A stretch of 64,000 nucleotides of DNA from an uncultured Caldilineaceae bacterium. Its GTDB lineage: Bacteria; Chloroflexota; Anaerolineae; 4572-78; J111. Location: assembly GCA_964398055.1 (NCBI GenBank), contig CAYNLK010000005.1, forward strand, positions 77,875 to 141,874, written 5' to 3'. A program made the translations under genes and the position numbers. The notes below the pieces were generated by a model. It was not told the origin of the DNA. It did no database searches and was given only the letters and a program-made list of their open reading frames with translations. This document shows, one piece after another, positions 1 through 64,000 of the stretch. The stretch's first letter is position 1; the number at the start of each line of letters is the position of its first letter.

Positions 1-1
1 C

Positions 2-1093
2 CGCGACAACTGGCGCAAGTTGTGGAAAATCCTTTTCTACCGGCAGTATGAAGATTATCAACTGAACGAGTGGCCTTATGTCCATCGCTTTTACGTCTAC
101 GTGCGCAAAGACGTGCTCAACGACATCTGGGATTACCAGAGCGGGCCGGTGCAATTGACCCAGGCCGCCGTCCAGGACCCCTACGAAGGCAAGCGCACCG
201 AGGTCAACGCCGTGCAGGTGTGGGGCAGCAACGGCGCCGGCAACGGCCAATTTGTGACCCCGCGCAACCTGGCCGTTGGCCCGGATGGCTCCATCTACGT
301 GGCCGACAGCGGCAATCACCGCATCCAGGTTTTTGATCAGAACGGCAACTTCATCCTGACATGGGGCAGTCCCGGCGCCGAGCCGGGTCAACTCAACGAG
401 CCGTGGGGCGTAGCCGTGGCCCAAGATGGCACCGTCTACGTAGCCGATACCTGGAACCACCGTATCCAGGCTTTCAGCTCGACCGGCCAATTCTTGCGTA
501 CTTTTGGCTCTTTTGCCAACGTTCAGTACGACGCCCAGGCCGAACCGGGCAAATTCTGGGGGCCGCGGGGGATTGCCATCGACGCGGCCGGCAACCTGTA
601 CGTGACCGACACCGGCAACAAGCGGGTGCAGAAGTTCAGCCCCAACGGCCAATTTTTACAGGCCTGGGGCGGCGGCGGGATCATTCCCGGCGCTTTTGAG
701 GAACCGGTCGGCATCGATATCGATGAGCAGGGCAATATCTACGTGGCCGACACCTGGAATCGGCGGGTGCAGAAGTTCGACCCCAACTTCAACCCCATTT
801 TGCAGTGGGAGGTGGACGGCTGGGCGAGCGAGAGCGTGGTCAACAAACCGTTCCTGGCCGTGGGGCCGGACGGCCGGGTCTTCATCAGCGACCCCGAAGG
901 CTACCGCATCATCGCCTATACCCCCGCCGGGGAGGTCGATGTGACCTGGGGCCAGTACGGCCAGGATTTGGCCTCGCTGGCCCTGCCGTTGGGGCTGGAC
1001 TTCGATAGCCAAGGCCAACTGCTGGTGACCGACTCCGATAACAACCGGGTGATGAAGTTTATCCCGCCAGCGTCGGGGCAGGCCAGTCAATAG
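2..1093 (+). CDS. NHL-repeat beta-propeller protein (5' end outside window)
   Basis: The frame is open from base 2, with no stop upstream of the TTG at 20. NHL signatures repeat about every 45 aa (YVADSGNHRIQVF, YVADTWNHRIQAF, YVTDTGNKRVQKF, YVADTWNRRVQKF, LVTDSDNNRVMKF). Confidence 0.8.
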   Translation, partial: RDNWRKLWKILFYRQYEDYQLNEWPYVHRFYVYVRKDVLNDIWDYQSGPVQLTQAAVQDPYEGKRTEVNAVQVWGSNGAGNGQFVTPRNLAVGPDGSIYVADSGNHRIQVFDQNGNFILTWGSPGAEPGQLNEPWGVAVAQDGTVYVADTWNHRIQAFSSTGQFLRTFGSFANVQYDAQAEPGKFWGPRGIAIDAAGNLYVTDTGNKRVQKFSPNGQFLQAWGGGGIIPGAFEEPVGIDIDEQGNIYVADTWNRRVQKFDPNFNPILQWEVDGWASESVVNKPFLAVGPDGRVFISDPEGYRIIAYTPAGEVDVTWGQYGQDLASLALPLGLDFDSQGQLLVTDSDNNRVMKFIPPASGQASQ

Positions 1094-1271
1094 ACATTGA
1101 CTTATCATTTTGACCCCATCGACCCAACCCAAATACAGCTGCTTGGCCGTTTATCCCCCGGCCAGCGGATTCAGCGGCTGTTGGATGCCCGCGAGCTGGC
1201 CGTTGGCCTCATCCGGGGACGGTTGCAACGCCAATACTATTAATTTAATTGTACCAGTATCCACTCTCAAT

Positions 1272-1392
1272 AGCTTGGGAGCAAAGCATCCTTCGACAGG
1301 CTCAGGATGCTTTTTTAGCAGGATTAGGATGTTTTATGTTTTGCTCCAAGCGCACTGACACAAAGCGTATCGGCACACTGAGCCTGTCGAAG
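1272..1392. repeat. Nested inverted repeats in intergenic region
   Basis: TTCGACAGGCTCAG (1292..1305) is the exact reverse complement of CTGAGCCTGTCGAA (1379..1392). AGCTTGGGAGCAAA (1272..1285) pairs imperfectly with TTTGCTCCAAGC (about 1339..1351). Confidence 0.6.
1283..1316 (+). terminator. Rho-independent terminator candidate after the NHL gene
   Basis: AAAGCATCC (1283..1291) and GGATGCTTT (1305..1313) form a stem, followed by a T-run to 1316. Confidence 0.45.
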
Positions 1393-1425
1393 TGCGCCGT
1401 TCCCTGATTTTTCGAGAAGATACCT

Positions 1426-3240
1426 TCAACCTAATCGATAAACAAAAGCCAGCATCGACATCAGGGCCACGGTTTGCAGGGTGAAAATCGGCAAGGTGTT
1501 GACCACGTAATCGCGCATGGTGTACTGCCCGGCCTCGCGCACAAACAGGTTGTCGCCGTCGGTCAGGGGGGTGATATAGCCGGCCATCACGGCAAAGGCG
1601 GTGGCGATGGCAAAAGGCTCCGGCGGCGCGCCCTGGGCCGCGGCCAGGCTGATGGCAATGGGCGTGAACAAGGCCGCGCCCACCGCCCCGCCAATGACCT
1701 GAGCGACGAGGCTGGTCAGCAGGAAAAAGATGACCAGCGACCCCAACACGCCGAGATTCTGGCTCAGGCCGACAATCAATTGGGCAATCAATTCGGCGGC
1801 GCCGGTTTGTTGCAGGGCCAGGCTGAGCGATAACATCCCCCCAATCAACACCAGTAAACTGCCATTGATGTTCTGGTAGGCCCGCTCCGGGCTAACGCAG
1901 CGGGTCAGAATGAGGGCGACCACCGCCAGAACCGTGGCCGTACCCAGAGATGCCAGCCCCGACACCGCCAAAACCAACATGCCGGCCAGAATCGCCAGGG
2001 TCAAGGTGGCTTTGCCGGTGATCAGGTCGCCGGGCTGCGGGCCTAAATCGGTGACGGTCACCAAGCTCAAATCTTGCCCCACCCGGCGAATCTGGGCCAG
2101 CGGCCCCTGCACCAGTAAGGAATCGCCGGCAGTCAGAACCAATTCCGGCAGACGGTCACGGATCACCCGGCCCTGCCGGTGGACGGCCAGCACATTCAAC
2201 CCGTAGCGCTGGCGAAAGTCGATTTCAGCCAGGCTCCGGCCAACCAGGGGCGACCGAAACGGAACCATCACCTCAGCCATGCGCAGGGTTTCCTGCTCCA
2301 GCCGGTTGAACTCATCCAGATGAACCGGCCCCTTCATTTCCAGGCCGTGAACATTGGCCAGTTGCAAAATCCGGCCGGGGTCGCCTTCGACCACCAACAG
2401 ATCGTCAAGTTCCAACACATAATCGGGTTTGGCCGGTTGCAATGCCCCGCCCTGGGGCTGCACGGCAATAACATTGAGCCTGGCCGCCAGCCGCAAGTCA
2501 CGGCTTCCTTCCAACGATTTACCGATCAAATCAGAGCTGGAACGTACCCGCAGCCGGTAGAGCACATTATCCAGTTGGTAACTCTGCTGCACATCAGCCA
2601 GGGAGGGGCGGCGGTGTTCAGGCGGCAACTCGGCCCGCAACAGGCGGCAACCGGCCAGCCAATACCACAGAATCACTAACCCAACCGAGACCAGAGCGTA
2701 AGGGCTTAAACTGAATAGACTAAGGCGCGGCTGACCAGCCACGGCCAAGACATCGCTGACCACCAGGTTAGAAGCTGTGCCGATGAGGGTCAATTGATTG
2801 CCCACTGTGGCCGTGGTTGCCAGGGGCAGGAGCAGCCGGGCCGAGGCCAATTTAGCCTGGCGAGCCACGCGCAGCACGGCCGGCATCAATAAGGCCACTA
2901 CCAACAGCCCATCCAGGAAGGCGGTCATGATGGCAGCAGTGAGCATAATCACCAACAGCAGGGCGATTTCACCCCGGCCGCCAAAGCGTAGAATCTGATT
3001 GGCGATGATCGTGGCGACGCCGGTGTCAAACAGGGCTGCACCCAGCACAAAGATACCGGCCACAATCAGGATGACCGGCTGACCAAATGGGCTGAAGGCT
3101 TCTGTTGGGCTGAGGACACCGGTGACGATGAGGGCTAACATCACCAACAAAGCGGTTACATCGGCCCGCAACCACTGATTGGCCAACACCACCAGGGTTA
3201 TAACCAGCAAAAAGATGGTAAAAGCGGCTTCATATGGCAT
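1426..3240 (-). CDS. SLC13/DASS-like (CitT/ArsB superfamily) permease with two TrkA-C (RCK_C) domains
   Basis: Many TM helices at both ends flank two soluble RCK_C-like modules (LRVRSSSDLIGKSLEG..., MVPFRSPLVGRSLAEI...). I prefer the ATG at 3240 (MPYEAAF) over the ORF-track start at 3282. Confidence 0.75.
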   Translation of the reverse strand: MPYEAAFTIFLLVITLVVLANQWLRADVTALLVMLALIVTGVLSPTEAFSPFGQPVILIVAGIFVLGAALFDTGVATIIANQILRFGGRGEIALLLVIMLTAAIMTAFLDGLLVVALLMPAVLRVARQAKLASARLLLPLATTATVGNQLTLIGTASNLVVSDVLAVAGQPRLSLFSLSPYALVSVGLVILWYWLAGCRLLRAELPPEHRRPSLADVQQSYQLDNVLYRLRVRSSSDLIGKSLEGSRDLRLAARLNVIAVQPQGGALQPAKPDYVLELDDLLVVEGDPGRILQLANVHGLEMKGPVHLDEFNRLEQETLRMAEVMVPFRSPLVGRSLAEIDFRQRYGLNVLAVHRQGRVIRDRLPELVLTAGDSLLVQGPLAQIRRVGQDLSLVTVTDLGPQPGDLITGKATLTLAILAGMLVLAVSGLASLGTATVLAVVALILTRCVSPERAYQNINGSLLVLIGGMLSLSLALQQTGAAELIAQLIVGLSQNLGVLGSLVIFFLLTSLVAQVIGGAVGAALFTPIAISLAAAQGAPPEPFAIATAFAVMAGYITPLTDGDNLFVREAGQYTMRDYVVNTLPIFTLQTVALMSMLAFVYRLG

Positions 3241-3340
3241 AGGGGCAAGTATAATCCCAAATCGACGCCGGAGACAACCCATAGGGGTAATTTAGGTAGC
3301 GAATTTTATTGAGCGATCAAGGGGAATAATCGGAGCAGGT

Positions 3341-4213
3341 TCAATTCTCCGGCGCGCCAGCATCGATCCAGGCACTGATGGCGCGAATCTCGGCCGGCAG
3401 CAGGCGCGGTTCATTCTTGGGCATCTCGCCTGTGGTGATAAGTTCTACCAGATAACTTTCGGCGGCATTGCCCGGTTCGATCACTGAGCCGTTCCACGAG
3501 CCGGTCAGCAGACCGGCGTAACTCCGCATATCCAGCCCCTCTTCAATCCGCAGGGTACCATCAGCCTTGGGGCCACCATGACACTTGATACAACGCCGTT
3601 CGAGAATAGGGAAGATATCATTGGTATAGCTGACCGCAACCGGTCCGGCAGGAGCAGGGGTGGGCGGTGGAAGTGGGGTAGCGGTAGGCAACGGCGTAGC
3701 CGTAGGCGTGACTGTTGGCGGTAGGCTGGGCGTGGCCGTGGGCAGCGGCGTCGGTGTATTGGTGGGCGCTGGACTGGGTGTGAAGGTGGGGGTGGGTGAA
3801 GGTTCGGGAGCGGTCGAGGTAGTTGCCACCGTCGCAGTCTCTGGCAGAGCCGGCTGGCTGGTCGGCGAGGGGGTAGTGGTGCTGGTGGAAGTCTGGGTGG
3901 GTGGAGGCGTCGAAGTAGCCGTAGGAGTGTTGGTCGGCGCTGGGGGGGAGGTAACGGTTGGCAGGGGCGTCGATGTCGCTGTCGCCGTCGGGGTGGTTTG
4001 CACGGCTACAGCCTGCCCCTCTTCATCGGCAAGTGAAGCTTCAGTGGGGTTACCGGCCCCGGTCAGGTGAAGATAGCCAAACAGCAGCCCTCCCCAGAGC
4101 AGACCAATGATAGCGGCCAGGGCAACTTGACGGAGCAGTTGCCCCAATGAGGGCCATTGAATCGAACGTCTTTTATCCGGCCCCGAACCGGTTTTCCAGT
4201 AACTATTGGTCAT
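3341..4213 (-). CDS. Membrane-anchored c-type heme protein with PSCyt1-like (planctomycete cytochrome c) domain
   Basis: An N-terminal TM helix is followed by a Pro/Thr-rich linker of about 150 aa. The C-terminal domain has a CIKCHG heme-binding motif and ends ...AEIRAISAWIDAGAP. Confidence 0.7.
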   Translation of the reverse strand: MTNSYWKTGSGPDKRRSIQWPSLGQLLRQVALAAIIGLLWGGLLFGYLHLTGAGNPTEASLADEEGQAVAVQTTPTATATSTPLPTVTSPPAPTNTPTATSTPPPTQTSTSTTTPSPTSQPALPETATVATTSTAPEPSPTPTFTPSPAPTNTPTPLPTATPSLPPTVTPTATPLPTATPLPPPTPAPAGPVAVSYTNDIFPILERRCIKCHGGPKADGTLRIEEGLDMRSYAGLLTGSWNGSVIEPGNAAESYLVELITTGEMPKNEPRLLPAEIRAISAWIDAGAPEN

Positions 4214-4223
4214 AGTTCTATGC

Positions 4224-4673
4224 CTAGAAACCGTACAGGATCACCCCGCCCAAAAAACCCAGCGTCGCCGCCAGGGCAAAGCTGCCGGCAAAACCTAGCA
4301 GATAGAGCACCATCGTGCCTGGCTTCCACAACACCTCGGCCTGCCGCCAGCGGCTGATCACCACCACCAGACTGAGCACGATGAGCGAAATCGCCAGGAA
4401 GAATTTGACGTTGGCCAAAGGCGCCTCCCCTTCAAAACGGACAATATTGTCTCGCATACCGGTGAGGCCGGCAACGATCGAAGCGATGGCAGCCAGGGTA
4501 AGGTTATAGAAGGCCGCCCGTTCCAGGGCTTCACTGCGCCGCCACAAAGCCAGCACCAAAAACAGGAGAGCCACGCCACTCAAAGCGATGGGAAAATGAA
4601 CGGTCATGCTGTGCAGCGGATGCAGCTCGGTGAGAGCAGTAAAAAGGCGACTGATAAATTCTGTTGGTGTCAT
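4224..4673 (-). CDS. DUF2231-like integral membrane protein
   Basis: Four predicted TM helices and an HFPIAL motif near the N-terminus. It sits adjacent to cytochrome c genes. Confidence 0.6.
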   Translation of the reverse strand: MTPTEFISRLFTALTELHPLHSMTVHFPIALSGVALLFLVLALWRRSEALERAAFYNLTLAAIASIVAGLTGMRDNIVRFEGEAPLANVKFFLAISLIVLSLVVVISRWRQAEVLWKPGTMVLYLLGFAGSFALAATLGFLGGVILYGF

Positions 4674-4722
4674 TGGTTTGGTTAGTTAGTTAGTTAGTTG
4701 GTTGGTTAGTTGTTGGTTGGTC
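4674..4722. repeat. (TTAG/TTGG)n short tandem repeat abutting the start codon of the DUF2231 gene
   Basis: The plus strand reads tggtttggttagttagttagttagttggttggttagttgttggttggtc. On the coding strand this gives a C/A-only leader, ...CTAACTAACTAACTAACCAAACCA-ATG. Confidence 0.8.
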
Positions 4723-4785
4723 ATTGGGAAAGGGAGGGGGAAGAGCTGTACCGGGCGCTCATTCCCCCTCTTAAGAATTAAAAGG

Positions 4786-5511
4786 TTACGAGCGCAGGAC
4801 CAGGCGGCGCAACGCCACCCCGATGAGGGTCATGCCACCCCCGATCAGCAGCCAGATGAGCGACCACGAGACGGTTGGAGCGCCACCGGACTGGGGTAGG
4901 GCTGGCGGCGGCGATGACGCTGCCTGTTGGGCGGCGACTTCCTGGGCCAGAAAATCGGCAATTAGAGTGGCTTCAGCATCACTGACCTGGTCAGGGCTAT
5001 ACATTGGCATATTGTTGCGGGGTGTACGCAATTGCGCCAGCACGACTTCAGCAGTAGGCATTTCACCTCGCTGAATAAAGCCGTTAATCGGGCCGGTGGT
5101 GGTATGGCAGGCAACACACCGTTTCTCCACAATGAGTAATTGGCCCTGGGGTGCATCGGCCGGTAAACCGGCATCATTGGGCGTAAAACCACTTACCGGG
5201 GCCAGCGAACTGACATAGGCGTGCAGATCGATGACCATCTGATCAGAAACTTGCTCGGCCGAAAAACTGGGCATATTGCGACGAGGAGTCCGTACCTGCT
5301 CAATCCATTCCTGGGCCGTTTTGGTGCTGCCGGCCAGCGGGCCAGCCCAGAGTCCTTGAGCCTCGGGACCGTGGCAACGCTGACAACCGGTCTGCTCTTC
5401 CCAAAGCAACTTACCATTAGTCGGGTCCTGGGCTGAAACTGTGGCAGTGGTTACTACAATCAATAAACCTATTACTAATACCGATGTGAAGATTCTATAG
5501 ATAGCGGACAT
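4786..5511 (-). CDS. Dihaem c-type cytochrome with C-terminal TM anchor
   Basis: Signal peptide and two CxxCH motifs (CQRCH, CVACH). These lie in two duplicated modules, each ending RTPRxNMPxxSxxQVSD, and the C-terminus is a hydrophobic helix. Confidence 0.8.
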   Translation of the reverse strand: MSAIYRIFTSVLVIGLLIVVTTATVSAQDPTNGKLLWEEQTGCQRCHGPEAQGLWAGPLAGSTKTAQEWIEQVRTPRRNMPSFSAEQVSDQMVIDLHAYVSSLAPVSGFTPNDAGLPADAPQGQLLIVEKRCVACHTTTGPINGFIQRGEMPTAEVVLAQLRTPRNNMPMYSPDQVSDAEATLIADFLAQEVAAQQAASSPPPALPQSGGAPTVSWSLIWLLIGGGMTLIGVALRRLVLRS

Positions 5512-5661
5512 GTGTTCCTCCTCAAATTAGGTAGAGTAGCTCAACAATTTCCAAATAAATGCAGTTACTCCCCCCTCACCCCCCTTCTGATGTTAGAGTG
5601 AGGCTGGCTACGAATAATGTTAGCCAACCCAACCAAGTTGCCGGTCAAAATTGAAGGCATG

Positions 5662-5690
5662 ATTTTACCGGCCTGCAAGCCGATTGTCAA
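5662..5690 (-). promoter_or_regulatory. Sigma-70-type promoter candidate for the cytochrome c operon
   Basis: The minus strand reads TTGACA-N17-TAAAAT (-35 at 5685..5690, -10 at 5662..5667). It is followed by a leader of about 140 nt before the ATG at 5511. Confidence 0.5.
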
Positions 5691-5819
5691 AAGATTTTTT
5701 GGAAATAACCACACATAGAAGATACGTAACAGTTCAACAATTGGATGTATCGAAGGGCAAATCAAATAGAAAAGTCCATCCCACGACCGAAGACAGACTT
5801 TAACCGATCACCGAATCAG

Positions 5820-6554
5820 TCAGAGGGAACCACCCAGAACTTTGGGTCCGGTCGGGCCAGGGCTGCCGCCGGAGGGTTCGATAGTGATGCCAAAGCCGGT
5901 ATAGCTGGATAGCGGGGCAACCGAATCGATCCAGAGCGCCCCATACCCTTCTTCACTCACCGAGAAAACCCCGCCGCTGTCGCGCTGGTCATCCTCGATC
6001 AACCAGAGTTGGTACTGCTGGCTTTCAGTGAGTGGCGGCAACCGGTCAACCACCAGGGTGCCGTGGTGACCATCGAGACTGATGACGATCAGGCCGCTGG
6101 CCGCCGGTACGGCTTCGGTGCCGCTCAAGACAACGGTCCGCATCACGCCGCCAGGCTGTTGGGCGGCGGCCAATTGGTTGAGCCGCTGCCACAACCAGAG
6201 ATTACTGAGGCCCAATAACACGACCAAAATCAGGGCCGCGGCGACCCAGAGCAGGCTGGTTCGGCGCATGGAGACTAGCCACGAGGCCCACCAGGTTGAC
6301 CGGGGTTGAGCCATGACCCTGGTTCGCGGCGGTTGAATCCGCTCCAACAACCTGGCTCTCAACTCCGGGCGAGGCGCAACTTTGGGCGCAGCCAAGGCCA
6401 ACCGGCCAACCGTCGCCTCATAGGCGCGCAATTGGACCCGGCAATCGGCGCAGACAGCCAGATGTTCCGCAACAGTAATCAGCTCGTCCTCATCCAGGCA
6501 ATCCAAGGCATAGGCCGGTAATAGGTCCGCAACATGCGCTTCAGCAGACATCAA
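5820..6554 (-). CDS. Anti-sigma factor (zf-HC2 N-terminus, TM, RskA-like extracytoplasmic domain)
   Basis: HLAVCADCRV zinc-finger-like motif, a central TM helix, and a position directly downstream of an ECF sigma gene. Confidence 0.75.
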   Translation of the reverse strand: MMSAEAHVADLLPAYALDCLDEDELITVAEHLAVCADCRVQLRAYEATVGRLALAAPKVAPRPELRARLLERIQPPRTRVMAQPRSTWWASWLVSMRRTSLLWVAAALILVVLLGLSNLWLWQRLNQLAAAQQPGGVMRTVVLSGTEAVPAASGLIVISLDGHHGTLVVDRLPPLTESQQYQLWLIEDDQRDSGGVFSVSEEGYGALWIDSVAPLSSYTGFGITIEPSGGSPGPTGPKVLGGSL

Positions 6555-6622
6555 AATTCCTCTTCACTTCACACTTCCTCTACCCTACTATACGTAACCA
6601 AATCGTTCTTGGATTTAGCAGG

Positions 6623-7207
6623 TTACTCAAACTGATCATCCGGTAATAGCTGGCGCAACTTTTGCACCGCCAGGCGAATACGGGTTTTGATGGTACCCAG
6701 CGGCTGCCCCAGCTCCTCGGCAATCTGGCGATGGCTGTACCCTTTGAAATAAGCGAGGGCCAGGGCTTGTTGCTGGTCGGCCGGCAATTGGGCTACCGCC
6801 GCCCGAATCTGGGCCTGCTGGAGAGCAAGCTCGGTCGCCGTTTCGGGATTATGACCATTGAGAAGCGCAGTGGCCGGTAGTTCAAACCAACTCAGGCTAT
6901 CCTTTTCCGGACGACTGCGCCGGCGCCGCACCAGGTCAATCGAGCGGTGGCGAGCAATGCTGGTCAGCCAAGTCGTAACCTTGGCCTGGTTAGCCTGGTA
7001 GGTGTCGGCTTTTTCCCAAACCCGACTGAACACGTCGAGGGTGATCTCTTCGGCCGTAGCCTGATCACCGACAATATTGAAGGCCAGGCTAAAGACCAGC
7101 CGGTTGTACCGGTCATACAGGGCCGTCAGGGCGTCCGGTTGGGCTCGAGCAATAAGCCGGATCAGGCTTTCATCGGCCAGGGTTGAGTATTCCACAAAAT
7201 GATGCAT
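6623..7207 (-). CDS. ECF (group IV) sigma-70 family factor
   Basis: Region 2 (FSLAFNIVGDQATAEEITLDVF) and a region 4 HTH (YFKGYSHRQIAEELGQPLGTIKTRI). Confidence 0.85.
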   Translation of the reverse strand: MHHFVEYSTLADESLIRLIARAQPDALTALYDRYNRLVFSLAFNIVGDQATAEEITLDVFSRVWEKADTYQANQAKVTTWLTSIARHRSIDLVRRRRSRPEKDSLSWFELPATALLNGHNPETATELALQQAQIRAAVAQLPADQQQALALAYFKGYSHRQIAEELGQPLGTIKTRIRLAVQKLRQLLPDDQFE

Positions 7208-7326
7208 CCTCTTTGGAAGTCGATAGAGCTTATTTTACCACAAATTGGCCCATCGTTAGAACAATTTGCCTCCCCAATCAAAATAGCCTCGCTTATGAGG
7301 ATTTAAGCTGAGTCCTCCCGCCAGAT

Positions 7327-7761
7327 TCAACGACAATTGGGCATTAAATTGAGCTGGTTGGTTATCTCGGCTGGATTGAGCAGGCCCAATTGGCGGCTAC
7401 GCTCTTGAGCGCGTTCATCGAACAAGATTAAGGCCGGAATCAACCACACCCCATATCGGCGGGCCGCGATTCGACCGACAGGACTCAAAAAATCTAACCG
7501 AATTACGGTCAATCTCCCGTCGAATTTTCGCTCTAACCCATCCACGATAGGTTTGTAAGTGACACAAACCGTTCAAAAATTGGAGTAGAAATAGAGCAGC
7601 GTCGGTTGGCCCTGACCAATTTGGGCGGTTAAGGCCTCAAAGGACTCAACCGGCGTTGGTTTGGCGTGCCAAAAGAGATGAACCAATAGCCACGCCGCCA
7701 GGGCCAGGCCGCCGACTGTAATCAAGGTTATTTTGAGTAAAGAAATCCCATTGATGAGCAT
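7327..7761 (-). CDS. Membrane-anchored thioredoxin-fold protein with in-frame TGA at the first active-site Cys position (candidate selenoprotein U-x-x-C; alternatively a nonsense pseudogene)
   Basis: ORFs 7573..7761 and 7327..7545 share one frame. Reading through the TGA at 7573..7575 gives ...LLYFYSNF-U-TVCVTYKPIVDGLERKFDGRLTVIRLDF...YGVWLIPALILFDE, which is colinear with the thioredoxin WCGPC...cis-Pro region. Confidence 0.6.
7550..7570 (-). promoter_or_regulatory. Hairpin immediately 3' of the in-frame UGA (SECIS candidate)
   Basis: The mRNA reads UGA-AC-GGUUUGU-GUCACUU-ACAAACC. This is a perfect 7-bp stem with a 7-nt loop containing G and U, starting 2 nt after the UGA. Confidence 0.4.
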
Positions 7762-7792
7762 GCTGGCACCTCGTTGTCATTGGCAATTTTTT

Positions 7793-7826
7793 CCAAAAAA
7801 CAAGGCCCTATCTGAAGATAGGGCCC
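7793..7826 (-). terminator. Rho-independent terminator after the DUF2892 gene
   Basis: GGCCCTATCT/AGATAGGGCC stem (7804..7825), followed on the minus strand by TTGTTTTTTGG. Confidence 0.6.
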
Positions 7827-7850
7827 TGGACCAGTTCTAAAATAAATGAT

Positions 7851-8051
7851 TTAGCTTTTGCGCGTGCTGAATTTGAAGGGCAAGTAAAGCGGACACCAAC
7901 CGACCACACCGGTCAACAGCGGGATGAAGCCGATGATCCCGACGATAGTCCCCACCGTACCGGTCAGAACGAAAAAGCCGACCACGATGAGCACCAGTCC
8001 AACCACAATTCTTAGAACCCGATCGATACCGCCGACATTTAGTGTAAACAT
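7851..8051 (-). CDS. DUF2892 (YgaP-like) small membrane protein
   Basis: 66 aa with two TM helices. The N-terminus GGIDRVLRIVVGLVLIV and the C-terminal GWCPLY motif are typical of DUF2892. Confidence 0.7.
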   Translation of the reverse strand: MFTLNVGGIDRVLRIVVGLVLIVVGFFVLTGTVGTIVGIIGFIPLLTGVVGWCPLYLPFKFSTRKS

Positions 8052-8122
8052 TGTTTGTCTCCTCGTTTAGATTGATTTAGCTTGGTTTTTGTAGGGCCAT
8101 TTTCGGCCCTTTCACTCCTTTA

Positions 8123-8148
8123 GACGGGAACAAAGGTCAAAGGTTACA
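8123..8148 (-). promoter_or_regulatory. ECF-type promoter candidate in front of the DUF2892 gene
   Basis: The minus strand reads TGTAACCTTTGACCTTTGTTCCCGTCTAAA (AAC-N16-CGTC). It is nearly identical to the motif at 9020..9045. Confidence 0.5.
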
Positions 8149-8151
8149 AGA

Positions 8152-8400
8152 TCAGGTTTTGGTTTCAGGGCGCTTTAAAAATGCTTCCTGCAATTGGGTA
8201 AAGAGACGCTGCCGGCGGGCCGCCGGAATGGTACGCTGGCCTTGCCGGCGATACAGGAAAATGGTCTGCTGGGTGGTATCAAGGATCACCCGGCAATTCA
8301 GGCAGGTAGCCAGATGAGCCTGGGCCTCGGCGGTTAATTCTTCGGTGAGATTCTGATCAATATAATCGGATAAATAGGTTACTAATTCTTCACAGTCCAT
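8152..8400 (-). CDS. Small zinc-binding (ZAS-type, zf-HC2) anti-sigma factor
   Basis: HLATCLNCRV (HxxxCxxC) motif. Its start abuts the stop codon of the upstream ECF sigma gene. Confidence 0.7.
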   Translation of the reverse strand: MDCEELVTYLSDYIDQNLTEELTAEAQAHLATCLNCRVILDTTQQTIFLYRRQGQRTIPAARRQRLFTQLQEAFLKRPETKT

Positions 8401-9000
8401 TTAACTATTCTCCTGGGCCAAAATTACGCGCTCGCTGAAATAGGCTGTTAACTGTTCCCGTAGCCGCAGGCGGGCGCGGTGGAGTTGCACTTTGACTGCG
8501 CCCGGTTTAAGGCCCAACACTTCAGCCGTTTCGGCCGTAGACAAACCTTCTATTTCCCGCAGCACAAAGGTGGTGCGCAGCCGCTCGGGCAGGCCGGCGA
8601 TAGCCCGTTCCAACTCGTCTTGAGCTTCGGCCGAAGCCAGGATTGTTTCCGGGGCCTGGCTCCAGTCGGTAAAAAGAGCCGGCATAATCGCTTCGGTTTC
8701 CGTCGCTTCTGGCTCCTCAACCAGAGACTGATCTGGACGCCGCCGGCGTAATTGGTCGATGCTGGCATTATAGGCCACCCGATAAAGCCAGGTGCTCAAT
8801 TTGGCCCGCCCTTCAAATTGATCAAGCTTTTCAAACAGGCGCAGAAAACTTTCCTGAACAATCGCTTCGGCTTCGGTTTCATCTCCCAACATCCCCAACG
8901 CCAGGCGAAAGAGCTTATCGGAATAGGTTTCAAAGAGGAAGGAAAAGGCCGCTGAGTCACGACGGCGTAAGGCGACGATTAAATCAGCTTCATTCTGCAT
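8401..9000 (-). CDS. ECF (group IV) sigma-70 family factor
   Basis: Region 2 (LFRLALGMLGDETEAEAIVQESFLRLF) and a region 4 HTH (EIEGLSTAETAEVLGLKPGAVKVQLHRAR). Confidence 0.85.
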   Translation of the reverse strand: MQNEADLIVALRRRDSAAFSFLFETYSDKLFRLALGMLGDETEAEAIVQESFLRLFEKLDQFEGRAKLSTWLYRVAYNASIDQLRRRRPDQSLVEEPEATETEAIMPALFTDWSQAPETILASAEAQDELERAIAGLPERLRTTFVLREIEGLSTAETAEVLGLKPGAVKVQLHRARLRLREQLTAYFSERVILAQENS

Positions 9001-9019
9001 AACGACTCCTCAGTATTTG

Positions 9020-9045
9020 GACGGGGTGGTAAGCCAAAGGTTACA
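9020..9045 (-). promoter_or_regulatory. ECF-type (probably autoregulatory) promoter candidate
   Basis: The minus strand reads TGTAACCTTTGGCTTACCACCCCGTCCAAA (AAC-N16-CGTC), then GAGGAG as the RBS and the ATG at 9000. Confidence 0.5.
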
Positions 9046-9053
9046 GCTCAACC

Positions 9054-10385
9054 CTATTGCACACTATATTGAGTCAGTCCGGGTTCGCGGCCAACCCATT
9101 CGATGGGTGGGTTGGGATGGTAAGCCTCGGTTCTGTTCCAACCGGCCATCAGCCAGCAAAACTGTTGGCTGTTATTGAGCCAACTGGACGGAAGCCAGCC
9201 ATTGATCATGTTGCCGGTCGAGGGAAAAGTCCCGATGAGCCGGCGGTTGGTCCAATCGGCGGTGACGGGGTCCCAGTCATAAAGATAGGCTTTACCGCTT
9301 TGGTGGCGATATCTGAGCCAGTATTCGGCGCCGCGGTTGCCCCGCGGTTTGCCGGTATCAGCGTTGCAGTCGCTGTCGATATAGAAGAAATATTCCAGCG
9401 GCCGGCCGGCCGGCGGCAACGGGCCAACCGTGTAAAAGGTGGTTCTAAGGAGATCGCCGTCAGTTTGAAGTGCGATACTGGTCAAATCATAGTCAGGCAA
9501 AGGCGTATCACCGTCCGCGTCGGCCACCACTACCTGGTTGACACCCGGTCGCACGATGATGTCGCCGGTTTTGGTAGCTCCCTGCGGCTCAACATTCCGC
9601 CCCTCATTGGTCCAAAAGGCCGTCGCCTGGGTAACCAACTGCGGTGTGGTGGCGCCGGCAGCCGACACCTGAACCCGCAGCGGCTCAACCCTGGTTTTCC
9701 TGGGCAGTTCCAGCGTGGAGAAGACGACCTGTTGACCGTCAAAGCCGCCCTGAAATGGCGGCGGCGCCTCCAATGATAGAAAGGTAGTGCTGGCCGGCAA
9801 CGGTAAGGCAATCGACAGATCCCACATCCGCCGGCCGCCCACGTTGACCGGGTAAATAGTGTAGGTGATTAGCCCGTCAACCACGCTGGCCCCGGCTTCC
9901 AAACGCAGCCGCGAGCGGGGTTTTTCCCAGTTCAACGGGGTGCGGGTAATGTCGAAGGTGCTATCGGCGGTCAAGAAATCGCCGGGTTGTTCACCCTGCC
10001 AGGCAATCCAGGCGCGGGTGGTGAATTCGGTTTGGGCGGGATCGGTCACTTCGACCACAAAAGAGAGGTCTTTGAGAGAGCCGGTTAGGGTTGGGGTAAA
10101 GAAGGTGACTTCAACGCCGTCAAAGTCGACCCCGGTCGAGGGTGGGGCGCTGGCTTCAAGATAGTGCGTCCCTTCCGGCAACGGGATTTTGAAAACCACA
10201 TCGGCCATCGGCCAATCGACCTGCTTGGAAAATTGAAGCCGGTAGGTTATTTTGCCATCGGCGTAGGCAGGCTCCAACTTAAAAGCAAATGGCGGCCATT
10301 GGGCGTAGACCGGCCCCGGCCCCAGCAAGAGAGCAAGCAAAATCAGGCCGAAAAGCCAGTTTAGAGCGTGTTTGAGTTTGGTCAT
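9054..10385 (-). CDS. Secreted protein with two internally duplicated beta-rich modules, function unknown
   Basis: Signal peptide (LILLALLLGPGPVYA). There is an internal repeat: ITYRLQF...FKIPLPEGTHYLEASAPP...FDGVEVTF versus ITYTIYP...IALPLPASTTFLSLEAPP...FDGQQVVF. Confidence 0.6.
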   Translation of the reverse strand: MTKLKHALNWLFGLILLALLLGPGPVYAQWPPFAFKLEPAYADGKITYRLQFSKQVDWPMADVVFKIPLPEGTHYLEASAPPSTGVDFDGVEVTFFTPTLTGSLKDLSFVVEVTDPAQTEFTTRAWIAWQGEQPGDFLTADSTFDITRTPLNWEKPRSRLRLEAGASVVDGLITYTIYPVNVGGRRMWDLSIALPLPASTTFLSLEAPPPFQGGFDGQQVVFSTLELPRKTRVEPLRVQVSAAGATTPQLVTQATAFWTNEGRNVEPQGATKTGDIIVRPGVNQVVVADADGDTPLPDYDLTSIALQTDGDLLRTTFYTVGPLPPAGRPLEYFFYIDSDCNADTGKPRGNRGAEYWLRYRHQSGKAYLYDWDPVTADWTNRRLIGTFPSTGNMINGWLPSSWLNNSQQFCWLMAGWNRTEAYHPNPPIEWVGREPGLTQYSVQ

Positions 10386-10409
10386 GTTGTTTATCCTCCG
10401 TTGATAGGG

Positions 10410-10433
10410 AGGGGCGGACGGCCGTCCGCCCCC
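10410..10433. terminator. GC-rich hairpin between the D/N-rich gene and the secreted-protein gene
   Basis: GGGGCGGAC-GGCC-GTCCGCCCC forms a perfect 9-bp stem. A T-run follows only on the plus strand. Confidence 0.4.
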
Positions 10434-10475
10434 ACCAGTTTTTGTTAACGATGATGTGCTACCGGTCTTGGCTGA

Positions 10476-11171
10476 TTAGTCATTATCGTTATCGTCATCA
10501 TCATCGTCGTCATTGCTGTTGCCGCCATGGTCGTCATTGTCGTTGTCATCGTTATCATTGTTGTTGTCATTACCATTATCGTCATCATCGCGATCGTCAT
10601 CATTGTCGTTGTTAGAATTATCGTCGTCATCATCAAATTCATCATCGCCATTGTCGTTGAAATCGCGGTCATCGAATTCGTCATCAGAGAAATCATCATT
10701 GTCGTTGAAGTTATCATCGTCAAAAGCGCCGTTATCATTTGAATTATCGTCGAAGTCATCGTTATCGTTTCCATTGAGGTCGTCATCGTCGTTGGCGTTG
10801 CTGTTGGAGTTGACGCTGTTGTCATTTGAATTATCAACATCATTGTCATTGGCATTATCGTCGACATTATCGTTGCCGTTGTCATTGACGTTTTCCAGGC
10901 TATCATTGGCGTTGCCGCCATTGTCGTTCACATTATTGTTTTCATTGGTATTGGCGTCGTTGGCATTGCTGTTATCATCGTTGACATTGGCAGTGCTATT
11001 GTCATCAGTCACATTACTGTTGGCCTCGTCCCCGGCGACCATATTGGTGTTATTGGCCTGATTGTCATTGCTTGGCAATGAACCCGGAGCCTGGCAGGCG
11101 GTTACAACTCCGGCCAAGATTATGACCAGGATAATGACTAAGTTTGTTGAAAAAAGTTTAGAGCGTTTCAT
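10476..11171 (-). CDS. Secreted or lipoprotein-like, extremely Asp/Asn-rich polyanionic protein
   Basis: I prefer the ATG at 11171 (MKRSKLFSTNLVIILVIILAGVVTAC, signal peptide with Cys). The rest is almost only N/D/S/G/F and ends in DDDDDDDNDND. Confidence 0.6.
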   Translation of the reverse strand: MKRSKLFSTNLVIILVIILAGVVTACQAPGSLPSNDNQANNTNMVAGDEANSNVTDDNSTANVNDDNSNANDANTNENNNVNDNGGNANDSLENVNDNGNDNVDDNANDNDVDNSNDNSVNSNSNANDDDDLNGNDNDDFDDNSNDNGAFDDDNFNDNDDFSDDEFDDRDFNDNGDDEFDDDDDNSNNDNDDDRDDDDNGNDNNNDNDDNDNDDHGGNSNDDDDDDDNDND

Positions 11172-11296
11172 GGGTTCTCTCCTTGTGTTGTAATTATTGC
11201 TAGATTTAATACGTTGTGAACTTACAAACAGCAGATATACTTTTGTCTCAAATGTCTCAAAGCTTACAACGTCTTGTCTCCTTCCACCTGTCGATA

Positions 11297-12883
11297 TCAA
11301 CCTCCTTTCCCCTCATCCCGGTCCGGCTGTGGGAGCACCTGGAAGATAACCGCGTCCTCGCTGCGATAGAGTTCTCTTAGCTGCGGATCGGCCTCAGCTC
11401 GACGCAAAAACTCTTTGTGGTTCAAATCAGTCAGGACGTAACTGGCCCCAAACGTCTCGGCGATGGTCCGGGCAGGCGTCTCCACCCGCCCTTTGGTAAC
11501 ATCCACCCACAAGTCATACAGCTCGGCGTCGTACAGTTGCATATAGGTGGGATCCAGCCCCAGAGTGTAAGTGTTGTGGGTGTTGTAATAAAACAGGCGA
11601 GTAAAATCGTCCCAATCCGTCTGGAATACTCGACTGCCGGCCGGTGTGTTGGCCTGCAGCCAGGCCGACGCCCCGGCATACTGCTGGTAAGGCTTGGACT
11701 TTTGCAGGCTGGCCTGGCTGGCCTGGATATTCCACCAGATCGCCGGGATGAGAATCAGCGCCAACACCACCGGCGCCTCACGGCCAACCCACTTGCGGGC
11801 CTGGCTCCAGCCACTGAACAGCGGCCCCCAGGCCAGGGCCGAAAATAGCAGCGCAAACGCGGGGAAGTACTCCACAAAACGGCGGGATTTGAACAGCATC
11901 AACCCGAACAGCAGCGCTACCACCAGCAGCGTGGCTGTGGCCACGTTCATACGGCGCTCGTGCAACCCCAGAGCAAAGACGCCGGCCGCAAAGGCGACCA
12001 GGGCCAGCCCGGAATTTTCCACCAGAGTCCAGGTTTGATAGGGATACCACTCGTTGCCCACCCGGGTGGCGGTGGCGTCGGTCAGTTTGGGGGCCAGGTG
12101 GTGGTAAATGAAGGCCAGATTCTCGGGAAAGTAGGGATTGATGACCAACCCCAGGCCCACCCCTAATCCGGCCAAGAGCAGCGGTCTAAGCTCGAGTTGG
12201 CGTTCCAGCAGCCAGCGCACGGCCACGTACAACCCGACCACTACCAAAATCAACGGGAAGGCGTTGTATAACCACACGTACAGGAAGGCCAGCGGCAGCA
12301 GCCAGCGATACCGTTGAGTCAGGCTGAAGTGCAGCGCCAAAAACAGCACCAGCAGCGACGCCGCCTGGACCCGCGGCATACTCATGCGGTAAAGAAACGC
12401 CTCCGACACGGCCAGCAGCCCCAGCGACCACAGGGCCGCGTAAGGGACTCGCTGACCCCGCAGCAAGAGCCAGCCGGTCAGAAAGGTGAGAGCGGGCAAG
12501 ATGACGCTGGCCCATTTGGCCCCCAACCGCAGGTCGCCGTAAGTGAAGGGCATCAACAGCACGTGATAAAGGAAATGGTGGTCGTAGTAGGCCTCGGTGT
12601 TCAGAATAGTCAGCGGCAGCCAGGGAAAAGGCGGCCGTAAGCCCTGCTCCCGCATCACCTGGGCCAATTTGATATGGTAGTAACCATCATTGCCGGCTAA
12701 ATCAGGGGTCGCAAACTGGATGGCGGCCAAGACCGCGATAAAAATCACCAACAACAGTGCGCCGGTCAGGCCGACCCGCCAATTGATGGCGACAGCTGGC
12801 CAGATGAAACGGCCCGTGATCGGATTTAGTCGAACTGGCAAAGACTTGATCGGTTCTGCGCTCATAGTTCCCTTAACTCCCAT
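11297..12883 (-). CDS. Polytopic membrane protein, GT-C/ArnT-PMT-like putative glycosyltransferase
   Basis: About 11 TM helices with a DGYYH-type loop after TM1, plus a soluble C-terminal domain of about 130 aa. The assignment is by architecture only. Confidence 0.45.
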   Translation of the reverse strand: MGVKGTMSAEPIKSLPVRLNPITGRFIWPAVAINWRVGLTGALLLVIFIAVLAAIQFATPDLAGNDGYYHIKLAQVMREQGLRPPFPWLPLTILNTEAYYDHHFLYHVLLMPFTYGDLRLGAKWASVILPALTFLTGWLLLRGQRVPYAALWSLGLLAVSEAFLYRMSMPRVQAASLLVLFLALHFSLTQRYRWLLPLAFLYVWLYNAFPLILVVVGLYVAVRWLLERQLELRPLLLAGLGVGLGLVINPYFPENLAFIYHHLAPKLTDATATRVGNEWYPYQTWTLVENSGLALVAFAAGVFALGLHERRMNVATATLLVVALLFGLMLFKSRRFVEYFPAFALLFSALAWGPLFSGWSQARKWVGREAPVVLALILIPAIWWNIQASQASLQKSKPYQQYAGASAWLQANTPAGSRVFQTDWDDFTRLFYYNTHNTYTLGLDPTYMQLYDAELYDLWVDVTKGRVETPARTIAETFGASYVLTDLNHKEFLRRAEADPQLRELYRSEDAVIFQVLPQPDRDEGKGG

Positions 12884-13209
12884 TTAGATTTGTTTGAGTG
12901 GATTGCAGCATCGTCTGTCGGTAATTAACGTCGAAAAAGTGGCTCAGAAGTTACGCAGTTCGCCAAAATTGGCCAGATATTTAAGATAGTTAGATCGCTG
13001 GTTGACATCCTTAACGGCTTTTATGTCGTAAAACCTGGCCAAAAGTTGCGCCGGCCTGATGAATTTGTTGTGAATTCACCACCGGGCCGGAACTATGGCA
13101 CATCCAGCCGCTTACATTTGACGTATAATTCTTTGCGATTACCATTCTTTTAAGGTTGGGCGCGCGTCTTTTTGACGCGAATTTCGACATATAATGCGAC
13201 AAAGATACG

Positions 13210-13776
13210 ATGATTAACGACGAGCAACTGCTGGCCCAGGCCAAACAACTCGATCCCGCGGCGTTGCGAGCACTGCACCAGCGCTTCTACGAGCCTGTGG
13301 CGCGCTACATCCAGTTCAAGGTAGGCGACCGGCAAACCGTGGAAGACCTGAGCGGCGAGGTCTTTGTGCGCGTGCTGGAAGGCTTGAAGCGCGGCTACGG
13401 CTGGCGAGAGACGCCTCAGGCCTGGATTATGGGCATTGCCCGCAACGTCGTGGTCGATTACTATCGCAAAAAAGAGCGACAGGCCGAGGTGAGGCTCAAC
13501 GACCAGTTAGTCGCCGCCGAGCATAGCGACCCGACCCACCAGGCGGCCGAGAGTGAGCAACAACACCAGCTCATGCAGGCCATCCGGCAGTTGACCGACG
13601 AGCAGCGAGATGTGATTTTAATGCGTTTTATGGAGGGTATTGATATCAACGGCGTCGCCCAGGCGATCAACAAATCACCTGGCGCCGTCAAAGGACTCCA
13701 ATATCGAGCCCTGCGCGCCCTGGCCGAAATCATGGGGGCTGTTTCGGCTGAAGGGGTGGTAGGAGCAAAAAGATGA
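13210..13776 (+). CDS. ECF (group IV) sigma-70 family factor
   Basis: Region 2 (VEDLSGEVFVRVLE, ARNVVVDYYRKK) and a region 4 HTH (FMEGIDINGVAQAINKSPGAVKGLQYRAL). Confidence 0.85.
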   Translation: MINDEQLLAQAKQLDPAALRALHQRFYEPVARYIQFKVGDRQTVEDLSGEVFVRVLEGLKRGYGWRETPQAWIMGIARNVVVDYYRKKERQAEVRLNDQLVAAEHSDPTHQAAESEQQHQLMQAIRQLTDEQRDVILMRFMEGIDINGVAQAINKSPGAVKGLQYRALRALAEIMGAVSAEGVVGAKR

Positions 13777-14972
13777 CCACAAACAACAACTTCAATCGGA
13801 TGGACGACAAACTCGATCAGGCCCTGGCCCGGCTGGCCGTCGGCGCCCCCGTAGAGGTTATTCTGGCTGAGGCCGGCAACGACGCCGAACAGTTGCGGCC
13901 CCTGTTGGAAATTGCTGCGGAGGTGGCCAACCTGAAGTTGGCTGTGCCGATTCCACCGCCGGAAGCCAGCTTACAAAAGCTATTGGCTCACGGCGAAAAG
14001 TTGACACATTCAACTTGGCTGCCGGCGGCTGCCCGGCCCGGCTGGCTGGTAAATCTATTGAACATTTTTAAGGGGGGCTTCCGGCTGGCCGCCGGTTTGG
14101 CCACGGCTATGCTGCTGTTCTTGGTGATGAGTGGGACGGTCTATGTGGCGGCTCAACGCAGCCTGCCCGGCGACTCCCTCTACCGCCTTAAGCAGGTTAG
14201 CGAACGGGTTCAACTCAATTTGGCCGGCGACTCGCTCCGGCGCGAGCAACTGTCGCAGATGTTCAACCAGCGCCGCCGGGCGGAAATAGAGGCGCTGCTC
14301 AACCAGGGTAAAAGCGCCGAGGTTGCCTTTGAAAGCCAGGTTCAAGCGGTTAATGCCAGCACCATCATGTTGGATGGCCTGACCGTCCAGCTCGGGCCGG
14401 AAACCCAGATTGTTGGCCAACCAACTGCCGGGGCGCGGGTTCGGGTGCAGGTCCGCACCCTGCCGCCCAACAACCTGCTGGCCCTGACGATCACCGTGAT
14501 TGAGCCGGGCCTGCCGCCGACGCCGTCGCCCACCGCCACCGCCACCCCGTCCAAAGCCCAGGCTACCGATACACTGCCGCCAACAGCCACTCTACCTAAA
14601 GCGCAAGCGACCGATACCATCGTCTTGCCGCCCACGCCCTCACCTACGCCTACGGCCAGGCCAACCCAGCCGCCGCTGCTCACCGGTGACAACCTCAACG
14701 ATAACAGCCGGGCTGACGATTTCAACCAGAATAGTGATGACGACGTCAACGATAACGCTGATGAAAATGCTGACTTTGATGACGACAACTTCAATGATAA
14801 TGACGATGAGTTTAACGATGACGACCGTGACAACAATTCAAATGACAATGGCGGGGATGACAACGACAACAATGACGATCACTCAGGCTCTGGCGGTGGC
14901 AGCAACGATAATTCCGACGACAATGACGACGATAGCAACAACAACAATGATGATGATGACGACGATGACTAA
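13773..14972 (+). CDS. Membrane-spanning anti-sigma-like protein (DUF5667-like) with Pro/Thr linker and Asp/Asn-rich polyanionic tail
   Basis: ATGA start/stop overlap with the sigma gene and one TM helix (LAAGLATAMLLFLVMSG). A PT-rich linker leads to the tail ...ADFDDDNFNDNDDEFNDDD...NNNNDDDDDDD. Confidence 0.65.
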   Translation: MTTNNNFNRMDDKLDQALARLAVGAPVEVILAEAGNDAEQLRPLLEIAAEVANLKLAVPIPPPEASLQKLLAHGEKLTHSTWLPAAARPGWLVNLLNIFKGGFRLAAGLATAMLLFLVMSGTVYVAAQRSLPGDSLYRLKQVSERVQLNLAGDSLRREQLSQMFNQRRRAEIEALLNQGKSAEVAFESQVQAVNASTIMLDGLTVQLGPETQIVGQPTAGARVRVQVRTLPPNNLLALTITVIEPGLPPTPSPTATATPSKAQATDTLPPTATLPKAQATDTIVLPPTPSPTPTARPTQPPLLTGDNLNDNSRADDFNQNSDDDVNDNADENADFDDDNFNDNDDEFNDDDRDNNSNDNGGDDNDNNDDHSGSGGGSNDNSDDNDDDSNNNNDDDDDDD

Positions 14973-15021
14973 ATTAATATAACCCGATGCTGTCCGGACG
15001 TATGTCGCTGCATCTGAAAGC

Positions 15022-15055
15022 AAAAGAAGCCCCGAGGGTAGTTGGGGCTTCTTTT
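15022..15055. terminator. Bidirectional terminator between convergent genes
   Basis: AAAAGAAGCCCC (15022..15033) pairs with GGGGCTTCTTTT (15044..15055). The A-run and T-run on either side suit both strands. Confidence 0.6.
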
Positions 15056-15091
15056 GGATTCAGTTCCCTGATGACATTTAAAAAACGTATT

Positions 15092-17785
15092 CTAACCCAG
15101 CTCCTTCAACCGATCCCAGGTTTTGGCGGCCTGGAGTTCCAGGTCCGCCAGTTTCTCCCGCTCTCGCTCAACCACTTCGGCCGGGGCCTTGTTGACAAAG
15201 CCCGGATTGGCCAGCTTGGTCTTGCTGGCTGCTATCAGCTTTTCAAGTTGAGCGATTTCCTTCTGGCAACGCTCGCGCTCGGCCGCCAAGTCGATCATAC
15301 CGGCCAGCGGCAGGAAAATCTCGATGCCGCCGGCAATCACCTGCCCGGCGGCCTGAGCCGGCTTCTCCGCCAGGCTCACCGACAGTTCCAGCCGCTCCCC
15401 ATCCAACCGGGCCAGAGCGGTGATGATCTCCTGGTGTTTGACCAGCAAATCATAATGCTCGCCGCCGGCCAGGTAAGCGGCAATCCGTTTGGCCGGTTCC
15501 ACGTCATATTCGGAACGAATGTTGCGAATCGCACGAATCACCTCGATCAAGACAGACATCTGGGCTTCGGCCTCGTCGTCGAGCAGGGCCGGACTCTGGC
15601 TGGGCCACGCGGCGATCATCAAGCTCTCACCCTCGTGAGGCAGATGCTGCCAGGCCGCCTCGGTGATAAAGGGAATGAAGGGATGGAGCATCCGCAGGGT
15701 CCGGTCCAACACATGGACCAGCACCCGGCGGGCGGTGGCCTGCGCCCGCGCATCCGTACCGTACAGCCGGATTTTGGCAACCTCGATATACCAGTCAGCA
15801 AACTCACTCCACAGAAAATCGTAAAGTTGGCGGCCGGCCTCGCCAAATTGATAACTATCAATGAGGCGGGTCACGTTGGCCACCAGCCGGTTGAGCCGGC
15901 TCAGAATCCAGCGATCCGGCAGGGTCAAACCGGAGAGGTTCCAGGTACTGCCGGCGCCGGATTGAAAGGCGGTGCCCAAATTGCTGACCACAAAGCGAGT
16001 GGCGTTCCAAATTTTATTGCTGAAGTTTCTATTGGCGGCAATCCGCTCGATTGACAGGTTCATATCATTGCCGGGCGTCGAGCCGGTCAGGAGGGTGAAG
16101 CGGAGGGCGTCGGTGCCGTATTGATCCATGATCTCCAGCGGATCGAGCACATTGCCGGCCGTTTTGCTCATCTTCCGGCCATGCTCGTCCCGAATCAGGC
16201 CGTGCAGGTAGACAGTGTGGAACGGGACCGTGCCGGTGAACTCCAAACCGCTCATAATCATCCGGGCCACCCAGAAGAAGAGAATATCGTACCCGGTCTC
16301 CATCACGCTGGTGGGGTAGTAACGGCGCAGGTCGGGGGTGTCATCCGGCCAGCCCAGCGTCGAGAACGGCCACAGGCCGGAGCTAAACCAGGTGTCTAAC
16401 ACATCCGGGTCCTGCTCAAGCCGTTGGCTGTGGCAGTGGACGCACTCGGTCGGGTCCTGGCGGGTCACGGTCATGCCCTGGCAATCGGCGCAATACCACA
16501 CCGGGATACGATGGCCCCACCACAACTGGCGGCTGATGCACCAGTCGCGAATGTTTTCAAGCCAGTTATTGTAAACCTTGGTAAACCGATCCGGGATGAT
16601 GGTAATCCGGCCGTCGGCCACGGCGGCCAGCCCTTTCTCGGCCAGGGGTTTGGTTTTGACAAACCACTGGGTCGACACCATCGGCTCGACAACCTCGCCG
16701 CCCCGCTGCGAGCGGGGCACCTGCATCCGGTACGGCTTGACCTCGATGGTCAAACCGGCGGCCTCCATATCGGCCCACAACTTCTGGCGGCACTCAAAGC
16801 GGTCCATCCCGGCGTATGGCCCGGCGTGCTCATTCATGGTGGCGTCTTTGTTCATCACGTTGATGATCATCAGGCCGTGGCGCTGGCCAATCTCAAAGTC
16901 ATTGGGGTCGTGACCCGGGGTGATTTTGAGCGCGCCGGTGCCAAAAGCCATATCCACATAGGTATCGTGGATGACCGGGATGGTCCGCTTGAGCATGGGC
17001 ACCAGGCAGGTTTTGCCGATCAGGTGGCGATAACGCTCGTCGTCGGGATGGACGGCCACGGCAGTATCGCCCAAAATAGTTTCGGGCCGGGTGGTCGCCA
17101 CCGGCAGGAACTCGTCGCTGCCGGCGATGGGATATTTGAAAAAGTAGAGCCGGCCCTCTTCCTCGCTGTACTCCACCTCAAGATCGCTGACCGCAGTTTG
17201 CAAGCCGGGCGACCAGTTGATCAGGTATTCACCCCGGTAGATCAGTCCCTTTTCGTACAGGCTAACAAAGGCTTCGCGCACCGCCCGCGACAGCCCCTCG
17301 TCCATGGTAAAGCGTTCCCGCTGCCAGTCACACGAAGCCCCCAGCCGGCGATGCTGCCGGGTGATGATCCCACCATACTTCTCTTTCCAGGCCCAGGTAC
17401 GTTCCAGAAATTTGTCGCGGCCAATGGCCTCACGGCTGGTACCTTCCTCTCGCAGCGCCCGTTCCAACTGCAGTTGGGTGGCGATGCCGGCGTGGTCGGA
17501 GCCGGGCACCCACAGAGCCGCCCGGCCATTCATGCGGTGGTAGCGGATCATCAGGTCCTCCACCGACGCGGTTATGGCGTGGCCCAAATGGAGGGCGCCG
17601 GTTACGTTGGGCGGCGGCATCGAAATGACAAAGGGTTCAGCCGTCTCAGGGGCGATTTCCGGCTTGAAGTAACCCTGACTCTCCCACCAGTCATAGAGCG
17701 GCTCTTCAAACAGGGCTGGCTCATAGGCCTTGGCCATATTTTCCGGGTCGATGGGTAAGTTCTGCTTCGTTAACTCGTTTGCCAT
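15092..17785 (-). CDS. valS: Valine--tRNA ligase
   Basis: Class I HIGH (PNVTGALHLGH) and KMSKS (GRKMSKTAGN) motifs, an editing domain and a C-terminal coiled coil. I prefer the ATG at 17785 (MANELTK). Confidence 0.95.
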   Translation of the reverse strand: MANELTKQNLPIDPENMAKAYEPALFEEPLYDWWESQGYFKPEIAPETAEPFVISMPPPNVTGALHLGHAITASVEDLMIRYHRMNGRAALWVPGSDHAGIATQLQLERALREEGTSREAIGRDKFLERTWAWKEKYGGIITRQHRRLGASCDWQRERFTMDEGLSRAVREAFVSLYEKGLIYRGEYLINWSPGLQTAVSDLEVEYSEEEGRLYFFKYPIAGSDEFLPVATTRPETILGDTAVAVHPDDERYRHLIGKTCLVPMLKRTIPVIHDTYVDMAFGTGALKITPGHDPNDFEIGQRHGLMIINVMNKDATMNEHAGPYAGMDRFECRQKLWADMEAAGLTIEVKPYRMQVPRSQRGGEVVEPMVSTQWFVKTKPLAEKGLAAVADGRITIIPDRFTKVYNNWLENIRDWCISRQLWWGHRIPVWYCADCQGMTVTRQDPTECVHCHSQRLEQDPDVLDTWFSSGLWPFSTLGWPDDTPDLRRYYPTSVMETGYDILFFWVARMIMSGLEFTGTVPFHTVYLHGLIRDEHGRKMSKTAGNVLDPLEIMDQYGTDALRFTLLTGSTPGNDMNLSIERIAANRNFSNKIWNATRFVVSNLGTAFQSGAGSTWNLSGLTLPDRWILSRLNRLVANVTRLIDSYQFGEAGRQLYDFLWSEFADWYIEVAKIRLYGTDARAQATARRVLVHVLDRTLRMLHPFIPFITEAAWQHLPHEGESLMIAAWPSQSPALLDDEAEAQMSVLIEVIRAIRNIRSEYDVEPAKRIAAYLAGGEHYDLLVKHQEIITALARLDGERLELSVSLAEKPAQAAGQVIAGGIEIFLPLAGMIDLAAERERCQKEIAQLEKLIAASKTKLANPGFVNKAPAEVVEREREKLADLELQAAKTWDRLKELG

Positions 17786-18081
17786 ATGCTCTACTCCTAA
17801 ATTAAAAACCCCTTTCATCCTCAAGGACGAAAGGGATTCCCTCTCCGCGGTACCACCTTGATTGCCGGCGTTAATTACCTTGCCGACCTCTCTGCTCGCG
17901 CTAACGGGCGAACCCGAAGCAACCTACTGGGCTGGGCCGTTCAGTTGCTCAACTCCCAGGCGACCTTCGGCGGTGATGACTGAGCGAGGCTTCCAGCCAA
18001 TAACCCCACCTCTCTGGCAGTCTCGGACCACCTACTCCTCCTGCTCAACGTTTTTGATTAAATTGATTAACTCTGAAAGCA
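17786..18081 (-). promoter_or_regulatory. T-box leader (tRNA-sensing riboswitch) of valS, candidate GUC specifier
   Basis: On the minus strand there is an AGAGA box (CCAGAGAGG) and a candidate specifier GAAG-GUC-G (17962..17964). The T-box sequence AAGGTGGTACCGCGG lies at 17845..17857. A terminator, CCCTTTC...GAAAGGG + GTTTTT, lies at 17804..17835. Confidence 0.8.
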
Positions 18082-18087
18082 GGCCAT

Positions 18088-18116
18088 AGTATAAACAACT
18101 ACGAATATACTGTCAA
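18088..18116 (-). promoter_or_regulatory. Sigma-70-type promoter of the valS T-box leader
   Basis: The minus strand reads TTGACA-N17-TATACT (-35 at 18111..18116, -10 at 18088..18093). Confidence 0.6.
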
Positions 18117-18146
18117 GTGCCCTTCCGGAGAAATTTAGGCCGGCTA

Positions 18147-18752
18147 TTAACCCAGAAACCGTATCACCCAGATCATGGATTGGGCGCCAGCCCAGGCAAA
18201 GATGAGAGTTTTGATGGTTTTGCCTAACCAGCAGGCCAGTAAAAATTTAAAGTAGCCGTATCTCAACATACCGGCTGCAATTCCGGCCAGGTCTATGATC
18301 GGATTGGGCACCACCGATAACACAAAGATGGTCAACATGCCGTGATTTTCCACCCAGCGCCGCATCCGTTTGTAAAGCTGTTTGTTTTCGACCATGGCTG
18401 AACCGGTATAGCCGGCCAAGTAGCCGGTCGACTCGCCCAGGGCCTCGCCAATGCCGGCCACCAAACCGACCAAGGGCCAACTGAGGATGGCGCCCATACT
18501 GAAAGTAACCGCCAGGCTGGGAATCGGTAGGGCGATGGAGGCATTGGCAATCAGGCTAATCAAAAAGACACCAGGATAACCATACTGTTGAAATTGCCTG
18601 ATGTAGGGAGCAAAGATAAAGATCAGCAGAGTAACGCCGCCGGAGATCAATAAAAAAAGCAGCCCGCTGACGACCTGGCGGGTGCTAAAGCGACGTTTTT
18701 GGGGGGCAGTATCGGCCGTAAGCGGCTCGGCCGCGCGGGTTGACTCGGTCAA
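18147..18752 (-). CDS. DedA/VTT-domain (SNARE-associated, YqaA-like) membrane protein
   Basis: Polytopic, with the pattern PGVFLISLIANASIALPIPS and GYFKFLLACWLGKTIK. The start is TTG. Confidence 0.6.
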   Translation of the reverse strand: MTESTRAAEPLTADTAPQKRRFSTRQVVSGLLFLLISGGVTLLIFIFAPYIRQFQQYGYPGVFLISLIANASIALPIPSLAVTFSMGAILSWPLVGLVAGIGEALGESTGYLAGYTGSAMVENKQLYKRMRRWVENHGMLTIFVLSVVPNPIIDLAGIAAGMLRYGYFKFLLACWLGKTIKTLIFAWAGAQSMIWVIRFLG

Positions 18753-18843
18753 GTTCCGCAGTTCCTTGCATAAAATTGATCATCATTTCTGGGTGGTTAG
18801 TGTACCATGAACCGCGGCGGAGTCAACTCATTTGGCCGGTAAC

Positions 18844-19776
18844 TTAGGAGCGCTTCAAGATCAAAGCCCAATTTGACGCTGGCTCATTTTTCAGGTAAGT
18901 TCGCCAATTTTTGGCCGGCACGGTTAGATTAGGGTTGCGAGTCCAGGAACGGAGAAAATCTTCCAGCGGCACCTCATCCATGCCCAGGGTTGATCCGGCC
19001 AACTTGACCTTTCTGGACTTAAAGCCAATGCTTTCGACGAGCAGAAAATGACCGAACGAGCCATTATAATCCCCGGTTAATTGAAACTGCCCGCCGACGT
19101 ACCTGGCCCGGACTAACACCAGCACCACCCCGCCCTGCCGCAAATGTTTGAGGATGTCCGAGGTACGATACTCTTCGCTGGATTCAATTTTGAGCGGATT
19201 ACCCACCTGATTATTGAGCGTAACCGCAGTATTGATCAACCCCCACTTGGTAATCCCCTCGGCATTGAAGCCGTTGTTGACGGCAATATTGCGCAGGTGG
19301 CCGTAGCTGACATCAACGCCCATCCCCTGCCAGGCCGCAAACAGCGACACCGGCCCACAGGCGTTGTTTGTACCTGGCGGGAAAAACGGTTCCGGGTAGT
19401 AGATTTGGTTGACGGTCGGCGCATTGACCCGGTTATTGTTCCTGAGCAAGATTTTGGGGAGAGTAATCATTACCGGCGCCTGGGTGGGTCGCGGGGTAGG
19501 CGTAAAGCCCGGGGGAAAACCACCCGGCGCCAGAATGGGTGTAGGCACCGGAGTCGCCGGCCAGGTAGGGGTAGGCGAAGGCCGGGCGCCGGGTCCGGGC
19601 CAGGGGGTAGGCGTCACGATAGCCGCAGTTGGCGGCGCGCCCAGGCCAGCCAGCTCCGCTTTGGCCAAAGAGTCGGTGGCCGTGATAACATAAAAGAGAC
19701 CGCCAACGATCAGTAAGTCAGCGATGACAATGGCGACCAGGAGATATCGCCACTGCTGTGAGGTCAGGTTTGGCAA
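18844..19776 (-). CDS. Membrane-anchored peptidase C39-like (papain-fold Cys/His) domain protein
   Basis: TM anchor and a Pro/Thr/Gly-rich linker. The domain carries NNACGPVSLFAAW (Cys) and SFGHFLLV (His). The TTG start is uncertain. Confidence 0.55.
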   Translation of the reverse strand: MPNLTSQQWRYLLVAIVIADLLIVGGLFYVITATDSLAKAELAGLGAPPTAAIVTPTPWPGPGARPSPTPTWPATPVPTPILAPGGFPPGFTPTPRPTQAPVMITLPKILLRNNNRVNAPTVNQIYYPEPFFPPGTNNACGPVSLFAAWQGMGVDVSYGHLRNIAVNNGFNAEGITKWGLINTAVTLNNQVGNPLKIESSEEYRTSDILKHLRQGGVVLVLVRARYVGGQFQLTGDYNGSFGHFLLVESIGFKSRKVKLAGSTLGMDEVPLEDFLRSWTRNPNLTVPAKNWRTYLKNEPASNWALILKRS

Positions 19777-19871
19777 TTTATCCGCTCGCTCAAGGACGAC
19801 ATAATCTTCTCAACTTTACCATAAGCTGGAAAGAGAGTCAATCTCTATCTTGGTAAGTTTTTCACCAATGG

Positions 19872-19900
19872 TTGTCAAAGAAAAACGGATATGATATACT
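19872..19900 (+). promoter_or_regulatory. Sigma-70-type promoter candidate for the carbonic anhydrase gene
   Basis: TTGTCA-N17-TATACT. Confidence 0.5.
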
Positions 19901-19982
19901 CGCTTGATCCGAATTTCCGAATTTAGAACAGGATAATTCGCTTATCGGTCGCCCGCTCGGCGACGTCGAAAGAGCAGCCAAC

Positions 19983-20582
19983 ATGTCTGATCAGGTAGCA
20001 AATTCAGTAACCCCGGCTGACGCTCTGGCCCAATTGCTGGCCGGCAATAAGCGTTACGTCACCGGACAGGCTCGGCATCCCCGCCAAGACGCCGCCCGCC
20101 GCGCTGAAGTAAGCGATGGTCAAAATCCCTTTGCCATCATTCTGGGCTGTTCCGACTCCCGCGTCCCCCCGGAACTGATTTTTGATCAAGGGCTTGGCGA
20201 TCTGTTTGTCGTTCGCGTGGCCGGCAACATTGCCAATGACGCGGTGTTGGGCAGCATCGAATATGCCGCCGAACACCTGCACGTCCCGCTGTTGGTCGTA
20301 TTGGGCCACTCCAAATGTGGCGCCATCACTGCGACTGCGGCCGGCGGTAAGTTTGAAGGCCATTTAGTCAGCCTGGCCAAAGCCATCCAGCCGGCCGTGG
20401 AGCAAGCCAAAAGCCAAAGGGGTGACCTGGTTAAGAATGCTATCCGCGAAAATACGCTCAGGGTAACCAACCAGCTTAGATCAGCCCAACCTATCCTGGC
20501 AAATTTGGTTCAAGCCGGAAAATTAAGAGTTGTCGCGGCTCATTATGAGCTGGACAGTGGTCAGGTGGAACTGCTAGAGTAA
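19983..20582 (+). CDS. Beta-class carbonic anhydrase
   Basis: Zinc ligand motifs CSDSRVPPE and GHSKCGA. Confidence 0.9.
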   Translation: MSDQVANSVTPADALAQLLAGNKRYVTGQARHPRQDAARRAEVSDGQNPFAIILGCSDSRVPPELIFDQGLGDLFVVRVAGNIANDAVLGSIEYAAEHLHVPLLVVLGHSKCGAITATAAGGKFEGHLVSLAKAIQPAVEQAKSQRGDLVKNAIRENTLRVTNQLRSAQPILANLVQAGKLRVVAAHYELDSGQVELLE

Positions 20583-20627
20583 CCCCATCGCCACTGATGA
20601 TGTTTGAAAGATTGGGAGAAATGGGCG

Positions 20628-21608
20628 TTAATTTTGCCCTGCAGCGGCGCGGTTGAGGAGTTGGGCCAACAGCCCGGCATCCATGTTGCCCCCGGAGATA
20701 ATCACCCCAACTTTGACCCCGGGCGGGCCGACCCGTCGCTGCAGCACGGCCGCGGGCGCGACTGCGCCGGTCGGTTCGGCCAGAATTTTCAGGCGAAACA
20801 ATAGAAAGGTGAGGGCGTCGATGACCTCGGCCTCACTCACCAGCACAATATCTTCGACGTGCGCTCGAATGACCGGCCAGGTCAATTCGCCGGGCTGTTG
20901 GGTGCGCATGCCATCAGCGATGGTGTCGGGTGGCGGAATCTTGACTCGTTCATTGCGCTGAAACGACTGCCACCAATCATTGGAACGTTCCGTTTCAACC
21001 CCAAAAATGCGGATGTTGGGGCGCAACGCCCTGGCCGCCGTGGCGCAGCCACTCAACAAGCCACCCCCACCGATCGGCGCCACCAACACATCCAAGTCCG
21101 GCGCCTCTTCCAAAAGCTCCAGCGCAGCCGTGCCCTGGCCGGCCATAATGTGGGGGTGATCGTACGGGTGGACAAAGATCAATCCCCGTTCCCGGGCCAG
21201 TTGGGCCGACACGTCGGCCCGTTCCATCACCTGGCGATCGTACAGCACCACCTCAGCCCCGTAGCCGCGGGTAGCCGCCAATTTGCTGGCCGGCGCATCG
21301 GTGGGCATCACAATGGTGGCCGCAATCCCCAGCAACCTGGCCGCCAGGGCAATCCCCTGGGCGTGGTTGCCAGAGGAGTGGGTCACCACCCCGCGGGCTT
21401 TCTCCGCCTTGGTTAGACGCGCCAGGGCGTTGTAAGCCCCACGGAATTTAAAGGCGCCGATGCGTTGGAAATTCTCGCTCTTGAAGTAGACCTGGTAGCC
21501 GGTCAGCGCATCAACCGTGCGGGAGGTGATCACCGGGGTGCGATTAGCCACGCCTCTGATGCGCTCGGCGGCGGATTTGACATCGTCAAAGGAAATGGCT
21601 AACGGCAT
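20628..21608 (-). CDS. PLP-dependent threonine/serine ammonia-lyase family enzyme (fold type II)
   Basis: PLP lysine motif FKFRGA, SSGNHAQG, and the glycine loop GGGGLLSG. Confidence 0.85.
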   Translation of the reverse strand: MPLAISFDDVKSAAERIRGVANRTPVITSRTVDALTGYQVYFKSENFQRIGAFKFRGAYNALARLTKAEKARGVVTHSSGNHAQGIALAARLLGIAATIVMPTDAPASKLAATRGYGAEVVLYDRQVMERADVSAQLARERGLIFVHPYDHPHIMAGQGTAALELLEEAPDLDVLVAPIGGGGLLSGCATAARALRPNIRIFGVETERSNDWWQSFQRNERVKIPPPDTIADGMRTQQPGELTWPVIRAHVEDIVLVSEAEVIDALTFLLFRLKILAEPTGAVAPAAVLQRRVGPPGVKVGVIISGGNMDAGLLAQLLNRAAAGQN

Positions 21609-21611
21609 GGT

Positions 21612-22295
21612 CTACCCTTTGCCGTTCTCGGAGAAAACATAGGCCGGGGTATAAGGCTGCCCCAACGGCAGTTTGGCTCCTTCCAAATTCTCGGCAATCG
21701 GGACTTTGTAGAACAGCATCGTCCGGCCGTAAACTTCAAATTCGTGGGCAACGTGCAAGCCTTTGAGTTCACTCACCATCCAGCGCATCGGACGATTGCG
21801 TTTCTCGATCATCAGATTGGCCGACTTCAACCCAATCAAATTAGCCCAGCCGAACATATGGCGGACCATTTCCGGGCCTAAGCCCTGGCGCAGATATTCC
21901 TTTTTCACGCCCAAAAAAATAGCGTCGCCTTCTCGCTCCGGGCTGCGGGTCAGGTCGGCATAGCGCCAGCCCTGCCTCACGTACGAGATGATGATCGGGT
22001 GGCGGACAATGGCCAGCGCCGCGGGCAGCGCCACTCGCCACAAATAGCGCCGCTTGAACTCGGTGAAGAAGCGATCGCTGGAGACCGCCATAACCGTTTG
22101 GGCCACCAGGCGGCCATCGTCAAACGCGCCGATGCCTTCACTCCACTGCGAGCGGGGCACGGCCCGGTACATCTCGATCAAAAAACGACGCCCCAGGAGC
22201 GTCAGCATGGTGCCGGGTTGTCCCTCAATGTGAATATCGGCTGCGGCTGCGGCGTCATCGGGTTGTAAATAACGAAATTCGATCATCTCAAGCAA
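21612..22295 (-). CDS. Putative GNAT-like acetyltransferase
   Basis: Weak GNAT-like core (IFLGVKKEYLRQGLGPEMVRHMF). It is separated by 3 nt from the downstream dehydratase gene. Confidence 0.4.
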   Translation of the reverse strand: MLEMIEFRYLQPDDAAAAADIHIEGQPGTMLTLLGRRFLIEMYRAVPRSQWSEGIGAFDDGRLVAQTVMAVSSDRFFTEFKRRYLWRVALPAALAIVRHPIIISYVRQGWRYADLTRSPEREGDAIFLGVKKEYLRQGLGPEMVRHMFGWANLIGLKSANLMIEKRNRPMRWMVSELKGLHVAHEFEVYGRTMLFYKVPIAENLEGAKLPLGQPYTPAYVFSENGKG

Positions 22296-22319
22296 ACTCC
22301 AAGATTGGACACTTGCCGG

Positions 22320-22349
22320 AGTATACTCTTACCCTGACTGAATGCGCAA
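22320..22349 (-). promoter_or_regulatory. Sigma-70-type promoter candidate for the GNAT/dehydratase operon
   Basis: The minus strand reads TTGCGC-N18-TATACT. Confidence 0.4.
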
Positions 22350-22469
22350 GTGTGGCCGCAGAGATGCCGGAGACTCAAACGGGGCTAAGAGCTGAAGGAT
22401 GTATGGCGAGCGTAGCCTGGTCGTAGAGCGGGCGTTGTGCGGATCGACCAAAAAAAGTTATACTAGAAG

Positions 22470-22558
22470 CCAAGAAAAGGGTTCGTGAGTAACCCAAAAG
22501 CAACCTCTTCTCCTCCTTTGCAAGGGACCCGCTGACGGCACAGCGGGTCTTTTGTTTT
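22470..22558 (+). ncRNA. Candidate small RNA (orphan promoter plus intrinsic terminator)
   Basis: Promoter TTGTGC-N18-TATACT (22435..22464). Internal hairpin GGGTT-CGTGAGT-AACCC and a CU-rich stretch CCUCUUCUCCUCCUUUG. The terminator is GACCCGCTG-ACGGCA-CAGCGGGTC + TTTTGTTTT (22526..22558). No plus-strand ORF precedes it. Confidence 0.35.
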
Positions 22559-22578
22559 GGGCCAAATCGGCGACTTGA

Positions 22579-23616
22579 TTACTCAACTCCCAAATCGGTA
22601 ACAGAAACATTGTCGATAACCGTTTTACCGCCCTGCTCGGCCATAGGGTGAAAACCTTTGATGAAGATGGTCATACTTTCTCCGGTGGCCGTAACCGTCT
22701 CTTCCGTCGCCGTCCAGACGTCCTCGCCGCCCTCATCCCAGGCAAACCACTGTACCGTCTCGGCGTTCCAGACCGTACCGCCGGTCAGATCAACCCCAAG
22801 CGCCATCTGCACCGGCGACAAACTGCGGTCGTGCTTGGCAAAAGCGGTGATACTGTAGCGATGGCCCGGTCTGGTCGAGATGGTCCGCCAGACGCCGGAA
22901 GTGGCCTGGATGAAGTCAAAAGTGATCTCCTGAGATTTGCGACCGGAGAAGACATTGGGTTGATAAAGGTTTTCATTCATGCAGGAGGAGCCATACGGCC
23001 CATCTTCCACAAAGGCTGTCCAGCCGGAAGCAACCGCAGCCCCCGGACAGGGTTCACCATAAGGATTGGGCCAGGGAATGAATTCGGTTTCAAAATCCCA
23101 GTCGCCGCCTTGCAGCGGCGGGTCCGGCGTAACCACCCGGCGGGTGGGGGCGGCCGTCGCGACGGCGGCGGTTAAGGCCAGGGTAGCCGTCACTTCGACC
23201 GCCGGTTCTATCAACGGCAGCGTGGCGAACGGAGTCGGCGACGGGCGCGGCGTCGGCGCGTTGGGGTTGGGAGTGTGAGTCGGGGCATCGAGCATCGGCA
23301 AAACCGCGGCCGGTTCGGCTTCGAGCAGCTCAGTCTCCGGGGTAACCCGGTTGGGGTCGAGCGTGGGCGTGGCGGTTTGAATCTCATACGCGGCCGGTCG
23401 TTGGGGCGGAATAGCTGTTGCCCCTCCTCCCAACGAACAAGCCAGGGACAACAGAGCTACAACCACCAGCCAAAGCCAGGGACGACGGGTGGCAAGTCGC
23501 AGGGTGCGGGTCGCAGGTTGCAGGGTACAGGGTGCAGAAGGTGGTTCGTAGGATGTCGGCAGAAGATTTACCGCCTGACCGGCGGCCAATTTGTAACCGA
23601 TAGTTTTAAGTTTCAT
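22579..23616 (-). CDS. Membrane-anchored surface protein with Pro/Thr linker and C-terminal beta-sandwich (CBM-like) domain, paralogue 1
   Basis: TM anchor and PT-rich linker. The C-terminal domain begins LQGGDWDFETEFIPWPNPYGEPCPG and ends TVIDNVSVTDLG. It is a paralogue of the next gene. Confidence 0.6.
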   Translation of the reverse strand: MKLKTIGYKLAAGQAVNLLPTSYEPPSAPCTLQPATRTLRLATRRPWLWLVVVALLSLACSLGGGATAIPPQRPAAYEIQTATPTLDPNRVTPETELLEAEPAAVLPMLDAPTHTPNPNAPTPRPSPTPFATLPLIEPAVEVTATLALTAAVATAAPTRRVVTPDPPLQGGDWDFETEFIPWPNPYGEPCPGAAVASGWTAFVEDGPYGSSCMNENLYQPNVFSGRKSQEITFDFIQATSGVWRTISTRPGHRYSITAFAKHDRSLSPVQMALGVDLTGGTVWNAETVQWFAWDEGGEDVWTATEETVTATGESMTIFIKGFHPMAEQGGKTVIDNVSVTDLGVE

Positions 23617-23621
23617 CTATC

Positions 23622-24512
23622 TTACTCCGGCCCAAGATCGACAATCCGGATCGAGTCAAGGCGCAAGGCCCCACCGGGTTCCGGGTAGGGATGAGATCCT
23701 TTGATAAAAATGGTCATCGTTTCGGCTGCAGCCGTAGCTGTGGCTTCGGTGCGGCTCCAGGCATCGTCCAGGTCTTCCAACCAGGGAAACCACTGAACCG
23801 TATCGGCCTGCCAGTCGACGCCGCCGGTCGGATCTAGCCCCAGAGACACCTCCACCTTGGCCGGGCTGAACTCGCGGCGCATAAAGGCCTCAACGCTGTA
23901 ACGATGGCCCGGAACAGTTGGCGCCGCTCTAAAAATACCAGCCTCGATGCCGACATAGGCAAAGGTAATCTCCTGGGCGCTTACACCAGAGTGGACGTTA
24001 GCCTGCCAGACCGTTTCATTGAAGCAAGCCGAGCCAAACTGGTCGCGGGTGGTGAAGGAGTTCCAGCCGTTGGCCAAACCCGAGCCTGGACAGACATCCC
24101 CATAGGGATTCTGCCAGACGGAAAAGCCCTCCTCAAAATCCCAAACGCCGCCTTGCAGCGGCTCGGCCGGGGGTGAGGTTGGGGTGGGGGTCGGCGGCGC
24201 CGTGGGGATCGGTGGGCTAACCGCTTCCGGGGCCGGCATCGGTGTTTCCGCCAATTGCGTCGCCAGAGTGGAGGTAATGGTGGAAGTGATGGTTGAAGTC
24301 AGCGCCGGGGTAGGGGTAACGTTCGGGTCAGGGGTGTAGGTTGGGGCGTCGGCCAGGAACATCACCGGCGTAACGGTGGGGGTAGACGTTTGAATTTCAA
24401 AAACCAGTTGGTCCAATGTTGGCGCCGGTTGCGGCGTTTGCCGCGCCAGGGCGCAGGCCAGGCTGGGCAGCAACAAAATAGCTACCCACCAGGGCAGGTC
24501 GATCTTAACCAT
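23622..24512 (-). CDS. Membrane-anchored surface protein, paralogue 2
   Basis: I prefer the ATG at 24512 (MVKIDLPWWVAILLLPSLACA). The C-terminal domain LQGGVWDFEEGFSVWQNPYGDVCPG...LRLDSIRIVDLG is homologous to 22579..23616. Confidence 0.6.
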   Translation of the reverse strand: MVKIDLPWWVAILLLPSLACALARQTPQPAPTLDQLVFEIQTSTPTVTPVMFLADAPTYTPDPNVTPTPALTSTITSTITSTLATQLAETPMPAPEAVSPPIPTAPPTPTPTSPPAEPLQGGVWDFEEGFSVWQNPYGDVCPGSGLANGWNSFTTRDQFGSACFNETVWQANVHSGVSAQEITFAYVGIEAGIFRAAPTVPGHRYSVEAFMRREFSPAKVEVSLGLDPTGGVDWQADTVQWFPWLEDLDDAWSRTEATATAAAETMTIFIKGSHPYPEPGGALRLDSIRIVDLGPE

Positions 24513-24589
24513 TCGCGCTCTCCTAAAAAGTTCCCGCCCCAGATTATACCCAGGAGCAGCTAAATTGGCGAGAATTGCACTAAGATAAG

Positions 24590-24679
24590 GTGACCGGCGC
24601 TTCCAACTAATCCTGAATTGGATTTGTCGCCCAAGCACCCTAATTTTGGCTCGAAAATAGTGATGAAAGCGCCGGTCAC
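24590..24679. repeat. 13-nt inverted repeat in divergent intergenic region, related to the GTGACCGGC palindrome family
   Basis: GTGACCGGCGCTT (24590..24602) and AAGCGCCGGTCAC (24667..24679). Confidence 0.6.
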
Positions 24680-24723
24680 GTAAAAAATTGGACGGCCTCA
24701 CGCAGAATGAGTCTGCCCGAATC

Positions 24724-24752
24724 TGGACACGAGCAATGGTTCAGCGTAAAAT
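24724..24752 (+). promoter_or_regulatory. Sigma-70-type promoter candidate
   Basis: TGGACA-N17-TAAAAT, followed by an AGGAGG RBS before the ATG at 24779. Confidence 0.45.
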
Positions 24753-24778
24753 GTGGCTGACCGCAGGAGGTACTGAAA

Positions 24779-26233
24779 ATGGAAAATCTGCTTGAATTCG
24801 AGGCCAGTCTGGCTGAAATGGCTGCGGAGTTGGCCGCATTTCGGCAAAGCTATCCTGCCTATACCCAAACCGGCCAGTTGGACGACTTGCGCGCCAGCGA
24901 CTATGCCCGCCTGGATGCCCAGAGGCACATCTATCTGGATTATACCGGCGGCGGGCTGTATGGCGACTCGCAACTGCGCCGGCATATGGAACTGCTGAGT
25001 AACGGCGTGTTCGGCAACCCGCACTCTAACAACCCGACTTCGCTGGCTATGACCCACCTGGTCGAGCAGGCTCGGGCCTACGTTTTGGACTTTTTTAATG
25101 CCTCGCCCACGGAGTATGTTGCTATTTTCACCCTCAACGCCAGCGGCGCGCTCAAGCTGGTCGGCGAGTCTTACCCCTTTGGGCCGGGAGGCCAATATTT
25201 ACTGACCTTTGACAATCACAACTCGGTCAACGGTATCCGGGAGTTCGCTCGCGCCGCCGGCGCTATGGTCAACTACGCCCCGGTCGTCCCGCCCGATTTG
25301 CGGGTGGATGAGGCCAAACTGGCCGGCTACCTGGAGCAGGCCGAACCCACCGGCCACAACCTGTTTGCCTTTCCGGCCCAATCGAACTTCTCCGGCGTCC
25401 AGCACCCCCTGGAATGGATTGCCCAGGCCCAGGCCAAAGGCTGGGATGTTCTGCTCGACGCGGCCGCCTTTGCCCCCACCAATCGGCTGGATTTGAGCCG
25501 CTGGCAGCCCGACTTTGTGCCCCTTTCATTCTACAAAATCTTCGGCTACCCCACCGGCGTCGGTTGTCTGCTGGCGCGAAAAAAGGCTCTGGCCAAGTTG
25601 CACCGGCCCTGGTTTGCCGGCGGCACCATTACCATCGCCTCGGTCCAGGCCCAGAATCACCATCTGGCTGAAGGCGCGGCCGCCTTTGAGGACGGTACGG
25701 TCAGTTATCTCAATCTGCCGGCGGTGGAGATTGGCTTGCGGCACATCGCCGCTATCGGGCTGGAGACCATCCACCAGCGGGTGATCAGCCTGACCGGTTG
25801 GCTGCTCGACCAGCTGCTGGCCCTGCGCCATCGCAACGGCGCGCCCCTGGTGCGGGTGTATGGCCCCACCGGCACGAATCATCGCGGCGGCACCATTGCC
25901 CTCAACTTTTATGATCCCCAGGGCCACCTGATGGAGTACCGGCGGATCGAGGCGCTGGCCAACCGGCGCAACATCTCGCTGCGCACCGGCTGCTTCTGTA
26001 ATCCCGGCGCCGGGGAGGTAGCCCACGGTTTGACCAAAGAAGAAATGACCACTTGTTTCACCAACGACCACCGCATGTCGTTTAGCCAATTTCTAACCTG
26101 CCTGCACGATGTTGATGGCAAAAGCGCCGGGGCCATTCGCATCTCGGTCGGCCTGGTCTCAAATTTTGCGGATGTGTACCGCTTTGTAGAATTTGCCCGA
26201 ACTTTTTTGGACAGGCCGGCCGACACGATTTGA
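24779..26233 (+). CDS. Class V aminotransferase-fold PLP enzyme, Moco-sulfurase (NifS-like N-domain) type
   Basis: YLDYTGGGLY, HSNNPTS, and the PLP-Lys region SFYKIFGYPTGVGCLL, typical of MOCOS/ABA3-like N-domains. Confidence 0.7.
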   Translation: MENLLEFEASLAEMAAELAAFRQSYPAYTQTGQLDDLRASDYARLDAQRHIYLDYTGGGLYGDSQLRRHMELLSNGVFGNPHSNNPTSLAMTHLVEQARAYVLDFFNASPTEYVAIFTLNASGALKLVGESYPFGPGGQYLLTFDNHNSVNGIREFARAAGAMVNYAPVVPPDLRVDEAKLAGYLEQAEPTGHNLFAFPAQSNFSGVQHPLEWIAQAQAKGWDVLLDAAAFAPTNRLDLSRWQPDFVPLSFYKIFGYPTGVGCLLARKKALAKLHRPWFAGGTITIASVQAQNHHLAEGAAAFEDGTVSYLNLPAVEIGLRHIAAIGLETIHQRVISLTGWLLDQLLALRHRNGAPLVRVYGPTGTNHRGGTIALNFYDPQGHLMEYRRIEALANRRNISLRTGCFCNPGAGEVAHGLTKEEMTTCFTNDHRMSFSQFLTCLHDVDGKSAGAIRISVGLVSNFADVYRFVEFARTFLDRPADTI

Positions 26234-26239
26234 GGAACA

Positions 26240-27043
26240 ATGAGCCTGCAACCCATCCGTTTGGCCACTTTTCTGGCCCCAAATATGCTCCCGGTCTACC
26301 AGTTCATCGCTACATATGTGGCCGAGAAACTCAACCACCCGACTGAACTGAGCGTGGGGTCATCGTTTGATCAATTTGCTGCCGGCCAGGTCGACGTGGG
26401 CTTTATTTGTGGCCTGCCCTATGTGCTCCTGGCTCGGCAGTCGCCGCCGCCGGTGGAACTGCTGGCCGCGCCGGTGCTGGCAGGAGAACGCTACCAGGAT
26501 CGCCCCATTTATTTTTCCGATGTGATTGTCCACCGCGACAGTCCGTATCAATCATTCGCCGACCTGCGCGGCTGCACCTGGGCCTACAACGATCCCGACT
26601 CCCATTCCGGGTACAACATTACCCGTTACCGCCTGATCCAAATGGGTCAGACCCGGGGTTTTTTTGGCCGGGTCGTGGCCGCGGGCTGGCATCAACGGGC
26701 CATCCAGATGGTTTGTGCCGGCGAAATCGACGCCGCCGCCATCGACTCCCAGGTGTTGGCCATTGAACTGCGCGACCAGCCCGAACTGGCGGCTCAACTA
26801 CGGGTAATCGACACGCTTGGCCCGGCCGCCATTCAGCCGGTGGTGGCGGCCAGTCGCCTGCCGGACAGCCTAAAAACCGAGCTGCAAGCCATCTTACTGA
26901 CGATGTCCGACGATCCGGTCACGCGGGAGCGATTGGCCCACGGGTTTATCAGGCGGTTTGCGCTGGTCACTGACGCCACCTATGACGATATCCGGGAGAT
27001 GCTGGCCGCGGCTGAAGCAATCGGCTTTATGACGATCAAATAG
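26240..27043 (+). CDS. PhnD-like (phosphonate-type) periplasmic-binding-fold protein lacking a signal peptide
   Basis: Pattern LATFLAPNMLPVYQFIATYV...DVGFICGLPY...SHSGYN, with no N-terminal hydrophobic leader. Confidence 0.55.
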   Translation: MSLQPIRLATFLAPNMLPVYQFIATYVAEKLNHPTELSVGSSFDQFAAGQVDVGFICGLPYVLLARQSPPPVELLAAPVLAGERYQDRPIYFSDVIVHRDSPYQSFADLRGCTWAYNDPDSHSGYNITRYRLIQMGQTRGFFGRVVAAGWHQRAIQMVCAGEIDAAAIDSQVLAIELRDQPELAAQLRVIDTLGPAAIQPVVAASRLPDSLKTELQAILLTMSDDPVTRERLAHGFIRRFALVTDATYDDIREMLAAAEAIGFMTIK

Positions 27044-27089
27044 GCGTTCCTCCAATAGTAAGTAAAATCCAGTAGAGCAGGAGGCAACT

Positions 27090-27380
27090 ATGATACTGGT
27101 GCGTGATGTTTTTCAGGCCAAATACGGCCGGGGAGATGAGTTAGTGGCGTTATTCAAAGAGGTTAGAGAGGAATGGTTCGGCAACTATCCCTTCCGCATT
27201 CTGACCGACGCCAGCGGCCCATTCTTTACCGTGATTACCGAAATCGAGGTGACCAGTCTGGCGGCCTGGGAGCAGCTTACCGCCGAAGAGTTAGGCCGGC
27301 CAGAATTCGGGGAGTGGTTCGCCCGGATGACGCCGCTGGTTGAAAGCGGTCGGCGTGAGTTCTACCACATCCAAACGTGA
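27090..27380 (+). CDS. Small NIPSNAP/Dabb-like (ferredoxin-like alpha+beta) protein, function unknown
   Basis: AGGAGG RBS, 96 aa. The fold assignment is a tentative guess from the sequence pattern. Confidence 0.45.
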   Translation: MILVRDVFQAKYGRGDELVALFKEVREEWFGNYPFRILTDASGPFFTVITEIEVTSLAAWEQLTAEELGRPEFGEWFARMTPLVESGRREFYHIQT

Positions 27381-27384
27381 AAGT

Positions 27385-27415
27385 CGGGTTAATGCGGCTC
27401 GATGACCACATCTTT
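27385..27415. repeat. Left copy of the 31-bp direct repeat bracketing the PTS cassette
   Basis: CGGGTTAATGCGGCTCGATGACCACATCTTT matches 34167..34197 at 30 of 31 positions. Its reverse strand would encode ...KDVVIEPH-stop, as at the 3' end of gene 34171..38241. Confidence 0.85.
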
Positions 27416-27492
27416 GCCCTACCCCCAAAAATTCCCAAAGGCCGACAAAATATGATCACCTGATATCTTCCGGTCAAGAAACAGTTTCCAAA

Positions 27493-27521
27493 TTGACAGC
27501 CTCCCGAAACTGGTATATACT
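27493..27521 (+). promoter_or_regulatory. Near-consensus sigma-70 promoter of the PTS regulator/operon
   Basis: TTGACA-N17-TATACT. Confidence 0.6.
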
Positions 27522-27536
27522 GAACTATCGAGAATA

Positions 27537-27601
27537 TGTGCACTTATTGCAACTTTACTCTCTTCCTCAAAAAACGCTCAATCTAAAAGAAAAAGTGCAC
27601 A
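27537..27601. promoter_or_regulatory. Paired operator-like boxes
   Basis: TGTGCACTT (27537..27545) and its reverse complement AAGTGCACA (27593..27601). Both lie just downstream of the promoter and upstream of the SorC-family regulator gene. Confidence 0.35.
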
Positions 27602-27689
27602 GCTCAGCCGTTCAAGCTAACCCAGGTTCAACATCTTCCACATCCCCCGTTATTTTGTGAGCAGAGAGGCTCAATTTTCAGGATAGCCT

Positions 27690-28652
27690 ATGGCCTCTAA
27701 ACAAGAGCAGCTGATCCTGTTAGCCGAAGTGGCGATGCTCTATTACGAGAAAAAGATGACCCAGAGCGATATTGCCGCCATCCTCGATGTATCCCGCTCA
27801 ACCGTGTCGCGCCTGCTGGAAGAGGCGCTGCGCGAAAAAGTGGTCGAAATCACCATCAATTACCCCTGGCAATCCTCAGCTGAGTTGGAAGCCCGTCTAG
27901 AAGAACGATTCAAGCTAGAAACCGCCCGCGTCTTAATCGCCGATTATAAAGATGACCAGCAGCTACGTGAGGGGTTAGGCTCGCTGGCGGCTCGCTATTT
28001 GACCAGCATTCTGCGGGATGATACCGTCATCGGCGTCTCCTTTGGCCGGGCCATCTACCACACCATCAAAGCCTTGCGGGTAGCGCCCAGCTTCCAGCGC
28101 CGAATTGTCCAGATAGGCGGCGCCGGGAATTTTGACGACTTTGCCGTCGACGCGGTTGGGCTGGTTCAGTTGTTGGCCGAGACCATTGGCGGCAAATGTC
28201 ACTACCTGCATGTGCCCATGATTGTTGAAACTGAGGCTGTCCGCGACGCCTTAATGAACGAACCGGCGGTGCGGTACACCCTGGCACTGGCTCGACGGGC
28301 CGATATAATCTTAATCGGTATTGGGGCGGTTGGCCCGGAACTGGGCGTGGTCAATCCGGCTTACCAGGCCGTGGCAGTCCCTGTAGATAAGATAGAGCCG
28401 GGTCAGGCCATTGGCGCCATTGGCGGCCAGCTTTTCGATATCGAGGGGACGGTGCTGGCTACAGACATTAACCGGCGTGTCATTGGCCTTGAACTGGCCA
28501 GTTTCAAGCAGAGCAAACGGGTGGTGGCTGTCGCCGGTGGAAAGAATAAGGCCCTGGCTATTCTGGGGGCGCTGCGCGGTGGTTTTTTGAAGACCCTCAT
28601 TACGGATGAAACCGCAGCCAAAATTATTCTGGAAGCGGACCGGCAATTTTGA
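27690..28652 (+). CDS. SorC/DeoR-type sugar-binding transcriptional regulator
   Basis: N-terminal HTH (MTQSDIAAILDVSRSTVSRLL) and a C-terminal SorC sugar-binding domain (GVSFGRAIY..., VVAVAGGKNKALAILGALRGG). Confidence 0.85.
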   Translation: MASKQEQLILLAEVAMLYYEKKMTQSDIAAILDVSRSTVSRLLEEALREKVVEITINYPWQSSAELEARLEERFKLETARVLIADYKDDQQLREGLGSLAARYLTSILRDDTVIGVSFGRAIYHTIKALRVAPSFQRRIVQIGGAGNFDDFAVDAVGLVQLLAETIGGKCHYLHVPMIVETEAVRDALMNEPAVRYTLALARRADIILIGIGAVGPELGVVNPAYQAVAVPVDKIEPGQAIGAIGGQLFDIEGTVLATDINRRVIGLELASFKQSKRVVAVAGGKNKALAILGALRGGFLKTLITDETAAKIILEADRQF

Positions 28653-28741
28653 ATTGCGTTCCCAAGCTGTTGGGAGCAAGCAGTCAAAGCATCGACTGAC
28701 CTGACCCCCTAGCCAGCCACCCGCACGAAAGGAGTGGTATT

Positions 28742-29032
28742 TTGAGTTTAGAAAAGCCAAAGACCATTTTGGTTGCCTGCGGCCGGGCTGTTGCCACCTC
28801 AACCCTGGTCGCCCAGACCATCAAAGATATCCTGGCCGAACGGGGCTTTGAGGTGACCACAATTCCATGTACCGTCTCTGAAGTACCCGGGCGCGCCGCC
28901 GGGGCCGACCTGGTTGTCAGTACTACCCAGATTCCGGCCAACTTGGACATCCCGGTCATCGTAACCCTAGGCTTCTTAACCGGTATGGGTCGAGAGCGGG
29001 TCGTCGAACAGATCATTAGCTACCTCCACTAA
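28742..29032 (+). CDS. PTS EIIB component (PTS_IIB, galactitol/ascorbate type), copy 1
   Basis: KTILVACGRAVATSTLV with an active-site Cys. TTG start 7 nt after GGAG. Confidence 0.8.
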   Translation: MSLEKPKTILVACGRAVATSTLVAQTIKDILAERGFEVTTIPCTVSEVPGRAAGADLVVSTTQIPANLDIPVIVTLGFLTGMGRERVVEQIISYLH

Positions 29033-29068
29033 CCATTCACCAAAAACCAACCAAGAAAGGAAACGGTT

Positions 29069-29350
29069 ATGCAAAAAGTAGAAGTTACGATACGCCATCA
29101 AGTAGGCTTACATGCCCGCCCCGCCGCCCTCTTTGTGCAAACCGCTAATAAGTTCAAGTCGGAGATTCAGGTTATCAATAATGAACGTGAAGCCGATGCC
29201 AAGAGTATTCTCTCGATTTTAACGCTGGGCGCGGGGCAAGGGGCGGTCGTCAAACTGATTGCCGCAGGCGAAGATGAGGAGCAAGCCGTGGCGACCTTAT
29301 GCCAATTGATCGAAAGGAATTTTGGCGAATCCGAGGGGAACGGTCAATGA
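29069..29350 (+). CDS. ptsH: Phosphocarrier protein HPr
   Basis: VGLHARPAALFV (His-15 region) and the Ser-46 region ADAKSILSIL. Confidence 0.9.
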   Translation: MQKVEVTIRHQVGLHARPAALFVQTANKFKSEIQVINNEREADAKSILSILTLGAGQGAVVKLIAAGEDEEQAVATLCQLIERNFGESEGNGQ

Positions 29351-29817
29351 CCAGTCTAAATATCCTAAATTTATTGGAACCAACCGCAACTTTCTTTGGG
29401 CTTACCGCGGCCAATGCCGCCGAAATTATCACCCACCTGGGCAATCGATTGTATGAGGCCGGGTACGTGCGCGACTCCTTTGTGGCGGCCGCCCTGGCCC
29501 GTGAACAAGAGCTGCCAACCGGTCTGCCACTGGCTGGCCAAGTGAATGCCGCCATCCCTCACACCGACATTGAACACGTACTCAAAGCCGGCCTGGCCCT
29601 GGCCACTCTAGCTGAGCCGGTTACTTTTCAAAATATGGCCATACCGGCAGAAGCAGTGCCGGTGCAACTGGTCTTTTTGCTGGCGTTGGATCAACCCAAA
29701 GCCCAGATCGAGATGCTGCAAGAAATTGCCAGTTTACTACAACAGCCAGCAGTGGTGGCCCGGTTGATGGAAGCTCATGATTTTGAAGATGTCAAAACCA
29801 TTTTGTCGGCTACCTAA
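29347..29817 (+). CDS. PTS EIIA component (PTS_EIIA_2, mannitol/fructose/galactitol type)
   Basis: ATGA overlap with the HPr stop and the phospho-His motif AIPHTD. Confidence 0.8.
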   Translation: MTSLNILNLLEPTATFFGLTAANAAEIITHLGNRLYEAGYVRDSFVAAALAREQELPTGLPLAGQVNAAIPHTDIEHVLKAGLALATLAEPVTFQNMAIPAEAVPVQLVFLLALDQPKAQIEMLQEIASLLQQPAVVARLMEAHDFEDVKTILSAT

Positions 29818-29884
29818 AAGAAAACCAAACTCGCAACCGTTGGCAGTTAACAGGGTTAAGTCAAGCAAATGAAAGGAGATTTTG

Positions 29885-30172
29885 ATGGCCGCACCTAAAA
29901 CAATCTTGGTTGCTTGTGGTACTGCTATTGCTACCTCAACGATGGTCGCCAAAGCCATTGAGGAGGCAATGAAAGCCCGGGGGATATCGGTCCGAACCCG
30001 ACAATGCAAAGCGATGGAAGTGCGCAGCTTGGTCAAAGATGCCGACCTGGTGGTGACGACTACGCCGGTGCCCAGCGATTTGGGCGTGCCGGTTATCCAA
30101 ACCCTGGCTTTTTTGACCGGCCTGGGAAAGGAGGAGGCTATCGAACAGATTGCCAAAGCCTTACAGGGATAG
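29885..30172 (+). CDS. PTS EIIB component, copy 2
   Basis: KTILVACGTAIATSTMV. It is a paralogue of 28742..29032, with RBS AAAGGAGA. Confidence 0.8.
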   Translation: MAAPKTILVACGTAIATSTMVAKAIEEAMKARGISVRTRQCKAMEVRSLVKDADLVVTTTPVPSDLGVPVIQTLAFLTGLGKEEAIEQIAKALQG

Positions 30173-30250
30173 GCGTATTGGTGTGCAGTGATCTAACAAA
30201 CCAGATCAATACAAACTATGTTAGTTTATGCTCAATGATGGAGGGGATCC

Positions 30251-31672
30251 ATGGACGTTTTCTTAACCACTTTTAAAGCAGTCATTGATGGTCTTGGAGC
30301 AACGGTAGTCTTGCCGATCATCATCTTCTTCCTGGCCTGGATTCTGGGAGCCAAACCAGGGCGGGCTTTCCGAGCAGGTGTCATGGTCGGCATTGCTTTT
30401 ATTGGCATCAACCTGGTAATTGGCCTGATGTGGGGCACGCTGTCTGACGTGGCCCAGGCTATGGTAACCAATCTGGGCATCCAGCGCGACGTGGTCGATG
30501 TGGGCTGGCCTTCAGCTGCAGCCATCGCTTTTGGTTCAAAAGTCGGGCTGTGGGTCATTCCCGTCGCGCTGCTGATCAACGTAATATTGCTGGTGGCCCG
30601 CGTCACCAAAACCTTGAACGTAGACGTGTGGAACTTCTGGCACTTCGCCTTCATCGGCTCACTGGTAACAGCCACCACCGGCAGCTTGACCTACGGCATT
30701 GTCGGGGCAGCTATTGCCGCTATTTTGGCCCTGTTTCTGGCCGACTGGACGGCCAGGGGTGTGCAGCGCTTCTACAGCATTCCCGGCATTTCGATCCCTC
30801 ACCTGACCACGGCCCCCGGTGTGCCGATTGCCATTGCCATTAACTGGGTCATCGATAGAATCCCCGGTTTGCGGGACCTGGACGCCGATCCCGAAACAAT
30901 TCAACAGAAATTTGGTATTGTGGGTGAACCGGTCATTCAGGGGTTGGTGATCGGTTTGGTGCTGGGGATTTTGGGCTACTTCAACGCCGGCGACGCCCAG
31001 ACTGTCATCATCAAAATTCTGCAAACCGGCATGAACTTGGCTGCGGTGATGGTCTTACTGCCCCGGATGGTCCAACTTTTGATGGAAGGGATGATCCCGG
31101 TCTCGGAAGCGGCCCGCGATTTTATGCACAAGCGAGCCAGTGGGCGGGATATCTACATCGGCCTCGACTCGGCCATCCTGATTGGTCATCCGGCCGCCAT
31201 CTCCAGCTCACTCATTCTGGTACCCATTGCCATTCTGCTGAGTATCATCCTACCCGGCAACCGGGTCATCCTCTTTGCCGACCTGGCTGTTATCCCCTTT
31301 GTGGTGGCTATGTTCGCCCCGATCATGCGCGGCAATATCTTGCGGATGATCATTGGCGGAACGATAATACTGGGCATCGGCTTTTACATCGCCACCGGCA
31401 TGGCTTCCTTCTTCACCAGTGTTGCGGTTGAGTCCGGCTTTGCTATGCCACCGGAGGCTGCTTTCATCACCAGTATCGCCGACGGCTTTCTCTGGCCACC
31501 CTTTGTCTTCTTGACCGCGGCCCAGTGGGGCGGGATCATTGGCCTGATCGTCCTGCTGGTGATCCTGGCCGTGGTTATGTATCTGTACATGCTTGATCCC
31601 GAACCGTGGGAAATAGCCGCCGGCGCGCCGGCGGCTGAGGGAGCTACCGAGGCTCAGCCAGGCATAGCTTGA
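30251..31672 (+). CDS. PTS EIIC permease, galactitol (GatC) family
   Basis: Polytopic, 473 aa. The GatC-like N-terminus is FKAVIDGLGATVVLPIIIF, and the RBS is GGAGGGG. Confidence 0.8.
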   Translation: MDVFLTTFKAVIDGLGATVVLPIIIFFLAWILGAKPGRAFRAGVMVGIAFIGINLVIGLMWGTLSDVAQAMVTNLGIQRDVVDVGWPSAAAIAFGSKVGLWVIPVALLINVILLVARVTKTLNVDVWNFWHFAFIGSLVTATTGSLTYGIVGAAIAAILALFLADWTARGVQRFYSIPGISIPHLTTAPGVPIAIAINWVIDRIPGLRDLDADPETIQQKFGIVGEPVIQGLVIGLVLGILGYFNAGDAQTVIIKILQTGMNLAAVMVLLPRMVQLLMEGMIPVSEAARDFMHKRASGRDIYIGLDSAILIGHPAAISSSLILVPIAILLSIILPGNRVILFADLAVIPFVVAMFAPIMRGNILRMIIGGTIILGIGFYIATGMASFFTSVAVESGFAMPPEAAFITSIADGFLWPPFVFLTAAQWGGIIGLIVLLVILAVVMYLYMLDPEPWEIAAGAPAAEGATEAQPGIA

Positions 31673-31756
31673 TCCTTTCCCACACCCGAGAGTTGCCAGT
31701 ATCGAACTGCCGGGCGCTTAACCACCATATTTGGCTCACCCTGTTTGTTATGTTCA

Positions 31757-31835
31757 GAAACCCGGTTTTTGACGCCGCAAAACCGACAGCTTTTCGTCAA
31801 ACTGAGCTTATGTGAGGCTAAAAAACCGGGTTTCT
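31757..31835. repeat. Perfect 14-nt inverted repeat inside the PTS operon
   Basis: GAAACCCGGTTTTT (31757..31770) and AAAAACCGGGTTTC (31822..31835), separated by 51 nt. Confidence 0.7.
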
Positions 31836-31867
31836 ACGGCCGGCAGCAGAATGACAGCCTGATCGAT

Positions 31868-31954
31868 ATGACCATCAAAGCCATCACCTTTGATTTTTGG
31901 TTCACCCTGATAGCCTTACTACTGAAATGGGGTGAGCAGTCAACAAGTCGGTGA
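31868..31954 (+). pseudogene. 5' remnant of a HAD-superfamily hydrolase gene
   Basis: MTIKAITFDFWFTLI resembles HAD motif I (DxDxT region). The frame then runs into unrelated sequence and stops after 28 codons. Confidence 0.3.
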
Positions 31955-31958
31955 AACG

Positions 31959-32396
31959 ATGATATTGGAATTTACCAAAGGTGTGCTGGGTCCCTTTGCC
32001 TACGTTCTTGATTTTCTCTTGGAGAACCCGGTTATTACAACCACACTTCTACTGGTCTGGCTGACTATTTACCTGGCTGGTCGAGTGCAACTGCGCCAGA
32101 TCGAACAGAAATCCAGGGCCCTGGTGCTGCAATTGAGCCGGGAATATCTGGCCCAACAACCCCACCTCTCGGCCACAGGACTTTACCAGCACATCTATCC
32201 CCACTGGAGCAAAGCCGTGCCCGGCTGGGGCCGCTTTGTGCCGCATCGCCTCGATTTGTGGCCGGTGCCGGCGACGCCGGAAAACGTGGCTCAGAAAATT
32301 GCTTTTTCACCCCGCTGGATTGCTGAGCTGCTTGACGCCCAAAATATTAACCTGCCACCGGATCAGCCCCACCCTGCTGACAGACTGCAATTGTAA
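31959..32396 (+). CDS. Hypothetical single-TM protein
   Basis: ORF with one TM helix (ITTTLLLVWLTIYLAG), located between EIIC and EI. No recognisable motif. Confidence 0.4.
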   Translation: MILEFTKGVLGPFAYVLDFLLENPVITTTLLLVWLTIYLAGRVQLRQIEQKSRALVLQLSREYLAQQPHLSATGLYQHIYPHWSKAVPGWGRFVPHRLDLWPVPATPENVAQKIAFSPRWIAELLDAQNINLPPDQPHPADRLQL

Positions 32397-32464
32397 CTCT
32401 CACGTTAGTCCAGATGTAAGTTAAGATGAGGCTATTTCCAATATAACCTTAAGGACAAACAGTG

Positions 32465-34174
32465 ATGCACGTTATCAAGGGTATTCCAGCCTCAGCTGGG
32501 ATAGCTATCGGCCCGGCTTACATTTACCGCCCCCAGAAGTTCACCATCCCCCGCTACAGCGCCGCCGATCCAACCGCAGAATGGCGGCGGCTGGAAAGGG
32601 CGCTGGCCCAGGCCGAACTCGAGTTGCGCGCCTTACGGGACAAGGTGGCCCGGGAGACTGATGAAGCCGAGGCCCAAATCTTTGACGCTCACATCATGAT
32701 GCTGAATGATCCCACCCTGAAACGAGAAACGCAGGCGCTGCTCAATAGCCGGCAGCTCAACGCCGAAGCCGCCCTGAACGAAGTGATGAACGTCCAGATT
32801 GCTCTACTGGAGTCGCTGGCTGATCCCTACCTGGCGGCTCGCGCCGCCGACCTGCGCGACATCAGCCAACGAGTCACCCGCCTTCTGTTGGGATTAGACA
32901 CCCAATCGCTGGCCGACCTGACCACGCCGGCTATCCTCATCGCTCACGACCTGACCCCTTCCGACACCGCCGCCCTCGATACCCGCTATATCTTGGGCTT
33001 TTGCACGGCCGTCGGCGGGCCGACCGCGCATACGGCCATTTTGGCCCGTAGTCTAGGTCTGCCTGCGATCGTCGGCGCCGGCGAGGCGGTGTTGGACATT
33101 CCGGCCGGTGACCTGCTGATTTTGAACGGCAGCGCCGGCCAACTGCTTCTATCGCCCGATCAGCCGACTCAGGCCAGCTACCGGCAGCGCCAGACTGAAT
33201 GGCTGGCCCAACAGACCACCGTCCGGCAGGCCGCGCAAACGCCGGCCGTCACTCGCGACGGGCAGCAAGTCGAAGTGGTGGCCAATATCGGCAGTGTCGA
33301 AGAGGTCGATATGGTCCTGGCTTGCGGTGGCGAGGGCGTGGGGCTGCTGCGGACTGAGTTCATCTACCTGGAGCGGGCCACCGCCCCTACCGAAGAAGAG
33401 CAGTATCGTCTTTACCGCCGTATTGCCGAACGACTGGGCCAGCGACCCCTGATCATCCGCACCCTTGACATCGGCGGTGACAAAATGCTACCCTACCTGG
33501 CGCTGCCCCTGGAAGAAAATCCCTTTTTGGGTCAGCGCGGTCTGCGGCTGTGCCTGGCGGAGCCGGATATGTTCAAAACCCAATTACGGGCCATTTTACG
33601 TGCGGCTGAAGGCTACAACCTCAAAATTATGTTCCCCATGGTGGCCACAGTGGCGGAAATCCGGCAGGCCAAAGCTATGCTGGTAGAAGCCCGGGCCGAG
33701 TTAGAAGCCAAGCAAGTTAGTTACGGCCAGCCGGAAGTGGGCATTATGATTGAGGTGCCAACCGCGGCTCTGACCGCCGACCTGCTGGCCCGAGAAGTTG
33801 ACTTCTTTAGCATTGGCACCAACGATCTGACCCAGTACACTATGGCGGCCGACCGTACCAATGCTCGAGTCCAATCCCTGGCCGACGCGCTCCATCCGGG
33901 TGTCCTGCGACTGATCGCCCAGACCATTCAGCAAGCGCACGCGGCCGGCATCTGGGTGGGTCTGTGCGGCGAATTGGCCGGCGATCCGGCGGCAACGCCT
34001 ATCCTGCTGGGCCTGGAACTGGACGAATTCAGTATGGCCGCCACTGCCATCCCGGCGGTGAAAGTTGCCATCCGGAGTTGGTCGGCGGCGGAGGCTAAGA
34101 CTCTGGCCGCAGCAGCCCTGGCCCAGGAAGATGCGGCCGGGGTGAGAAAGCTGCTCCAGCAACCGCCGGGTTAA
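32465..34174 (+). CDS. ptsI: Phosphoenolpyruvate--protein phosphotransferase (PTS enzyme I)
   Basis: Phospho-His region GGPTAHTAILARSLGLPA and a PEP-utilising C-domain (LRTEFIY, GTNDLTQY, CGELAGD). Confidence 0.95.
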   Translation: MHVIKGIPASAGIAIGPAYIYRPQKFTIPRYSAADPTAEWRRLERALAQAELELRALRDKVARETDEAEAQIFDAHIMMLNDPTLKRETQALLNSRQLNAEAALNEVMNVQIALLESLADPYLAARAADLRDISQRVTRLLLGLDTQSLADLTTPAILIAHDLTPSDTAALDTRYILGFCTAVGGPTAHTAILARSLGLPAIVGAGEAVLDIPAGDLLILNGSAGQLLLSPDQPTQASYRQRQTEWLAQQTTVRQAAQTPAVTRDGQQVEVVANIGSVEEVDMVLACGGEGVGLLRTEFIYLERATAPTEEEQYRLYRRIAERLGQRPLIIRTLDIGGDKMLPYLALPLEENPFLGQRGLRLCLAEPDMFKTQLRAILRAAEGYNLKIMFPMVATVAEIRQAKAMLVEARAELEAKQVSYGQPEVGIMIEVPTAALTADLLAREVDFFSIGTNDLTQYTMAADRTNARVQSLADALHPGVLRLIAQTIQQAHAAGIWVGLCGELAGDPAATPILLGLELDEFSMAATAIPAVKVAIRSWSAAEAKTLAAAALAQEDAAGVRKLLQQPPG

Positions 34175-34197
34175 TGCGGCTCGATGACCACGTCTTT
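34167..34197. repeat. Right copy of the 31-bp direct repeat bracketing the PTS cassette
   Basis: CGGGTTAATGCGGCTCGATGACCACGTCTTT. It overlaps the ptsI stop codon and the last 9 codons of the convergent gene 34171..38241. Confidence 0.85.
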
Positions 34198-37100
34198 CCA
34201 AAACGAGGCTTTGAGGGGCGAGGTTGGGTATCGACTGACCCACGGCTTGATCAACTGATGCCGCTGCAGATAGAGATAGGGAATAATCACTGCCTCTTCA
34301 ACCAGAATCCGGTCGGCTTGCCGGTATAGCGCCATCCGCTCGGCCTGGTTGGTCAGCCGCCGGGCCTGCTCCACCAACCGGTCATACGTTTCGTTAGACC
34401 AGCGAGTTTCCTGCCGAAAAGTGCTGGCCCGCAAAAAATTGTCGGGATCGGGATAGTCAGCCTTCCAACCGATCCGAAATAGTTGAGCCGGCGCCTGGCG
34501 CAATTTGTCAAAGAATAATTTCTCCGGTACGGCCCGGCTGGTGAGCTTGACCCCCAGGTTTTCAGCCCACTGAGCTTGCAAGTACTCCATCACCCGATCC
34601 GTGCCCGGAATTGACAGCCATTCCAGCGCCGGAAATTGGCGCCCGCCCGGATAGCCGGCTTCCGCCAGCAGCAGCCGGGCCTGGTCGGGGTCGTAGGGCA
34701 GGCCGATGCCGGGTGAGTGGCCAGGCATCCCTACCGGCACAAAGCCGCCGCTGGCCGGAAAAGCATAGCCGCCCAGCACCATGTGGGCCAGCGTTTCTTT
34801 GTCGATGGCCATAGCAAAAGCTCGCCGGACGCGCCGGTCGTTGAAGGGCGGCCGGCTCAGGTTGAAGCCGATGTAATGGGTATTCAACATCGGCCCGGCC
34901 AGGTAATCATCGGCGTGACGCTGCCGCACCCGCTCGATCTCCGGCCCGGTCAGAAACCACAACGCCGAGATATCGATCTCATCCGCATCATACTTGGTAA
35001 TTTCAGCAGATCGCTCGGCCAGAAAACGCAGTTCCACCCGGGCCACATTGCCCGTGGCCGCTCCCCGGTAATCAAAATTGCGGGCCAGGGTAATCACTTG
35101 GCCGGGCTGCCAGCTTTCTAGTTTGAACGGCCCATTGGTCACCAGATGGGCCGGGTCAGTCCAGGCGTGACCATACATCTCCACCACGTGACGGGGTAAG
35201 GGATAGGTGGCGTTGTGAGTCAACAACTGCAAAAAGTAACTGGTCGGCCCTTCCAATTCCACAACCAGCGTGACCGGGTCCAGCGCCTGGACTCCCACCT
35301 GGCCGGGGTCGGTCAATTCACCCCGGTGAAAGGCTCGAGCGTTTTTGATATCATACAGGGCAGTGGCTACAGGCGAACCAATGGCCGGCTGCAACGCTCG
35401 TTTCCAGCTATACTCAAAGTCGAACGCCGTCACCGGGACACCGTCACTCCAATACATGTCGTCGCGCAGGTGGAAAATATATTGGCGGCCGGCCGCCAGC
35501 ACTTCCCAACGGTGAGCGATGTTGGGTATAACCTCCATTTCGGGACTTTGCTCTAACAGCCCGCTGAAAAGCTGGTCGATGATTCGAGCTGAGATGCCGT
35601 CGCTGGCCATAATGGGGTCCAAGGTAGCCGGTTCTCCTCCCACCAACCGGAGGGCGTGCAGCGCCGGGGACAGATCGGCCGGCCGGCTGGCCCCGGCCCG
35701 CTGCCACAGGGCAAAACCTTCGGCGTAAGCCTGGCGAGCCTGTTCAAAATCAAAGCCCAGATGATAGGTCAAGCCCAGTTTCATCAACGTCCGGGCGGCC
35801 CGGTCGTAAGCTCCCTGCTGCTTTAAAAAAGCCAGCGCCTGCTGGTAAAAATCAGCCGCTTCCTGGTGAGCGTACAGGCTACGGGCCTGATCGCCGGCTT
35901 GCAGCAAATAATCAATCGCCTTGTCCACCTGGCCGGCCTGGGCGTAGTGCCGGGCCAACTGCACGGTCACAGCCTCCACTTGCGGCGCGTACAGCTCCTC
36001 CAGGGCCACGGCTACCTGGCGATGCAATAAGCGCCGCTCGCCGGCGCTGAGATTATGGTAGAGATACTGCTGAAACAGGGTGTGTGAAAAGGCGAAGCGG
36101 GCCAGAAAATGGCCGTTGACCTGCACCTCGCCCTCTTCGCGGACCAATTGGTGACGCCGGACCAGCGTTTGGGAAAGGGCGCGCAGCAGTTGGCGTTCGC
36201 TCACGGCCTGCACCTGAGCGACCACCTGGGCGGTAAACTGCTCCCCTTCCACGCTGGCAACGGTTAGCAGCTCCCGCAGTTCTTCGTCCAGCCGGCCCAA
36301 GCGCTCCTCGATGACCGCCTCGACCCGCGCCGGCAGGGCCGCCCAATTCAGCGCCGGTCCGGCCAACCAGTCGCCCTGCTCATTTTGAATGATGTCCCCC
36401 CGTTCGCGCATGGCTCGCAGCAACTCGACCGTAAAGAGCGGATGGCCCTGGGTCTGTTTAAAGAGGGCGGCCCGGAACTCTGGCCCCAGTTGGTTAGGCT
36501 GGGTATCCAGCAAAGCCTCCACAAAATCACGGTCCGGCGTCTGGCTTAAATCGATCTGAACGTTGCCATAGGTGCGCTTTAACTCATTGACGACCGGCTC
36601 AAGAGGATGGCGCTCGCGCTGGCCCGGTTCGCCGGCCGGCCGGCCCAGGGCGACCTCGTCCGGCCGGTACGTCACCAGCAACAAAATTCGACTGGCCTGA
36701 AGTTGGCGACCAAAGTGAAACAACAGGTTAATCGAGGCCAGGTCGGCCCATTGGGCGTCATCAATGACCAGCAGCAGCGGCGCGGTTTGGGTTACGGCCT
36801 GCAACACTTTGCTGAACTGCTCAAACAAATCGCTTTGGGCAACCTTGGTTACCTCATCGACCTCTGGCCGGTCGAGCCGGTTCAACCAATACCTCTGGTC
36901 CGGCGGCAACTTGGTGGCCTGAACTTGCAGCGGTGCAGTTGGCACAAAAGTGCCAATGAGGTCGGGACCAAACTCAACCAGGGCCTGGGCTACCTGCGGG
37001 AAGAGCGCCCACAGCCGGGCCGCATTGACCTGGGTCAGCAGACCCCGCCGCCAGCGAGTTTCAAGCTCGCCGGCCAGCAAATTCAGGATCTCCCGAAAAG

Positions 37101-38241
37101 GTAAATAGGGGTCGCCGCTGCCGGTATGGGCGCTGCAATTACCGACCGCGACCACCAGTTCGGCGAAACCAGCCTGGGCCTGCCGGGCAAACTCGTGGAC
37201 CAGGGCGGTTTTGCCGCAGCCGGCTTCGCCGGTCACCAGCACGACCTGGCCCTGCCCGGACACGACTGACTCCAGAAAACGGGTCAACCGGGCCAGTTCG
37301 GTCGCACGTCCCACAAAAGGAATATCGTGATCAGCCGGTGGGACTGCCGACGATATAAGAAAAGGAGGCAGAGAGGCAGGGGCGCCGGGAAGCAAGGGAG
37401 CAGGGGGGATAAGGTTGGTTACACCCCTCTGCCCCCCAGCCCCCCTGCTCCTCTGCTCCTCCACCCCTCTGCTCCCCCCGCCAGTGCGAATCCGTTCATA
37501 CAGCGCCGCCGTCTCGGCCGAGGGCGCGACTCCCAACTCCTCGGCCAGAATCCGTTCACACTCCTGGTATTGGCGCAGCGCGGCCGCCCGTTGGCCGGTG
37601 GAGGCGTAGAGTTGCATCAGCCAACGGTGGGCCGGCTCGTGCAGGGGATCGAGCTGCTGCCAGCGGCGGGCATAAGCAAGGGCAGCATGGTAGTCGGCCC
37701 GCGCTGCCAGGCCGGTCACCAGGCGCTCCAGGGCGCCGGCCAGGTCGCGGCGCAGTTTCTCAGCCTCAAAAAAGTGCCACTCATCAAACTCGGGGCTATC
37801 CGGCAAGGTGAAGCCGGCCAGCAAATCAGCCCGGTATAGCGCCGCCGCCTCGGTGAGGGCGGTCAAACAGTCGGCGCAAAGTTCATTGGCCGGGTGGTCG
37901 TGAGCCTGGCCCGCCGCCCGCAGAGTTTGAAATTGTTCAACATCAAGCCACAGGTCGGGGCCGCGTTTAAGCTCGACCGTCTCCCGGTCGGCGGCCAGCC
38001 AATCGCCGGCCAGGGCAATATTGAGGACCGAGAGAGTCCGGCGCAGCGCCGCCCGGGCCCGGGACTGGTCAAGTTCCGGCCAGAACAAGGTCGCCAGGGC
38101 ATCCCGATGGTGGGGTCGAGCGGTTACAGCCAGATAAGCCAGCAAGGCGACGGCTTTGCGGCGATCTAACTCAACCGCCCCGCCCTCCAGCTCAAGCTGG
38201 GGTGTCCCCAGCAAGAATAAACGCAAGCGAGACATCAGCAA
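34171..38241 (-). CDS. Giant cytoplasmic regulator: SARP-type wHTH + BTAD, P-loop STAND ATPase (AAA_16), TPR, C-terminal family-5 solute-binding (OppA/DppA-like) domain
   Basis: The N-terminus LFLLGTPQLELEGGAVELDRRKAVALLAYL plus BTAD (LDPLHEPAHRWLMQLYASTGQRAAALRQYQ). Walker A is VTGEAGCGKTAL, followed by TPR helices. The SBP_bac_5 region is LDPIMASDGISARIIDQLFSGLL...YWSDGVPVTAFDF. There is no signal peptide. Confidence 0.8.
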   Translation of the reverse strand: MLMSRLRLFLLGTPQLELEGGAVELDRRKAVALLAYLAVTARPHHRDALATLFWPELDQSRARAALRRTLSVLNIALAGDWLAADRETVELKRGPDLWLDVEQFQTLRAAGQAHDHPANELCADCLTALTEAAALYRADLLAGFTLPDSPEFDEWHFFEAEKLRRDLAGALERLVTGLAARADYHAALAYARRWQQLDPLHEPAHRWLMQLYASTGQRAAALRQYQECERILAEELGVAPSAETAALYERIRTGGGSRGVEEQRSRGAGGQRGVTNLIPPAPLLPGAPASLPPFLISSAVPPADHDIPFVGRATELARLTRFLESVVSGQGQVVLVTGEAGCGKTALVHEFARQAQAGFAELVVAVGNCSAHTGSGDPYLPFREILNLLAGELETRWRRGLLTQVNAARLWALFPQVAQALVEFGPDLIGTFVPTAPLQVQATKLPPDQRYWLNRLDRPEVDEVTKVAQSDLFEQFSKVLQAVTQTAPLLLVIDDAQWADLASINLLFHFGRQLQASRILLLVTYRPDEVALGRPAGEPGQRERHPLEPVVNELKRTYGNVQIDLSQTPDRDFVEALLDTQPNQLGPEFRAALFKQTQGHPLFTVELLRAMRERGDIIQNEQGDWLAGPALNWAALPARVEAVIEERLGRLDEELRELLTVASVEGEQFTAQVVAQVQAVSERQLLRALSQTLVRRHQLVREEGEVQVNGHFLARFAFSHTLFQQYLYHNLSAGERRLLHRQVAVALEELYAPQVEAVTVQLARHYAQAGQVDKAIDYLLQAGDQARSLYAHQEAADFYQQALAFLKQQGAYDRAARTLMKLGLTYHLGFDFEQARQAYAEGFALWQRAGASRPADLSPALHALRLVGGEPATLDPIMASDGISARIIDQLFSGLLEQSPEMEVIPNIAHRWEVLAAGRQYIFHLRDDMYWSDGVPVTAFDFEYSWKRALQPAIGSPVATALYDIKNARAFHRGELTDPGQVGVQALDPVTLVVELEGPTSYFLQLLTHNATYPLPRHVVEMYGHAWTDPAHLVTNGPFKLESWQPGQVITLARNFDYRGAATGNVARVELRFLAERSAEITKYDADEIDISALWFLTGPEIERVRQRHADDYLAGPMLNTHYIGFNLSRPPFNDRRVRRAFAMAIDKETLAHMVLGGYAFPASGGFVPVGMPGHSPGIGLPYDPDQARLLLAEAGYPGGRQFPALEWLSIPGTDRVMEYLQAQWAENLGVKLTSRAVPEKLFFDKLRQAPAQLFRIGWKADYPDPDNFLRASTFRQETRWSNETYDRLVEQARRLTNQAERMALYRQADRILVEEAVIIPYLYLQRHQLIKPWVSRYPTSPLKASFWKDVVIEPH
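37363..37475. repeat. Imperfect GC-rich palindromic insert inside the regulator's inter-domain linker
   Basis: G-rich arm GGAGGCAGAGAGGCAGGGG...GGGAGCAGGGGGG and C-rich arm CACCCCTCTGCCCCCCAGCCCCCTGCTCCTCTGCTCCTCC around AAGGTTGGTTA. It translates as GGGSRGVEEQRSRGAGGQRGVTNLIPPAPLLPGAPASLPP. Confidence 0.55.
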
Positions 38242-38409
38242 TCACCCTTTCATAACCCATGATTTTACCGGAAATGGCGGCATTTAGCAATCAATTTTGG
38301 CCGAGACGCTGGCGGGGACGCTTTTGGGGTCGTTTGTGGGACGGCAAACGGTTATACTGAAGCTAACAAAATTCAAACAGATGACGTGACCGAATTGAAG
38401 GAGGTAACT

Positions 38410-38628
38410 ATGATTGGTTGGGGAGATGTCGCCGTGACAATGGAACAGCACCGGGACCGGCTGCGCCGGGCGGAGAAGAGCCGCCTGATCGAGCAGGTCA
38501 GCCAAAATCAGGCCCACCCCGGCTGGTGGCAGAATGTTCGAAACAGGTTTTCGACCTCGACCGAGCCGGCTGTGAGCGGAGATCAGACCAGGCTCAACCA
38601 CGGTCAACTGGCCGACAAATCGGCCTGA
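38410..38628 (+). CDS. Hypothetical small protein
   Basis: Strong RBS GAAGGAGG 7 nt before the ATG at 38410, and a terminator hairpin follows. No recognisable domain. Confidence 0.4.
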   Translation: MIGWGDVAVTMEQHRDRLRRAEKSRLIEQVSQNQAHPGWWQNVRNRFSTSTEPAVSGDQTRLNHGQLADKSA

Positions 38629-38668
38629 GCAAAGTTTTGTCCCGATTTTAAGAACTGCAAACAACCAG

Positions 38669-38692
38669 AGCCTCGCTGTAGCGGGGCTTTTT
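38669..38692 (+). terminator. Intrinsic terminator candidate
   Basis: AGCCTCGC-TGTA-GCGGGGCT followed by TTTTT. Confidence 0.5.
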
Positions 38693-38713
38693 GGTTGGCT
38701 TAAACAGGCGCCT

Positions 38714-38752
38714 AAGTGACCGGCACTTTTCAGTGCCGGTCACTTATTTTTT
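38714..38752 (+). repeat. REP-like perfect palindrome (AAGTGACCGGCACT family), also a terminator-like hairpin
   Basis: AAGTGACCGGCACT-TTTC-AGTGCCGGTCACTT + ATTTTTT. The same 15-nt arm recurs at 55073..55109. Confidence 0.75.
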
Positions 38753-38770
38753 ACTGGTTATTTACTCCTG

Positions 38771-38799
38771 TTGCCAGCACCAAACAGGCGTGTTACAAT
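38771..38799 (+). promoter_or_regulatory. Sigma-70-type promoter candidate
   Basis: TTGCCA-N17-TACAAT. Confidence 0.5.
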
Positions 38800-38857
38800 A
38801 AAATCGCAGCTTCAATAGAATGACTTTGCGTTTTTCAACTTCAACCAGGAGAGCGAG

Positions 38858-39064
38858 ATGAAATCCTGTTTGTTCCGGCTGGTTACATTACCGTTTCGAC
38901 TTATCGCTTTCTTACTGAGTCTGGCCGGTCGATTGGCCTTGCTGCTGGTGGGTCTGGCTTTGATCGCCGTGGGGGTCATCGTCACTTTTACGGTGATTGG
39001 GGCATGCGTGGGCATTCCCCTTATGGTGCTGGGAGTCTTCCTGGTGATCCGCGGCCTGTTCTGA
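38858..39064 (+). CDS. Small two-TM membrane protein
   Basis: AGGAGA RBS. The 68 aa are almost entirely hydrophobic (LALLLVGLALIAVGVIV..., GIPLMVLGVFLVI). Confidence 0.5.
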   Translation: MKSCLFRLVTLPFRLIAFLLSLAGRLALLLVGLALIAVGVIVTFTVIGACVGIPLMVLGVFLVIRGLF

Positions 39065-39105
39065 GTTGGTCCGGATAGCGCCAATTGGCGTGAGCGAGGT
39101 AACAG

Positions 39106-39843
39106 ATGGATTTGATCGGGAAGGCGGCGCTGGTGACCGGCGGGGCTAAACGGGTTGGCCGGGCCGTGGCACTGGCGTTGGCCCAACAGGGTTGTCACGT
39201 GGTCATCCACTACGGTCATTCGGCGGCGGAGGCCAGCCAAACGGCCGCCCAAATTACGGCGCAAGGTGGGCAGGCCTGGGCGATTGCCGCCGACCTGGGG
39301 GATGAAGCCGCGGTGATTAAACTGGTGCCGCTGGCCCTGGAGCAGGCCGGCCGGCTCGACATTCTGGTCAACAACGCCGCCATCTTCCTGGCGGAGGATT
39401 TTCTTAGCGCCAACTCGACCAGTTGGGACCGGGCAATGATGGTCAATCTCAAAGCGCCTTTTCTGCTGAGCCAGGCGTTCGCCCTGACCCTACCTGCGGG
39501 TCGGCCCGGCAAAATCATCAATCTGCTGGACACGTTGGCGCTGCGGCCCCAAAACCACCATTTCTCATACACCATCAGCAAATTTGGGCTGGCCGGCTTA
39601 ACCCAGGCCATGGCCGTGGCGCTGGCCGAGCGGAATATTCAGGTCAACGGCCTGGCTTTGGGACCAATCCTGCCGGCGGTCGATGATGATCCGGCCCTGT
39701 TTGACCGCTTGGCCCGGCGCATTCCCGCCCGCCGCCACGGCTCGTTGGCCGATGTGGTCGAGGCGGTGCTGTTCTTGCTGCAAGGGGGCGATTACATCAC
39801 CGGCGAAATTCTGCGCCTGGATGGCGGCCGGCATCTGGCCTGA
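39106..39843 (+). CDS. Short-chain dehydrogenase/reductase (SDR), pteridine-reductase-like
   Basis: TGGAKRVG cofactor motif, NNAA, and the catalytic YxxxK (YTISKFG). Confidence 0.85.
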   Translation: MDLIGKAALVTGGAKRVGRAVALALAQQGCHVVIHYGHSAAEASQTAAQITAQGGQAWAIAADLGDEAAVIKLVPLALEQAGRLDILVNNAAIFLAEDFLSANSTSWDRAMMVNLKAPFLLSQAFALTLPAGRPGKIINLLDTLALRPQNHHFSYTISKFGLAGLTQAMAVALAERNIQVNGLALGPILPAVDDDPALFDRLARRIPARRHGSLADVVEAVLFLLQGGDYITGEILRLDGGRHLA

Positions 39844-39871
39844 GCCAAATTGGCCCCGGAGAGAAGATTAA

Positions 39872-40291
39872 ATGATCCCGGATGACACAGAACTTGTGCC
39901 GGAGGAATCAACCGGCTATCGCCCCGGCCCCTTAGCGGTGCTGATCACTTTATTGGTGGTGTTGGCGATGCTGATCACCCTGCTCTGGCCGCTCTTCTAT
40001 ACCGGCTCGGGCCGCCGCCCCACGCCAACGCCGATACCCACCTTTTTGCTGGAGGCGCACGCCCTCCAGGTAATACCTCCGCTCAAAGTGAGCGTAAAAT
40101 CAAAAGAGCCTCTCATCGTAATGAAAGGCTCAATCGGATGCAAGGGGTCTCTTTTGTTAAATTTTGTGGGCGGCGGGTTCTCTCTGGAACCCTCAGCACA
40201 ACCCAATTCCATCTTTTATGTTGTTGGCCCCGCTCCGTCTATGAATATTATACCACAATTCGCGCTGGAAATAAAGGTCGCCTGTGCCTGA
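39872..40291 (+). CDS. Hypothetical single-TM protein
   Basis: RBS GGAGAGAAG and a TM helix LAVLITLLVVLAMLITLLW. The 3' half has lower GC. It overlaps the next gene by 8 nt. Confidence 0.45.
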   Translation: MIPDDTELVPEESTGYRPGPLAVLITLLVVLAMLITLLWPLFYTGSGRRPTPTPIPTFLLEAHALQVIPPLKVSVKSKEPLIVMKGSIGCKGSLLLNFVGGGFSLEPSAQPNSIFYVVGPAPSMNIIPQFALEIKVACA

Positions 40292-43200
40292 TCTAATCGA
40301 AACGCTCGCCAGCTACACCCCCGCCTTAATAACCCGGCGTTTGGCTGTTGACCCGACGCCTATTACGGCCCCCGCGTCGGAACGTTTTCCGGCGGCGGTG
40401 CTGTTTGCCGATATTTCCGGCTTTACCGCCCTGACGGAACGGCTGGCCCAGCGCGGCCCGGCCGGCGCGGAGGAGTTGACCCAGCTCCTGAACACCTATT
40501 TTGACCAACTGATTCAGCTCATCACCGGCTACGGCGGCGATATCGTCAAGTTTGCCGGCGACGCCTTGATTGCCCTTTGGCCGGCGACGAGACAAACTGA
40601 ACTGCCGGCTAAGGCGCAGTTAGCCCTGGCCGTCCACCGGGCCGCCCGCTGTAGCCTGCTAACCCAGCAACGGCTCAACGGTTACGAAGTTGCGCCCGGC
40701 ATTCAACTCTCTCTCAAATTGGCCCTGGGCGCCGGCGAGATTTTAACCATGCACCTGGGCGGCGAGTACGGCCGGTGGGAGTTTCTGGTGACCGGCGATC
40801 CGCTCATTCAGGTTGGCCGGGCCGGGCAACGGATCGGCCCGGGGGAAGTCATTCTCTCTTCGGAAGCCTGGGCGCTGGTCGAAAAGGTTGCCGTCGGCGC
40901 GCCGCTCCTGGCGCCCCGGTCGACCCACGCCACCGCCGCAAACCCTACTTCTGAAGAACGAGCTGATATTTTGCTGAAAGACATTCCCGAGACGCTGCCG
41001 GTTGCCCCCGCCGATGGCCCGCCACTCGATAAACCCAGGCTACCCCCGCAGGCCGAAGCCGGCCTGAAGGCTTACATTCCCGGGGCCATTCTGGCTCGCC
41101 TGGCAGCCCGCCAAACCGGCTGGCTGGCCGAACTGCGCCGGGTAACCATTCTCTTTGTCAACCTGCCTGATCTAACCTACACCATGCCTCTGGAACAGGC
41201 CCAAACGGTGATGCGCACCTTGCAGCAGGCCCTTTACCGCTACGAAGGCAGCATCAACAAACTCAGCGTCGACGAGAAGGGGGTGATGCTGATTGCGGCC
41301 CTGGGCCTGCCCCCCCTGGCCCACGAAGACGACGCTACCCGAGGCGTGCTGGCGGCCCAGGCCATGCAGACCAAATTACTGGAGCTGGGACTGCGCAGCG
41401 CCATTGGCGTCACCACGGGGCGGGCTTTCTGCGGCACTGTTGGCAATGCGCAGCGCCGCGAATACACCATGATCGGCGATGTGGTCAACCTGGCGGCCCG
41501 GCTGATGCAGGCCGCCCCCGCCGACATCCTGTGCGATGCAGCCACCTTTCAGGCGGCCCGGAACACGATGGAGTTTGAACCGCTCCCGGCGATCACAGTC
41601 AAAGGTAAGAGTGAGCCGGTCGCGGTCTATCGACCGCTGGGGCAAAAAGAGTCGGCCCACCGCCACCAAACGATCATGGTCGATCGCCAGGCGGAGCGAA
41701 CCACGCTGGTAGATCGTCTGCAAACCTTGCTCCGAGGTCGCGGCAGCGTGGTCATCATCGAGGGCGAAACCGGCATCGGCAAATCCAGTCTGGTGGCCGA
41801 TTTGCTGGCCCAGGCCGACGTTTTGGACGTTACCAGCCTGATCGGCGGCGGCGACGCCATCGACAAATCAACCCCCTACCACGCCTGGCGACCCGTCTTT
41901 AAACAGTTGTTCAAGCTGGATTCTTTGCCCGACGACCCAGCCCGGCAGCGGGCCTACGTTCTGGCTCAACTGGCCCCGGCCTGGCGCACGCTGGCCCCGC
42001 TCCTCCAGCCGGTTCTACCGCTGGATTGGCCCGACAACGACATCACCAAACAAATGACCGGCAAGATCAGGGCTGATAACACTCACCAATTGTTGGTCAA
42101 CTTGCTGCAACAAGCGGTGCAAGGCGATGGTTCGGCTGCCCGCCCCTATCTCCTGGTGCTGGAAGATACCCACTGGCTTGACTCGGCCTCGTGGACTTTA
42201 ACCCTGCTGGTAGCCCAACAGGTTGCACCCTTGTTGCTGGTCGTTGTCACCAGGCCGCTGGCCGAACCCCGCCCGGCTGAATACAAAGAATTGCAGCAAA
42301 GCCCAACATGCACCTTACTTTCCTTGAACAATCTGTCCCTGCCCGATACAACCGCTCTGGTCAGCCACCGGCTGCAGGTCGACACGCTGCCGGAGTCGCT
42401 GGCCGAACTGATTTACGCCAAAGCCGGGGGGAATCCCTTCTTTTGCGAAGAGTTGGCCCTGGCCCTGCGAGATACCGGTTTTATCACTGTCGCCGATGGT
42501 CAATGCCGGCTCACGGTTAAATCCAGCAGCCTGCAAGATTTGCACCTGCCCGATACCGTGGAAGGAGTCATCACCAGCCGGATCGACCGCCTGACCCCGG
42601 CCCAACAGTTGACCCTGAAGGTAGCCAGCGTGATCGGACGAGCCTTTGAGTACGCCCTGCTGCACGATGTTCACCCCATCGAGGCCGACCGTACCTTTTT
42701 GGCCGATTATCTCGATACGCTCGACCGGCTGGATATTACCGAGCTAGAGTCGCCCGAACCGGACCTGGCTTACATTTTCAAGCAACTGACCACCCAGGAA
42801 GTGGCCTACAATATGCTGCTGTTCGCTCAGCGGCGGGCGCTCCATCAGGCCGTGGCTGAATGGTACGAACGCACGTACGCTGACGATCTATCACCTTTTT
42901 ACTCCATACTGGCTTATCACTGGCAGGCAGCCAACGCCATTCCCAAAGCTATTGACTACCTAGAAAAAGCCGGCCAGCAGGCTTTGCACAACTACGCCAA
43001 TGCCGAAGCGGTGGAGTTTTTCAGCCGGGCGCTGGCCCTGACCGAACCAGGCCCGGCCGAGGTAGACGGGGAGCAGGCTGCGGTTGAGGCGGCCTCGCTG
43101 CGTTTGCGACGGGCCGGTTGGGAAACAAACCTGGGCCAGGCTTACGTTAACTGGGCCAAGCTCAGCGAAGGCCGCGCCCACCTGGAACGGGGCCTGGCGC

Positions 43201-44489
43201 TGCTGGGTTACCCCTTGCCTCAAAGCCGAGCCGGCCTGCTGAGCGGCCTGGCCGGCCAGGTCTGGCGGCAAACCGTGAACCGCTTCTGGCCCGCCCGTGC
43301 CCTGGGGCGGGGCGCGGCCAGCCGGCCTGTTTTGCTGCAAGCCGCCCGGGCTTACGAAGGTCTGACCGCGGTCTACTACTTTGCCAATGAGTCGCTGCTG
43401 ACCCTGTACGCGGCCTTTCGCTCCCTGTCTCTGGCCGAAGCAGCCGGGCCGTCGCCCGAACTGGCTCGAGGCTATGCCTCCGTTGGGGTAATCATCAGCT
43501 TTGTGCCGCTGCATCGCCTGGCCAATCTGTACTGCCGGCGGGCTTTGGAGATGGCCGGCCAGATCGATGATTTGCCGGCGCGGGCCTGGGTCTTCCTGCT
43601 GGCGGGAGTCTATTATGCCGGCGTGGGCCGCTGGGCCGAGGCGGAGACCCTCCTCACCCAAGTCAAGGAAATTTCTGAACGGTTGGGCGACCATAGCCGC
43701 TGGAGCGACGCCGTAGGTAACCTGGGCATGGTCCATTATTTTGAAGGTCACTTTCAACAGAGCGCCGAACTGTATGACCAACTGCTGGTTTCGTCAGAGC
43801 GGCGGAGCGATGCGCACAATCGGGCCTGGGCGCTGCGGGGGCAGGCTTACTGTTTGTTGCCGTGCGGTGAATTTGCCGGAGCGCTAGATCGTCTCCAAAC
43901 CATTCAAACCATCCTCAGCCAGAATCCCGACATTGTGGACGAAGCCTTGCACATCGACGTGTACGGCCTGCTGGCGCTGACCCGCGCCCGCCGCCACGAA
44001 CCGGACCAGGCGCTGGCTGCGGCCAACCAGGCGGTCAGCCTGATCGCCAAAACATCGCCGACCTCGTACCTGTCGCTGCCTGGCTATGGCGGCGTGGTAG
44101 AAACTTATCTGGGTCTCTGGGAACATCACCTGGCGACCGGTGCGCCTCTTCCTCAAAATCTGAAAGCCAATATTCGACAGGCCTGCCGGGCTTTGGGCAG
44201 TTATGCCAGGGTATTCCCGATTGGCCGGCCGCGGGCCTATCTCTGTCGCGGCTCATTCGAATGGCTGTCCGGGCGACCCTATCTGGCCCGCCAACTTTGG
44301 TCCCGGAGCCTGAGCGCGGCCCAGCGGCTGGGGATGCCCTATTCGCAAGGCCGGGCGCTTTACGAACTGGGCCGCCATCTGCCGCCCACCGACCCGGCCC
44401 GCCTGGCCCACTTGAACCGCGCCGGCGAAATTTTCAACCAACTTCAGGCTACTTACGAATTACAGCGAGTGCAGGAAATCTTGAGCTGA
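40284..44489 (+). CDS. Tandem class III nucleotidyl cyclase (CHD x2) - P-loop STAND ATPase (AAA_16) - TPR protein
   Basis: CHD1 is AAVLFADISGFTALTERL...KFAGDALIA. CHD2 is VTILFVNLPDLTY...GTVGNAQRREYTMIGDVVNLAARL. Walker A is IEGETGIGKSSL, and the C-terminal region is helical and TPR-like. The start is GTG. Confidence 0.85.
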   Translation: MPDLIETLASYTPALITRRLAVDPTPITAPASERFPAAVLFADISGFTALTERLAQRGPAGAEELTQLLNTYFDQLIQLITGYGGDIVKFAGDALIALWPATRQTELPAKAQLALAVHRAARCSLLTQQRLNGYEVAPGIQLSLKLALGAGEILTMHLGGEYGRWEFLVTGDPLIQVGRAGQRIGPGEVILSSEAWALVEKVAVGAPLLAPRSTHATAANPTSEERADILLKDIPETLPVAPADGPPLDKPRLPPQAEAGLKAYIPGAILARLAARQTGWLAELRRVTILFVNLPDLTYTMPLEQAQTVMRTLQQALYRYEGSINKLSVDEKGVMLIAALGLPPLAHEDDATRGVLAAQAMQTKLLELGLRSAIGVTTGRAFCGTVGNAQRREYTMIGDVVNLAARLMQAAPADILCDAATFQAARNTMEFEPLPAITVKGKSEPVAVYRPLGQKESAHRHQTIMVDRQAERTTLVDRLQTLLRGRGSVVIIEGETGIGKSSLVADLLAQADVLDVTSLIGGGDAIDKSTPYHAWRPVFKQLFKLDSLPDDPARQRAYVLAQLAPAWRTLAPLLQPVLPLDWPDNDITKQMTGKIRADNTHQLLVNLLQQAVQGDGSAARPYLLVLEDTHWLDSASWTLTLLVAQQVAPLLLVVVTRPLAEPRPAEYKELQQSPTCTLLSLNNLSLPDTTALVSHRLQVDTLPESLAELIYAKAGGNPFFCEELALALRDTGFITVADGQCRLTVKSSSLQDLHLPDTVEGVITSRIDRLTPAQQLTLKVASVIGRAFEYALLHDVHPIEADRTFLADYLDTLDRLDITELESPEPDLAYIFKQLTTQEVAYNMLLFAQRRALHQAVAEWYERTYADDLSPFYSILAYHWQAANAIPKAIDYLEKAGQQALHNYANAEAVEFFSRALALTEPGPAEVDGEQAAVEAASLRLRRAGWETNLGQAYVNWAKLSEGRAHLERGLALLGYPLPQSRAGLLSGLAGQVWRQTVNRFWPARALGRGAASRPVLLQAARAYEGLTAVYYFANESLLTLYAAFRSLSLAEAAGPSPELARGYASVGVIISFVPLHRLANLYCRRALEMAGQIDDLPARAWVFLLAGVYYAGVGRWAEAETLLTQVKEISERLGDHSRWSDAVGNLGMVHYFEGHFQQSAELYDQLLVSSERRSDAHNRAWALRGQAYCLLPCGEFAGALDRLQTIQTILSQNPDIVDEALHIDVYGLLALTRARRHEPDQALAAANQAVSLIAKTSPTSYLSLPGYGGVVETYLGLWEHHLATGAPLPQNLKANIRQACRALGSYARVFPIGRPRAYLCRGSFEWLSGRPYLARQLWSRSLSAAQRLGMPYSQGRALYELGRHLPPTDPARLAHLNRAGEIFNQLQATYELQRVQEILS

Positions 44490-44490
44490 G

Positions 44491-45432
44491 ATGGATGAGC
44501 CGCAACTGAGCCAGATTATTACCGCTGCCGTGACCCGTCTCCGGGCCGAGTTGAGCCAGGCCGCGCCCTATCTGGCCGGGCATGTGGAGCCGTGGCTGCT
44601 CCAACTGGCCGGCAGCAACCAGCCTGCCGCCTATTTCAAACATCCCCTGGCTTTTCCTGCACTCTTATTGCCCTGGTGGCTGGAGCAAACCATCCACCCC
44701 CAACCCAACCCAAATTTTCAGGCCGACCTGGCTTACTCCACCATTAACGGCTACTACTACATCCGCCTGATCGACAACCTGATGGACGGTCACGCCACGG
44801 TCGAGCTGGCTCTGCTGCCGGCGCTGGGCTTCTTTCACAGCCAATTCCAGCTTATTTACCAGCGCTATTTTGCGGCGGACCAGCCCTTTTGGGATTTCTT
44901 CATCACCACCTGGCTCCAGTCGGCCGAGGTTACACTGCAAGACGCCGGGCTGACCGACATCGACGAGGCGACCTTCAAGCAGGTGACGGCCAAGAAAGTA
45001 GGCGCGGCCAAGATTCCGCTGGCGGCGGTCTGTTACCGGTTTGACCGGCCTGCACTCATTTCACCTTGGTCCGAACTCGTCGATCAACTGGGCGGCTGGC
45101 ATCAATTCTTGAATGATCTCTTGAGCTGGCATCGCGACCACGCCCGCCAGACCTGCACCTACTTCCTGTCTGAGGCGGAGCGACAGCGGGTCAGCGATGA
45201 GCCGATGGTGTGTTGGGTCGCTCGCGAGGGCTTTGACTGGGCTATGGGCCGGCTGCAAGAATGGTTAGCAGAGCTGCAAGCCCTGGCGATGGAACTGCAC
45301 AGCCCTCCCTTGAACGCCTACCTGGTTGAGCGTGGCCGGATGCTGCAACAGCAGCAAGCGGAAGTGGCGGAGGGATTGGCTCAACTGACCAGGGTGCTCA
45401 ATTTGAATTGGGACTTACCGGGCCGGTCATAG
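44491..45432 (+). CDS. All-helical protein resembling trans-polyprenyl diphosphate synthase / class I isoprenoid synthase fold, with degenerate Asp-rich motifs
   Basis: YYYIRLIDNLMDGH resembles the FARM region (LIHDDxxD), AKKVGAAKIPLAAV resembles the KTAxL region, and HQFLNDLLSWHRD resembles SARM (FQxxDDxxD) or an NSE-like motif. The start lies 1 nt after the cyclase stop. It is paralogous to the N-half of 48373..50355. Confidence 0.45.
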   Translation: MDEPQLSQIITAAVTRLRAELSQAAPYLAGHVEPWLLQLAGSNQPAAYFKHPLAFPALLLPWWLEQTIHPQPNPNFQADLAYSTINGYYYIRLIDNLMDGHATVELALLPALGFFHSQFQLIYQRYFAADQPFWDFFITTWLQSAEVTLQDAGLTDIDEATFKQVTAKKVGAAKIPLAAVCYRFDRPALISPWSELVDQLGGWHQFLNDLLSWHRDHARQTCTYFLSEAERQRVSDEPMVCWVAREGFDWAMGRLQEWLAELQALAMELHSPPLNAYLVERGRMLQQQQAEVAEGLAQLTRVLNLNWDLPGRS

Positions 45433-45536
45433 AACATCACATAGGCAAATCATTCATCCTTTTGCTACCTTTGAGGTATAATGAATGTGGTAGGATGTGA
45501 TAGGATGTGATAGTACTTAAGAATTGAGAAACGGTG

Positions 45537-46295
45537 ATGGAAAGCTTACAGTTGACTGACAAAACCTTTCCAAAAGACATTTTGGCGGATATTCGGGCGA
45601 TTGAACAAATCCTGCTTCAGTATGGAGCAGAAAAAGTCATCTTATATGGATCAATGGCCAGAGGAGATTATCATGCCAATTCAGATATTGATATCTGTGT
45701 AGAGGGATTACCCCATCAAAATTATTTTCGAGCTTTCGCTGCATGTATGATGCAGGCTCAACGCCCGATGAGCGTTCTTGATTTTTCCGATACTTATGGT
45801 TACCTCAGAGAGAGAATCTTGGAAGAGGGGAAAATAATTGCTATGAGTATAAATAGATTGAGAGAAGAAATTGAGTTTGGTTTAGAAAACCTGGAAAAAA
45901 TCTATCTGAATATCTCAAAGTTTTCTCAACAAGATACCTCAAAAGATATTGTGATAGCTGCATTAACTTATGAATGCTTTGGATACTATAATGCCATTGA
46001 ACATCTGATTATCAGATTGCTGAAATATCTTTCAATTGAGATACCAACTGGACCATTCTCTCATAGAGACATCTTGCGAACTTTCTATGCCGTAGCAGAT
46101 GACAGAGGATTCAAAGTTGATGAGGAAAGTTCTACCGTTATAGAAAATTTAATGGCCTTCCGTCATATTGCTACCAAAATCTACAGTTTTTTGGTAGACT
46201 GGGAAAAACTTGAAGTGATTATTGATGACATAAAGGGGAGTCACAATAATATCAAACAACTTTTCACTGCTATTCTAAATATGGTAAACAATTGA
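45537..46295 (+). CDS. Fused minimal nucleotidyltransferase (MNT) - HEPN-like protein on a low-GC islet
   Basis: NTase motif ILYGSMARGDYHANSDIDI. The C-terminal helical domain has FRHIATKIY where HEPN/DUF86 proteins carry RNxxxHxY. Local GC is about 40% against about 60% in the flanks. Confidence 0.65.
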   Translation: MESLQLTDKTFPKDILADIRAIEQILLQYGAEKVILYGSMARGDYHANSDIDICVEGLPHQNYFRAFAACMMQAQRPMSVLDFSDTYGYLRERILEEGKIIAMSINRLREEIEFGLENLEKIYLNISKFSQQDTSKDIVIAALTYECFGYYNAIEHLIIRLLKYLSIEIPTGPFSHRDILRTFYAVADDRGFKVDEESSTVIENLMAFRHIATKIYSFLVDWEKLEVIIDDIKGSHNNIKQLFTAILNMVNN

Positions 46296-46298
46296 AGG

Positions 46299-47969
46299 AT
46301 GATCAACCCAAATAGTGAGGTGAATCTGTTCGAACTGGGCCAACACCATTTTAACCGGTTCAAGCATGAGTTCGCTGCCTACGGCATCGAGACCGACCCG
46401 GCCCTGGAGCTGCGCCGGGGCAGCGGCATGTTGTGTTATTACAGCCTGGAGGATGGCCACATCTACCTGGCGGTGCCGGACCTGACCAGCCCGGTCGGCA
46501 AACTCCAGGCGCTGTTTCTGCGCTCTTTGCTCGGTTGCGCCAGCAATGAGGAGCTGCTGCGCTTCTTTGAGTTGTTCATTCCGCACGTAATTGCCCACGA
46601 GTTGGCTCACCACTACCGCCATCGCTATGGCCAGTTTGGACAAAGCATGTATGAGGAAGAGCAAATTGCCAATAAGTTAGCCGTGGCCGTGGTCAAGCAT
46701 CGCCTTTCGCCGGCAGCCAAAGCGCAGGCCAGAGAGTTTCTGCGGCGAGCTATGGAGGCCCTCTCGGCCAAGATGGCCGCTCAAAGCATCGCCGTTGACT
46801 CCTACTACAGCGTGCTGCACGCCCTCAACGTCTCCGGCCAGATCGGCGTGGCCGATTTTGAAAATGTCGAACTCATTAAAACGATGTTCGGGGTGTCGGA
46901 AGATGAGTTACTCAGAGGCAGCGGCCAACTATCGGCCGATTTGATCGAACGCCTGGAGCAGCGGCCTAACCTGATCCAGGAAATTGACGAGCAATATACT
47001 TCGGACCAGATCAAATATATTTACTACCACGTCGGCTGGTTGTACCTGGATTTGACCAGCCGGGAAACGGAGTATGTGGATGAGTTTGCCCGCGACTACC
47101 TGGGCCTGGGCCAGAAATTTCTGCCGGCCCCTCAAGCCGACCCTGACCCCGGCGTTGCCGCCATTCAAGCCTGCTTCAAGGCTTATCAAGAGGCGCAGTT
47201 CCTCTCTGAGGCGGCAGCCCGCTATTTTTACAAAAGGTACCGGGCCTTATTGCTGGCCAAATTGAAATCGGTTCAACTGCCGGTGGCGGCCCATACGGCC
47301 AGCCTGCAACGCGAGGCCAGCTTAATTCTGGAGAACTGGAGCGGGCATGAGTCCGACACGTTGAACTATCTGGCCGAGTTGGCCCCGCCGGCGCTGCGCC
47401 GCTTGTTCCCTCGCAGTATCGCCGCCTACCTGGAACCTGAGCTGGACGTGCTGGCCGCCTTACCCACCGCCACCGACCGGCGGTTATGGCAGCAGGCCCG
47501 GGGCCTGGTTGAGGACGAGGCGGCTCAAAATACCCTGTACCGCCTGGCCATCCTTGACCAATCCGATATTTATCGCCCCTTGCCGGCCGGGCTGATGCTG
47601 GAATTGGCCCAGCTCTTTTGCCAGGCGCATTACGCCGCCGGCGAAACCGTCATCTGGCAGAATGAGCGGAACGACGACGTTTACTTTTTGATCGACGGCC
47701 AGTTGGAGGTCTTGGTTACCCGTAATGGCCAGGTTGAGCGGATTGACCTGATTGAGCCGGGTCAAATGTTTGGTGAAATCGCCTTCTTCACCGAGGACCC
47801 CCGCTACGCCACCGTGCGCGCTGTGGCCCCGTCGCGCTGTTTTGTGTTGACCGACGCCGATTTGCAGATCTTTGCCTTCAAACACCCGGCGATCTTGATG
47901 CAGATGGCCGGCGCGCTGGCCAAACGGTTGGCCAATCTGTATCAAACCAGCCGCAAAGAGACGGTCTAA
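46299..47969 (+). CDS. HExxH (putative zinc metallopeptidase-like) domain protein with C-terminal cyclic-nucleotide-binding (CAP_ED) domain
   Basis: HVIAHELAHHYRH with a downstream EEEQIAN. The cNMP domain is VIWQNERNDDVYFLIDGQLEV...GQMFGEIAFFTEDPRYATVRAV. Confidence 0.7.
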   Translation: MINPNSEVNLFELGQHHFNRFKHEFAAYGIETDPALELRRGSGMLCYYSLEDGHIYLAVPDLTSPVGKLQALFLRSLLGCASNEELLRFFELFIPHVIAHELAHHYRHRYGQFGQSMYEEEQIANKLAVAVVKHRLSPAAKAQAREFLRRAMEALSAKMAAQSIAVDSYYSVLHALNVSGQIGVADFENVELIKTMFGVSEDELLRGSGQLSADLIERLEQRPNLIQEIDEQYTSDQIKYIYYHVGWLYLDLTSRETEYVDEFARDYLGLGQKFLPAPQADPDPGVAAIQACFKAYQEAQFLSEAAARYFYKRYRALLLAKLKSVQLPVAAHTASLQREASLILENWSGHESDTLNYLAELAPPALRRLFPRSIAAYLEPELDVLAALPTATDRRLWQQARGLVEDEAAQNTLYRLAILDQSDIYRPLPAGLMLELAQLFCQAHYAAGETVIWQNERNDDVYFLIDGQLEVLVTRNGQVERIDLIEPGQMFGEIAFFTEDPRYATVRAVAPSRCFVLTDADLQIFAFKHPAILMQMAGALAKRLANLYQTSRKETV

Positions 47970-47985
47970 GGTTACTTTTGCCCCA

Positions 47986-48014
47986 TTGCGAATCATCCGG
48001 CCGCTGTGATATAT
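47986..48014 (+). promoter_or_regulatory. Sigma-70-type promoter candidate for the small peptide gene
   Basis: TTGCGA-N17-ATATAT (or N18-TATATA), upstream of the GGAGGG RBS. Confidence 0.4.
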
Positions 48015-48068
48015 ATGAGTTGTAAATCTAATTTATAACCAACTGTATCTAGCACGGAGGGAACCAAA

Positions 48069-48272
48069 ATGGGTGCCGATTTACAACTGCTGGTAGGAAA
48101 AATTTTATCTGATCAGGATTTCGCCAAAGCGCTGGCCGAAAACCCCCAGGATACGCTGGCCCGGGCCGGCATCGAGCCGACCATCGACCTGTTGGAAGCC
48201 CTGGAGGGCGTCGACGCCGAGGCGCTGCAAAAGCTGGCGGCCAATTTTGGGGATCAGCAAGCTGCCCTGTAG
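48069..48272 (+). CDS. 67-aa acidic helical peptide resembling Nif11/NHLP-type RiPP leader regions
   Basis: Strong RBS GGAGGG. The sequence LLVGKILSDQDFAKALAENPQDTLARAGIEPT is like the xLxDPxFRxxLLxDPxxxL leader pattern. It has its own terminator. Confidence 0.6.
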   Translation: MGADLQLLVGKILSDQDFAKALAENPQDTLARAGIEPTIDLLEALEGVDAEALQKLAANFGDQQAAL

Positions 48273-48307
48273 TAAGCCAGGCTCTGCCAAAATTCAGGTT
48301 AAACGCT

Positions 48308-48348
48308 ACCTGGGTTATGCTCTGCAGGTAGCGTTTTTTTTGTTGCTG
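48308..48348 (+). terminator. Strong intrinsic terminator
   Basis: AAACGCTACCTG (48308..48319) and CAGGTAGCGTTT (48332..48343) form the stem, followed by TTTTT. Confidence 0.75.
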
Positions 48349-48372
48349 GATTGAAGGGTTTTAGGGTCTGGT

Positions 48373-50355
48373 TTGACTGAAATGAGACTAACCGAGCAAT
48401 ACCAACCCTTACGAGATCAAATCTGGCCGGCAGTAGACCAATTTTTCGACAGCCTGCCGCCGCCGCTCTTCCGGCAGAGCGTTCTACTCAAAAACAATCT
48501 GGCCACGCTCTACAGCGACACCGGCCAATTCAAGGATATCCTGCGCCGGGAGCAGGACCTGCCCCTGCTGTACCTCCATCTCTGGCTATTGGATGATCTC
48601 GGCTGCCCCCACCCGGCGATGCGCGCCAACCTGGCCCAAGATCTTTTTCTGGCGATACTATTCACCTTTGGCGTGATCCATACCCAGCACAGTATCCTCG
48701 ACGACAGCACCAATTTCGATCAGACCTACCTGTATCTGGCCCAAACGCTGATCCAACAGAGCGACATCCACCTGGCCAAGCTCTTTGCCGGCGACTCGCC
48801 CTTCTGGCAGCACCGGCAGGCATATTGGGCTGAATACAGCGCGGCAACTTTGACGACCGCCGACGGCAGACTACCGACCGCCGAGTCACTGTCACGAAGG
48901 TTGGCCTTCACCAAAATACCGGTTGCGGCCGTAGCCCTCAGCACCGGGCAAGAATCGAACCTGTCTCAGCTTGTCACGATGATGGACCGGCTCAACTTTG
49001 TGTGGCAAACGCTGCACGACTTTGCCACCCTGCGGCGAGATTTGGCCCAGCGTCGCCCGAGCTATCCCATTTACCGCACCCTGCTGGCCGCCGGTATCGA
49101 CCCGCTCGAACCGGTCGCGCCGGAGCGAGTGCTGGGCGCGCTGGTGTTGAGCGGCGCCGTGACCGAGATTTGCGACGACTGCGTTGCCAACCTGGCCGAG
49201 GGTCGGGCCATCGCCGAGGCGCTCCAGCTACCCAACCTCCTCGAATATTTTGGCGTCGTTGAACGGTTGGTCCAGCAGGTCAGTGTCTTATTCAATGTTG
49301 ATCAAAAGCAGCCAGGTTCTTCGACCAGTCCCTCCCGGCGACCGTTGTTCGCGCCTTACGCCGAGCCGCTGGCCAGCGTCATTCACATGGCCAAGGGTTA
49401 CTTGCTGGCCGACCCCACTTTCCGGGAAAGTTGGGAAGTGCAGCGCCGCGGCGCCTTTGGCCGGCCGGAGCTGACGGCCAAAGCCTTCCCGGCCGGCCTG
49501 ATCGTCGAGATTTTGGCCCGGCACGGCCACAACGTCTCGGCCATGGTGGCGTGGATTTTTGAGACACTGCGGGACACCAATTACCGCTATTACGACTTCC
49601 CGGACATGCCACCCGACGCCGACGACCTGGGGCTGCTGCTGCGGCTCTTCCCGTACGCCGAACAGCCGGCCAGCCATCGCTCCAACCTGGAAATTCCGCT
49701 GGGCTGGCTGGCCGAGAACATCACCGAATCTGGCGAGATGCCAGTCTGGTTCACCCGCCAGCGAGATTTCGATCAAACCAAAATGCACTTTGTGGCGTTA
49801 TGGGGAGAAAGCTGTGTAACGGTGGAAACCAACCTGCTGCTGGGGCTACTTGCCTACGACCCGGTCCATTACCGTAGCATGATCGAACAATCGGCCCGGA
49901 GCATCCTGGCCCGCTGGCTCAACCGGGGGCTGAGCGCCGCCAGTCACTACACGCCGCTCTATTCGCTCTGGCTGGGGTTGGAATTGATCGCCAAACTGGT
50001 CGCAAGCCCGCTTCAGACCGAGCTGCAACCTCAGCTTGACCGGGTCGCCCGGCGACTGGCCGGCCGGCTGGCCGCTGAAACCAAACGGGGTTTCATCTCG
50101 CCCCAAGAGGCCGCTTTCTTGACCCTGGCCTGCCTCTCGCCCGATCTACCGGCCACGGCCAAAAATCTGTTCGATCCTGATTGGATAACCATCCTCTTGA
50201 AAGCCCAACGCTACGACGGCAGTTGGGCAGCCGAGCCGCTCTACGGCACCCCCACTCGCGGCGAGTTGGCTGCCTGGTACAGCAGTCGTCCGGTGACGAC
50301 CGCGTTTTGTTACCACGCGCTTAAAACCTATTCGAATACCCAACTATCAACTTGA
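48373..50355 (+). CDS. Two-domain protein: polyprenyl-synthase-like (class I isoprenoid fold) N-half fused to an alpha/alpha-toroid prenyltransferase/terpene-cyclase-like C-half with DxDD and QW motifs
   Basis: The N-half has FGVIHTQHSILDDSTNFD (compare IEFIHTATLLHDDVVD of polyprenyl synthases) and WQTLHDFATLRRD. The linker is QKQPGSSTSPSRRP. The C-half has PPDADDLGLLL (DxDD, about 49615..49626) and LLKAQRYDGSW (QW motif). The start (TTG 48373 or ATG 48382) is uncertain. Confidence 0.5.
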   Translation: MTEMRLTEQYQPLRDQIWPAVDQFFDSLPPPLFRQSVLLKNNLATLYSDTGQFKDILRREQDLPLLYLHLWLLDDLGCPHPAMRANLAQDLFLAILFTFGVIHTQHSILDDSTNFDQTYLYLAQTLIQQSDIHLAKLFAGDSPFWQHRQAYWAEYSAATLTTADGRLPTAESLSRRLAFTKIPVAAVALSTGQESNLSQLVTMMDRLNFVWQTLHDFATLRRDLAQRRPSYPIYRTLLAAGIDPLEPVAPERVLGALVLSGAVTEICDDCVANLAEGRAIAEALQLPNLLEYFGVVERLVQQVSVLFNVDQKQPGSSTSPSRRPLFAPYAEPLASVIHMAKGYLLADPTFRESWEVQRRGAFGRPELTAKAFPAGLIVEILARHGHNVSAMVAWIFETLRDTNYRYYDFPDMPPDADDLGLLLRLFPYAEQPASHRSNLEIPLGWLAENITESGEMPVWFTRQRDFDQTKMHFVALWGESCVTVETNLLLGLLAYDPVHYRSMIEQSARSILARWLNRGLSAASHYTPLYSLWLGLELIAKLVASPLQTELQPQLDRVARRLAGRLAAETKRGFISPQEAAFLTLACLSPDLPATAKNLFDPDWITILLKAQRYDGSWAAEPLYGTPTRGELAAWYSSRPVTTAFCYHALKTYSNTQLST

Positions 50356-51138
50356 GGCAGCCTGATCCAGCAGGTCGGCCAGGGTCGCGGCCGTCTGCTT
50401 GGCATAGAACCAAACCACCCCCGGCTTGGTTTCAAACAGCACGGCCAGCAAAAACTGCTTGTTCACTTCACAGGCGTAGAGATGCTGATCGGTCCCTTCG
50501 TGGTAGCTGGATTTAAAGATGGAACGGCTGCCGAGCATGTTGGCTAATTCCGTTGCCGCGGCAAAGTTTTTGGCCACAAACAAGCCAATACTGGCCACTT
50601 CCACATCGCTGCCCTGGCCAACGACCTGAACCGGCTCACCCTCGGCGCTGAGCAAGAGCACCAACCGGGCGTTAGTATTGATCCGTAAAATCTCCAATTG
50701 CTCTCGCATGGCCTGGCCGGAAGGCTTAACCCCAGGTGAGCCAGTCGAGTCCTTGTCTTGGCGGGCCAGGCGAATCGTCTTTTGAATAACCCGGTGGATT
50801 TCGTCGATGGTAAATGGTTTATCCAGGTAGCCATCGATGCCAACTATTTTGGAGGTATCACGCAGCCGGCTGGTGCCATAAGCCGTCATCAAAACCACCT
50901 GAGTATCAGGCGAAATCTTATGAATGGCCGTCGCCAGGTCGACGCCGGTGATTTTGGGCATCATGTAATCGGCCACCACCAGGTCAAAGGGTTGTTCTTC
51001 CAACTGCTGCAAAGCCTCGGTGCTATCCATAGCTGTGTGAATCTCATAATCTGCCCCCAATCGACTGAGGCTATTCTCCAACATGTAAAGAACCGTTTGA
51101 TCATCGTCCACAATCAAGACACGTTTACGGCCTAGCAT
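50347..51138 (-). CDS. Response regulator: REC domain + Roadblock/LC7 (MglB-like) domain
   Basis: REC motifs are VLIVDDD, DLVVADYMMP and YLDKPF. The C-terminal LVLLLSAEGEPVQVVG...FLLAVLFETKPGVVWFYAKQ matches the Roadblock pattern. I prefer the ATG at 51138. The 3' end overlaps the convergent gene by 9 nt. Confidence 0.7.
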   Translation of the reverse strand: MLGRKRVLIVDDDQTVLYMLENSLSRLGADYEIHTAMDSTEALQQLEEQPFDLVVADYMMPKITGVDLATAIHKISPDTQVVLMTAYGTSRLRDTSKIVGIDGYLDKPFTIDEIHRVIQKTIRLARQDKDSTGSPGVKPSGQAMREQLEILRINTNARLVLLLSAEGEPVQVVGQGSDVEVASIGLFVAKNFAAATELANMLGSRSIFKSSYHEGTDQHLYACEVNKQFLLAVLFETKPGVVWFYAKQTAATLADLLDQAASS

Positions 51139-51191
51139 TTCATTACCCAAACTTTCCGGCTGACAATCACCTGCGCCAATACCCGATAACC

Positions 51192-52064
51192 TTAGCCCTG
51201 GCCGTTGGTTTTGTCACCCAACAAGTCATCGAACTCCTCAGCCATGGTCATAGCTTTGTCGTCTACAGCCTCAGTTTCGGCTCGCTGTCCGAGCAGGCGG
51301 GCCAGGTTGGTCGCGGTCTGTTTGGTATAAAACCAAACCGTACCGGGTTTACCGGTTGAGCCAAACAGCACCGCTAACAAAAATTCGCCGTTGACGTCAT
51401 AGGCATAGATATTATACTTGCTGCCTTCGTGATAAATCGATCTGAAGACAGAAGCATTGTCATCGAAGAGGGTGGTCAATTTAGAAACGGTCAAGAAATT
51501 GGCCGCCACGAACATAGCCAACCGGCTAACTCTGGTATGGTCAACTTGTCCCACCTCTTGCAGGAGCTGTCCGGCTGAGTTCAATAGAAGGACACAATGG
51601 CTGCCGGTTTGGTTGTGCAACAACTTGAGCTGTTCATACACCGCCTGGCTCTGGGCAGGGGATTCACCTGGTTCCTGGTTGGCCGCCGGACGGGTTTGCG
51701 CCATAATGCGCTGCACCACCTCCAAAATTTCGGGCACCGAAAACGGCTTGCCCAGGTAACCACCTAACTGCATCGTCTCAACTCTATCCCGCAGACCGAT
51801 GGTATCGTAGGCGCTCATCAGCACCACCTGGGTGTCCGGTGAGCGTTCTCGGATTTCCTGGGCCAATTCCAGGCCGGTCATGCCGGGCATCATGTAGTCG
51901 GTGATGACCAAATCATACTTGCGCTGTTGGATCAGAGCCAACGCCTCAACCCCATCCACTGCCGTACTGACCTTGAAGTTGGGGCCCAGGCGCTTGATGC
52001 TGTGGGTCAAAAGGAAGACGATATCTCGGGCGTCATCGACGATCAGGACATGTTTATCATTCAT
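51192..52064 (-). CDS. Response regulator: REC domain + Roadblock/LC7 (MglB-like) domain (paralogue)
   Basis: REC motifs are VLIVDDA, DLVITDYMMPG and YLGKPF. The C-terminal VLLLNSAGQLLQEVG...FLLAVLFGSTGKPGTVWFYTKQ matches the Roadblock pattern. Confidence 0.7.
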   Translation of the reverse strand: MNDKHVLIVDDARDIVFLLTHSIKRLGPNFKVSTAVDGVEALALIQQRKYDLVITDYMMPGMTGLELAQEIRERSPDTQVVLMSAYDTIGLRDRVETMQLGGYLGKPFSVPEILEVVQRIMAQTRPAANQEPGESPAQSQAVYEQLKLLHNQTGSHCVLLLNSAGQLLQEVGQVDHTRVSRLAMFVAANFLTVSKLTTLFDDNASVFRSIYHEGSKYNIYAYDVNGEFLLAVLFGSTGKPGTVWFYTKQTATNLARLLGQRAETEAVDDKAMTMAEEFDDLLGDKTNGQG

Positions 52065-52254
52065 CGAAAGATCGATCCTCTGCCAGCCAAATTGTTAAGC
52101 TGCCAAATGGGGCTTATCGGTCTTAACAGGCTTAAACTGCCTATTCCTCAGAACAAATTATACCATAAAGCCAGAGTTAATATAATTGCTGGGCCTCCAG
52201 GTAAATGGTACAATTTGGCTTGAGATGTGAGGTGGGGAATCCAGGCGTAATGGG

Positions 52255-52310
52255 TTTGAGATTTGCAATTTGCAATTTGCAGGTTGAAATTTGAGATTTG
52301 AGATTTGCAA
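52255..52310. repeat. Eight tandem AT-rich heptamers
   Basis: TTTGAGA TTTGCAA TTTGCAA TTTGCAG GTTGAAA TTTGAGA TTTGAGA TTTGCAA, located in the divergent intergenic region. Confidence 0.85.
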
Positions 52311-52355
52311 CTCTTGACCGGCAACAACTATCCAGCCAAACCAAAACAGTGGTCG

Positions 52356-55058
52356 ATGAGGCACGCTTATTTGTGGCTGGTCTACCTGGTTTTGGCCGTC
52401 ATTTTGACCTGGCCAACCATCGCCCGGTTCACCACCCACGTGCCGGGCGACGGCAGCGATGATCCGGCCATCGCCTGGAATCTGTGGTGGATCAAGTACA
52501 CCCTGCTAAACCGGGGGCAGAATCCCCTGGTCACCGATTACATGGCCTACCCCATCGGCCTTAACCTGGCCTTCTACACCCTCACCGTCCTCAACGGGCT
52601 GACCACCTTACCCCTGCTGCTCAATTTTGGCGTCATCACGGCCAGCAATCTGCACCTGCTGTTCACCTTTGCCGCCGGCGCTTACGGGGTCTTTCTGCTG
52701 GTGAGATATTTGTTGACCACAATGGATGGCGACGCCACGTCCAAACGCCGGTTGGTTTGGTTGAGCGCCGCCATTGCCGGCGGCTGTTACGCTTTTGCCA
52801 GTAGTAAATTGTCCTACGTCGCCCTGGGCCAATTCAACATTGCCAGCACTCATTGGCTTCCGCTTGCCGTACTGTATGTCATCCGGGCCAGGCGCCCGCC
52901 GGAGCGACTCAAGAACGCGGTTCTGGCCGGCCTCTTTCTCGCTATGCAGGCCTGGACCGAAATGACGTATGCCTCTTTTCTGCTGATATTCATCGGTTTA
53001 TATTGGCTCTACTGGCTCCTGGTCGGCTTGGCAACCCGGCCAGGCGAGTCCAGCCGGTGGCGATTACTCCGCCCCCATCTACGGGCCGCCGCAGTCCTGG
53101 GCTTAACCTTTGCCCTGGGCATCAGCCCCCTGCTGGCCCAATTGCTGCCGGAGATGCAGGTCGAGGGTGACTTTTGGGTACAGGGCAGCGGCTTTGCCGA
53201 GGCTTTTAGCGCCGACCTGCTCGGTTTTATCATCCCCACGGTCCACCATCCCCTCGTGGGCCATTGGGTCGCCCAAACCAACATTGCCTTCCAGATGGGC
53301 CAGCATATCTACATCGGTTTTGTCTTGCTGGGCTTGCTGGTCATCGCCGGGATCACCGGTTACCGCAGCCCGGAAATTCGTTTCTGGTTGATCGCTGCCG
53401 GCCTCTTTGGCCTGCTCTGCCTCGGTCCGGTCATCACCATCAACGGCCACAGTACCGGCCTGCCCGGCCCCTTCGTCCTGCTGCAGAACCTCCCTTTTTT
53501 CAAAGGTAATCGCTATCCCAGCCGCTACAGTGTCATGCTCATCCTTTGCTTGAGCATTCTGGCCGGTTATGCCCTGGTTCAATTGGGCCGCTGGCTCTCC
53601 ATTCCCCGCTCCTCGCTCTCCGCTCCTCGCTCTCCGCTCTCCGCCCTGTTCCTGGCCCTCCCCCTCCTGTTCATCTTCGAACACCTGTCCACACCCCTGC
53701 CCCAATCCGACCTGCGTGTCCCGGCGGCCTATCAACTCATCGCCGCCGATGCGGGCGACTTCACCATTTTGGATATTCCCCTGGCCTGGCGCAACGGCTT
53801 TCGGGTTACCGGCCCGCTGACGACCCAATTTATGTTCGGCCAGTTCTACCAGACCAGCCACCACAAGCGGCTGCTGCAAGCCAATACCAGCCGCAATCCC
53901 GAATTCAAGTTCCAATATTTTACCCAGGCCCCCATCCTCAACTCGCTGCTGGCCTTGACCACCGGCCACGCCTTGCCGGCAGAGCGTTGGGCCGCCGACC
54001 GGGCCATTGCCGCCGATGTGCTCAACTTCTTTGAGGTCAACTATGTTGTGGTGCGCCCTTTTCACTACGACAAATTTGACGGCGCGGCCACGATTACGGT
54101 GACGGAGCAGAACGCCATCCCCTACCTTGAGTCTGTCCTGCCGCTCGAACCGATTTATGCCGGACCTGAGTTAAAGCTCTACCGGGTAAACTATGAGCCT
54201 GGGGCGACAACCACTCCCTTCCGGGTTGATACCAACTCGCCCCTGGCCCCGCTTTACTTTGGCGAAGGCTGGGGTCACTTAACGCCCGGCCGGCCGGTGG
54301 CAGCCCAGCGTCGCGCAGCCCGTCTGCTGCTGCCCATGAACGCCGGCCAACAGCGGCTCAGCCTGCGCCTCCGCCTGCCGGATGAATTTCAGAGCCAGAC
54401 GCAAGCTCTCCGCATCGAACTGAACGGCTGGCAATCGCCGCCTCAGGCCGTAACGCCGGAGTGGCACGAACTCAGCTTCGAGCTGCCGGCGGAGGCGATC
54501 CGGCCGGGTCTCAACAACGTGCGCCTCCACTTTGAGCGAGTTGTCCCTTTGGACCGGACAACCGGGCCGCCAGTGACGCCCAATATCACGGTTGTCAGCG
54601 CCGGCGAAGAGGTGGGCGATTTTGGGCATATCTACGTCAACGGTTTCGAATTTTCACCCAATCAGCGCGGCTACAATGTGGCTGTGATTCAACCCAATGG
54701 CGCGGTTATTGCCGCGGCCAATTTTGACACCCATCTCGACCCGGCCGCCTCGACCGCCCTGGCCGACTTCATCACCGCGGCCCCGGCCAATGCCTTCATC
54801 GCCGTGGCCGCGGCCGACGAAGCCAGCTTGAATCTGGGCGAAGCAGCCGTACAAAGCCTGCAAGCTATTGGCGCTCGCGGCGATTTGTGGGGCTGCTTTC
54901 GCTGTAGCCACGCTTTGCTGTACAACCCGCTCAGTGGGACCACCCTTGAGGCCCTTGACCCGTTGGGACCGGCCGGGGTGACGGCCGGTTGGGGGCTAAC
55001 CGAACCGGGTCTGGCCGCGCTGGTTGATTGGATTCGGGTTGAATCCGTGGCAGAATAG
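52356..55058 (+). CDS. Large polytopic GT-C-like membrane protein with C-terminal ILEI/FAM3-like domain
   Basis: About 14 TM helices. The N-terminus is TWPTIARFTTHVPGDGSDDPAIAWNLWW. The C-terminal GHIYVNGFEFSPNQRGYNVAVIQPNG...AFIAVAAADEAS resembles interleukin-like EMT inducer domains. I prefer the ATG at 52356. Confidence 0.6.
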   Translation: MRHAYLWLVYLVLAVILTWPTIARFTTHVPGDGSDDPAIAWNLWWIKYTLLNRGQNPLVTDYMAYPIGLNLAFYTLTVLNGLTTLPLLLNFGVITASNLHLLFTFAAGAYGVFLLVRYLLTTMDGDATSKRRLVWLSAAIAGGCYAFASSKLSYVALGQFNIASTHWLPLAVLYVIRARRPPERLKNAVLAGLFLAMQAWTEMTYASFLLIFIGLYWLYWLLVGLATRPGESSRWRLLRPHLRAAAVLGLTFALGISPLLAQLLPEMQVEGDFWVQGSGFAEAFSADLLGFIIPTVHHPLVGHWVAQTNIAFQMGQHIYIGFVLLGLLVIAGITGYRSPEIRFWLIAAGLFGLLCLGPVITINGHSTGLPGPFVLLQNLPFFKGNRYPSRYSVMLILCLSILAGYALVQLGRWLSIPRSSLSAPRSPLSALFLALPLLFIFEHLSTPLPQSDLRVPAAYQLIAADAGDFTILDIPLAWRNGFRVTGPLTTQFMFGQFYQTSHHKRLLQANTSRNPEFKFQYFTQAPILNSLLALTTGHALPAERWAADRAIAADVLNFFEVNYVVVRPFHYDKFDGAATITVTEQNAIPYLESVLPLEPIYAGPELKLYRVNYEPGATTTPFRVDTNSPLAPLYFGEGWGHLTPGRPVAAQRRAARLLLPMNAGQQRLSLRLRLPDEFQSQTQALRIELNGWQSPPQAVTPEWHELSFELPAEAIRPGLNNVRLHFERVVPLDRTTGPPVTPNITVVSAGEEVGDFGHIYVNGFEFSPNQRGYNVAVIQPNGAVIAAANFDTHLDPAASTALADFITAAPANAFIAVAAADEASLNLGEAAVQSLQAIGARGDLWGCFRCSHALLYNPLSGTTLEALDPLGPAGVTAGWGLTEPGLAALVDWIRVESVAE

Positions 55059-55072
55059 GCTCACAAAAAGGG

Positions 55073-55109
55073 CCAAGTGACCGGCACTTAAAAAGTGCCG
55101 GTCACTTGG
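55073..55109. repeat. REP-like perfect palindrome, second copy of the AAGTGACCGGCACTT family
   Basis: CCAAGTGACCGGCACTT-AAA-AAGTGCCGGTCACTTGG. Confidence 0.75.
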
Positions 55110-55119
55110 ATGGGAGAAC

Positions 55120-55995
55120 ATGATTATGGGCAACAAATTGACCGAACTTTTGCAGAAATTATTTGGCAGCCAGAGTGAATCAGGCCAAACGGCGCCGCTA
55201 ACAACGGACGAGGCCAAACTGGTCAACTCGCTCCGCAAGTTGTCGCTGCTGCAAGATATCCCGGAGCGCATTCTGGTCAAAATTGCCCGGCAGGCCAGCT
55301 TACGCGAGCTAACCAAAGGGCAGCTCCTGGTCCACCAGGGCGATCCCAGCGACTCGCTCTTTATCATCCGCACCGGCTGGATCAAGATTGTAGCCGAAGG
55401 CAGCGGCGGTGAAGAGGTGGTGCTCAACCAGTGCGGGCCTGGCCAGGTCATCGGCGAGATGTCCCTGCTGGACCAAAAACCCCGCTCCAACACAATGGTG
55501 GCGCTCAGCCCGGCCAACCTGTTGGAAATCAAATATGAAACCGTGGTTGAGGCGCTCACTGAATATCCCCAACTGGCCCTGGCCTTTCTACGCGATATGT
55601 CGGACCGGCTGCGCTTTGCCAATACCTACATCGAAGAGACCATCATCTGGTCCCAACATATCGCCACGGGTGACTATGATTTTGTCCAGAATCAGGTGGC
55701 CGAAACCCAATCGACGATCGTCGATATCAACCTGTCCGACCAGGCCCGGGCCGGCGCTTTCCTGTCGGCCTTCTTCAAGATGGTCGAGGGGGTCAAAAAG
55801 CGGGAAGAAGAGTTGAAACGGCAGCTTCACCAACTGACCATTGAAATCGATGAGGTCAAACGCCAACAGGCCGTAGCCGAGCTGACCGAAACGGAATTTT
55901 TTGAGCAGTTGCAAGAGTCGGCCCGCAAGCTGCGCGAGGCGCGTAGCTTGAAAAAGCATCCACCATCTGAGACCGGCGATACCACGGACAGTTGA
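55120..55995 (+). CDS. Cyclic-nucleotide-binding (CAP_ED) domain protein with C-terminal coiled coil
   Basis: LFIIRTGWIKIV...GQVIGEMSLLDQKPRSNTMVAL, then the coiled coil EELKRQLHQLTIEIDEVKRQQ. Confidence 0.75.
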   Translation: MIMGNKLTELLQKLFGSQSESGQTAPLTTDEAKLVNSLRKLSLLQDIPERILVKIARQASLRELTKGQLLVHQGDPSDSLFIIRTGWIKIVAEGSGGEEVVLNQCGPGQVIGEMSLLDQKPRSNTMVALSPANLLEIKYETVVEALTEYPQLALAFLRDMSDRLRFANTYIEETIIWSQHIATGDYDFVQNQVAETQSTIVDINLSDQARAGAFLSAFFKMVEGVKKREEELKRQLHQLTIEIDEVKRQQAVAELTETEFFEQLQESARKLREARSLKKHPPSETGDTTDS

Positions 55996-56043
55996 AGGTT
56001 TGCGACCGGGCACTTTTTGAAAGAAGCCATAAAGTCAACCTAA

Positions 56044-58686
56044 ATGCCAAAAGCACGCAACAATTCACTATTCACAACACCTGCCCTGCGGGTTCACCAT
56101 TCACTATTCACCATTCACAATTCATCATTTTCCATCCCGTCCCTTCTCCTCGCTCTCCTCATCCTCACCTACGCCGGCTACTTCTCCTGGTACACCATCA
56201 ACCGCCACAACACCCTCAACTCCTACGCCGCCGACCTGTCGCTGATCGACCAGCCCATGTGGAATACCGTGCTCGGCCCCGGCTACTTTATGGAACAAAC
56301 CTGGGGCGACCGCCAGCAGCCCCGCCTGGCCGAGCATTTTGAGCCGATCCTCGTCCCCCTGGCCCTGCTCTTTTTTCTATGGGACGACGTCCGCATTCTG
56401 CTGATCGCTCAATCCATCGCCCTGGCCCTGGGTGCCCTGCCCGTCTACTGGATCGCCCGGCATCAATTATCAATTATCAATTATCAATTATCAAAGGCAG
56501 ATCAACAATTCACAATTCATAATTCACAATTCATAATTCACAATTCACAACACCTGCACTGCGTTCCGGCGCAAGTGTTCACAATTCACAACTGGTCCGC
56601 CCTCGTCTTTGCCGCCGTCTACCTGCTCTCCCCCCATCTACAAGCGGCCAACATCGCCGATTTCCACGCCGACCCGTTTGTGGTCACGCCGCTGTTGTTT
56701 GCTTTTTGGTACGCCAGCCAGCGGCGCTGGCTCTGGCTGTGGTTCTGGGCTATCGTGGCGATGGCTGCCAAAGAAACTTTGCCCACCCTGACGGCTATGC
56801 TGGGTTTATGGTTGCTGGGGACAGCTTTATATCGAAAACTGACCGCCGACCGCCGACGGCCGACCGCTCGCTTCGATCCGGCGGTCCGCGGCTTCGTCCT
56901 GAGGCTCAGCCCGAAGGGTCCGCGGTCCGCGGTCGTCAAACCGGAACTGTGGCACGGTGCCGCGCTCGCCCTCACCGGCATGGCCTGGTTTCTGATAGCC
57001 ACTTTCCTCATCGTCGCCCCGCTGGCCCGGCAATATTTCGGCAGCGACGGCCCCATCTACCTGGCCAATCGCTACAGCGGCGGGCTGGCCGGCCTGCCGG
57101 CGCTGCTGCAAGAGCCGGCCCGTTGGCGCTACGTTTTTGGCCTGCTGGCTTCGGTCGGTTTTTTGCCCCTGCTGGCCCCGGAGCTGCTGCTGCTGGGTCT
57201 GCCGGTGTTGGCCGCCAACCTGCTCAGCAACTTCCCCGGCCAATACTCCGGCGAGCAGCATTACTCGGCCCCGCTGGTGGCGGCGCTGCTCATTGCCGCC
57301 ATCTACGGCGCCCGGCGGCTGGTCGATTTTGCCTCGATTCGCCCACGGAATGGCCAGATCTTGAAAGTGACCACGCTGCTGGCGGTGCTGTTGTGGCTGG
57401 GCAGTTGGGCGCTGGGCTATCACGCTCTGCATGGCTGGACGCCCCTGTCGACCCGGCTGGAAACCTACCACCTCAGGCCGGCGGCGGCCCGCCTGCCGGA
57501 GTTCACCGCCCCAATTCCCCCGGCGGCGATTGTTTCGGCCAGCGCCGCCGTTCACCCCCACCTGGCCCACCGCCGGATCATCTACGTTTTTCCCACTATC
57601 GCCGAGGCCGAATTTTTCCTGGTCGATGTGACCGATATCCCCGGCGTCCACCCCAACGACGCCCACGCCAAGATCGTCGACCTGCTCAACACCACTTGGC
57701 AGCTCCGCCAGGCCAATCAGGGGCTGATTCTGGCCCAAAAATCGACCACGGCTACTGGAACAATAACCCTACCGGATTCGTTTTTCGATTTTGCCCGCGC
57801 TGCTGCGCCGCCTCCTTACCCCGTCGCTCTGAGCTTTGGCGATGGCCGGTTGCGGCTATTGGGTTATGATTTCCAGGCCGACCCCGATGATGGGGTCGCC
57901 TTGCGCTTTTATTGGCAAAGTTCGGCTCAATTGCCGGGCGATCTACGGCTGTGGCCGCTGGTTTACGACGATCTGGGCCGCTTGCTGAGCGACCCCACCC
58001 AGGTGCCGATGATTGCAGCAGTCTGGTATCCGCCGTCAGCCTGGCGGCTCGGCGAGACGGTCGTAACCGCTACCCTGCCCCAACTCCTGCCCGATACCTT
58101 CCACCTGGGCCTGGCCGTAGGGCCGGAATCCAGCTTTGCTAACCCCGACCAACGCTGGCCGGTAACCGGCCCTGCCGAGCAGACGATCCAGCTTCATCCC
58201 GGCAACTGGGTGCAACTGGCCTCGTTCAAACAGCAAGGGCCGTTCTTGACTCGGCTGCCGGCCGTCCCTACGCTACAGCCGCTCACCCCTGTCGAGGTCC
58301 AATTCGGCCCGGCCATTTGGCTGACCGGCTACTGGTTTCAGCCGGAGCCGGTCCGCCCCGGCGACGCGCTGCCGGTGCTGCTGCAATGGACGGCCGGCCA
58401 GCCGCCCGCGGCCGATTACACCGTGTTCGTCCACCTGTTAGCGCCTGACGGCCGCCTGGTCGCCCAAAGCGACGCCGCCCCCACCTGGCTCACCCCGGCG
58501 CCGACGTCACAATGGCCGCTGAACGAACCACAGCTTGACAGCCACATGCTTAACCTGCCCGGCAATTTACCAGTCGGGATTTATACCCTGCAAGTTGGAC
58601 TTTATGATCCCCACACATTGGAGCGACTGGCGCAGCCTGATGGGAGCGATGTATTTGTATTAGGCGAGGTGGAGGCAAAAAAGTGA
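56044..58686 (+). CDS. DUF2079-like polytopic membrane protein with large C-terminal extracytoplasmic region, carrying in-frame repeat insertions
   Basis: YFSWYTINRHNTLNSYAADLSLIDQPMWN and HFEPILVPLALLFF are typical of DUF2079. Three repeat-derived stretches interrupt conserved-looking sequence. Confidence 0.65.
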   Translation: MPKARNNSLFTTPALRVHHSLFTIHNSSFSIPSLLLALLILTYAGYFSWYTINRHNTLNSYAADLSLIDQPMWNTVLGPGYFMEQTWGDRQQPRLAEHFEPILVPLALLFFLWDDVRILLIAQSIALALGALPVYWIARHQLSIINYQLSKADQQFTIHNSQFIIHNSQHLHCVPAQVFTIHNWSALVFAAVYLLSPHLQAANIADFHADPFVVTPLLFAFWYASQRRWLWLWFWAIVAMAAKETLPTLTAMLGLWLLGTALYRKLTADRRRPTARFDPAVRGFVLRLSPKGPRSAVVKPELWHGAALALTGMAWFLIATFLIVAPLARQYFGSDGPIYLANRYSGGLAGLPALLQEPARWRYVFGLLASVGFLPLLAPELLLLGLPVLAANLLSNFPGQYSGEQHYSAPLVAALLIAAIYGARRLVDFASIRPRNGQILKVTTLLAVLLWLGSWALGYHALHGWTPLSTRLETYHLRPAAARLPEFTAPIPPAAIVSASAAVHPHLAHRRIIYVFPTIAEAEFFLVDVTDIPGVHPNDAHAKIVDLLNTTWQLRQANQGLILAQKSTTATGTITLPDSFFDFARAAAPPPYPVALSFGDGRLRLLGYDFQADPDDGVALRFYWQSSAQLPGDLRLWPLVYDDLGRLLSDPTQVPMIAAVWYPPSAWRLGETVVTATLPQLLPDTFHLGLAVGPESSFANPDQRWPVTGPAEQTIQLHPGNWVQLASFKQQGPFLTRLPAVPTLQPLTPVEVQFGPAIWLTGYWFQPEPVRPGDALPVLLQWTAGQPPAADYTVFVHLLAPDGRLVAQSDAAPTWLTPAPTSQWPLNEPQLDSHMLNLPGNLPVGIYTLQVGLYDPHTLERLAQPDGSDVFVLGEVEAKK
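56061..56134. repeat. AT-rich heptamer array element, copy 1 (within codons 7-30 of the DUF2079 gene)
   Basis: AATTCAC TATTCAC + core AACACCTGCCCTGCGGG + TTCACCA TTCACTA TTCACCA TTCACAA TTCATCA TTTTCCA. Confidence 0.8.
56462..56587. repeat. AT-rich heptamer array element, copy 2 (in-frame inside the DUF2079 gene)
   Basis: (ATCAATT)x3, then CACAATT/CATAATT x6. The core CACAACACCTGCACTGCGTTCCGGCGCAAGTGTT follows, then CACAATT CACAAC. It translates as INYQLSKADQQFTIHNSQFIIHNSQ...FTIHN. Confidence 0.8.
56841..56935. repeat. GC-rich heptamer/palindromic element in-frame inside the DUF2079 gene
   Basis: GACCGCC GACCGCC GACGGCC GACCGCT, then CCGCGGCTTCG-TCCTGAGGCTCAGCC-CGAAGGGTCCGCGG and GTCCGCG GTCCGCG. 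It translates as TADRRRPTARFDPAVRGFVLRLSPKGPRSAVV. Confidence 0.7.
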
Positions 58687-58723
58687 CCCTGACGAATTAG
58701 CCTGTCGAACCAGGCGCCAGGAA

Positions 58724-58749
58724 ATAAAAAAAGTCCGCCAAAGCGGACT
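58724..58749 (-). terminator. Intrinsic terminator after the HNH gene
   Basis: The minus strand reads AGTCCGC-TTTG-GCGGACT followed by TTTTTTT. Confidence 0.6.
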
Positions 58750-58762
58750 GTTAACCTCATAT

Positions 58763-59179
58763 TTAACTCGGATATCTGCCCAGCTTAATGAGGCCCTCTC
58801 TCCGGCGCAGGCGATGTTCCTCATTTAGACGAAGCAAACGCACCGTAACTCTGCCTACAGCCGTTAAAGGCACAATCATCGACCCTTCAAGGCTGAAATG
58901 CTCGGCCCAACTTTGTTGGCGAGGATTAAAAAGTGGGGTAACTTCACCGGTAAGCGGGTCGATTGAAGCGAAATCACTTCCCTTATAGCGATTACATTCA
59001 AAGCAAGCCAGGGCCAGATTACTCTCCACAGTCTGACCCTGATGTTTCTCTGGAATGATGTGATCAACTTCGTGATTGAAAAGTGCGACGTCACGCTGGT
59101 GAAGCAGACAATACTCGCATCGCTCCCCTGCCCGTTCGATTACCAGTTGGCGCAAATTGGCCGAAAGATAACTGGTCAC
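58763..59179 (-). CDS. HNH endonuclease
   Basis: CEYCLL...HEVDHIIPEKHQG...NLALACFECNRYKG. Confidence 0.85.
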   Translation of the reverse strand: MTSYLSANLRQLVIERAGERCEYCLLHQRDVALFNHEVDHIIPEKHQGQTVESNLALACFECNRYKGSDFASIDPLTGEVTPLFNPRQQSWAEHFSLEGSMIVPLTAVGRVTVRLLRLNEEHRLRRREGLIKLGRYPS

Positions 59180-59562
59180 GAGTTACGCCGTAACTGCTGA
59201 TGCGCTCGAATCTTAATCAGAGCCATCAGATTTTCCAGTTCGATGTACAAATTTAACTCGGCTTCTTCAGCCGGACTCAGGGTCCCCTGCCGGTTTTTCT
59301 CCAACAACGCCTGTCCCCTGGCCTGCGCCGCGGCCGAAAGACGAAAATCAACGATTTCCTGAGTAGTGGCCCCTCGCCCCAAAAACTCAATCACCTCGTT
59401 ATAGGCCAATGGCGCACTCGAACCGGTTTCAAATTCGGACGCTTTACCGGCCAGCAAGAGCAGCAACTCATCTTCAAGCGAACGACGAAACTGTTGACTC
59501 CGCTGCCTGAGCTGCTGGTATAGCTTTTCGGGCAAATTTAAGGTTACGGTATGAGTTGTCAT
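59176..59562 (-). CDS. Small helical/RHH-like partner protein of the HNH nuclease
   Basis: 4-nt overlap with the HNH gene. The N-terminus TVTLNLPEKLYQQLRQRSQQFRRSLEDELL is ribbon-helix-helix-like. Confidence 0.55.
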   Translation of the reverse strand: MTTHTVTLNLPEKLYQQLRQRSQQFRRSLEDELLLLLAGKASEFETGSSAPLAYNEVIEFLGRGATTQEIVDFRLSAAAQARGQALLEKNRQGTLSPAEEAELNLYIELENLMALIKIRAHQQLRRNS

Positions 59563-59713
59563 AAGCTCTCCTTAATCCTGAAAACTTTCGGGTATTACCC
59601 ATTTTACCTGGACCGACCAACACGGTCAGCGGGCCGAGGGTTATGTCCACATCTGCTAGGCTGCGGTAATTTTTGACCCAGAAGCGGGTGACGGTGGGGA
59701 TATGTGTAGTCAT
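59474..59713 (-). pseudogene. 5' remnant of an AAA_15/RecF-like (OLD-type) ATPase gene
   Basis: The first 36 or so aa (TRFWVKNYRSLADVDITLGPLTVLVGP) match the N-terminus preceding Walker A. The expected NGSGKS is missing, and the frame runs into the next gene. Confidence 0.45.
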
Positions 59714-59759
59714 AGATTTATTCCTGATAGCCGATGGTTAAAATCTACCCACCGATTAC

Positions 59760-62267
59760 TTAGCTTAACTCTCGTATCTTGTTTTTGGCTCTCTCAAGAT
59801 AAAATGTGTTGTTCCCACAATACTTTAACACCGCTTTAAAGTCCTGGATAGCTCGTTTACGATCCCCTTTTTTCTCATAAGCTTGACCACGGATCCAATA
59901 ATCAACATAACTATTACGTCTTTTTTTGATAATCTTGCTCAAATCGTTAATTGCTTGATCATAGTTACCGACATGATAAAAGGCAAAACCGCGATAAAAC
60001 AGGAATTGATCTGCCTCATCAGGCAAAAGTCGTATAAGGATATTATAGTCACTGATGGCTTGTTCGTAGTCACCTAATTCAAATAAAATTTCGGCTCGGG
60101 CATAATAGGCGTCAACATTATAGGGATCGTATCGAATGGTTTCTGAAAGATATTCAATCTTCTGTAATGTTTGTAGTTTCTTGTCTGCCTCCTTCAATTC
60201 TAAAGAGTCACCACTCTTGATTAGAATTTGCTCGTAATCTGCGATAGCCTGTTTGTAATTACGCATTTTCTCGTAGATTTCCGCTCGACTGGCATAATTC
60301 GTAGCATTCTTAGGTTCAAGCCGTATGGCCTGGTTAAGGTCTGCTAAAGCTTGATGATAATCTCCCATTTTGGCGTGAATTTCTCCGCGTCGCCGATACG
60401 CGCCGCCATCTACGGCAACGGCAATTGCCTGATCTAGATAATTCAGCGCGCGACAATAATCTCCTTTCTGCTCGCAAACTCTGGCCTCAGCAAAATAAAG
60501 GAACTGAATTTCCAACAATAAACTCTGGCGATGGCTCGCTTTTAGAGTATCATTTGATTTGTACAATAAATGGTCGTCAAGCAATTGAAGGGCCATTAAA
60601 TAATCCGACATAGCCTGAGCGAAATCGCCTTGCTTTCTATATAGTTCACCACGAGCTTCATATGCACTCGAGCTTGGGGCAAGATGGACGGCTTGATTGT
60701 AATCTTGAAGAGCTCTGTCATATGCCGCCATATAAAAAAATAACCGCCCTCGCGCCTCATAAGCCGAGGCATAATCGGGCTTGAGTTGTATAACCCGCGT
60801 ATAGTCAGCAATGGCTTGCTTATCATTTTTTAAATCGTAATTATACAACTGGGCGCGCTTTTCGTAGGCAGCATAATGGTTAGGCCGAAGACGGATGGCC
60901 TCTGAATAATCAGCTAATGCCCGCTTATATTCTTCCTTTTTATAATTATAAACATCACCACGAGCTTCATACGCCTCAGCAAAGTCAGACTGGAGTTGAA
61001 TTGCTTGGCTGTAGTCGGCAATAGCTCGGTCAATATCGCTCTTTGCATTAAAAACCTGTCCACGTTGGTAGTAAATCTTTGGATTACTTGGATTTTTCTC
61101 AATGATTCGGTTGCACAATATTATCGCTTTATCATAATCAGACATAGCCTGGTCACGTTCGCCTCTAGCATGATACGCACGTCCCCGATGGTAGAAGTAC
61201 CTATAGTTATTCGGCAACAATTCGATTGCCTTACTGTAATATGCAACCGCTTGTTCGTGATTCTCTTTTTCGTAATCAGCCTGACCAAGTTTGAAGTAAT
61301 TTTCAGCCTGTTCAATCATGGATTGAGATGGTTTGGAAAACCTAATCCGTCCGGTAGTATTAACAGTAGGAAATTTCTGCGTCCTCTTACCATCCCCCAG
61401 AGCTTGGACTAACTCTCCCGTAGTAGGACGAGCCTCAACTTGCTTGGACAAGATGGTCATCACCAACTCCGCCAGTGTGGCTGGCACGTCCGGACGCACC
61501 CGCCCCAAAGACTCCGGCCCTCTCTCACAGATCATTTCATCCAGCAACTCAAACAGCCGAGCCTGGTAACGCATCACATTAGCCCCGGCCGATTCCCGCG
61601 CCCGCCGCTCCAAAGCCTCCATATCGACGTAGTGCCGCCCGGTCAGCATCTCGTACAGTACCGCTCCCAACTGGTAAACGTCGCTGCGGCCGTCGACCGG
61701 CTTGCCCCGGATTTGCTCCGGCGACATATAAACCATAGTGCCCGGCTGGAAACCGCTCTGGGTCAAAGCCGTGCCGCCGGCCCCGCGAGGGACGTGGGCA
61801 ATACCAAAATCGCTGACTTTGGCCCGCCCGTTTTCGGTCAGGAGAATGTTTTCCGGCTTGATGTCGCGATGAACAATGCCTTTGGCGTGGGCAATAGCCA
61901 GCCCGTCAGCCACATCGGCGGCAATGCGGCTGGCCTCCTCGATTGGCAACGGCCCTTGTCGCTCCAGCCGGTCGCGCAGGCTGCCCCCGGCCAGGTACTC
62001 CATTACCAGGTATACCTCGTTCTTGACCACCTTCAGGCTATAGACAGTGACGATGTGCGGGTGATTCAGGCTGCCGGCTGCCCGCGCTTCCTGGATGAAA
62101 CGTTTGAAAGCCAGCTCGTCGGTTTGGGTGGTGATGGTCAACTCTTTGATAGCGGCGGGTCGGTCAAGGTGGCTGTCGTGAGCCAGGTAAACCACGCCAA
62201 AGGCGCCCTGGCCCAGGCGGCGGATAATCTGGAATTCGAACAGGTTTTGATTGGGGGCGAGAGGCAT
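59760..62267 (-). CDS. Ser/Thr protein kinase (Hanks type) fused to about 15 TPR repeats
   Basis: GQGAFGVVYLAHD, AIKEL, HRDIKPENILL, DFG and SPE motifs, then repeated AxxxYxxAIxLxPxxxxAYxxRG units. Confidence 0.9.
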   Translation of the reverse strand: MPLAPNQNLFEFQIIRRLGQGAFGVVYLAHDSHLDRPAAIKELTITTQTDELAFKRFIQEARAAGSLNHPHIVTVYSLKVVKNEVYLVMEYLAGGSLRDRLERQGPLPIEEASRIAADVADGLAIAHAKGIVHRDIKPENILLTENGRAKVSDFGIAHVPRGAGGTALTQSGFQPGTMVYMSPEQIRGKPVDGRSDVYQLGAVLYEMLTGRHYVDMEALERRARESAGANVMRYQARLFELLDEMICERGPESLGRVRPDVPATLAELVMTILSKQVEARPTTGELVQALGDGKRTQKFPTVNTTGRIRFSKPSQSMIEQAENYFKLGQADYEKENHEQAVAYYSKAIELLPNNYRYFYHRGRAYHARGERDQAMSDYDKAIILCNRIIEKNPSNPKIYYQRGQVFNAKSDIDRAIADYSQAIQLQSDFAEAYEARGDVYNYKKEEYKRALADYSEAIRLRPNHYAAYEKRAQLYNYDLKNDKQAIADYTRVIQLKPDYASAYEARGRLFFYMAAYDRALQDYNQAVHLAPSSSAYEARGELYRKQGDFAQAMSDYLMALQLLDDHLLYKSNDTLKASHRQSLLLEIQFLYFAEARVCEQKGDYCRALNYLDQAIAVAVDGGAYRRRGEIHAKMGDYHQALADLNQAIRLEPKNATNYASRAEIYEKMRNYKQAIADYEQILIKSGDSLELKEADKKLQTLQKIEYLSETIRYDPYNVDAYYARAEILFELGDYEQAISDYNILIRLLPDEADQFLFYRGFAFYHVGNYDQAINDLSKIIKKRRNSYVDYWIRGQAYEKKGDRKRAIQDFKAVLKYCGNNTFYLERAKNKIRELS

Positions 62268-62311
62268 TGGCGGCTCCTTTACCCGCAGATCAAATTTCGC
62301 AGGCGATTGCG

Positions 62312-62707
62312 TTACAATTCACTTTCAAGGAGGTTTAGCAACTCGATCAGGCTGAGAACCTGACCGGGTATTACGGTTTTATCGCTACCTTCGTGAATGT
62401 GATGGGGAAAATTCGCCAACTCGGGGTGATCCGGGGTGTTGTCCCAACGCCGCCGGAGTACCTGCTTTTGCTCATCCAACCATTGATAGCGATAGTCAAT
62501 GGTTACAAGTTGGCCCTCAACAAGCACAAAATACTCTGCTGCTTCTAAAAAATCTCCATTCGCAAGAGTCGCCCGCAAGCGGATATATCCGTCGTCAGTG
62601 TTAGCCCAAAAACGGACAAATTTATACTCGACAATGATGGGGCTGCTAATCAAGGCGAGTTCAACCCTGTTCAGGTAGGCAGCAATATCACTCATTCGCA
62701 TCGCCAC
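62312..62707 (-). CDS. DUF6516/TumE-like toxin-family protein
   Basis: YIRLRATLANGDFLEAAEYF...YRYQWLDEQKQVLRRRWDNTPDHPELANFPHHIHEG. Confidence 0.6.
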   Translation of the reverse strand: MAMRMSDIAAYLNRVELALISSPIIVEYKFVRFWANTDDGYIRLRATLANGDFLEAAEYFVLVEGQLVTIDYRYQWLDEQKQVLRRRWDNTPDHPELANFPHHIHEGSDKTVIPGQVLSLIELLNLLESEL

Positions 62708-63014
62708 CTTGCAAGATACGCAGCCGAGTCATAAGTCGTTCTCGCATCTTACAAAAGACGTTCCATTCCATAAAATCGGCTGTATCGTCGATCTGTCCGG
62801 CCTGGAAGCGCGACCAGAACACCGCCGAGGTCAAATTATACCGGCGCTCAAACTCGGCCAGTTCTTTATTAACTTGCTCCAGGTCCACTTCATCACGGGC
62901 AATCTGGCGATCAATAATTTTACGCAATGCCTCATCCAAGAAGGCATCTTGAAATCCGGTCGAGTAAAGTTGTTCCAATCGCTTCACATCACTCAAAACG
63001 GTTACGCCAGTCAT
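62688..63014 (-). CDS. Small upstream partner (putative antitoxin) of the TumE-like gene
   Basis: 20-nt overlap with the downstream gene, 108 aa, helical. No catalytic motif. Confidence 0.5.
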   Translation of the reverse strand: MTGVTVLSDVKRLEQLYSTGFQDAFLDEALRKIIDRQIARDEVDLEQVNKELAEFERRYNLTSAVFWSRFQAGQIDDTADFMEWNVFCKMRERLMTRLRILQGGDANE

Positions 63015-63134
63015 AATTCGATACTCCTACTACTCCAAAATCAACATAGACGCTTTTCATTTATTTTAGCGTGACCAGTCCACCGGGTCAAGGGTCGCAA
63101 ATACCACCACCCACCGACACAAAAAGTACGATGT

Positions 63135-63617
63135 CTACTCGGAAACTGCCAACAACTCTGCCTGCGTCACTCGCAGCAGCTCGTCCGGGGTCAGGCGGAG
63201 CATGGCGTTGGTATCGCCGCCGCCGCCAAAGATGACCGGCAAGGCGGTGATGGCCGGATCGATGAAGGTGGTCAGCTTTTGGCGATGGCCAAACGGGGGC
63301 ATACTGCCGACCACGTAGCCGGTGATGGCCAGGGCCTGGTCGGCCCCGGCAAATTTCACCTGCTTGCGGCCCACACCCAGCCGGTCGGCCACTTTGCGCT
63401 GGTCCACTTTAGCCGTCCCGTTATTGATCACCAAAAATGGCTGCTCTTTCACCAAAAAAACCAGGGTTTTGATGATCTGCTCCGGCTCCACCTGCAAGGC
63501 CCTGGCCGCGTCGGGCACGGTCAGGGTATGCTCGGCCAGCGGCAAAATAGTGGCCTGGATGTGATGTTCAGCGATGAAGCGCTGCAAGTCGGCGCTGGTG
63601 AGCTTTTCTATAGCCAT
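63135..63617 (-). CDS. YbaK/ProX-type aminoacyl-tRNA deacylase
   Basis: KTLVFLVKEQPFLV, GYVVGSMPPFGH, and a size of 160 aa. Confidence 0.8.
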   Translation of the reverse strand: MAIEKLTSADLQRFIAEHHIQATILPLAEHTLTVPDAARALQVEPEQIIKTLVFLVKEQPFLVINNGTAKVDQRKVADRLGVGRKQVKFAGADQALAITGYVVGSMPPFGHRQKLTTFIDPAITALPVIFGGGGDTNAMLRLTPDELLRVTQAELLAVSE

Positions 63618-63638
63618 TACTCAAGGGAGTCCTAAATT

Positions 63639-63790
63639 CAATACTTTTCAAATAAGCGATTGAAATCGTTCCTCCAGGACTAAAGCCGGTCGTCCACCTG
63701 CGTGGACGGGTCTTTTTGTCCGCGTAGGCGGACATCACGGCGTAGCCCTCCAGATGCGGTTTCAACCGCGTCCTTATTTGAAAAGTATTG
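63639..63790. mobile_element. MITE-like element: 18-bp perfect terminal inverted repeats and 10-bp target-site duplication
   Basis: The TIRs are CAATACTTTTCAAATAAG (63639..63656) and CTTATTTGAAAAGTATTG (63773..63790). They are flanked by GTCCTAAATT at 63629..63638 and 63791..63800. Internal hairpins are CGTCCAC-CTGC-GTGGACG and GTCCGC-GTAG-GCGGAC. Confidence 0.75.
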
Positions 63791-63813
63791 GTCCTAAATT
63801 GTATTTCGAGCTG

Positions 63814-64000
63814 TCAACTTGACAACACGGTCTGATACAAATCAAACGTCTCTTTAGCAATTTGCTGCCACTCAAACAGTTGCCCCAACTGCCTGGCCCC
63901 GGCTGCCAACTTTTGCCGCAGAGCTGCGTTGTTGGCCAGAAGCGCAACCGTCCGGGCCAGGCCGGCGGCGTCGCGGGGCGGGGCCAGCAACATATTTTCG
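63814..64000 (-). CDS. Glycosyltransferase family 1 (GT4-like), C-terminal end only (5' part outside window)
   Basis: My translation of the minus strand gives ...ENMLLAPPRDAAGLARTVALLANNAALRQKLAAGARQLGQLFEWQQIAKETFDLYQTVLSS-stop. This is the typical GT1 C-terminal helix pattern. Confidence 0.55.
   Translation of the reverse strand, partial: ENMLLAPPRDAAGLARTVALLANNAALRQKLAAGARQLGQLFEWQQIAKETFDLYQTVLSS

What the first reader, a model, noticed from the sequence alone, without database searches (positions are those of the whole stretch)
7327..7761. Thioredoxin with UGA in place of the nucleophilic Cys: candidate U-x-x-C selenoprotein
ORFs 7573..7761 and 7327..7545 are in the same frame, separated only by TGA (7573..7575) and nine sense codons. 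The joined product reads TM anchor...PTLLYFYSNF-[TGA]-TVCVTYKPIVDGLERKFDGRLTVIRLDFLSPVGRIAARRYGVWLIPALILFDE. This is colinear with E. coli TrxA [53 protein letters not shown]. The TGA falls exactly on the first Cys of CxxC, and the resolving Cys and the cis-Pro (IPA) are retained. Starting 2 nt after the UGA, the mRNA can fold into a perfect 7-bp hairpin, GGUUUGU-GUCACUU-ACAAACC (7550..7570). That is where a bacterial SECIS would be expected, although it sits somewhat closer to the UGA than the classical fdhF element. Both halves look intact, with no further stops or frameshifts. The alternative is a recent TGT/TGC-to-TGA nonsense mutation.
Basis: partly seen in the sequence, partly recalled or inferred. 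Interest (0 to 1): 0.8.

Follow-up and report, generated by a model that had tools for sequence, protein, structure and literature searches.

The report
Membrane-anchored selenocysteine thioredoxin, misannotated as fragments
This is very probably a real selenoprotein gene: a membrane-anchored thioredoxin-like enzyme of an Anaerolineae bacterium that reads one UGA as selenocysteine.

Summary
Window 7327..7761 (- strand) is one 144-codon thioredoxin-fold frame with a single in-frame TGA (7573..7575) where the first active-site Cys should be (U-T-V-C).

It is not a recent nonsense mutation. 99 distinct homologous sequences from Chloroflexota genomes and metagenomes carry TGA at this codon, always followed by x-x-Cys, with both halves intact. 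Cys-containing homologues exist. TGA is an ordinary stop elsewhere in the window. Both halves are under purifying selection.

The conserved element is the next hairpin: 8 bp plus a GUG loop at 7535..7553, with its loop 27 nt after the UGA. It meets all four criteria of the published bacterial SECIS model. It shows compensatory changes and extreme codon bias, and it is absent from 22 of 24 Cys forms.

The Sec machinery (selA/B/D, tRNA-Sec) could not be checked because only 64 kb is available.

Sec-thioredoxins with U-x-x-C are a known selenoprotein kind, so this is a new member. It is a membrane-anchored subfamily with no curated model, and it is annotated publicly as 75-80 aa fragments.

The parts
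7327..7761 (-). Complete selenoprotein gene: 144 codons plus the TGA stop at 7327..7329. It encodes a membrane-anchored thioredoxin-like protein with a U-T-V-C redox centre.
   Evidence: One frame with a single internal TGA. Pfam PF00085 is above its cut-off. Both halves are conserved in homologues. dN/dS is 0.12-0.36 in both halves.
7759..7761 (-). ATG start codon. A Shine-Dalgarno-like GAGGTG lies at 7767..7772, 5 nt upstream.
   Evidence: Read directly from the sequence. The same N-terminus is called in relatives L001 and L145-L150.
7675..7731 (-). N-terminal transmembrane anchor (residues 11-29, ITLITVGGLALAAWLLVHL).
   Evidence: It is the most hydrophobic 19-residue window (mean Kyte-Doolittle 2.07). 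A comparable segment is present in 35 of the 37 family members analysed. Their N-terminal flank is net positive and their C-terminal flank net negative, which suggests N-in/C-out. The topology is inferred.
7573..7575 (-). UGA selenocysteine codon (residue 63), in the position of the nucleophilic first Cys of CxxC.
   Evidence: TGA sits at this aligned codon in 99 distinct homologous sequences. TGY is found in 24 Cys forms. It aligns to the first Cys of WCGPC in solved thioredoxins.
7564..7566 (-). Resolving Cys codon (residue 66) of U-x-x-C.
   Evidence: Cys is invariant in 99 of 99 TGA-bearing sequences. T10 and G11 are invariant columns in alignment A2.
7535..7553 (-). Candidate SECIS element. 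The 5' arm is AACCUAUC (7553..7546), the apical loop is GUG (7545..7543) and the 3' arm is GAUGGGUU (7542..7535). The stem has 8 bp, one of them a U-G pair. The loop starts 27 nt after the UGA. The hairpin lies in codons K-P-I-V-D-G-L.
   Evidence: RNAalifold predicts only this helix. 95.7% of cells are paired and 44 cells are compensatory, with 0 of 500 shuffles as good. All 99 TGA forms have at least 6 of 8 pairs and a GUN loop. The stem energy in the window is -8.1 kcal/mol. Codon bias at stem positions is extreme.
7543..7545 (-). The GUG apical loop of the SECIS. The mechanical ORF list takes it as the GTG 'start' of the downstream half-ORF 7327..7545. It is not a real start codon.
   Evidence: Predicted half-proteins in relatives start at differing, non-homologous positions (VDG.., MAKP.., MGCLMAKP..), so there is no conserved start.
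7550..7570 (-). It is real in this sequence, but it is specific to this lineage and is not the SECIS. Its 3' arm overlaps the SECIS 5' arm by 4 nt, so the two compete.
   Evidence: Only 52.6% of cells are paired across 41 sequences, no better than shuffles or slid controls. The mean energy across the family is +1.2 kcal/mol. The spacing to the loop is 9 nt.
7435..7437 (-). Codon of the conserved cis-Pro (P109, in the motif I-P-A).
   Evidence: Pro is invariant in the family alignments. It aligns to the cis-Pro of thioredoxins.
7801..7828 (-). Terminator-like hairpin followed by a T-run, lying between the upstream YgaP-like gene and this gene.
   Evidence: 12 bp, 7 of them G-C, then TTTTTTGG. 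Whether it functions as a terminator is not tested.
7851..8051 (-). Upstream neighbour: a YgaP-like transmembrane protein (DUF2892), syntenic in the close relatives.
   Evidence: Pfam PF11127, E = 5.8e-22. The same order is seen in L001 and L145-L150.
5820..7207 (-). Downstream neighbours: an ECF sigma factor (6623..7207) and an RskA-type anti-sigma factor (5820..6554), syntenic in the close relatives.
   Evidence: Synteny in L001-L004.

Best explanation
Window 7327..7761 (- strand) is a single gene for a 144-residue selenoprotein. It has an N-terminal membrane anchor, a roughly 25-residue linker and a thioredoxin-fold domain. The redox centre is Sec63-Thr-Val-Cys66, and there is a conserved cis-Pro at residue 109.

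Mechanism of recoding (inferred from the established bacterial pathway): UGA 7573..7575 is read as selenocysteine by SelB·GTP·Sec-tRNA(Sec). SelB is tethered to the mRNA by a minimal SECIS hairpin, an 8-bp stem closing a GUG loop at 7535..7553. The G-U at the start of the loop lies 27 nt downstream of the UGA.

Enzyme function (inferred from thioredoxin-fold chemistry): the product acts as a thiol-disulfide oxidoreductase that cycles through a selenenylsulfide between Sec63 and Cys66.

Location (inferred from the charge distribution around the anchor): the catalytic domain probably faces outside the cytoplasmic membrane, like cyanobacterial TxlA-type and ResA/CcmG-type anchored thioredoxins.

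Shown here: the gene structure, the conservation of the UGA, the Cys homologues, and the conserved, covarying hairpin. Inferred: actual Sec insertion, SelB binding, topology and substrate.

The organism is an Anaerolineae-class Chloroflexota MAG.
For: 1. The TGA is conserved. It is present in all six closest relatives at 39-87% identity, with both halves in frame. It is present in 35 of 40 Chloroflexota genome loci. In total there are 99 distinct TGA sequences, always followed by x-x-Cys.

2. Cys homologues sit at the same codon: five Chloroflexota C-S-I-C forms and the cyanobacterial TxlA-like forms.

3. The hairpin is conserved and covaries. RNAalifold finds only the helix at columns 23-30/34-41. 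95.7% of cells are paired. Three pairs show compensatory change (44 cells). 0 of 500 shuffles reach this, and slid controls give 23-47%. All combinations of CCC..GGG or CCU..AGG with AUC..GAU or GUC..GAC occur.

4. Synonymous sites are selected.
- Arg is AGG in 42 of 43 sequences (background 4-5%).
- Gly is GGG in 52 of 55 (background about 20%).
- Pro is CCG or CCA in 1 of 98 (background about 50%).
- Val in the stem is always GUC.

5. The window hairpin meets all four criteria of the published bacterial SECIS model (PMC13188914):
- loop of 3 nt;
- stem of 8 bp;
- G then U at the first loop positions;
- spacing of 27 nt;
- energy of -8.1 kcal/mol.

6. The hairpin is absent from 22 of 24 Cys forms. 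The comparison of 99/0 against 2/22 gives a Fisher P of 2e-22, not corrected for phylogeny.

7. Only 3 such hairpins occur in 128 kb of window sequence counting both strands.

8. TGA is a normal stop in this genome: 24 of 58 ORFs end with it.

9. dN/dS is 0.19 and 0.36 (window against L001) and 0.12 (C-half against L005).

10. The sequence is identical in four independent assemblies.

11. Fourteen genome loci of the family carry a second candidate selenoprotein immediately downstream, and further copies lie in the metagenome loci (39 distinct sequences in all). It is an FmdB zinc-ribbon gene. All 39 'end' at TGA inside a conserved C-x(3-6)-[TGA] tail. In most of them a strong hairpin with G at the first or second loop position follows.

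12. Chloroflexota are documented Sec users (PMC13326102, PMC13582414).

13. ValRS from the window is 72-79% identical to named Anaerolineae and Anaerolineales MAG proteins.
Against: - No selA, selB, selD or tRNA-Sec was found in the 64-kb window or in the roughly 0.9 Mb of related loci. This is uninformative rather than negative, because the rest of the genome could not be reached.
- There is no experimental evidence of selenium incorporation.
- In the window itself the SECIS stem carries one U-G wobble.
- Two Cys-containing relatives (L060, L063) still carry the hairpin, one with a further compensated pair. The hairpin is therefore not strictly exclusive to UGA forms. This could be a fossil SECIS, as described for other families in PMC1794560, or a sign of another role.
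- No Rfam family matches.
- The hairpin has no bulged U and no lower stem, unlike the E. coli fdhF element.
- Topology and substrate rest on charge counts and analogy only.
Confidence: 0.88

Rival explanations
1. Recent TGT/TGC-to-TGA nonsense mutation. The gene is a pseudogene and the downstream half is no longer translated.
For: A single-base change from TGT or TGC gives TGA. No Sec machinery is seen in the 64 kb available.
Against: - TGA is at this codon in 99 distinct sequences spanning about 30-87% amino-acid identity and several Chloroflexota classes.
- The downstream half is intact everywhere and under purifying selection (dN/dS 0.12-0.36).
- The nine codons between the TGA and the supposed restart are conserved, including an invariant Cys.
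Confidence: 0.01
2. Two separate small genes: a 62-aa membrane peptide and a 72-aa truncated thioredoxin-like protein that starts at GTG 7545. This is how the ORF list and public gene calls treat it.
For: Public gene calls list 75-80 aa 'thioredoxin family protein' fragments. A GTG is available at 7545.
Against: - The called starts are not homologous between relatives (VDG.., MAKP.., MGCLMAKP..).
- The GTG lies in a hairpin loop.
- The fragment would lack the whole active site and the first beta-strand of the fold (alignment).
- The inter-ORF codons x-x-C-x-x-x-K-P-[IV] are conserved at the protein level.
- The frame is kept in every relative.
Confidence: 0.02
3. The UGA is decoded, but not as selenocysteine. 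It could be near-cognate read-through as Trp, a lineage-wide UGA reassignment, or Cys insertion. Some JGI gene calls imply this by printing W at the site.
For: JGI proteins P0006-P0008 are full length with W at the site. Sec machinery was not demonstrated for this genome.
Against: - TGA ends 24 of 58 ORFs in the window, so it is not reassigned.
- W-x-x-C would be catalytically dead in a thioredoxin fold, whereas homologues have Cys at this position.
- A conserved hairpin with a GU loop at SECIS distance has no role in simple read-through.
- The W calls are most simply a gene caller using an alternative code.
Confidence: 0.04
4. The conserved hairpin at 7535..7553 is not (only) a SECIS. It could be a structure with another role, such as translational pausing for membrane targeting or mRNA stability. 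Sec insertion would then use a different or non-canonical signal.
For: Two Cys forms keep the hairpin (L060 with 7 of 8 pairs, L063 with 8 of 8 and a new G-C pair). BSepDB reports that 12.6% of bacterial selenoprotein genes lack a canonical SECIS (PMC13326102).
Against: - 22 of 24 Cys forms lack it, and 99 of 99 UGA forms have it.
- It fits every criterion of the SECIS model.
- Most of the 39 neighbouring FmdB-type TGA genes carry a hairpin with G at the first or second loop position at a similar distance.
- L064, in the same Cys clade, is already decaying (6 of 8 pairs). This fits a fossil SECIS, of the kind described in PMC1794560.
Confidence: 0.08

Closest known systems
Selenocysteine-containing thioredoxin (Trx, PF00085, U-x-x-C). 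It is listed as experimentally verified; the cited study is Kim et al. 2015, and the 2006 survey lists a thioredoxin among the Treponema denticola selenoproteins (PMC13188914, PMC9312934, PMC1794560).
   Same: Thioredoxin fold matching PF00085. Sec replaces the first, nucleophilic Cys of CxxC. The resolving Cys and the cis-Pro are kept. The SECIS lies within the coding sequence just downstream of the UGA.
   Different: The protein here has an N-terminal membrane anchor and linker. Its motif is S-N-x-U-x-x-C rather than W-U-G-P-C. It scores far below the TrxA equivalog cut-off (35.7 against 96.8 bits). Soluble canonical WCGPC TrxA genes sit next to it in at least 8 relatives, so it is a distinct paralogue.
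Cyanobacterial TxlA / slr1796-type membrane-anchored thioredoxin-like proteins (NCBIfam NF038096).
   Same: Same architecture of a single N-terminal anchor followed by a thioredoxin domain. They are recovered as the nearest non-Chloroflexota homologues and share the G-Q-P-T-L-V-E-F-Y motif before the active site.
   Different: They have Cys (W-C-x-x-C), not Sec, and no hairpin. The score against NF038096 is 16 bits, with a cut-off of 140. They have a long C-terminal extension that is absent here.
Predicted selenoproteins 'thiol:disulfide interchange protein' (PF13098, UxxC) and 'thiol-disulfide isomerase-like' (PF13905, UxxC) of Deltaproteobacteria and marine metagenomes (PMC9312934).
   Same: U-x-x-C thioredoxin-fold oxidoreductases known only from sequence. 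The protein here also matches PF13098 just above its cut-off (27.9 against 27).
   Different: Different lineage (Chloroflexota).
Bacterial SECIS elements (consensus model of Zhang and Gladyshev 2005, as summarised in PMC13188914; E. coli fdhF is the classic case).
   Same: A stem-loop immediately downstream of the UGA within the ORF. G followed by U opens a small apical loop. The spacing is 27 nt, within the 16-37 nt range. The energy is below -7.5 kcal/mol.
   Different: The form is minimal: a plain 8-bp stem with a 3-nt loop. It has no bulged U, no internal loop and no conserved lower stem. No Rfam model matches it.

Membership tests
Bacterial selenoprotein gene (Sec-UGA recoding) | The in-frame UGA is conserved at the same codon across orthologues, with coding conservation on both sides. 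| tested here: met
   99 distinct TGA-bearing sequences. Both halves are in frame and intact. dN/dS is 0.12-0.36.
Bacterial selenoprotein gene (Sec-UGA recoding) | Homologues carry Cys at the position aligned to the UGA (a Sec/Cys pair). | tested here: met
   24 distinct Cys forms: Chloroflexota C-S-I-C and C-x-x-C..KPVVDRLE clades, and cyanobacterial W-C-x-x-C.
Bacterial selenoprotein gene (Sec-UGA recoding) | A bacterial SECIS downstream of the UGA with a 3-9 nt loop, a 4-16 bp upper stem, G in the first two loop positions, 16-37 nt spacing and MFE of -7.5 kcal/mol or lower (PMC13188914). | tested here: met
The hairpin at 7535..7553 has loop GUG, an 8-bp stem, 27-nt spacing and -8.1 kcal/mol. 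It is conserved with covariation.
Bacterial selenoprotein gene (Sec-UGA recoding) | The genome encodes selA, selB, selD and tRNA-Sec. | not testable with these tools
   None are in the 64-kb window or the fetched loci (the only hit was EF-Tu). Literature shows that Chloroflexota use Sec.
Bacterial selenoprotein gene (Sec-UGA recoding) | Selenium is demonstrably incorporated at the UGA position. | not testable with these tools
   This needs 75Se labelling or mass spectrometry.
Thioredoxin family (Pfam PF00085) | The sequence scores above the Pfam gathering threshold. | tested here: met
   30.6 bits against a cut-off of 23.5, E = 3.6e-7, residues 42-127 (with U written as C).
Thioredoxin family (Pfam PF00085) | A C/U-x-x-C active site and a cis-Pro at the canonical positions of the fold. 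| tested here: met
   In alignments to solved thioredoxins, U63 falls on the first Cys of WCGPC, C66 on the second, and P109 on the cis-Pro. These residues are invariant in the family.
Canonical thioredoxin TrxA (NCBIfam TIGR01068 / NF006898 equivalogs) | The score reaches the equivalog cut-off. | tested here: not met
   35.7 bits against 96.8, and 31.2 against 138. A separate WCGPC TrxA gene lies upstream in at least 8 relatives.
Cyanobacterial slr1796/TxlA-type factor (NCBIfam NF038096) | The score reaches the equivalog cut-off. | tested here: not met
   16.2 bits against 140. The architecture is similar, but it is not a member.
DsbE/CcmG/ResA/TlpA anchored thiol-disulfide oxidoreductases | The score reaches the family cut-off (TIGR00385, NF002854). 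| tested here: not met
   15.6 bits against 123 for the window protein. Relatives score at most 19 bits against 170.
Any curated NCBIfam selenoprotein-specific model | The score reaches the cut-off of a selenoprotein family model. | tested here: not met
   No such model reaches its cut-off for the window protein or for two relatives. The best is seleno_TsoB at 29.7 bits against 805, for a relative only.

The most novel reading that the evidence does not exclude
This may be a selenoprotein subfamily that has not been catalogued: a membrane-anchored, probably extracytoplasmic Sec-thioredoxin that is widespread in Anaerolineae and other Chloroflexota. It is served by a lineage-typical minimal SECIS, a plain stem closing a GUN triloop.

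In many genomes it forms a three-gene redox module: canonical TrxA, then the anchored Sec-thioredoxin, then an FmdB zinc-ribbon protein with its own C-terminal Sec.

The hairpin's retention in a Cys clade next to a TPMT/TehB-type methyltransferase could point to a link with selenium or tellurium handling.
Probability: 0.3. Interest if true: 0.5.

Novelty: new member of a known kind. Interest (0 to 1): 0.4.

Why it matters
The gene is real and widespread, with at least 99 distinct sequences. Public annotation nevertheless records it as two meaningless fragments, as a 75-80 aa 'thioredoxin family protein', or as a Trp-containing read-through. Correcting this would fix the annotation of many Chloroflexota genomes.

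The case gives an unusually clean example of a coding-region SECIS. The RNA stem dictates codon choice, and even which amino acid is used (Gly with CCC, Arg with CCU). That makes it good material for training bacterial SECIS and selenoprotein predictors, which the field describes as error-prone (PMC13326102).

It also flags a probable extracytoplasmic use of selenocysteine in a phylum with few cultured members. It does not change what is known about how Sec recoding works.

Tried and rejected
- Rfam, at gathering and at permissive thresholds: no SECIS or tRNA-Sec. The only window hit is a T-box.
- ARAGORN on the window and 41 loci: no tRNA-Sec.
- tblastn with E. coli SelA, SelB and SelD sequences recalled from memory, against the window plus all loci. 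There was one hit, which turned out to be a frameshifted EF-Tu next to tRNA-Tyr. This was a lead only and is uninformative.
There is therefore no 3-D model or fold search.
- Attempts to reach the 226,673-bp NCBI source contig failed.
- A scan of the window for further selenoprotein genes, by TGA read-through extensions and by C-GUN-G hairpins, found none. Two in-frame adjacent gene pairs (24779..27043 and 45534..47969) are ordinary neighbours with their own starts.
- A search for conserved neighbours found no CcdA/DsbD-type electron donor. Only TrxA and the FmdB gene recur.
- Concatenating ORFs to annotate the whole window with Pfam was prepared but dropped as too bulky. Only the ten nearest genes were annotated.
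Full report
**1. What is in the sequence**

On the minus strand, 7761..7327 is one reading frame of 144 codons, interrupted once by TGA at 7575..7573. The mechanical ORF list splits it into two pieces. One is a 62-aa ORF (7573..7761, ATG start). The other is a 72-aa ORF (7327..7545, GTG start). Nine sense codons (T-V-C-V-T-Y-K-P-I) lie between them.

With the TGA written as Cys, the product passes Pfam's own threshold for Thioredoxin PF00085 (30.6 bits against 23.5). It aligns to solved thioredoxins, including E. coli Trx1. In those alignments the TGA falls on the first Cys of WCGPC, Cys66 on the second, and Pro109 on the cis-Pro.

Residues 11-29 form a hydrophobic anchor. A GAGGTG lies 5 nt upstream of the ATG.

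The TGA is not an assembly artefact. The identical 435-nt gene is found in four independent sequencing-run assemblies.

**2. The TGA is conserved, not recent**

A protein search with the joined sequence returned only half-length proteins, either C-halves or an N-half ending in ...YFYSNF. Their contigs (L001-L006) all carry TGA at the same codon, with both halves in frame. One distant relative reads Y-S-N-T-[TGA]-G-P-C.

A scan of one genome per species returned 53 loci. Of the 40 loci from Chloroflexota MAGs, 35 have TGA at this codon. These MAGs are labelled Anaerolineae, Caldilineae, Ardenticatenia, Ktedonobacter or Dehalococcoidia. The other five have Cys (C-S-I-C). The 13 remaining loci are mostly cyanobacterial TxlA-like homologues, and all have Cys.

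A metagenome scan added more loci. Across everything fetched there are 99 distinct TGA-bearing sequences and 24 distinct Cys-bearing ones. The residue three positions after the TGA is Cys in 99 of 99.

TGA is an ordinary stop codon in this genome: 24 of 58 long ORFs in the window end with it. dN/dS is 0.19 for the N-half and 0.36 for the C-half against L001, and 0.12 for the C-half against L005.

A recent nonsense mutation, a split into two genes, and a reassigned UGA are thereby all excluded or made very unlikely.

**3. The recoding signal is a different hairpin**

I aligned 75 nt starting at the TGA for 41 distinct sequences. The alignment has no gaps (alignment A2).

RNAalifold predicts a single helix, columns 23-30 with 34-41, closing a 3-nt loop. 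On that helix:
- 95.7% of cells are standard pairs.
- Three pairs change on both sides, giving 44 compensatory cells.
- None of 500 column shuffles reaches the observed values.
- Sliding the partner by 1-3 columns drops pairing to 23-47%.

Its mean energy over the family is +1.2 kcal/mol, against -9.6 kcal/mol for the conserved helix.

The conserved helix lies in codons K-P-[I/V]-V-D-[G/R]-x, and the RNA constraint is visible in codon choice:
- Pro CCC goes with Gly GGG, and Pro CCU goes with Arg AGG.
- Ile AUC goes with Asp GAU, and Val GUC goes with Asp GAC.
- Lys AAA or AAG goes with U or C in the first position of the next codon.
- All combinations of these occur.

The bias at synonymous sites is extreme:
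- Arg at this site is AGG in 42 of 43 sequences. AGG is 4-5% of Arg codons in the same genomes.
- Gly is GGG in 52 of 55 (background about 20%).
- Pro is CCG or CCA once in 98 (background about half).
- The stem Val is always GUC.

The loop is GUG in 75, GUU in 10, GUC in 8 and GUA in 6 sequences, so it is always G-U-N.

In window coordinates the 5' arm is 7553..7546, the loop is 7545..7543 and the 3' arm is 7542..7535. The loop GUG is the false GTG start of the downstream half-ORF.

The published bacterial SECIS model requires a 3-9 nt loop, a 4-16 bp stem, G in the first two loop positions, 16-37 nt between UGA and loop, and an MFE of -7.5 kcal/mol or lower (PMC13188914). The window hairpin has 3 nt, 8 bp, G-U, 27 nt and -8.1 kcal/mol.

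In the whole window, counting both strands, only three C-GUN-G hairpins with at least 7 bp exist. One of them is this one.

Among the Cys forms, the same columns pair in 35% of cells. 22 of 24 have at most 5 of 8 pairs, whereas all 99 TGA forms have at least 6. The Fisher P is 2e-22, not corrected for relatedness.

**4. Two caveats on the hairpin**

The two structures must compete.

Second, one Cys clade (E-F-Q-S-P-Y-C-x-x-C...K-P-V-V-D-R-L-E) still carries the hairpin:
- L060 has 7 of 8 pairs.
- L063 has 8 of 8, with CCG..CGG, a further compensated pair type.
- L064 has 6 of 8.

Remnant SECIS elements in Cys forms derived from Sec forms have been described (PMC1794560). This is the simplest reading, but three sequences cannot settle it.

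**5. Independent sign of Sec use in these genomes**

In 14 of the TGA-bearing genome loci, the next gene downstream is an FmdB-family zinc-ribbon protein. It scores 55-56 bits against TIGR02605, whose cut-off is 31.3. More copies lie in the metagenome loci.

All 39 distinct copies 'end' at TGA, never TAA or TAG. The TGA sits inside a conserved tail, C-x(3-6)-[TGA]-[G/S]-[I/L]..., which then runs 2-6 more codons to another stop. In most copies a strong hairpin follows about 12-20 nt after the TGA, with G at the first or second loop position, for example GAGAGCC-GUG-GGCUCUC.

FmdB-family proteins are a listed selenoprotein family (PMC9312934, PMC13188914). This gene is not present in the window.

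**6. What could not be tested**

No tRNA-Sec, selA, selB or selD is present in the window or in any fetched locus. With 64 kb of one genome this says nothing.

The window comes from an NCBI contig of 226,673 bp, which I could not retrieve.

ValRS from the window is 72-79% identical to proteins named as Anaerolineae, Anaerolineales or Chloroflexota MAGs. A T-box leader precedes it. Chloroflexota are documented users of Sec (PMC13326102, PMC13582414).

**7. Likely function**

The steps shown here are the thioredoxin fold, the U-x-x-C centre, the cis-Pro and the N-terminal anchor.

The following steps are inferred:
- *Chemistry.* The enzyme cycles through a Sec63-Cys66 selenenylsulfide and acts as a thiol-disulfide oxidoreductase. 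The cited reviews say Sec raises catalytic efficiency in thioredoxin-fold enzymes (PMC13188914).
- *Location.* The domain faces outwards. In 37 family members the segment before the anchor holds 73 Lys+Arg residues, against 37 after it, and the segment after it is net negative.

The genomic context in the window clade runs in this order: ECF sigma and zf-HC2 anti-sigma, a YgaP-like membrane protein, this gene, ECF sigma and RskA anti-sigma, a dihaem cytochrome c, DUF2231, and another cytochrome c. This order is syntenic in L001 and in L145-L150. It is compatible with an envelope redox or cytochrome-maturation role but does not show one.

In other clades the neighbours are a canonical WCGPC thioredoxin upstream (at least 8 loci) and the FmdB gene downstream. 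No CcdA/DsbD-type donor recurs.

**8. Comparison with known families**

Sec-containing thioredoxin (PF00085, U-x-x-C) is listed as an experimentally verified selenoprotein family. U-x-x-C 'thiol:disulfide interchange' proteins (PF13098) are predicted ones (PMC9312934, PMC13188914). By the domain-plus-motif scheme of those reviews, this gene falls into the thioredoxin class.

It is not a TrxA orthologue: it scores 35.7 bits against TIGR01068, whose cut-off is 96.8. It is not a member of the slr1796/TxlA, DsbE or ResA models. No curated selenoprotein model reaches its cut-off.

Public gene calls for the family are of three kinds:
- 75-80 aa fragments named 'thioredoxin family protein' or 'thioredoxin-related protein';
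- separate N-terminal peptides;
- full-length calls with W at the site.

I could not query BSepDB, which may already list these genes.

**9. Verdict**

The gene is a genuine and widespread, but ordinary, kind of selenoprotein: a new member of the U-x-x-C thioredoxin class. It is a membrane-anchored Chloroflexota subfamily with a minimal SECIS.

My confidence that the UGA encodes Sec is about 0.88. For the SECIS assignment it is about 0.8. For an extracytoplasmic reductase role it is about 0.5.

Noticed in passing
L011:1597, L024:6779, L028:10654, L031:3951 and 35 other loci. Not present in the window.: The gene immediately downstream of the Sec-thioredoxin in many Chloroflexota loci is an FmdB-family zinc-ribbon protein (TIGR02605). 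Its ORF 'ends' at TGA in 39 of 39 distinct copies, inside a conserved tail C-x(3-6)-[TGA]-[G/S]-[I/L]. In most copies a strong hairpin with G at the first or second loop position follows. It is probably a second selenoprotein with a C-terminal Sec. The Sec position differs from the U/CxxU motif listed for the FmdB selenoprotein family.
   Followed up: partly
L060:3001-4405, L061, L062, L063:3001-3495, L064:267-1306: A Cys-containing clade of the same family (E-F-Q-S-P-Y-C-x-x-C..K-P-V-V-D-R-L-E) still carries the SECIS-like hairpin (7/8, 8/8 and 6/8 pairs). Its gene overlaps by 4 nt a downstream TPMT/TehB-type SAM methyltransferase gene, which is followed by an MFS transporter. TPMT/TehB-type enzymes are known (my own knowledge) to methylate selenium and tellurium compounds.
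   Followed up: partly
window 17820..18057 (-): A T-box leader (Rfam RF00230, 115.9 bits) lies directly upstream of the valyl-tRNA synthetase gene at 15092..17824.
   Followed up: no
proteins P0006-P0008 (JGI metagenome gene calls): These are full-length calls of family members with Trp printed at the TGA position. The gene caller apparently applied a code in which UGA means Trp. Such calls hide selenoproteins as ordinary proteins.
   Followed up: no
window 7801..7828 (-): A strong terminator-like hairpin (12 bp, then a T-run) sits between the YgaP-like gene and the selenoprotein gene, only about 40 nt before its ATG. No sigma-70-type promoter was found in 7150..8150. Expression may depend on one of the flanking ECF sigma factors or on read-through.
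   Followed up: no
window 10476..11300 (-) and 13773..14972 (+): Two predicted proteins have long, extremely Asp/Asn-rich low-complexity tails (runs such as DDNSNDNDDDD). The second follows an ECF sigma factor gene (13210..13776). The corresponding gene in L149 carries DUF5667/DUF5666.
   Followed up: no
window 22579..23616 (-) and 23622..24701 (-): Two adjacent genes encode similar proteins. Each has a Pro/Thr-rich linker and then a shared C-terminal domain containing G-G-x-W-D-F-E...C-P-G motifs. They appear to be tandem paralogues of unknown function.
   Followed up: no
alignment A2, columns 10-21 (L011, L012, L024, L030, L038 and others). Not in the window clade.: Many non-window relatives have a second small hairpin (for example UGCC-UGGU-GGCA or GCC-UUUU-GGC) between the U-x-x-C codons and the SECIS stem. 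I did not test whether it is structural or only a by-product of the C-L-x-A codons.
   Followed up: no
L013:18821-20338: The EF-Tu gene next to tRNA-Tyr in this 2.4-Mb MAG contig is broken by several frameshifts and stops. These are probably long-read assembly errors. It is a reminder that single MAG sequences are unreliable for calling pseudogenes.
   Followed up: no
window 24779..27043 (+) and 45534..47969 (+): Two pairs of adjacent genes share a frame and are separated only by a TGA and one or two codons. Each downstream gene has its own ATG, and no Cys or redox motif flanks the TGA. They are ordinary neighbours, not selenoproteins.
   Followed up: yes

Follow-up and report, generated by a model that had tools for sequence, protein, structure and literature searches.

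A conserved Chloroflexota gene cassette and its most likely product, a terpene-decorated peptide or terpenoid made under the control of a second messenger

Several described systems share individual features with the locus analyzed here. The closest are ChrPC and NctPC, maturases in which a prenyltransferase is fused to a terpene cyclase and which act on ribosomal peptides (Hubrich et al., Chem 2024, via PMC13290415). Such PC maturases consist of a trans-IDS-like P domain and an MstE-like C domain, and they first prenylate, then cyclize (PMC13290415). All characterized trans-IDS-like peptide prenyltransferases, namely ComQ, ChrPC-P, and PalQ, target Trp (PMC13290415). A clade of beta-only class II cyclases has been reported in Chloroflexi (PMC12414744). 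In Bacillus quorum sensing, the polyprenyl-synthase-fold enzyme ComQ, of about 300 aa, adjoins the small peptide ComX, which is prenylated on Trp. In Pseudomonas sp. Os17, loss of the Os1348 peptide, encoded in the OS3 cluster, lowers antibiotic activity (PMC7726476). Finally, the Pycsar systems consist of two genes and combine pyrimidine cyclases with TIR or TM effectors.

The window is a stretch of 64,000 nucleotides from an uncultured Caldilineaceae bacterium. An earlier sequence-only reading had proposed six plus-strand open reading frames; an ORF check found all six at the coordinates given below, which all refer to the plus strand. Five of them form a conserved unit in the order g1-g2-g4-g5-g6, comprising a cyclase-STAND protein (g1), a stand-alone prenyl-fold protein (g2), an HExxH-CNB protein (g4), a peptide (g5), and a fusion of prenyl-synthase-like and cyclase domains (g6). 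The same five-gene order, with unrelated flanks, is found in no fewer than 16 further Chloroflexota genomes of species level from GTDB; L001, L002, L004, and L005 are examples of loci with the identical five genes in the identical order. Cassette loci occur in Caldilineaceae, Anaerolineales, Ardenticatenales, and Herpetosiphonaceae. Among the assessable loci, g4 is accompanied by g2 in 30 of 34, by g5 in 31 of 34, by g6 in 22 of 27, and by g1 in 20 of 28 cases, the tightest linkage being g2-g4-g5 (30-31 of 34 loci). In one genome g6 is unlinked (L003 vs. L016, from one assembly), and several variants (L034, L035, and L037) have no g1 nearby. Because the cassette is syntenic in many genomes, its clustering is far beyond chance. 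The co-occurrence and synteny check suggested for these five genes thus had a positive outcome across Chloroflexota, and, since the genes are co-conserved, none of the outcomes listed as contrary, such as the absence of the association from all other genomes, was observed.

The downstream REC-Roadblock genes and a second cNMP-binding gene, which the sequence-only reading had placed beside the cluster, do not belong to the conserved unit because the flanks differ in all distant loci. The flanks consist mostly of housekeeping genes and are not defence islands (L001, L002, and L004). The L005 locus adjoins a type I R-M system. Neither an exporter nor a prenyl-diphosphate synthase is consistently encoded within the cassette.

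The closest similarity to the PC maturases is provided by g6 (48373..50355), a 660-aa ORF. The proposed two-domain fusion held, and the start was corrected: public gene calls begin at ATG 48382, yielding 657 aa, and this is likely the true start. The AF2 model (pLDDT 90.1, pTM 0.86) contains two domains, and this architecture is kept in 33 of 33 aligned homologues. The N-domain (aa 1-306, 48373..49290) is predicted to be all-helical and trans-isoprenyl-diphosphate-synthase-like; its Foldseek matches are the polyprenyl synthases 4lob, 2azj, 4jyx, and 3oyr, and FPPS (E 0.015-0.06, TMt 0.60-0.70). Conserved positions of this domain in alignment A1 include W71-L-L-D74-D75, D110...F115-D116, Q...D216-xx-T-xxx-D223, and Y231-P232. 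Its first Asp-rich motif is degenerate, and the window copy carries H106 where the family consensus is E.

The C-domain of g6 (aa 332-660, 49366..50355) matches class II terpene cyclases by both structure and profile, the structural matches including enzymes with one as well as two domains. The top Foldseek matches are the cyclases 8pak/8paj of about 345 aa (E 3e-7, TMt 0.67-0.69), followed by drimenyl-PP synthase 7xr7, drimenol synthase 9mhs, and ent-CPS 5bp8. The A1 profile searched against PDB retrieved SHC (E 0.0026) and drimenol synthase (E 0.004), with the matching stretch corresponding to a QW-type motif. The class II motif P-P-D415-A-D417-D418-L-G-L-L-L-R-L, with DADD encoded by nt 49615-49626, is at least 90% conserved, its three Asp residues are invariant or nearly so, and the QW-type motif Q612-R-Y-D615-G616-S-W618 is invariant, all in 33 sequences. 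Thus, the expected alpha/alpha-barrel cyclase with DxDD and QW motifs was recovered by alignment, profile, and Foldseek, and AF2 with Foldseek bore out the folds guessed for both halves. Because the model contains one barrel only (aa 332-659) and no beta-gamma didomain, the C-domain belongs with the beta-only, MstE-like subgroup of class II cyclases (PMC12414744). As in MstE and the beta-only monodomain cyclases (8pak/8paj, from Cystobacter and Archangium), it consists of one alpha/alpha barrel, about 320 aa long; unlike in MstE-type enzymes, the barrel is fused to a domain of the isoprenoid-synthase fold, and the motif is DADD rather than the DxD of MstE (PMC12414744). Stand-alone beta-only relatives of this domain are common.

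The second helical protein, g2 (44491..45432, 313 aa), has the isoprenoid-synthase fold and is paralogous to the N-domain of g6. It starts immediately downstream of g1, whose TGA stop (44487-44489) is separated from the g2 ATG at 44491 by a 1-nt gap, as had been claimed. The two genes are adjacent in 20 of the 28 assessable loci, and they lie 1 nt apart or overlap. The relationship of g2 to g6 is visible in BLASTP (E 8e-9) and in an hhalign comparison of the g2 alignment (A4) with A1 (probability 98.1%, E 9.6e-14). Hence the suggestion of two polyprenyl-synthase-like proteins stood at the level of fold, by Foldseek for the g6 N-domain and by hhalign for g2. No Pfam or NCBIfam family matches either protein, and both lack the combination of a PF00348 (polyprenyl_synt) match with two DDxxD motifs (FARM and SARM), so that only the fold is shared with canonical trans-isoprenyl diphosphate synthases. 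Invariant acidic motifs of g2 in 16-33 orthologues are the FARM-like D95-N-x-M-D99-G, E105, and the NSE/SARM-like N208-D209-xxx-W213-xx-D216, along with the invariant R92, K169, and Q205. The motifs of the paralogues are distinct: DNxMD and NDxxxWxxD in g2, and (E/H)xxxD...D and DxxTxxxD in the g6 N-domain.

The small gene g5 (48069..48272), which adjoins g6 in most loci, encodes a 67-aa Os1348/Frankia_peptide protein of the NHLP clan with a predicted LigA-like three-helix fold. Its description as a leader-like peptide was borne out by a match to NF038399, "Os1348 family NHLP clan," (57.7 bits; cut-off, 40); the PF14407 (Frankia_peptide) score of 30.1 bits lies under the 48-bit cut-off. The window peptide has neither Trp nor Cys, and Trp is absent from all 36 aligned orthologues. 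These are conserved end to end, up to the C-terminal tail F60-G61-(D/E)-(N/Q)-(Q/K)-A-A-(V/L), and show no pattern of conserved leader and variable core. Such conservation is as compatible with a small folded protein or a partner subunit as it is with a precursor. Among the expression signals proposed for g5, a GGAGG ribosome-binding site is readable upstream, and an intrinsic terminator or attenuator lies directly downstream (48301..48341; a perfect stem of 12 bp with T8 behind it; -23.6 kcal/mol, z -2.26); a promoter of its own was not recovered, a sigma-70 scan of the g4-g5 spacer being empty. Some 15 of the 36 related loci have an analogous hairpin with a T-run behind g5, with differing stem sequences.

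Taken with g5, g6 resembles the ChrPC-type maturases in two respects: (i) an N-terminal trans-IDS-like domain is followed by a C-terminal beta-only cyclase, a likeness of architecture, and (ii) the gene adjoins one for a small peptide of the NHLP/Nif11 clan. The differences are that g5 has no acceptor Trp (0 of 36 orthologues) and no variable core, that the g6 cyclase has a canonical DxDD, that a stand-alone paralogue, g2, is present, and that a zincin-like CNB protein and a STAND adenylyl cyclase are obligate partners in the cassette. A similar situation is observed for ComQ/ComX. Here, likeness is provided by the adjacency of an enzyme comparable to g2 and a small peptide, by the ComX leader, which falls, like g5, into the LigA-like fold group of Frankia_peptide/NHLP (PMC12353581), and by the modified product, a short C-terminal peptide. 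However, g5 contains no Trp, and a predicted cAMP circuit stands in place of the ComP/ComA two-component pair; ComQXPA has no cyclase domain.

The best-conserved gene of the cassette is g4 (46299..47969; 556 aa, 55-85% identity), with a zincin-like N-terminal part, a helical middle (aa ~140-420), and a C-terminal CNB domain (aa 444-523, nt 47628-47867; Pfam cNMP_binding, 7e-20). Both the HExxH and the cNMP-binding assignments were sustained. The motif HELAHH (H100-E101-xx-H104-H105; nt 46596-46613) is invariant, as are H100, E101, H104, and E120/E121, and the AF2 model (pLDDT 82.6) predicts a beta-sheet, the HExxH helix, and then a helix with E120-E121-Q122. A profile search of the N-domain against PDB gave no match, the Foldseek output for g4 is dominated by the CNB domain, and Peptidase_M78/IrrE families match weakly in 5 of 15 members (best E 0.0085). 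Together with the HExxH+E pattern and the predicted order of secondary-structure elements, these weak M78 matches hint at a zincin-like N-domain. In the CNB domain, the phosphate-binding cassette FGE...R.ATV is intact and invariant, and structural matches include PKA, PKG, CRP, and, as the best one, the PycTIR CNB domain 8jsk. The proximity of g4 and g5 recalls the OS3 cluster, where an NF038399 peptide adjoins an HExxH-motif protein (PMC7726476). The OS3 partners, however, are a GNAT protein, a TIGR04267-type HExxH protein, and a SagB-like dehydrogenase, without the isoprenoid-fold enzymes, CNB domain, and cyclase of the cassette, and TIGR04267 did not match g4 in an NCBIfam search.

The predicted sensor adenylyl cyclase g1 (40284..44489; 1401 aa) carries the domains previously assigned to it: two class III cyclase-homology domains matched by Guanylate_cyc, CHD1 (~aa 35-200, nt 40386-40883) and CHD2 (aa 286-444, nt 41139-41615), a P-loop ATPase of the STAND type (AAA_16; aa 468-653, nt 41685-42242), and TPR repeats towards the C-terminus (~aa 1083-1256, nt 43530-44051). 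In 21 orthologues, CHD1 has both metal-binding Asp residues (D43 and D93) invariant and lacks Asn/Arg, and CHD2 lacks the first Asp and keeps K326, T395, N402, and R406. Each of these six residues is shared by 19 or more of the 21 orthologues, and together they complete the class III adenylyl cyclase set across the two domains. The head of g1 is thus predicted to be a pseudo-heterodimer, with a split resembling mammalian C1/C2, and its product would be cAMP.

The pairing of a cyclase with a cNMP-receptor protein, emphasized in the sequence-only reading, belongs to the conserved features of the cassette. The analogy drawn from it to Pycsar stands at the level of generic domains (PADLOC PycC, PycTIR CNB) and fails beyond it. 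Like Pycsar, the locus has a class III-type cyclase gene adjoining a gene for a CNB domain that resembles that of PycTIR. Unlike Pycsar, g1 is a 1401-aa STAND-TPR cyclase with the adenylyl-type K326/T395 pair, the CNB partner g4 is zincin-like rather than TIR or TM, and three further conserved genes are of biosynthetic type. With generic domain matches only, a zincin-like effector, an adenylyl-type K/T pair, and five genes, identity with Pycsar was rejected.

Two other families named for RiPP or bacteriocin contexts are TIGR03903 (TOMM system kinase/cyclase fusion) and TIGR03896 (cyc_nuc_ocin). The former matches the cyclase-ATPase region of g1 (E 4e-48; 164 bits vs. a 706-bit cut-off), with a second cyclase domain in g1 in place of the kinase domain, and the latter matches the CNB domain of g4 (25 bits vs. 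a 161-bit cut-off). These matches, far below the family cut-offs, suggest that cNMP signalling around NHLP-type peptides may be recurrent. To our knowledge, no mechanism has been described for either family.

The sixth gene of the window (45534..46295; 253 aa), between g2 and g4, does not belong to the conserved cassette. It encodes an MNT-HEPN (nucleotidyltransferase-HepT) fusion with matches to HepT-like_2, Polbeta, and NTP_transf_2 (Pfam), MntA (NCBIfam), and PDC-S09 (PADLOC). Its earlier description as a low-GC islet was correct in composition (GC 0.37-0.45 vs. ~0.55-0.65 around); in place of two genes there is one fused gene. The proposal of a later insertion gained support, since tblastn matched none of 42 related loci; because the gene is absent from all 36 other cassette loci, it is a window-specific insertion.

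Variant clusters additionally carry a P450 and a SAM methyltransferase (both in L034), an ABC ATPase, and tandem peptide copies, with three tandem paralogues of g5 in L034 and L042. In L037, g5 is fused in frame to the C-terminus of g4, and one protein (P0315) is a methyltransferase-g6 fusion. The gene content of these variants points to biosynthesis rather than defence.

The most likely product of the cassette without the MNT-HEPN gene is therefore a terpene-decorated peptide or a terpenoid, formed under the control of a second messenger. We tentatively prefer, with slightly less than even confidence, a Chloroflexota biosynthetic unit for a ribosomal-peptide/isoprenoid hybrid gated by cAMP. 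In this scenario g5 would be an NHLP-clan precursor or scaffold peptide, made in excess because of the terminator directly behind its gene. The Asp-rich motifs of g2, the g6 N-domain, or both would ionize a prenyl diphosphate (C15-C20) and attach its chain to the peptide, the conserved tail FG(D/E)(N/Q)(Q/K)AA(V/L) being the most plausible site. The DxDD domain of g6 would then protonate the terminal double bond and cyclize the attached chain, an order modelled on the ChrPC-type maturases. The fusion of g4 with g5 in L037 suggests that g4 may bind g5; as a putative metallopeptidase, it would cleave or release the peptide only when its CNB domain is occupied by cAMP from g1, in which the TPR sensor arm of the STAND ATPase would control the adenylyl cyclase head. 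The absence of Trp from the aligned g5 sequences counts against peptide prenylation, Trp being the sole target of the characterized trans-IDS-like peptide prenyltransferases (PMC13290415). Further points against the preferred scenario are the lack of Cys in g5 and its full-length conservation, the degenerate Asp-rich motif of the g6 N-domain, the tentative zincin assignment of g4, the loci with unlinked g6 or missing g1, and the lack of a consistently encoded exporter or prenyl-diphosphate synthase.

The same absence, together with that of Cys and with the conservation of g5 over its full length like that of a folded protein, is accommodated by a second scenario, which we consider rather unlikely: a small-molecule terpenoid or meroterpenoid pathway, with g2 (class I-like) and g6 taking as substrate a free prenyl diphosphate or else a free acceptor, for instance an amino acid or indole. 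Here g6 would be an alpha-beta bifunctional enzyme, combining class II cyclization with class I-type ionization or transfer, and g5 would be not a substrate but a LigA-like partner or inhibitor; the enzymes would become active once cAMP-gated g4 cleaves or binds it. Os1348 crystallized as a dimeric small protein (PMC7726476), and LigA-like domains also serve as enzyme subunits or regulatory domains (PMC12353581); however, g2-g4-g5 is the tightest linkage of the cassette, and g5 triplication and the terminator are typical of RiPP precursors. The trans-IDS-like Ord1 prenylates free tryptophan, yet the P-C fusion architecture has so far been tied to peptide substrates (PMC13290415). The resemblance of NDxxxWxxD in g2 to class I terpene synthases, the P450 and methyltransferase of L034, which are classic terpenoid tailoring enzymes, and the frequent stand-alone relatives of the g6 C-domain also agree with a free terpenoid.

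A Pycsar/STAND-like defence or stress module is improbable. The TPR arm of g1 would sense an invader, a cyclic nucleotide would activate g4 as an effector protease, and the helical proteins with g5 would have no biosynthetic role but serve as cofactors of the effector or as a pair of the toxin/antitoxin kind. PADLOC models of PycC match the g1 cyclase domain (E 1.6e-19) and those of the PycTIR CNB match g4 (E ~1e-16), in line with the 8jsk structural match, but these are generic class III cyclase and CNB domains, and g2, g5, and g6 match nothing. Strong conservation of the DxDD and Asp-rich motifs is unexpected for non-enzymatic cofactors. Defence systems often include STAND ATPases with TPR sensors, a toxin-antitoxin-type gene was inserted at the locus, and L005 has its R-M neighbor; against this, the flanks are mostly housekeeping, the variants carry tailoring-type genes and multiple peptides, and the cassette is vertically widespread in one phylum, with g4 at 55-85% identity. 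Mere adjacency of unrelated genes, which could draw on the absence or separation of g6 or g1 in a minority of genomes, is effectively refuted by the identical order in at least 16 species-level genomes with differing flanks, the 1-nt spacing or overlap of g1 and g2, and the g4-g5 and methyltransferase-g6 fusions.

In summary, the earlier remark that no described system with such a combination was known requires a restriction for the g6-type part, which is precedented by ChrPC and NctPC (PMC13290415). Three features are apparently novel: (i) a g5 peptide without Trp or Cys and conserved end to end, (ii) a second, stand-alone prenyl-fold enzyme, g2, and (iii) a sensor adenylyl cyclase obligately paired with a cNMP-binding, zincin-like protein.

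Six plus-strand ORFs occupy 40284-50355, at exactly the positions assigned by the sequence-only reading (ORF listing). The first, g1 (40284-44489, 1401 aa), contains two Guanylate_cyc stretches, a STAND-type AAA_16 P-loop and TPR, and a single base separates its stop from the start of g2 (44491-45432, 313 aa), which has no family match. A nucleotidyltransferase–HepT fusion of the MNT-HEPN type, encoded by a single gene (45534-46295, 253 aa), is followed by g4 (46299-47969, 556 aa) with a C-terminal cNMP_binding domain, by the small peptide gene g5 (48069-48272, 67 aa) matching the 'Os1348 family NHLP clan' model NF038399, and by g6 (48373-50355, 660 aa), again with no family match (all Pfam and NCBIfam). 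In the ORF listing g6 starts with TTG at 48373; public calls for the identical protein start with ATG at 48382 (657 aa, MRLTEQ...). The strong ribosome-binding site proposed for g5 was seen as GGAGG. Its proposed terminator was confirmed by RNA folding as a hairpin of 12 bp followed by T8, directly 3' of the gene; it had been missed by the sigma-70 scan because its loop is 12 nt. The suggestion that g5 has its own promoter was not supported, as the sigma-70 consensus scan shows no dedicated one.

The genes g1, g2, g4, g5, and g6 form a recurrent cassette, as had been proposed. Homologues of g6 (131 matches) and g4 (253 matches) come nearly all from Chloroflexota metagenome-assembled genomes (MAGs), with public annotation as hypothetical or merely 'cNMP-binding'. 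On four long contigs the five genes recur in an unchanged order, that is, cyclase-STAND, a protein of about 310 aa, a CNB (cyclic-nucleotide-binding domain) protein of about 555 aa, a Frankia_peptide of about 67 aa, and a protein of about 620-680 aa; the neighbours are completely different, and the g6 or g4 relatives on them are 36-56% identical. When a single genome of each GTDB species was scanned, 37 loci proved to contain a g4 relative, full-length or partial; they come from Caldilineaceae, Anaerolineales, Ardenticatenales, Herpetosiphonaceae, Promineifilaceae, and one Myxococcales-labelled bin. By tblastn of all window proteins, counting only loci with enough flank to judge, g4 is accompanied by g2 in 30/34 loci, by g5 in 31/34, by g6 in 22/27, and by g1 in 20/28, and the canonical order is kept in 16 loci. 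Thus, the synteny recurs between different flanks, and adjacency by chance is excluded. In one Anaerolineales MAG (GCA_020634935.1), a g6 homologue is alone on contig 19, while contig 2 carries g2-g4-g5 without g1 or g6; given this split, the triad g2-g4-g5 seems to form the system's tightest core.

Genes around the cassette behave differently from it. The two tandem REC–Roadblock/LC7 response regulators (50347-52064, minus strand), convergent with g6 and overlapping it by 9 nt, and a second, 291-aa CNB protein (55120-55995, plus strand) recur only in the near-identical contigs L083 and L084 and not in distant loci. The same is true of the other plus-strand genes up to 58686, which encode a protein of 917 aa containing an ILEI domain (52305-55058) and a DUF2079 membrane protein (56044-58686). 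Just upstream of the cassette, the minus-strand gene at 34171-38241 encodes an unusual sensor-regulator fusion of 1356 aa (BTAD, AAA_16 STAND ATPase, TPR, and a C-terminal SBP_bac_5 solute-binding domain).

The MNT-HEPN gene, which occupies the 866-bp gap between g2 and g4, was regarded earlier as a later insertion, and the data agree. Its GC content drops to 0.37-0.45, and tblastn of window proteins gave no match to it in any related locus, suggesting a recent insertion into an operon, peculiar to this genome. PADLOC matches it to the candidate system PDC-S09, and NCBIfam to MntA. Upstream of the gene, at about 45487-45510, lies a short direct repeat, gtaggatgtgataggatgtgatag.

As single sequences, g2 and g6 had no matches in Pfam, NCBIfam, or PDB, and information on them came only from profiles and structure prediction. 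An AlphaFold2 model of g6 based on a 33-sequence family alignment shows two domains (pLDDT 90.1, pTM 0.86). In Foldseek searches against PDB, the C-domain (aa 332-659) matches 8pak and 8paj, single-barrel cyclases of about 345 aa from Cystobacter and Archangium (E 3e-7, TMt 0.67-0.69), followed by drimenyl-diphosphate synthase, drimenol synthase, and ent-copalyl-diphosphate synthase; the family profile likewise finds squalene-hopene cyclase and drimenol synthase in PDB (E 0.003-0.004). Both motifs noticed at first sight are kept across the family, as P-P-D415-A-D417-D418-L-G-L-L-L-R-L and the QW-type Q612-R-Y-D-G-S-W618, so that the toroid has both the fold and the signatures of a class II cyclase. 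In class II terpene cyclases, the DxDD motif provides the general acid for protonation of the terminal double bond. A LanC-like reading of the barrel was rejected: no LanC structures were among the Foldseek matches, and the motifs are DxDD/QW. Because it is a single barrel, the domain was placed in the beta-only (MstE-like) subgroup, for which a recent phylogeny reports Chloroflexi members too (PMC12414744).

The polyprenyl-synthase-like character proposed for g2 and the other half of g6 was also borne out, by Foldseek for the g6 N-domain (polyprenyl-diphosphate synthases and FPPS; E 0.015-0.06, TMt 0.60-0.70) and by homology to this domain for its paralogue g2 (BLASTP E 8e-9; hhalign 98.1%, E 9.6e-14, 244 columns). 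In g2, the motif D95-N-x-M-D99-G sits at the position of the first Asp-rich motif of isoprenoid synthases; D95, M98, and D99 are invariant in the set of 16 orthologues as well as in that of 33, N96 is at least 90% conserved, and so is E105 in the 33-sequence set. The NSE/DTE-like N208-D209-xxx-W213-xx-D216 has D209, W213, and D216 invariant and N208 conserved at 90% or more, and R92, K169, and Q205 are invariant. The motifs of the g6 N-domain are weaker: (E/H)106, D110, D116, and D216-xx-T-xxx-D223. Both proteins lack a PF00348 match and DDxxD pairs and so fall outside the canonical polyprenyl synthases.

The profile search with g2 recovered only orthologues from the same cassette, leaving no outgroup, and cluster look-ups for distant g6 relatives yielded almost no names. 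The g6 family extends to a full-length member in an Acidimicrobiia MAG (P0377) and, in an exhaustive profile search, to a methyltransferase–g6 fusion (P0315, 952 aa). Many stand-alone proteins of about 310-345 aa match the cyclase domain only (E 1e-60 to 1e-85; examples are P0340, P0347, and P0367, 309-345 aa), and the proteins of about 500-570 aa that the search also recovered carry a different, unassigned N-terminal part.

The remaining large proteins may form a signalling pair. The two cyclase-homology domains of g1 complement each other in 21 orthologues: the first has both metal-binding aspartates (D43, D93) invariant and lacks the Asn/Arg pair, and the second has lost the first aspartate and keeps K326, T395, N402, and R406. 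By its residues, g1 is thus assigned to pseudo-heterodimeric class III cyclases with a C1/C2 arrangement and one predicted active site. The Lys/Thr specificity pair of class III cyclases indicates ATP as the substrate, so the product of g1 is probably cAMP. With 55-85% identity, g4 is the most conserved protein of the cassette. The phosphate-binding cassette of its CNB domain, FGE..FF....R.ATV, is invariant, and the domain matches the CNB structures of PKA, PKG, CRP, and PycTIR. The N-terminal 140 residues are predicted to fold into a small beta-sheet, followed by a helix with HExxH at its end and by a second helix; H100-E101-xx-H104-H105 at the helix end and E120-E121 at the start of the next helix are invariant, which is the gluzincin pattern. 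Matches to Peptidase_M78/IrrE in Pfam are weak (5/15 members, best E 0.0085), as are hints of YgjP; the N-domain profile found nothing in PDB, and the full model matched only CNB domains in Foldseek. We regard a metallopeptidase as the best inference for g4. An alternative assignment to TIGR04267/alpha-KG-HExxH hydroxylases was dropped, with no match at E<0.1.

The peptide g5 scores 57.7 bits against NF038399 (cut-off 40) and weakly matches PF14407 Frankia_peptide. Its 36 orthologues (63-72 aa) are conserved end to end, include the tail F60-G61-(D/E)-(N/Q)-(Q/K)-A-A-(V/L), and contain neither Trp nor Cys. A hairpin with a T-run follows g5 in about 15/36 loci, with differing stem sequences. In locus L037, g4 continues in frame into g5 at its C-terminus (7986-9872, 628 aa; HExxH domain, CNB at aa 439-516, Frankia_peptide at aa 570-608). 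This contig (CAZQPP010000192), the only carrier labelled non-Chloroflexota (Myxococcales MAG), could be mis-binned; g2 precedes the fusion, MgtE follows it, and no g6 is present within 2 kb downstream. Two rearranged cassettes have three tandem g5 paralogues each: L034 (2371-9623) continues with P450, SAM methyltransferase, g6, g2, and g4 and lacks g1, and L042 (4061-15629) contains an ABC ATPase, a 277-aa ORF, g6, g4, g2, and the g5 copies, with a g1-like gene (28% identity) convergent on the opposite strand. The P450, SAM methyltransferase, ABC ATPase, and methyltransferase–g6 fusion are hallmarks of natural-product gene clusters.

Given the architecture of g6 and its adjoining NHLP-clan peptide, the earlier idea of a peptide-prenylating system has a direct precedent. 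As far as the account in a 2026 review goes, the bifunctional 'PC' maturases of Hubrich et al. (Chem 2024) include ChrPC, in which a trans-IDS-like prenyltransferase domain is joined to an MstE-like cyclase domain; Trp of a ribosomal peptide is prenylated with C10-C20 donors, and the chain is then cyclised (PMC13290415). The likeness to g6 is one of architecture, as the review describes ChrPC. All characterised trans-IDS-like peptide prenyltransferases act on Trp (PMC13290415), whereas g5 has none. In Pseudomonas Os17, where its partners are a GNAT and an enzyme similar to SagB, the Os1348 prototype adjoins an HExxH protein and has a part in antibiotic activity (PMC7726476); a single LigA-like fold group of ECOD holds Frankia_peptide, Nif11, ComX, and nitrile-hydratase alpha (PMC12353581). 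Nothing further on RiPP clusters with a cNMP link or a terpene cyclase came from literature searches, and the link between cNMP and NHLP-type peptides comes solely from NCBIfam model names, since the text of Haft 2010 does not discuss cyclic nucleotides. The earlier remark that no described system with this combination was known stands in part: a fusion of this kind beside an NHLP-type peptide has been known since 2024, but a peptide that lacks Trp and is conserved throughout, an additional paralogue standing alone, and the hard-wired adenylyl cyclase and CNB-zincin pair appear new as far as the literature consulted goes.

The best-supported reading, to which we give slightly less than an even chance, is a hybrid peptide–isoprenoid pathway gated by cAMP. 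Here, g1 would sense a cue and produce cAMP, which would occupy the CNB domain of g4; g4 would process or release g5, a prenyl chain would be transferred by g2 and/or the g6 N-domain, and the g6 C-domain would cyclise it. In the main rival, which we consider rather improbable, the terpene chemistry is kept, but g5 acts as a regulator or partner protein, with a free (mero)terpenoid as the product. A non-peptide acceptor is conceivable because the related enzyme Ord1 prenylates free tryptophan (PMC13290415); the g4–g5 fusion, the tandem g5 copies, and the hairpin after g5 tie the peptide to the enzymes. A Pycsar-like defence system, to which only generic domain matches point, is very unlikely in view of the conserved catalytic motifs and tailoring genes. 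A more specific form of the cAMP-gated hybrid pathway, which we consider doubtful, has the STAND sensor convert a cue into cAMP and thereby gate the CNB-zincin post-translationally, with a cyclised isoprenoid placed on a non-Trp acceptor of the ribosomal peptide, such as the conserved C-terminal tail of g5 or its carboxylate.

The most surprising element, an isoprenoid-fold/terpene-cyclase enzyme beside a peptide, is thus already precedented. Peptides with cyclised terpenes were, to our knowledge, first described in 2024 and so far on tryptophan only. The cassette would extend this chemistry across an entire phylum of filamentous bacteria that are hard to culture and apply it to the Os1348/Frankia_peptide family, where the acceptor cannot be tryptophan. 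An association of cyclic-nucleotide signalling proteins with NHLP-type peptide clusters has long been noted, and the cassette, with its biosynthetic genes hard-wired to a sensor adenylyl cyclase and to a protease-like enzyme that binds cNMP, provides a clean five-gene case that can be tested heterologously. Public records label all four large proteins only 'hypothetical' or 'cNMP-binding'; the fold and motif assignments are the first functional hypotheses for them, in a system that is compact, phylum-wide, and experimentally tractable. If cAMP gating is true, it would be the first RiPP maturation step under second-messenger control; if the acceptor is also not Trp, the acceptor chemistry would be new for IDS-fold peptide prenyltransferases, and the product might be a Chloroflexota-wide signalling lipopeptide.
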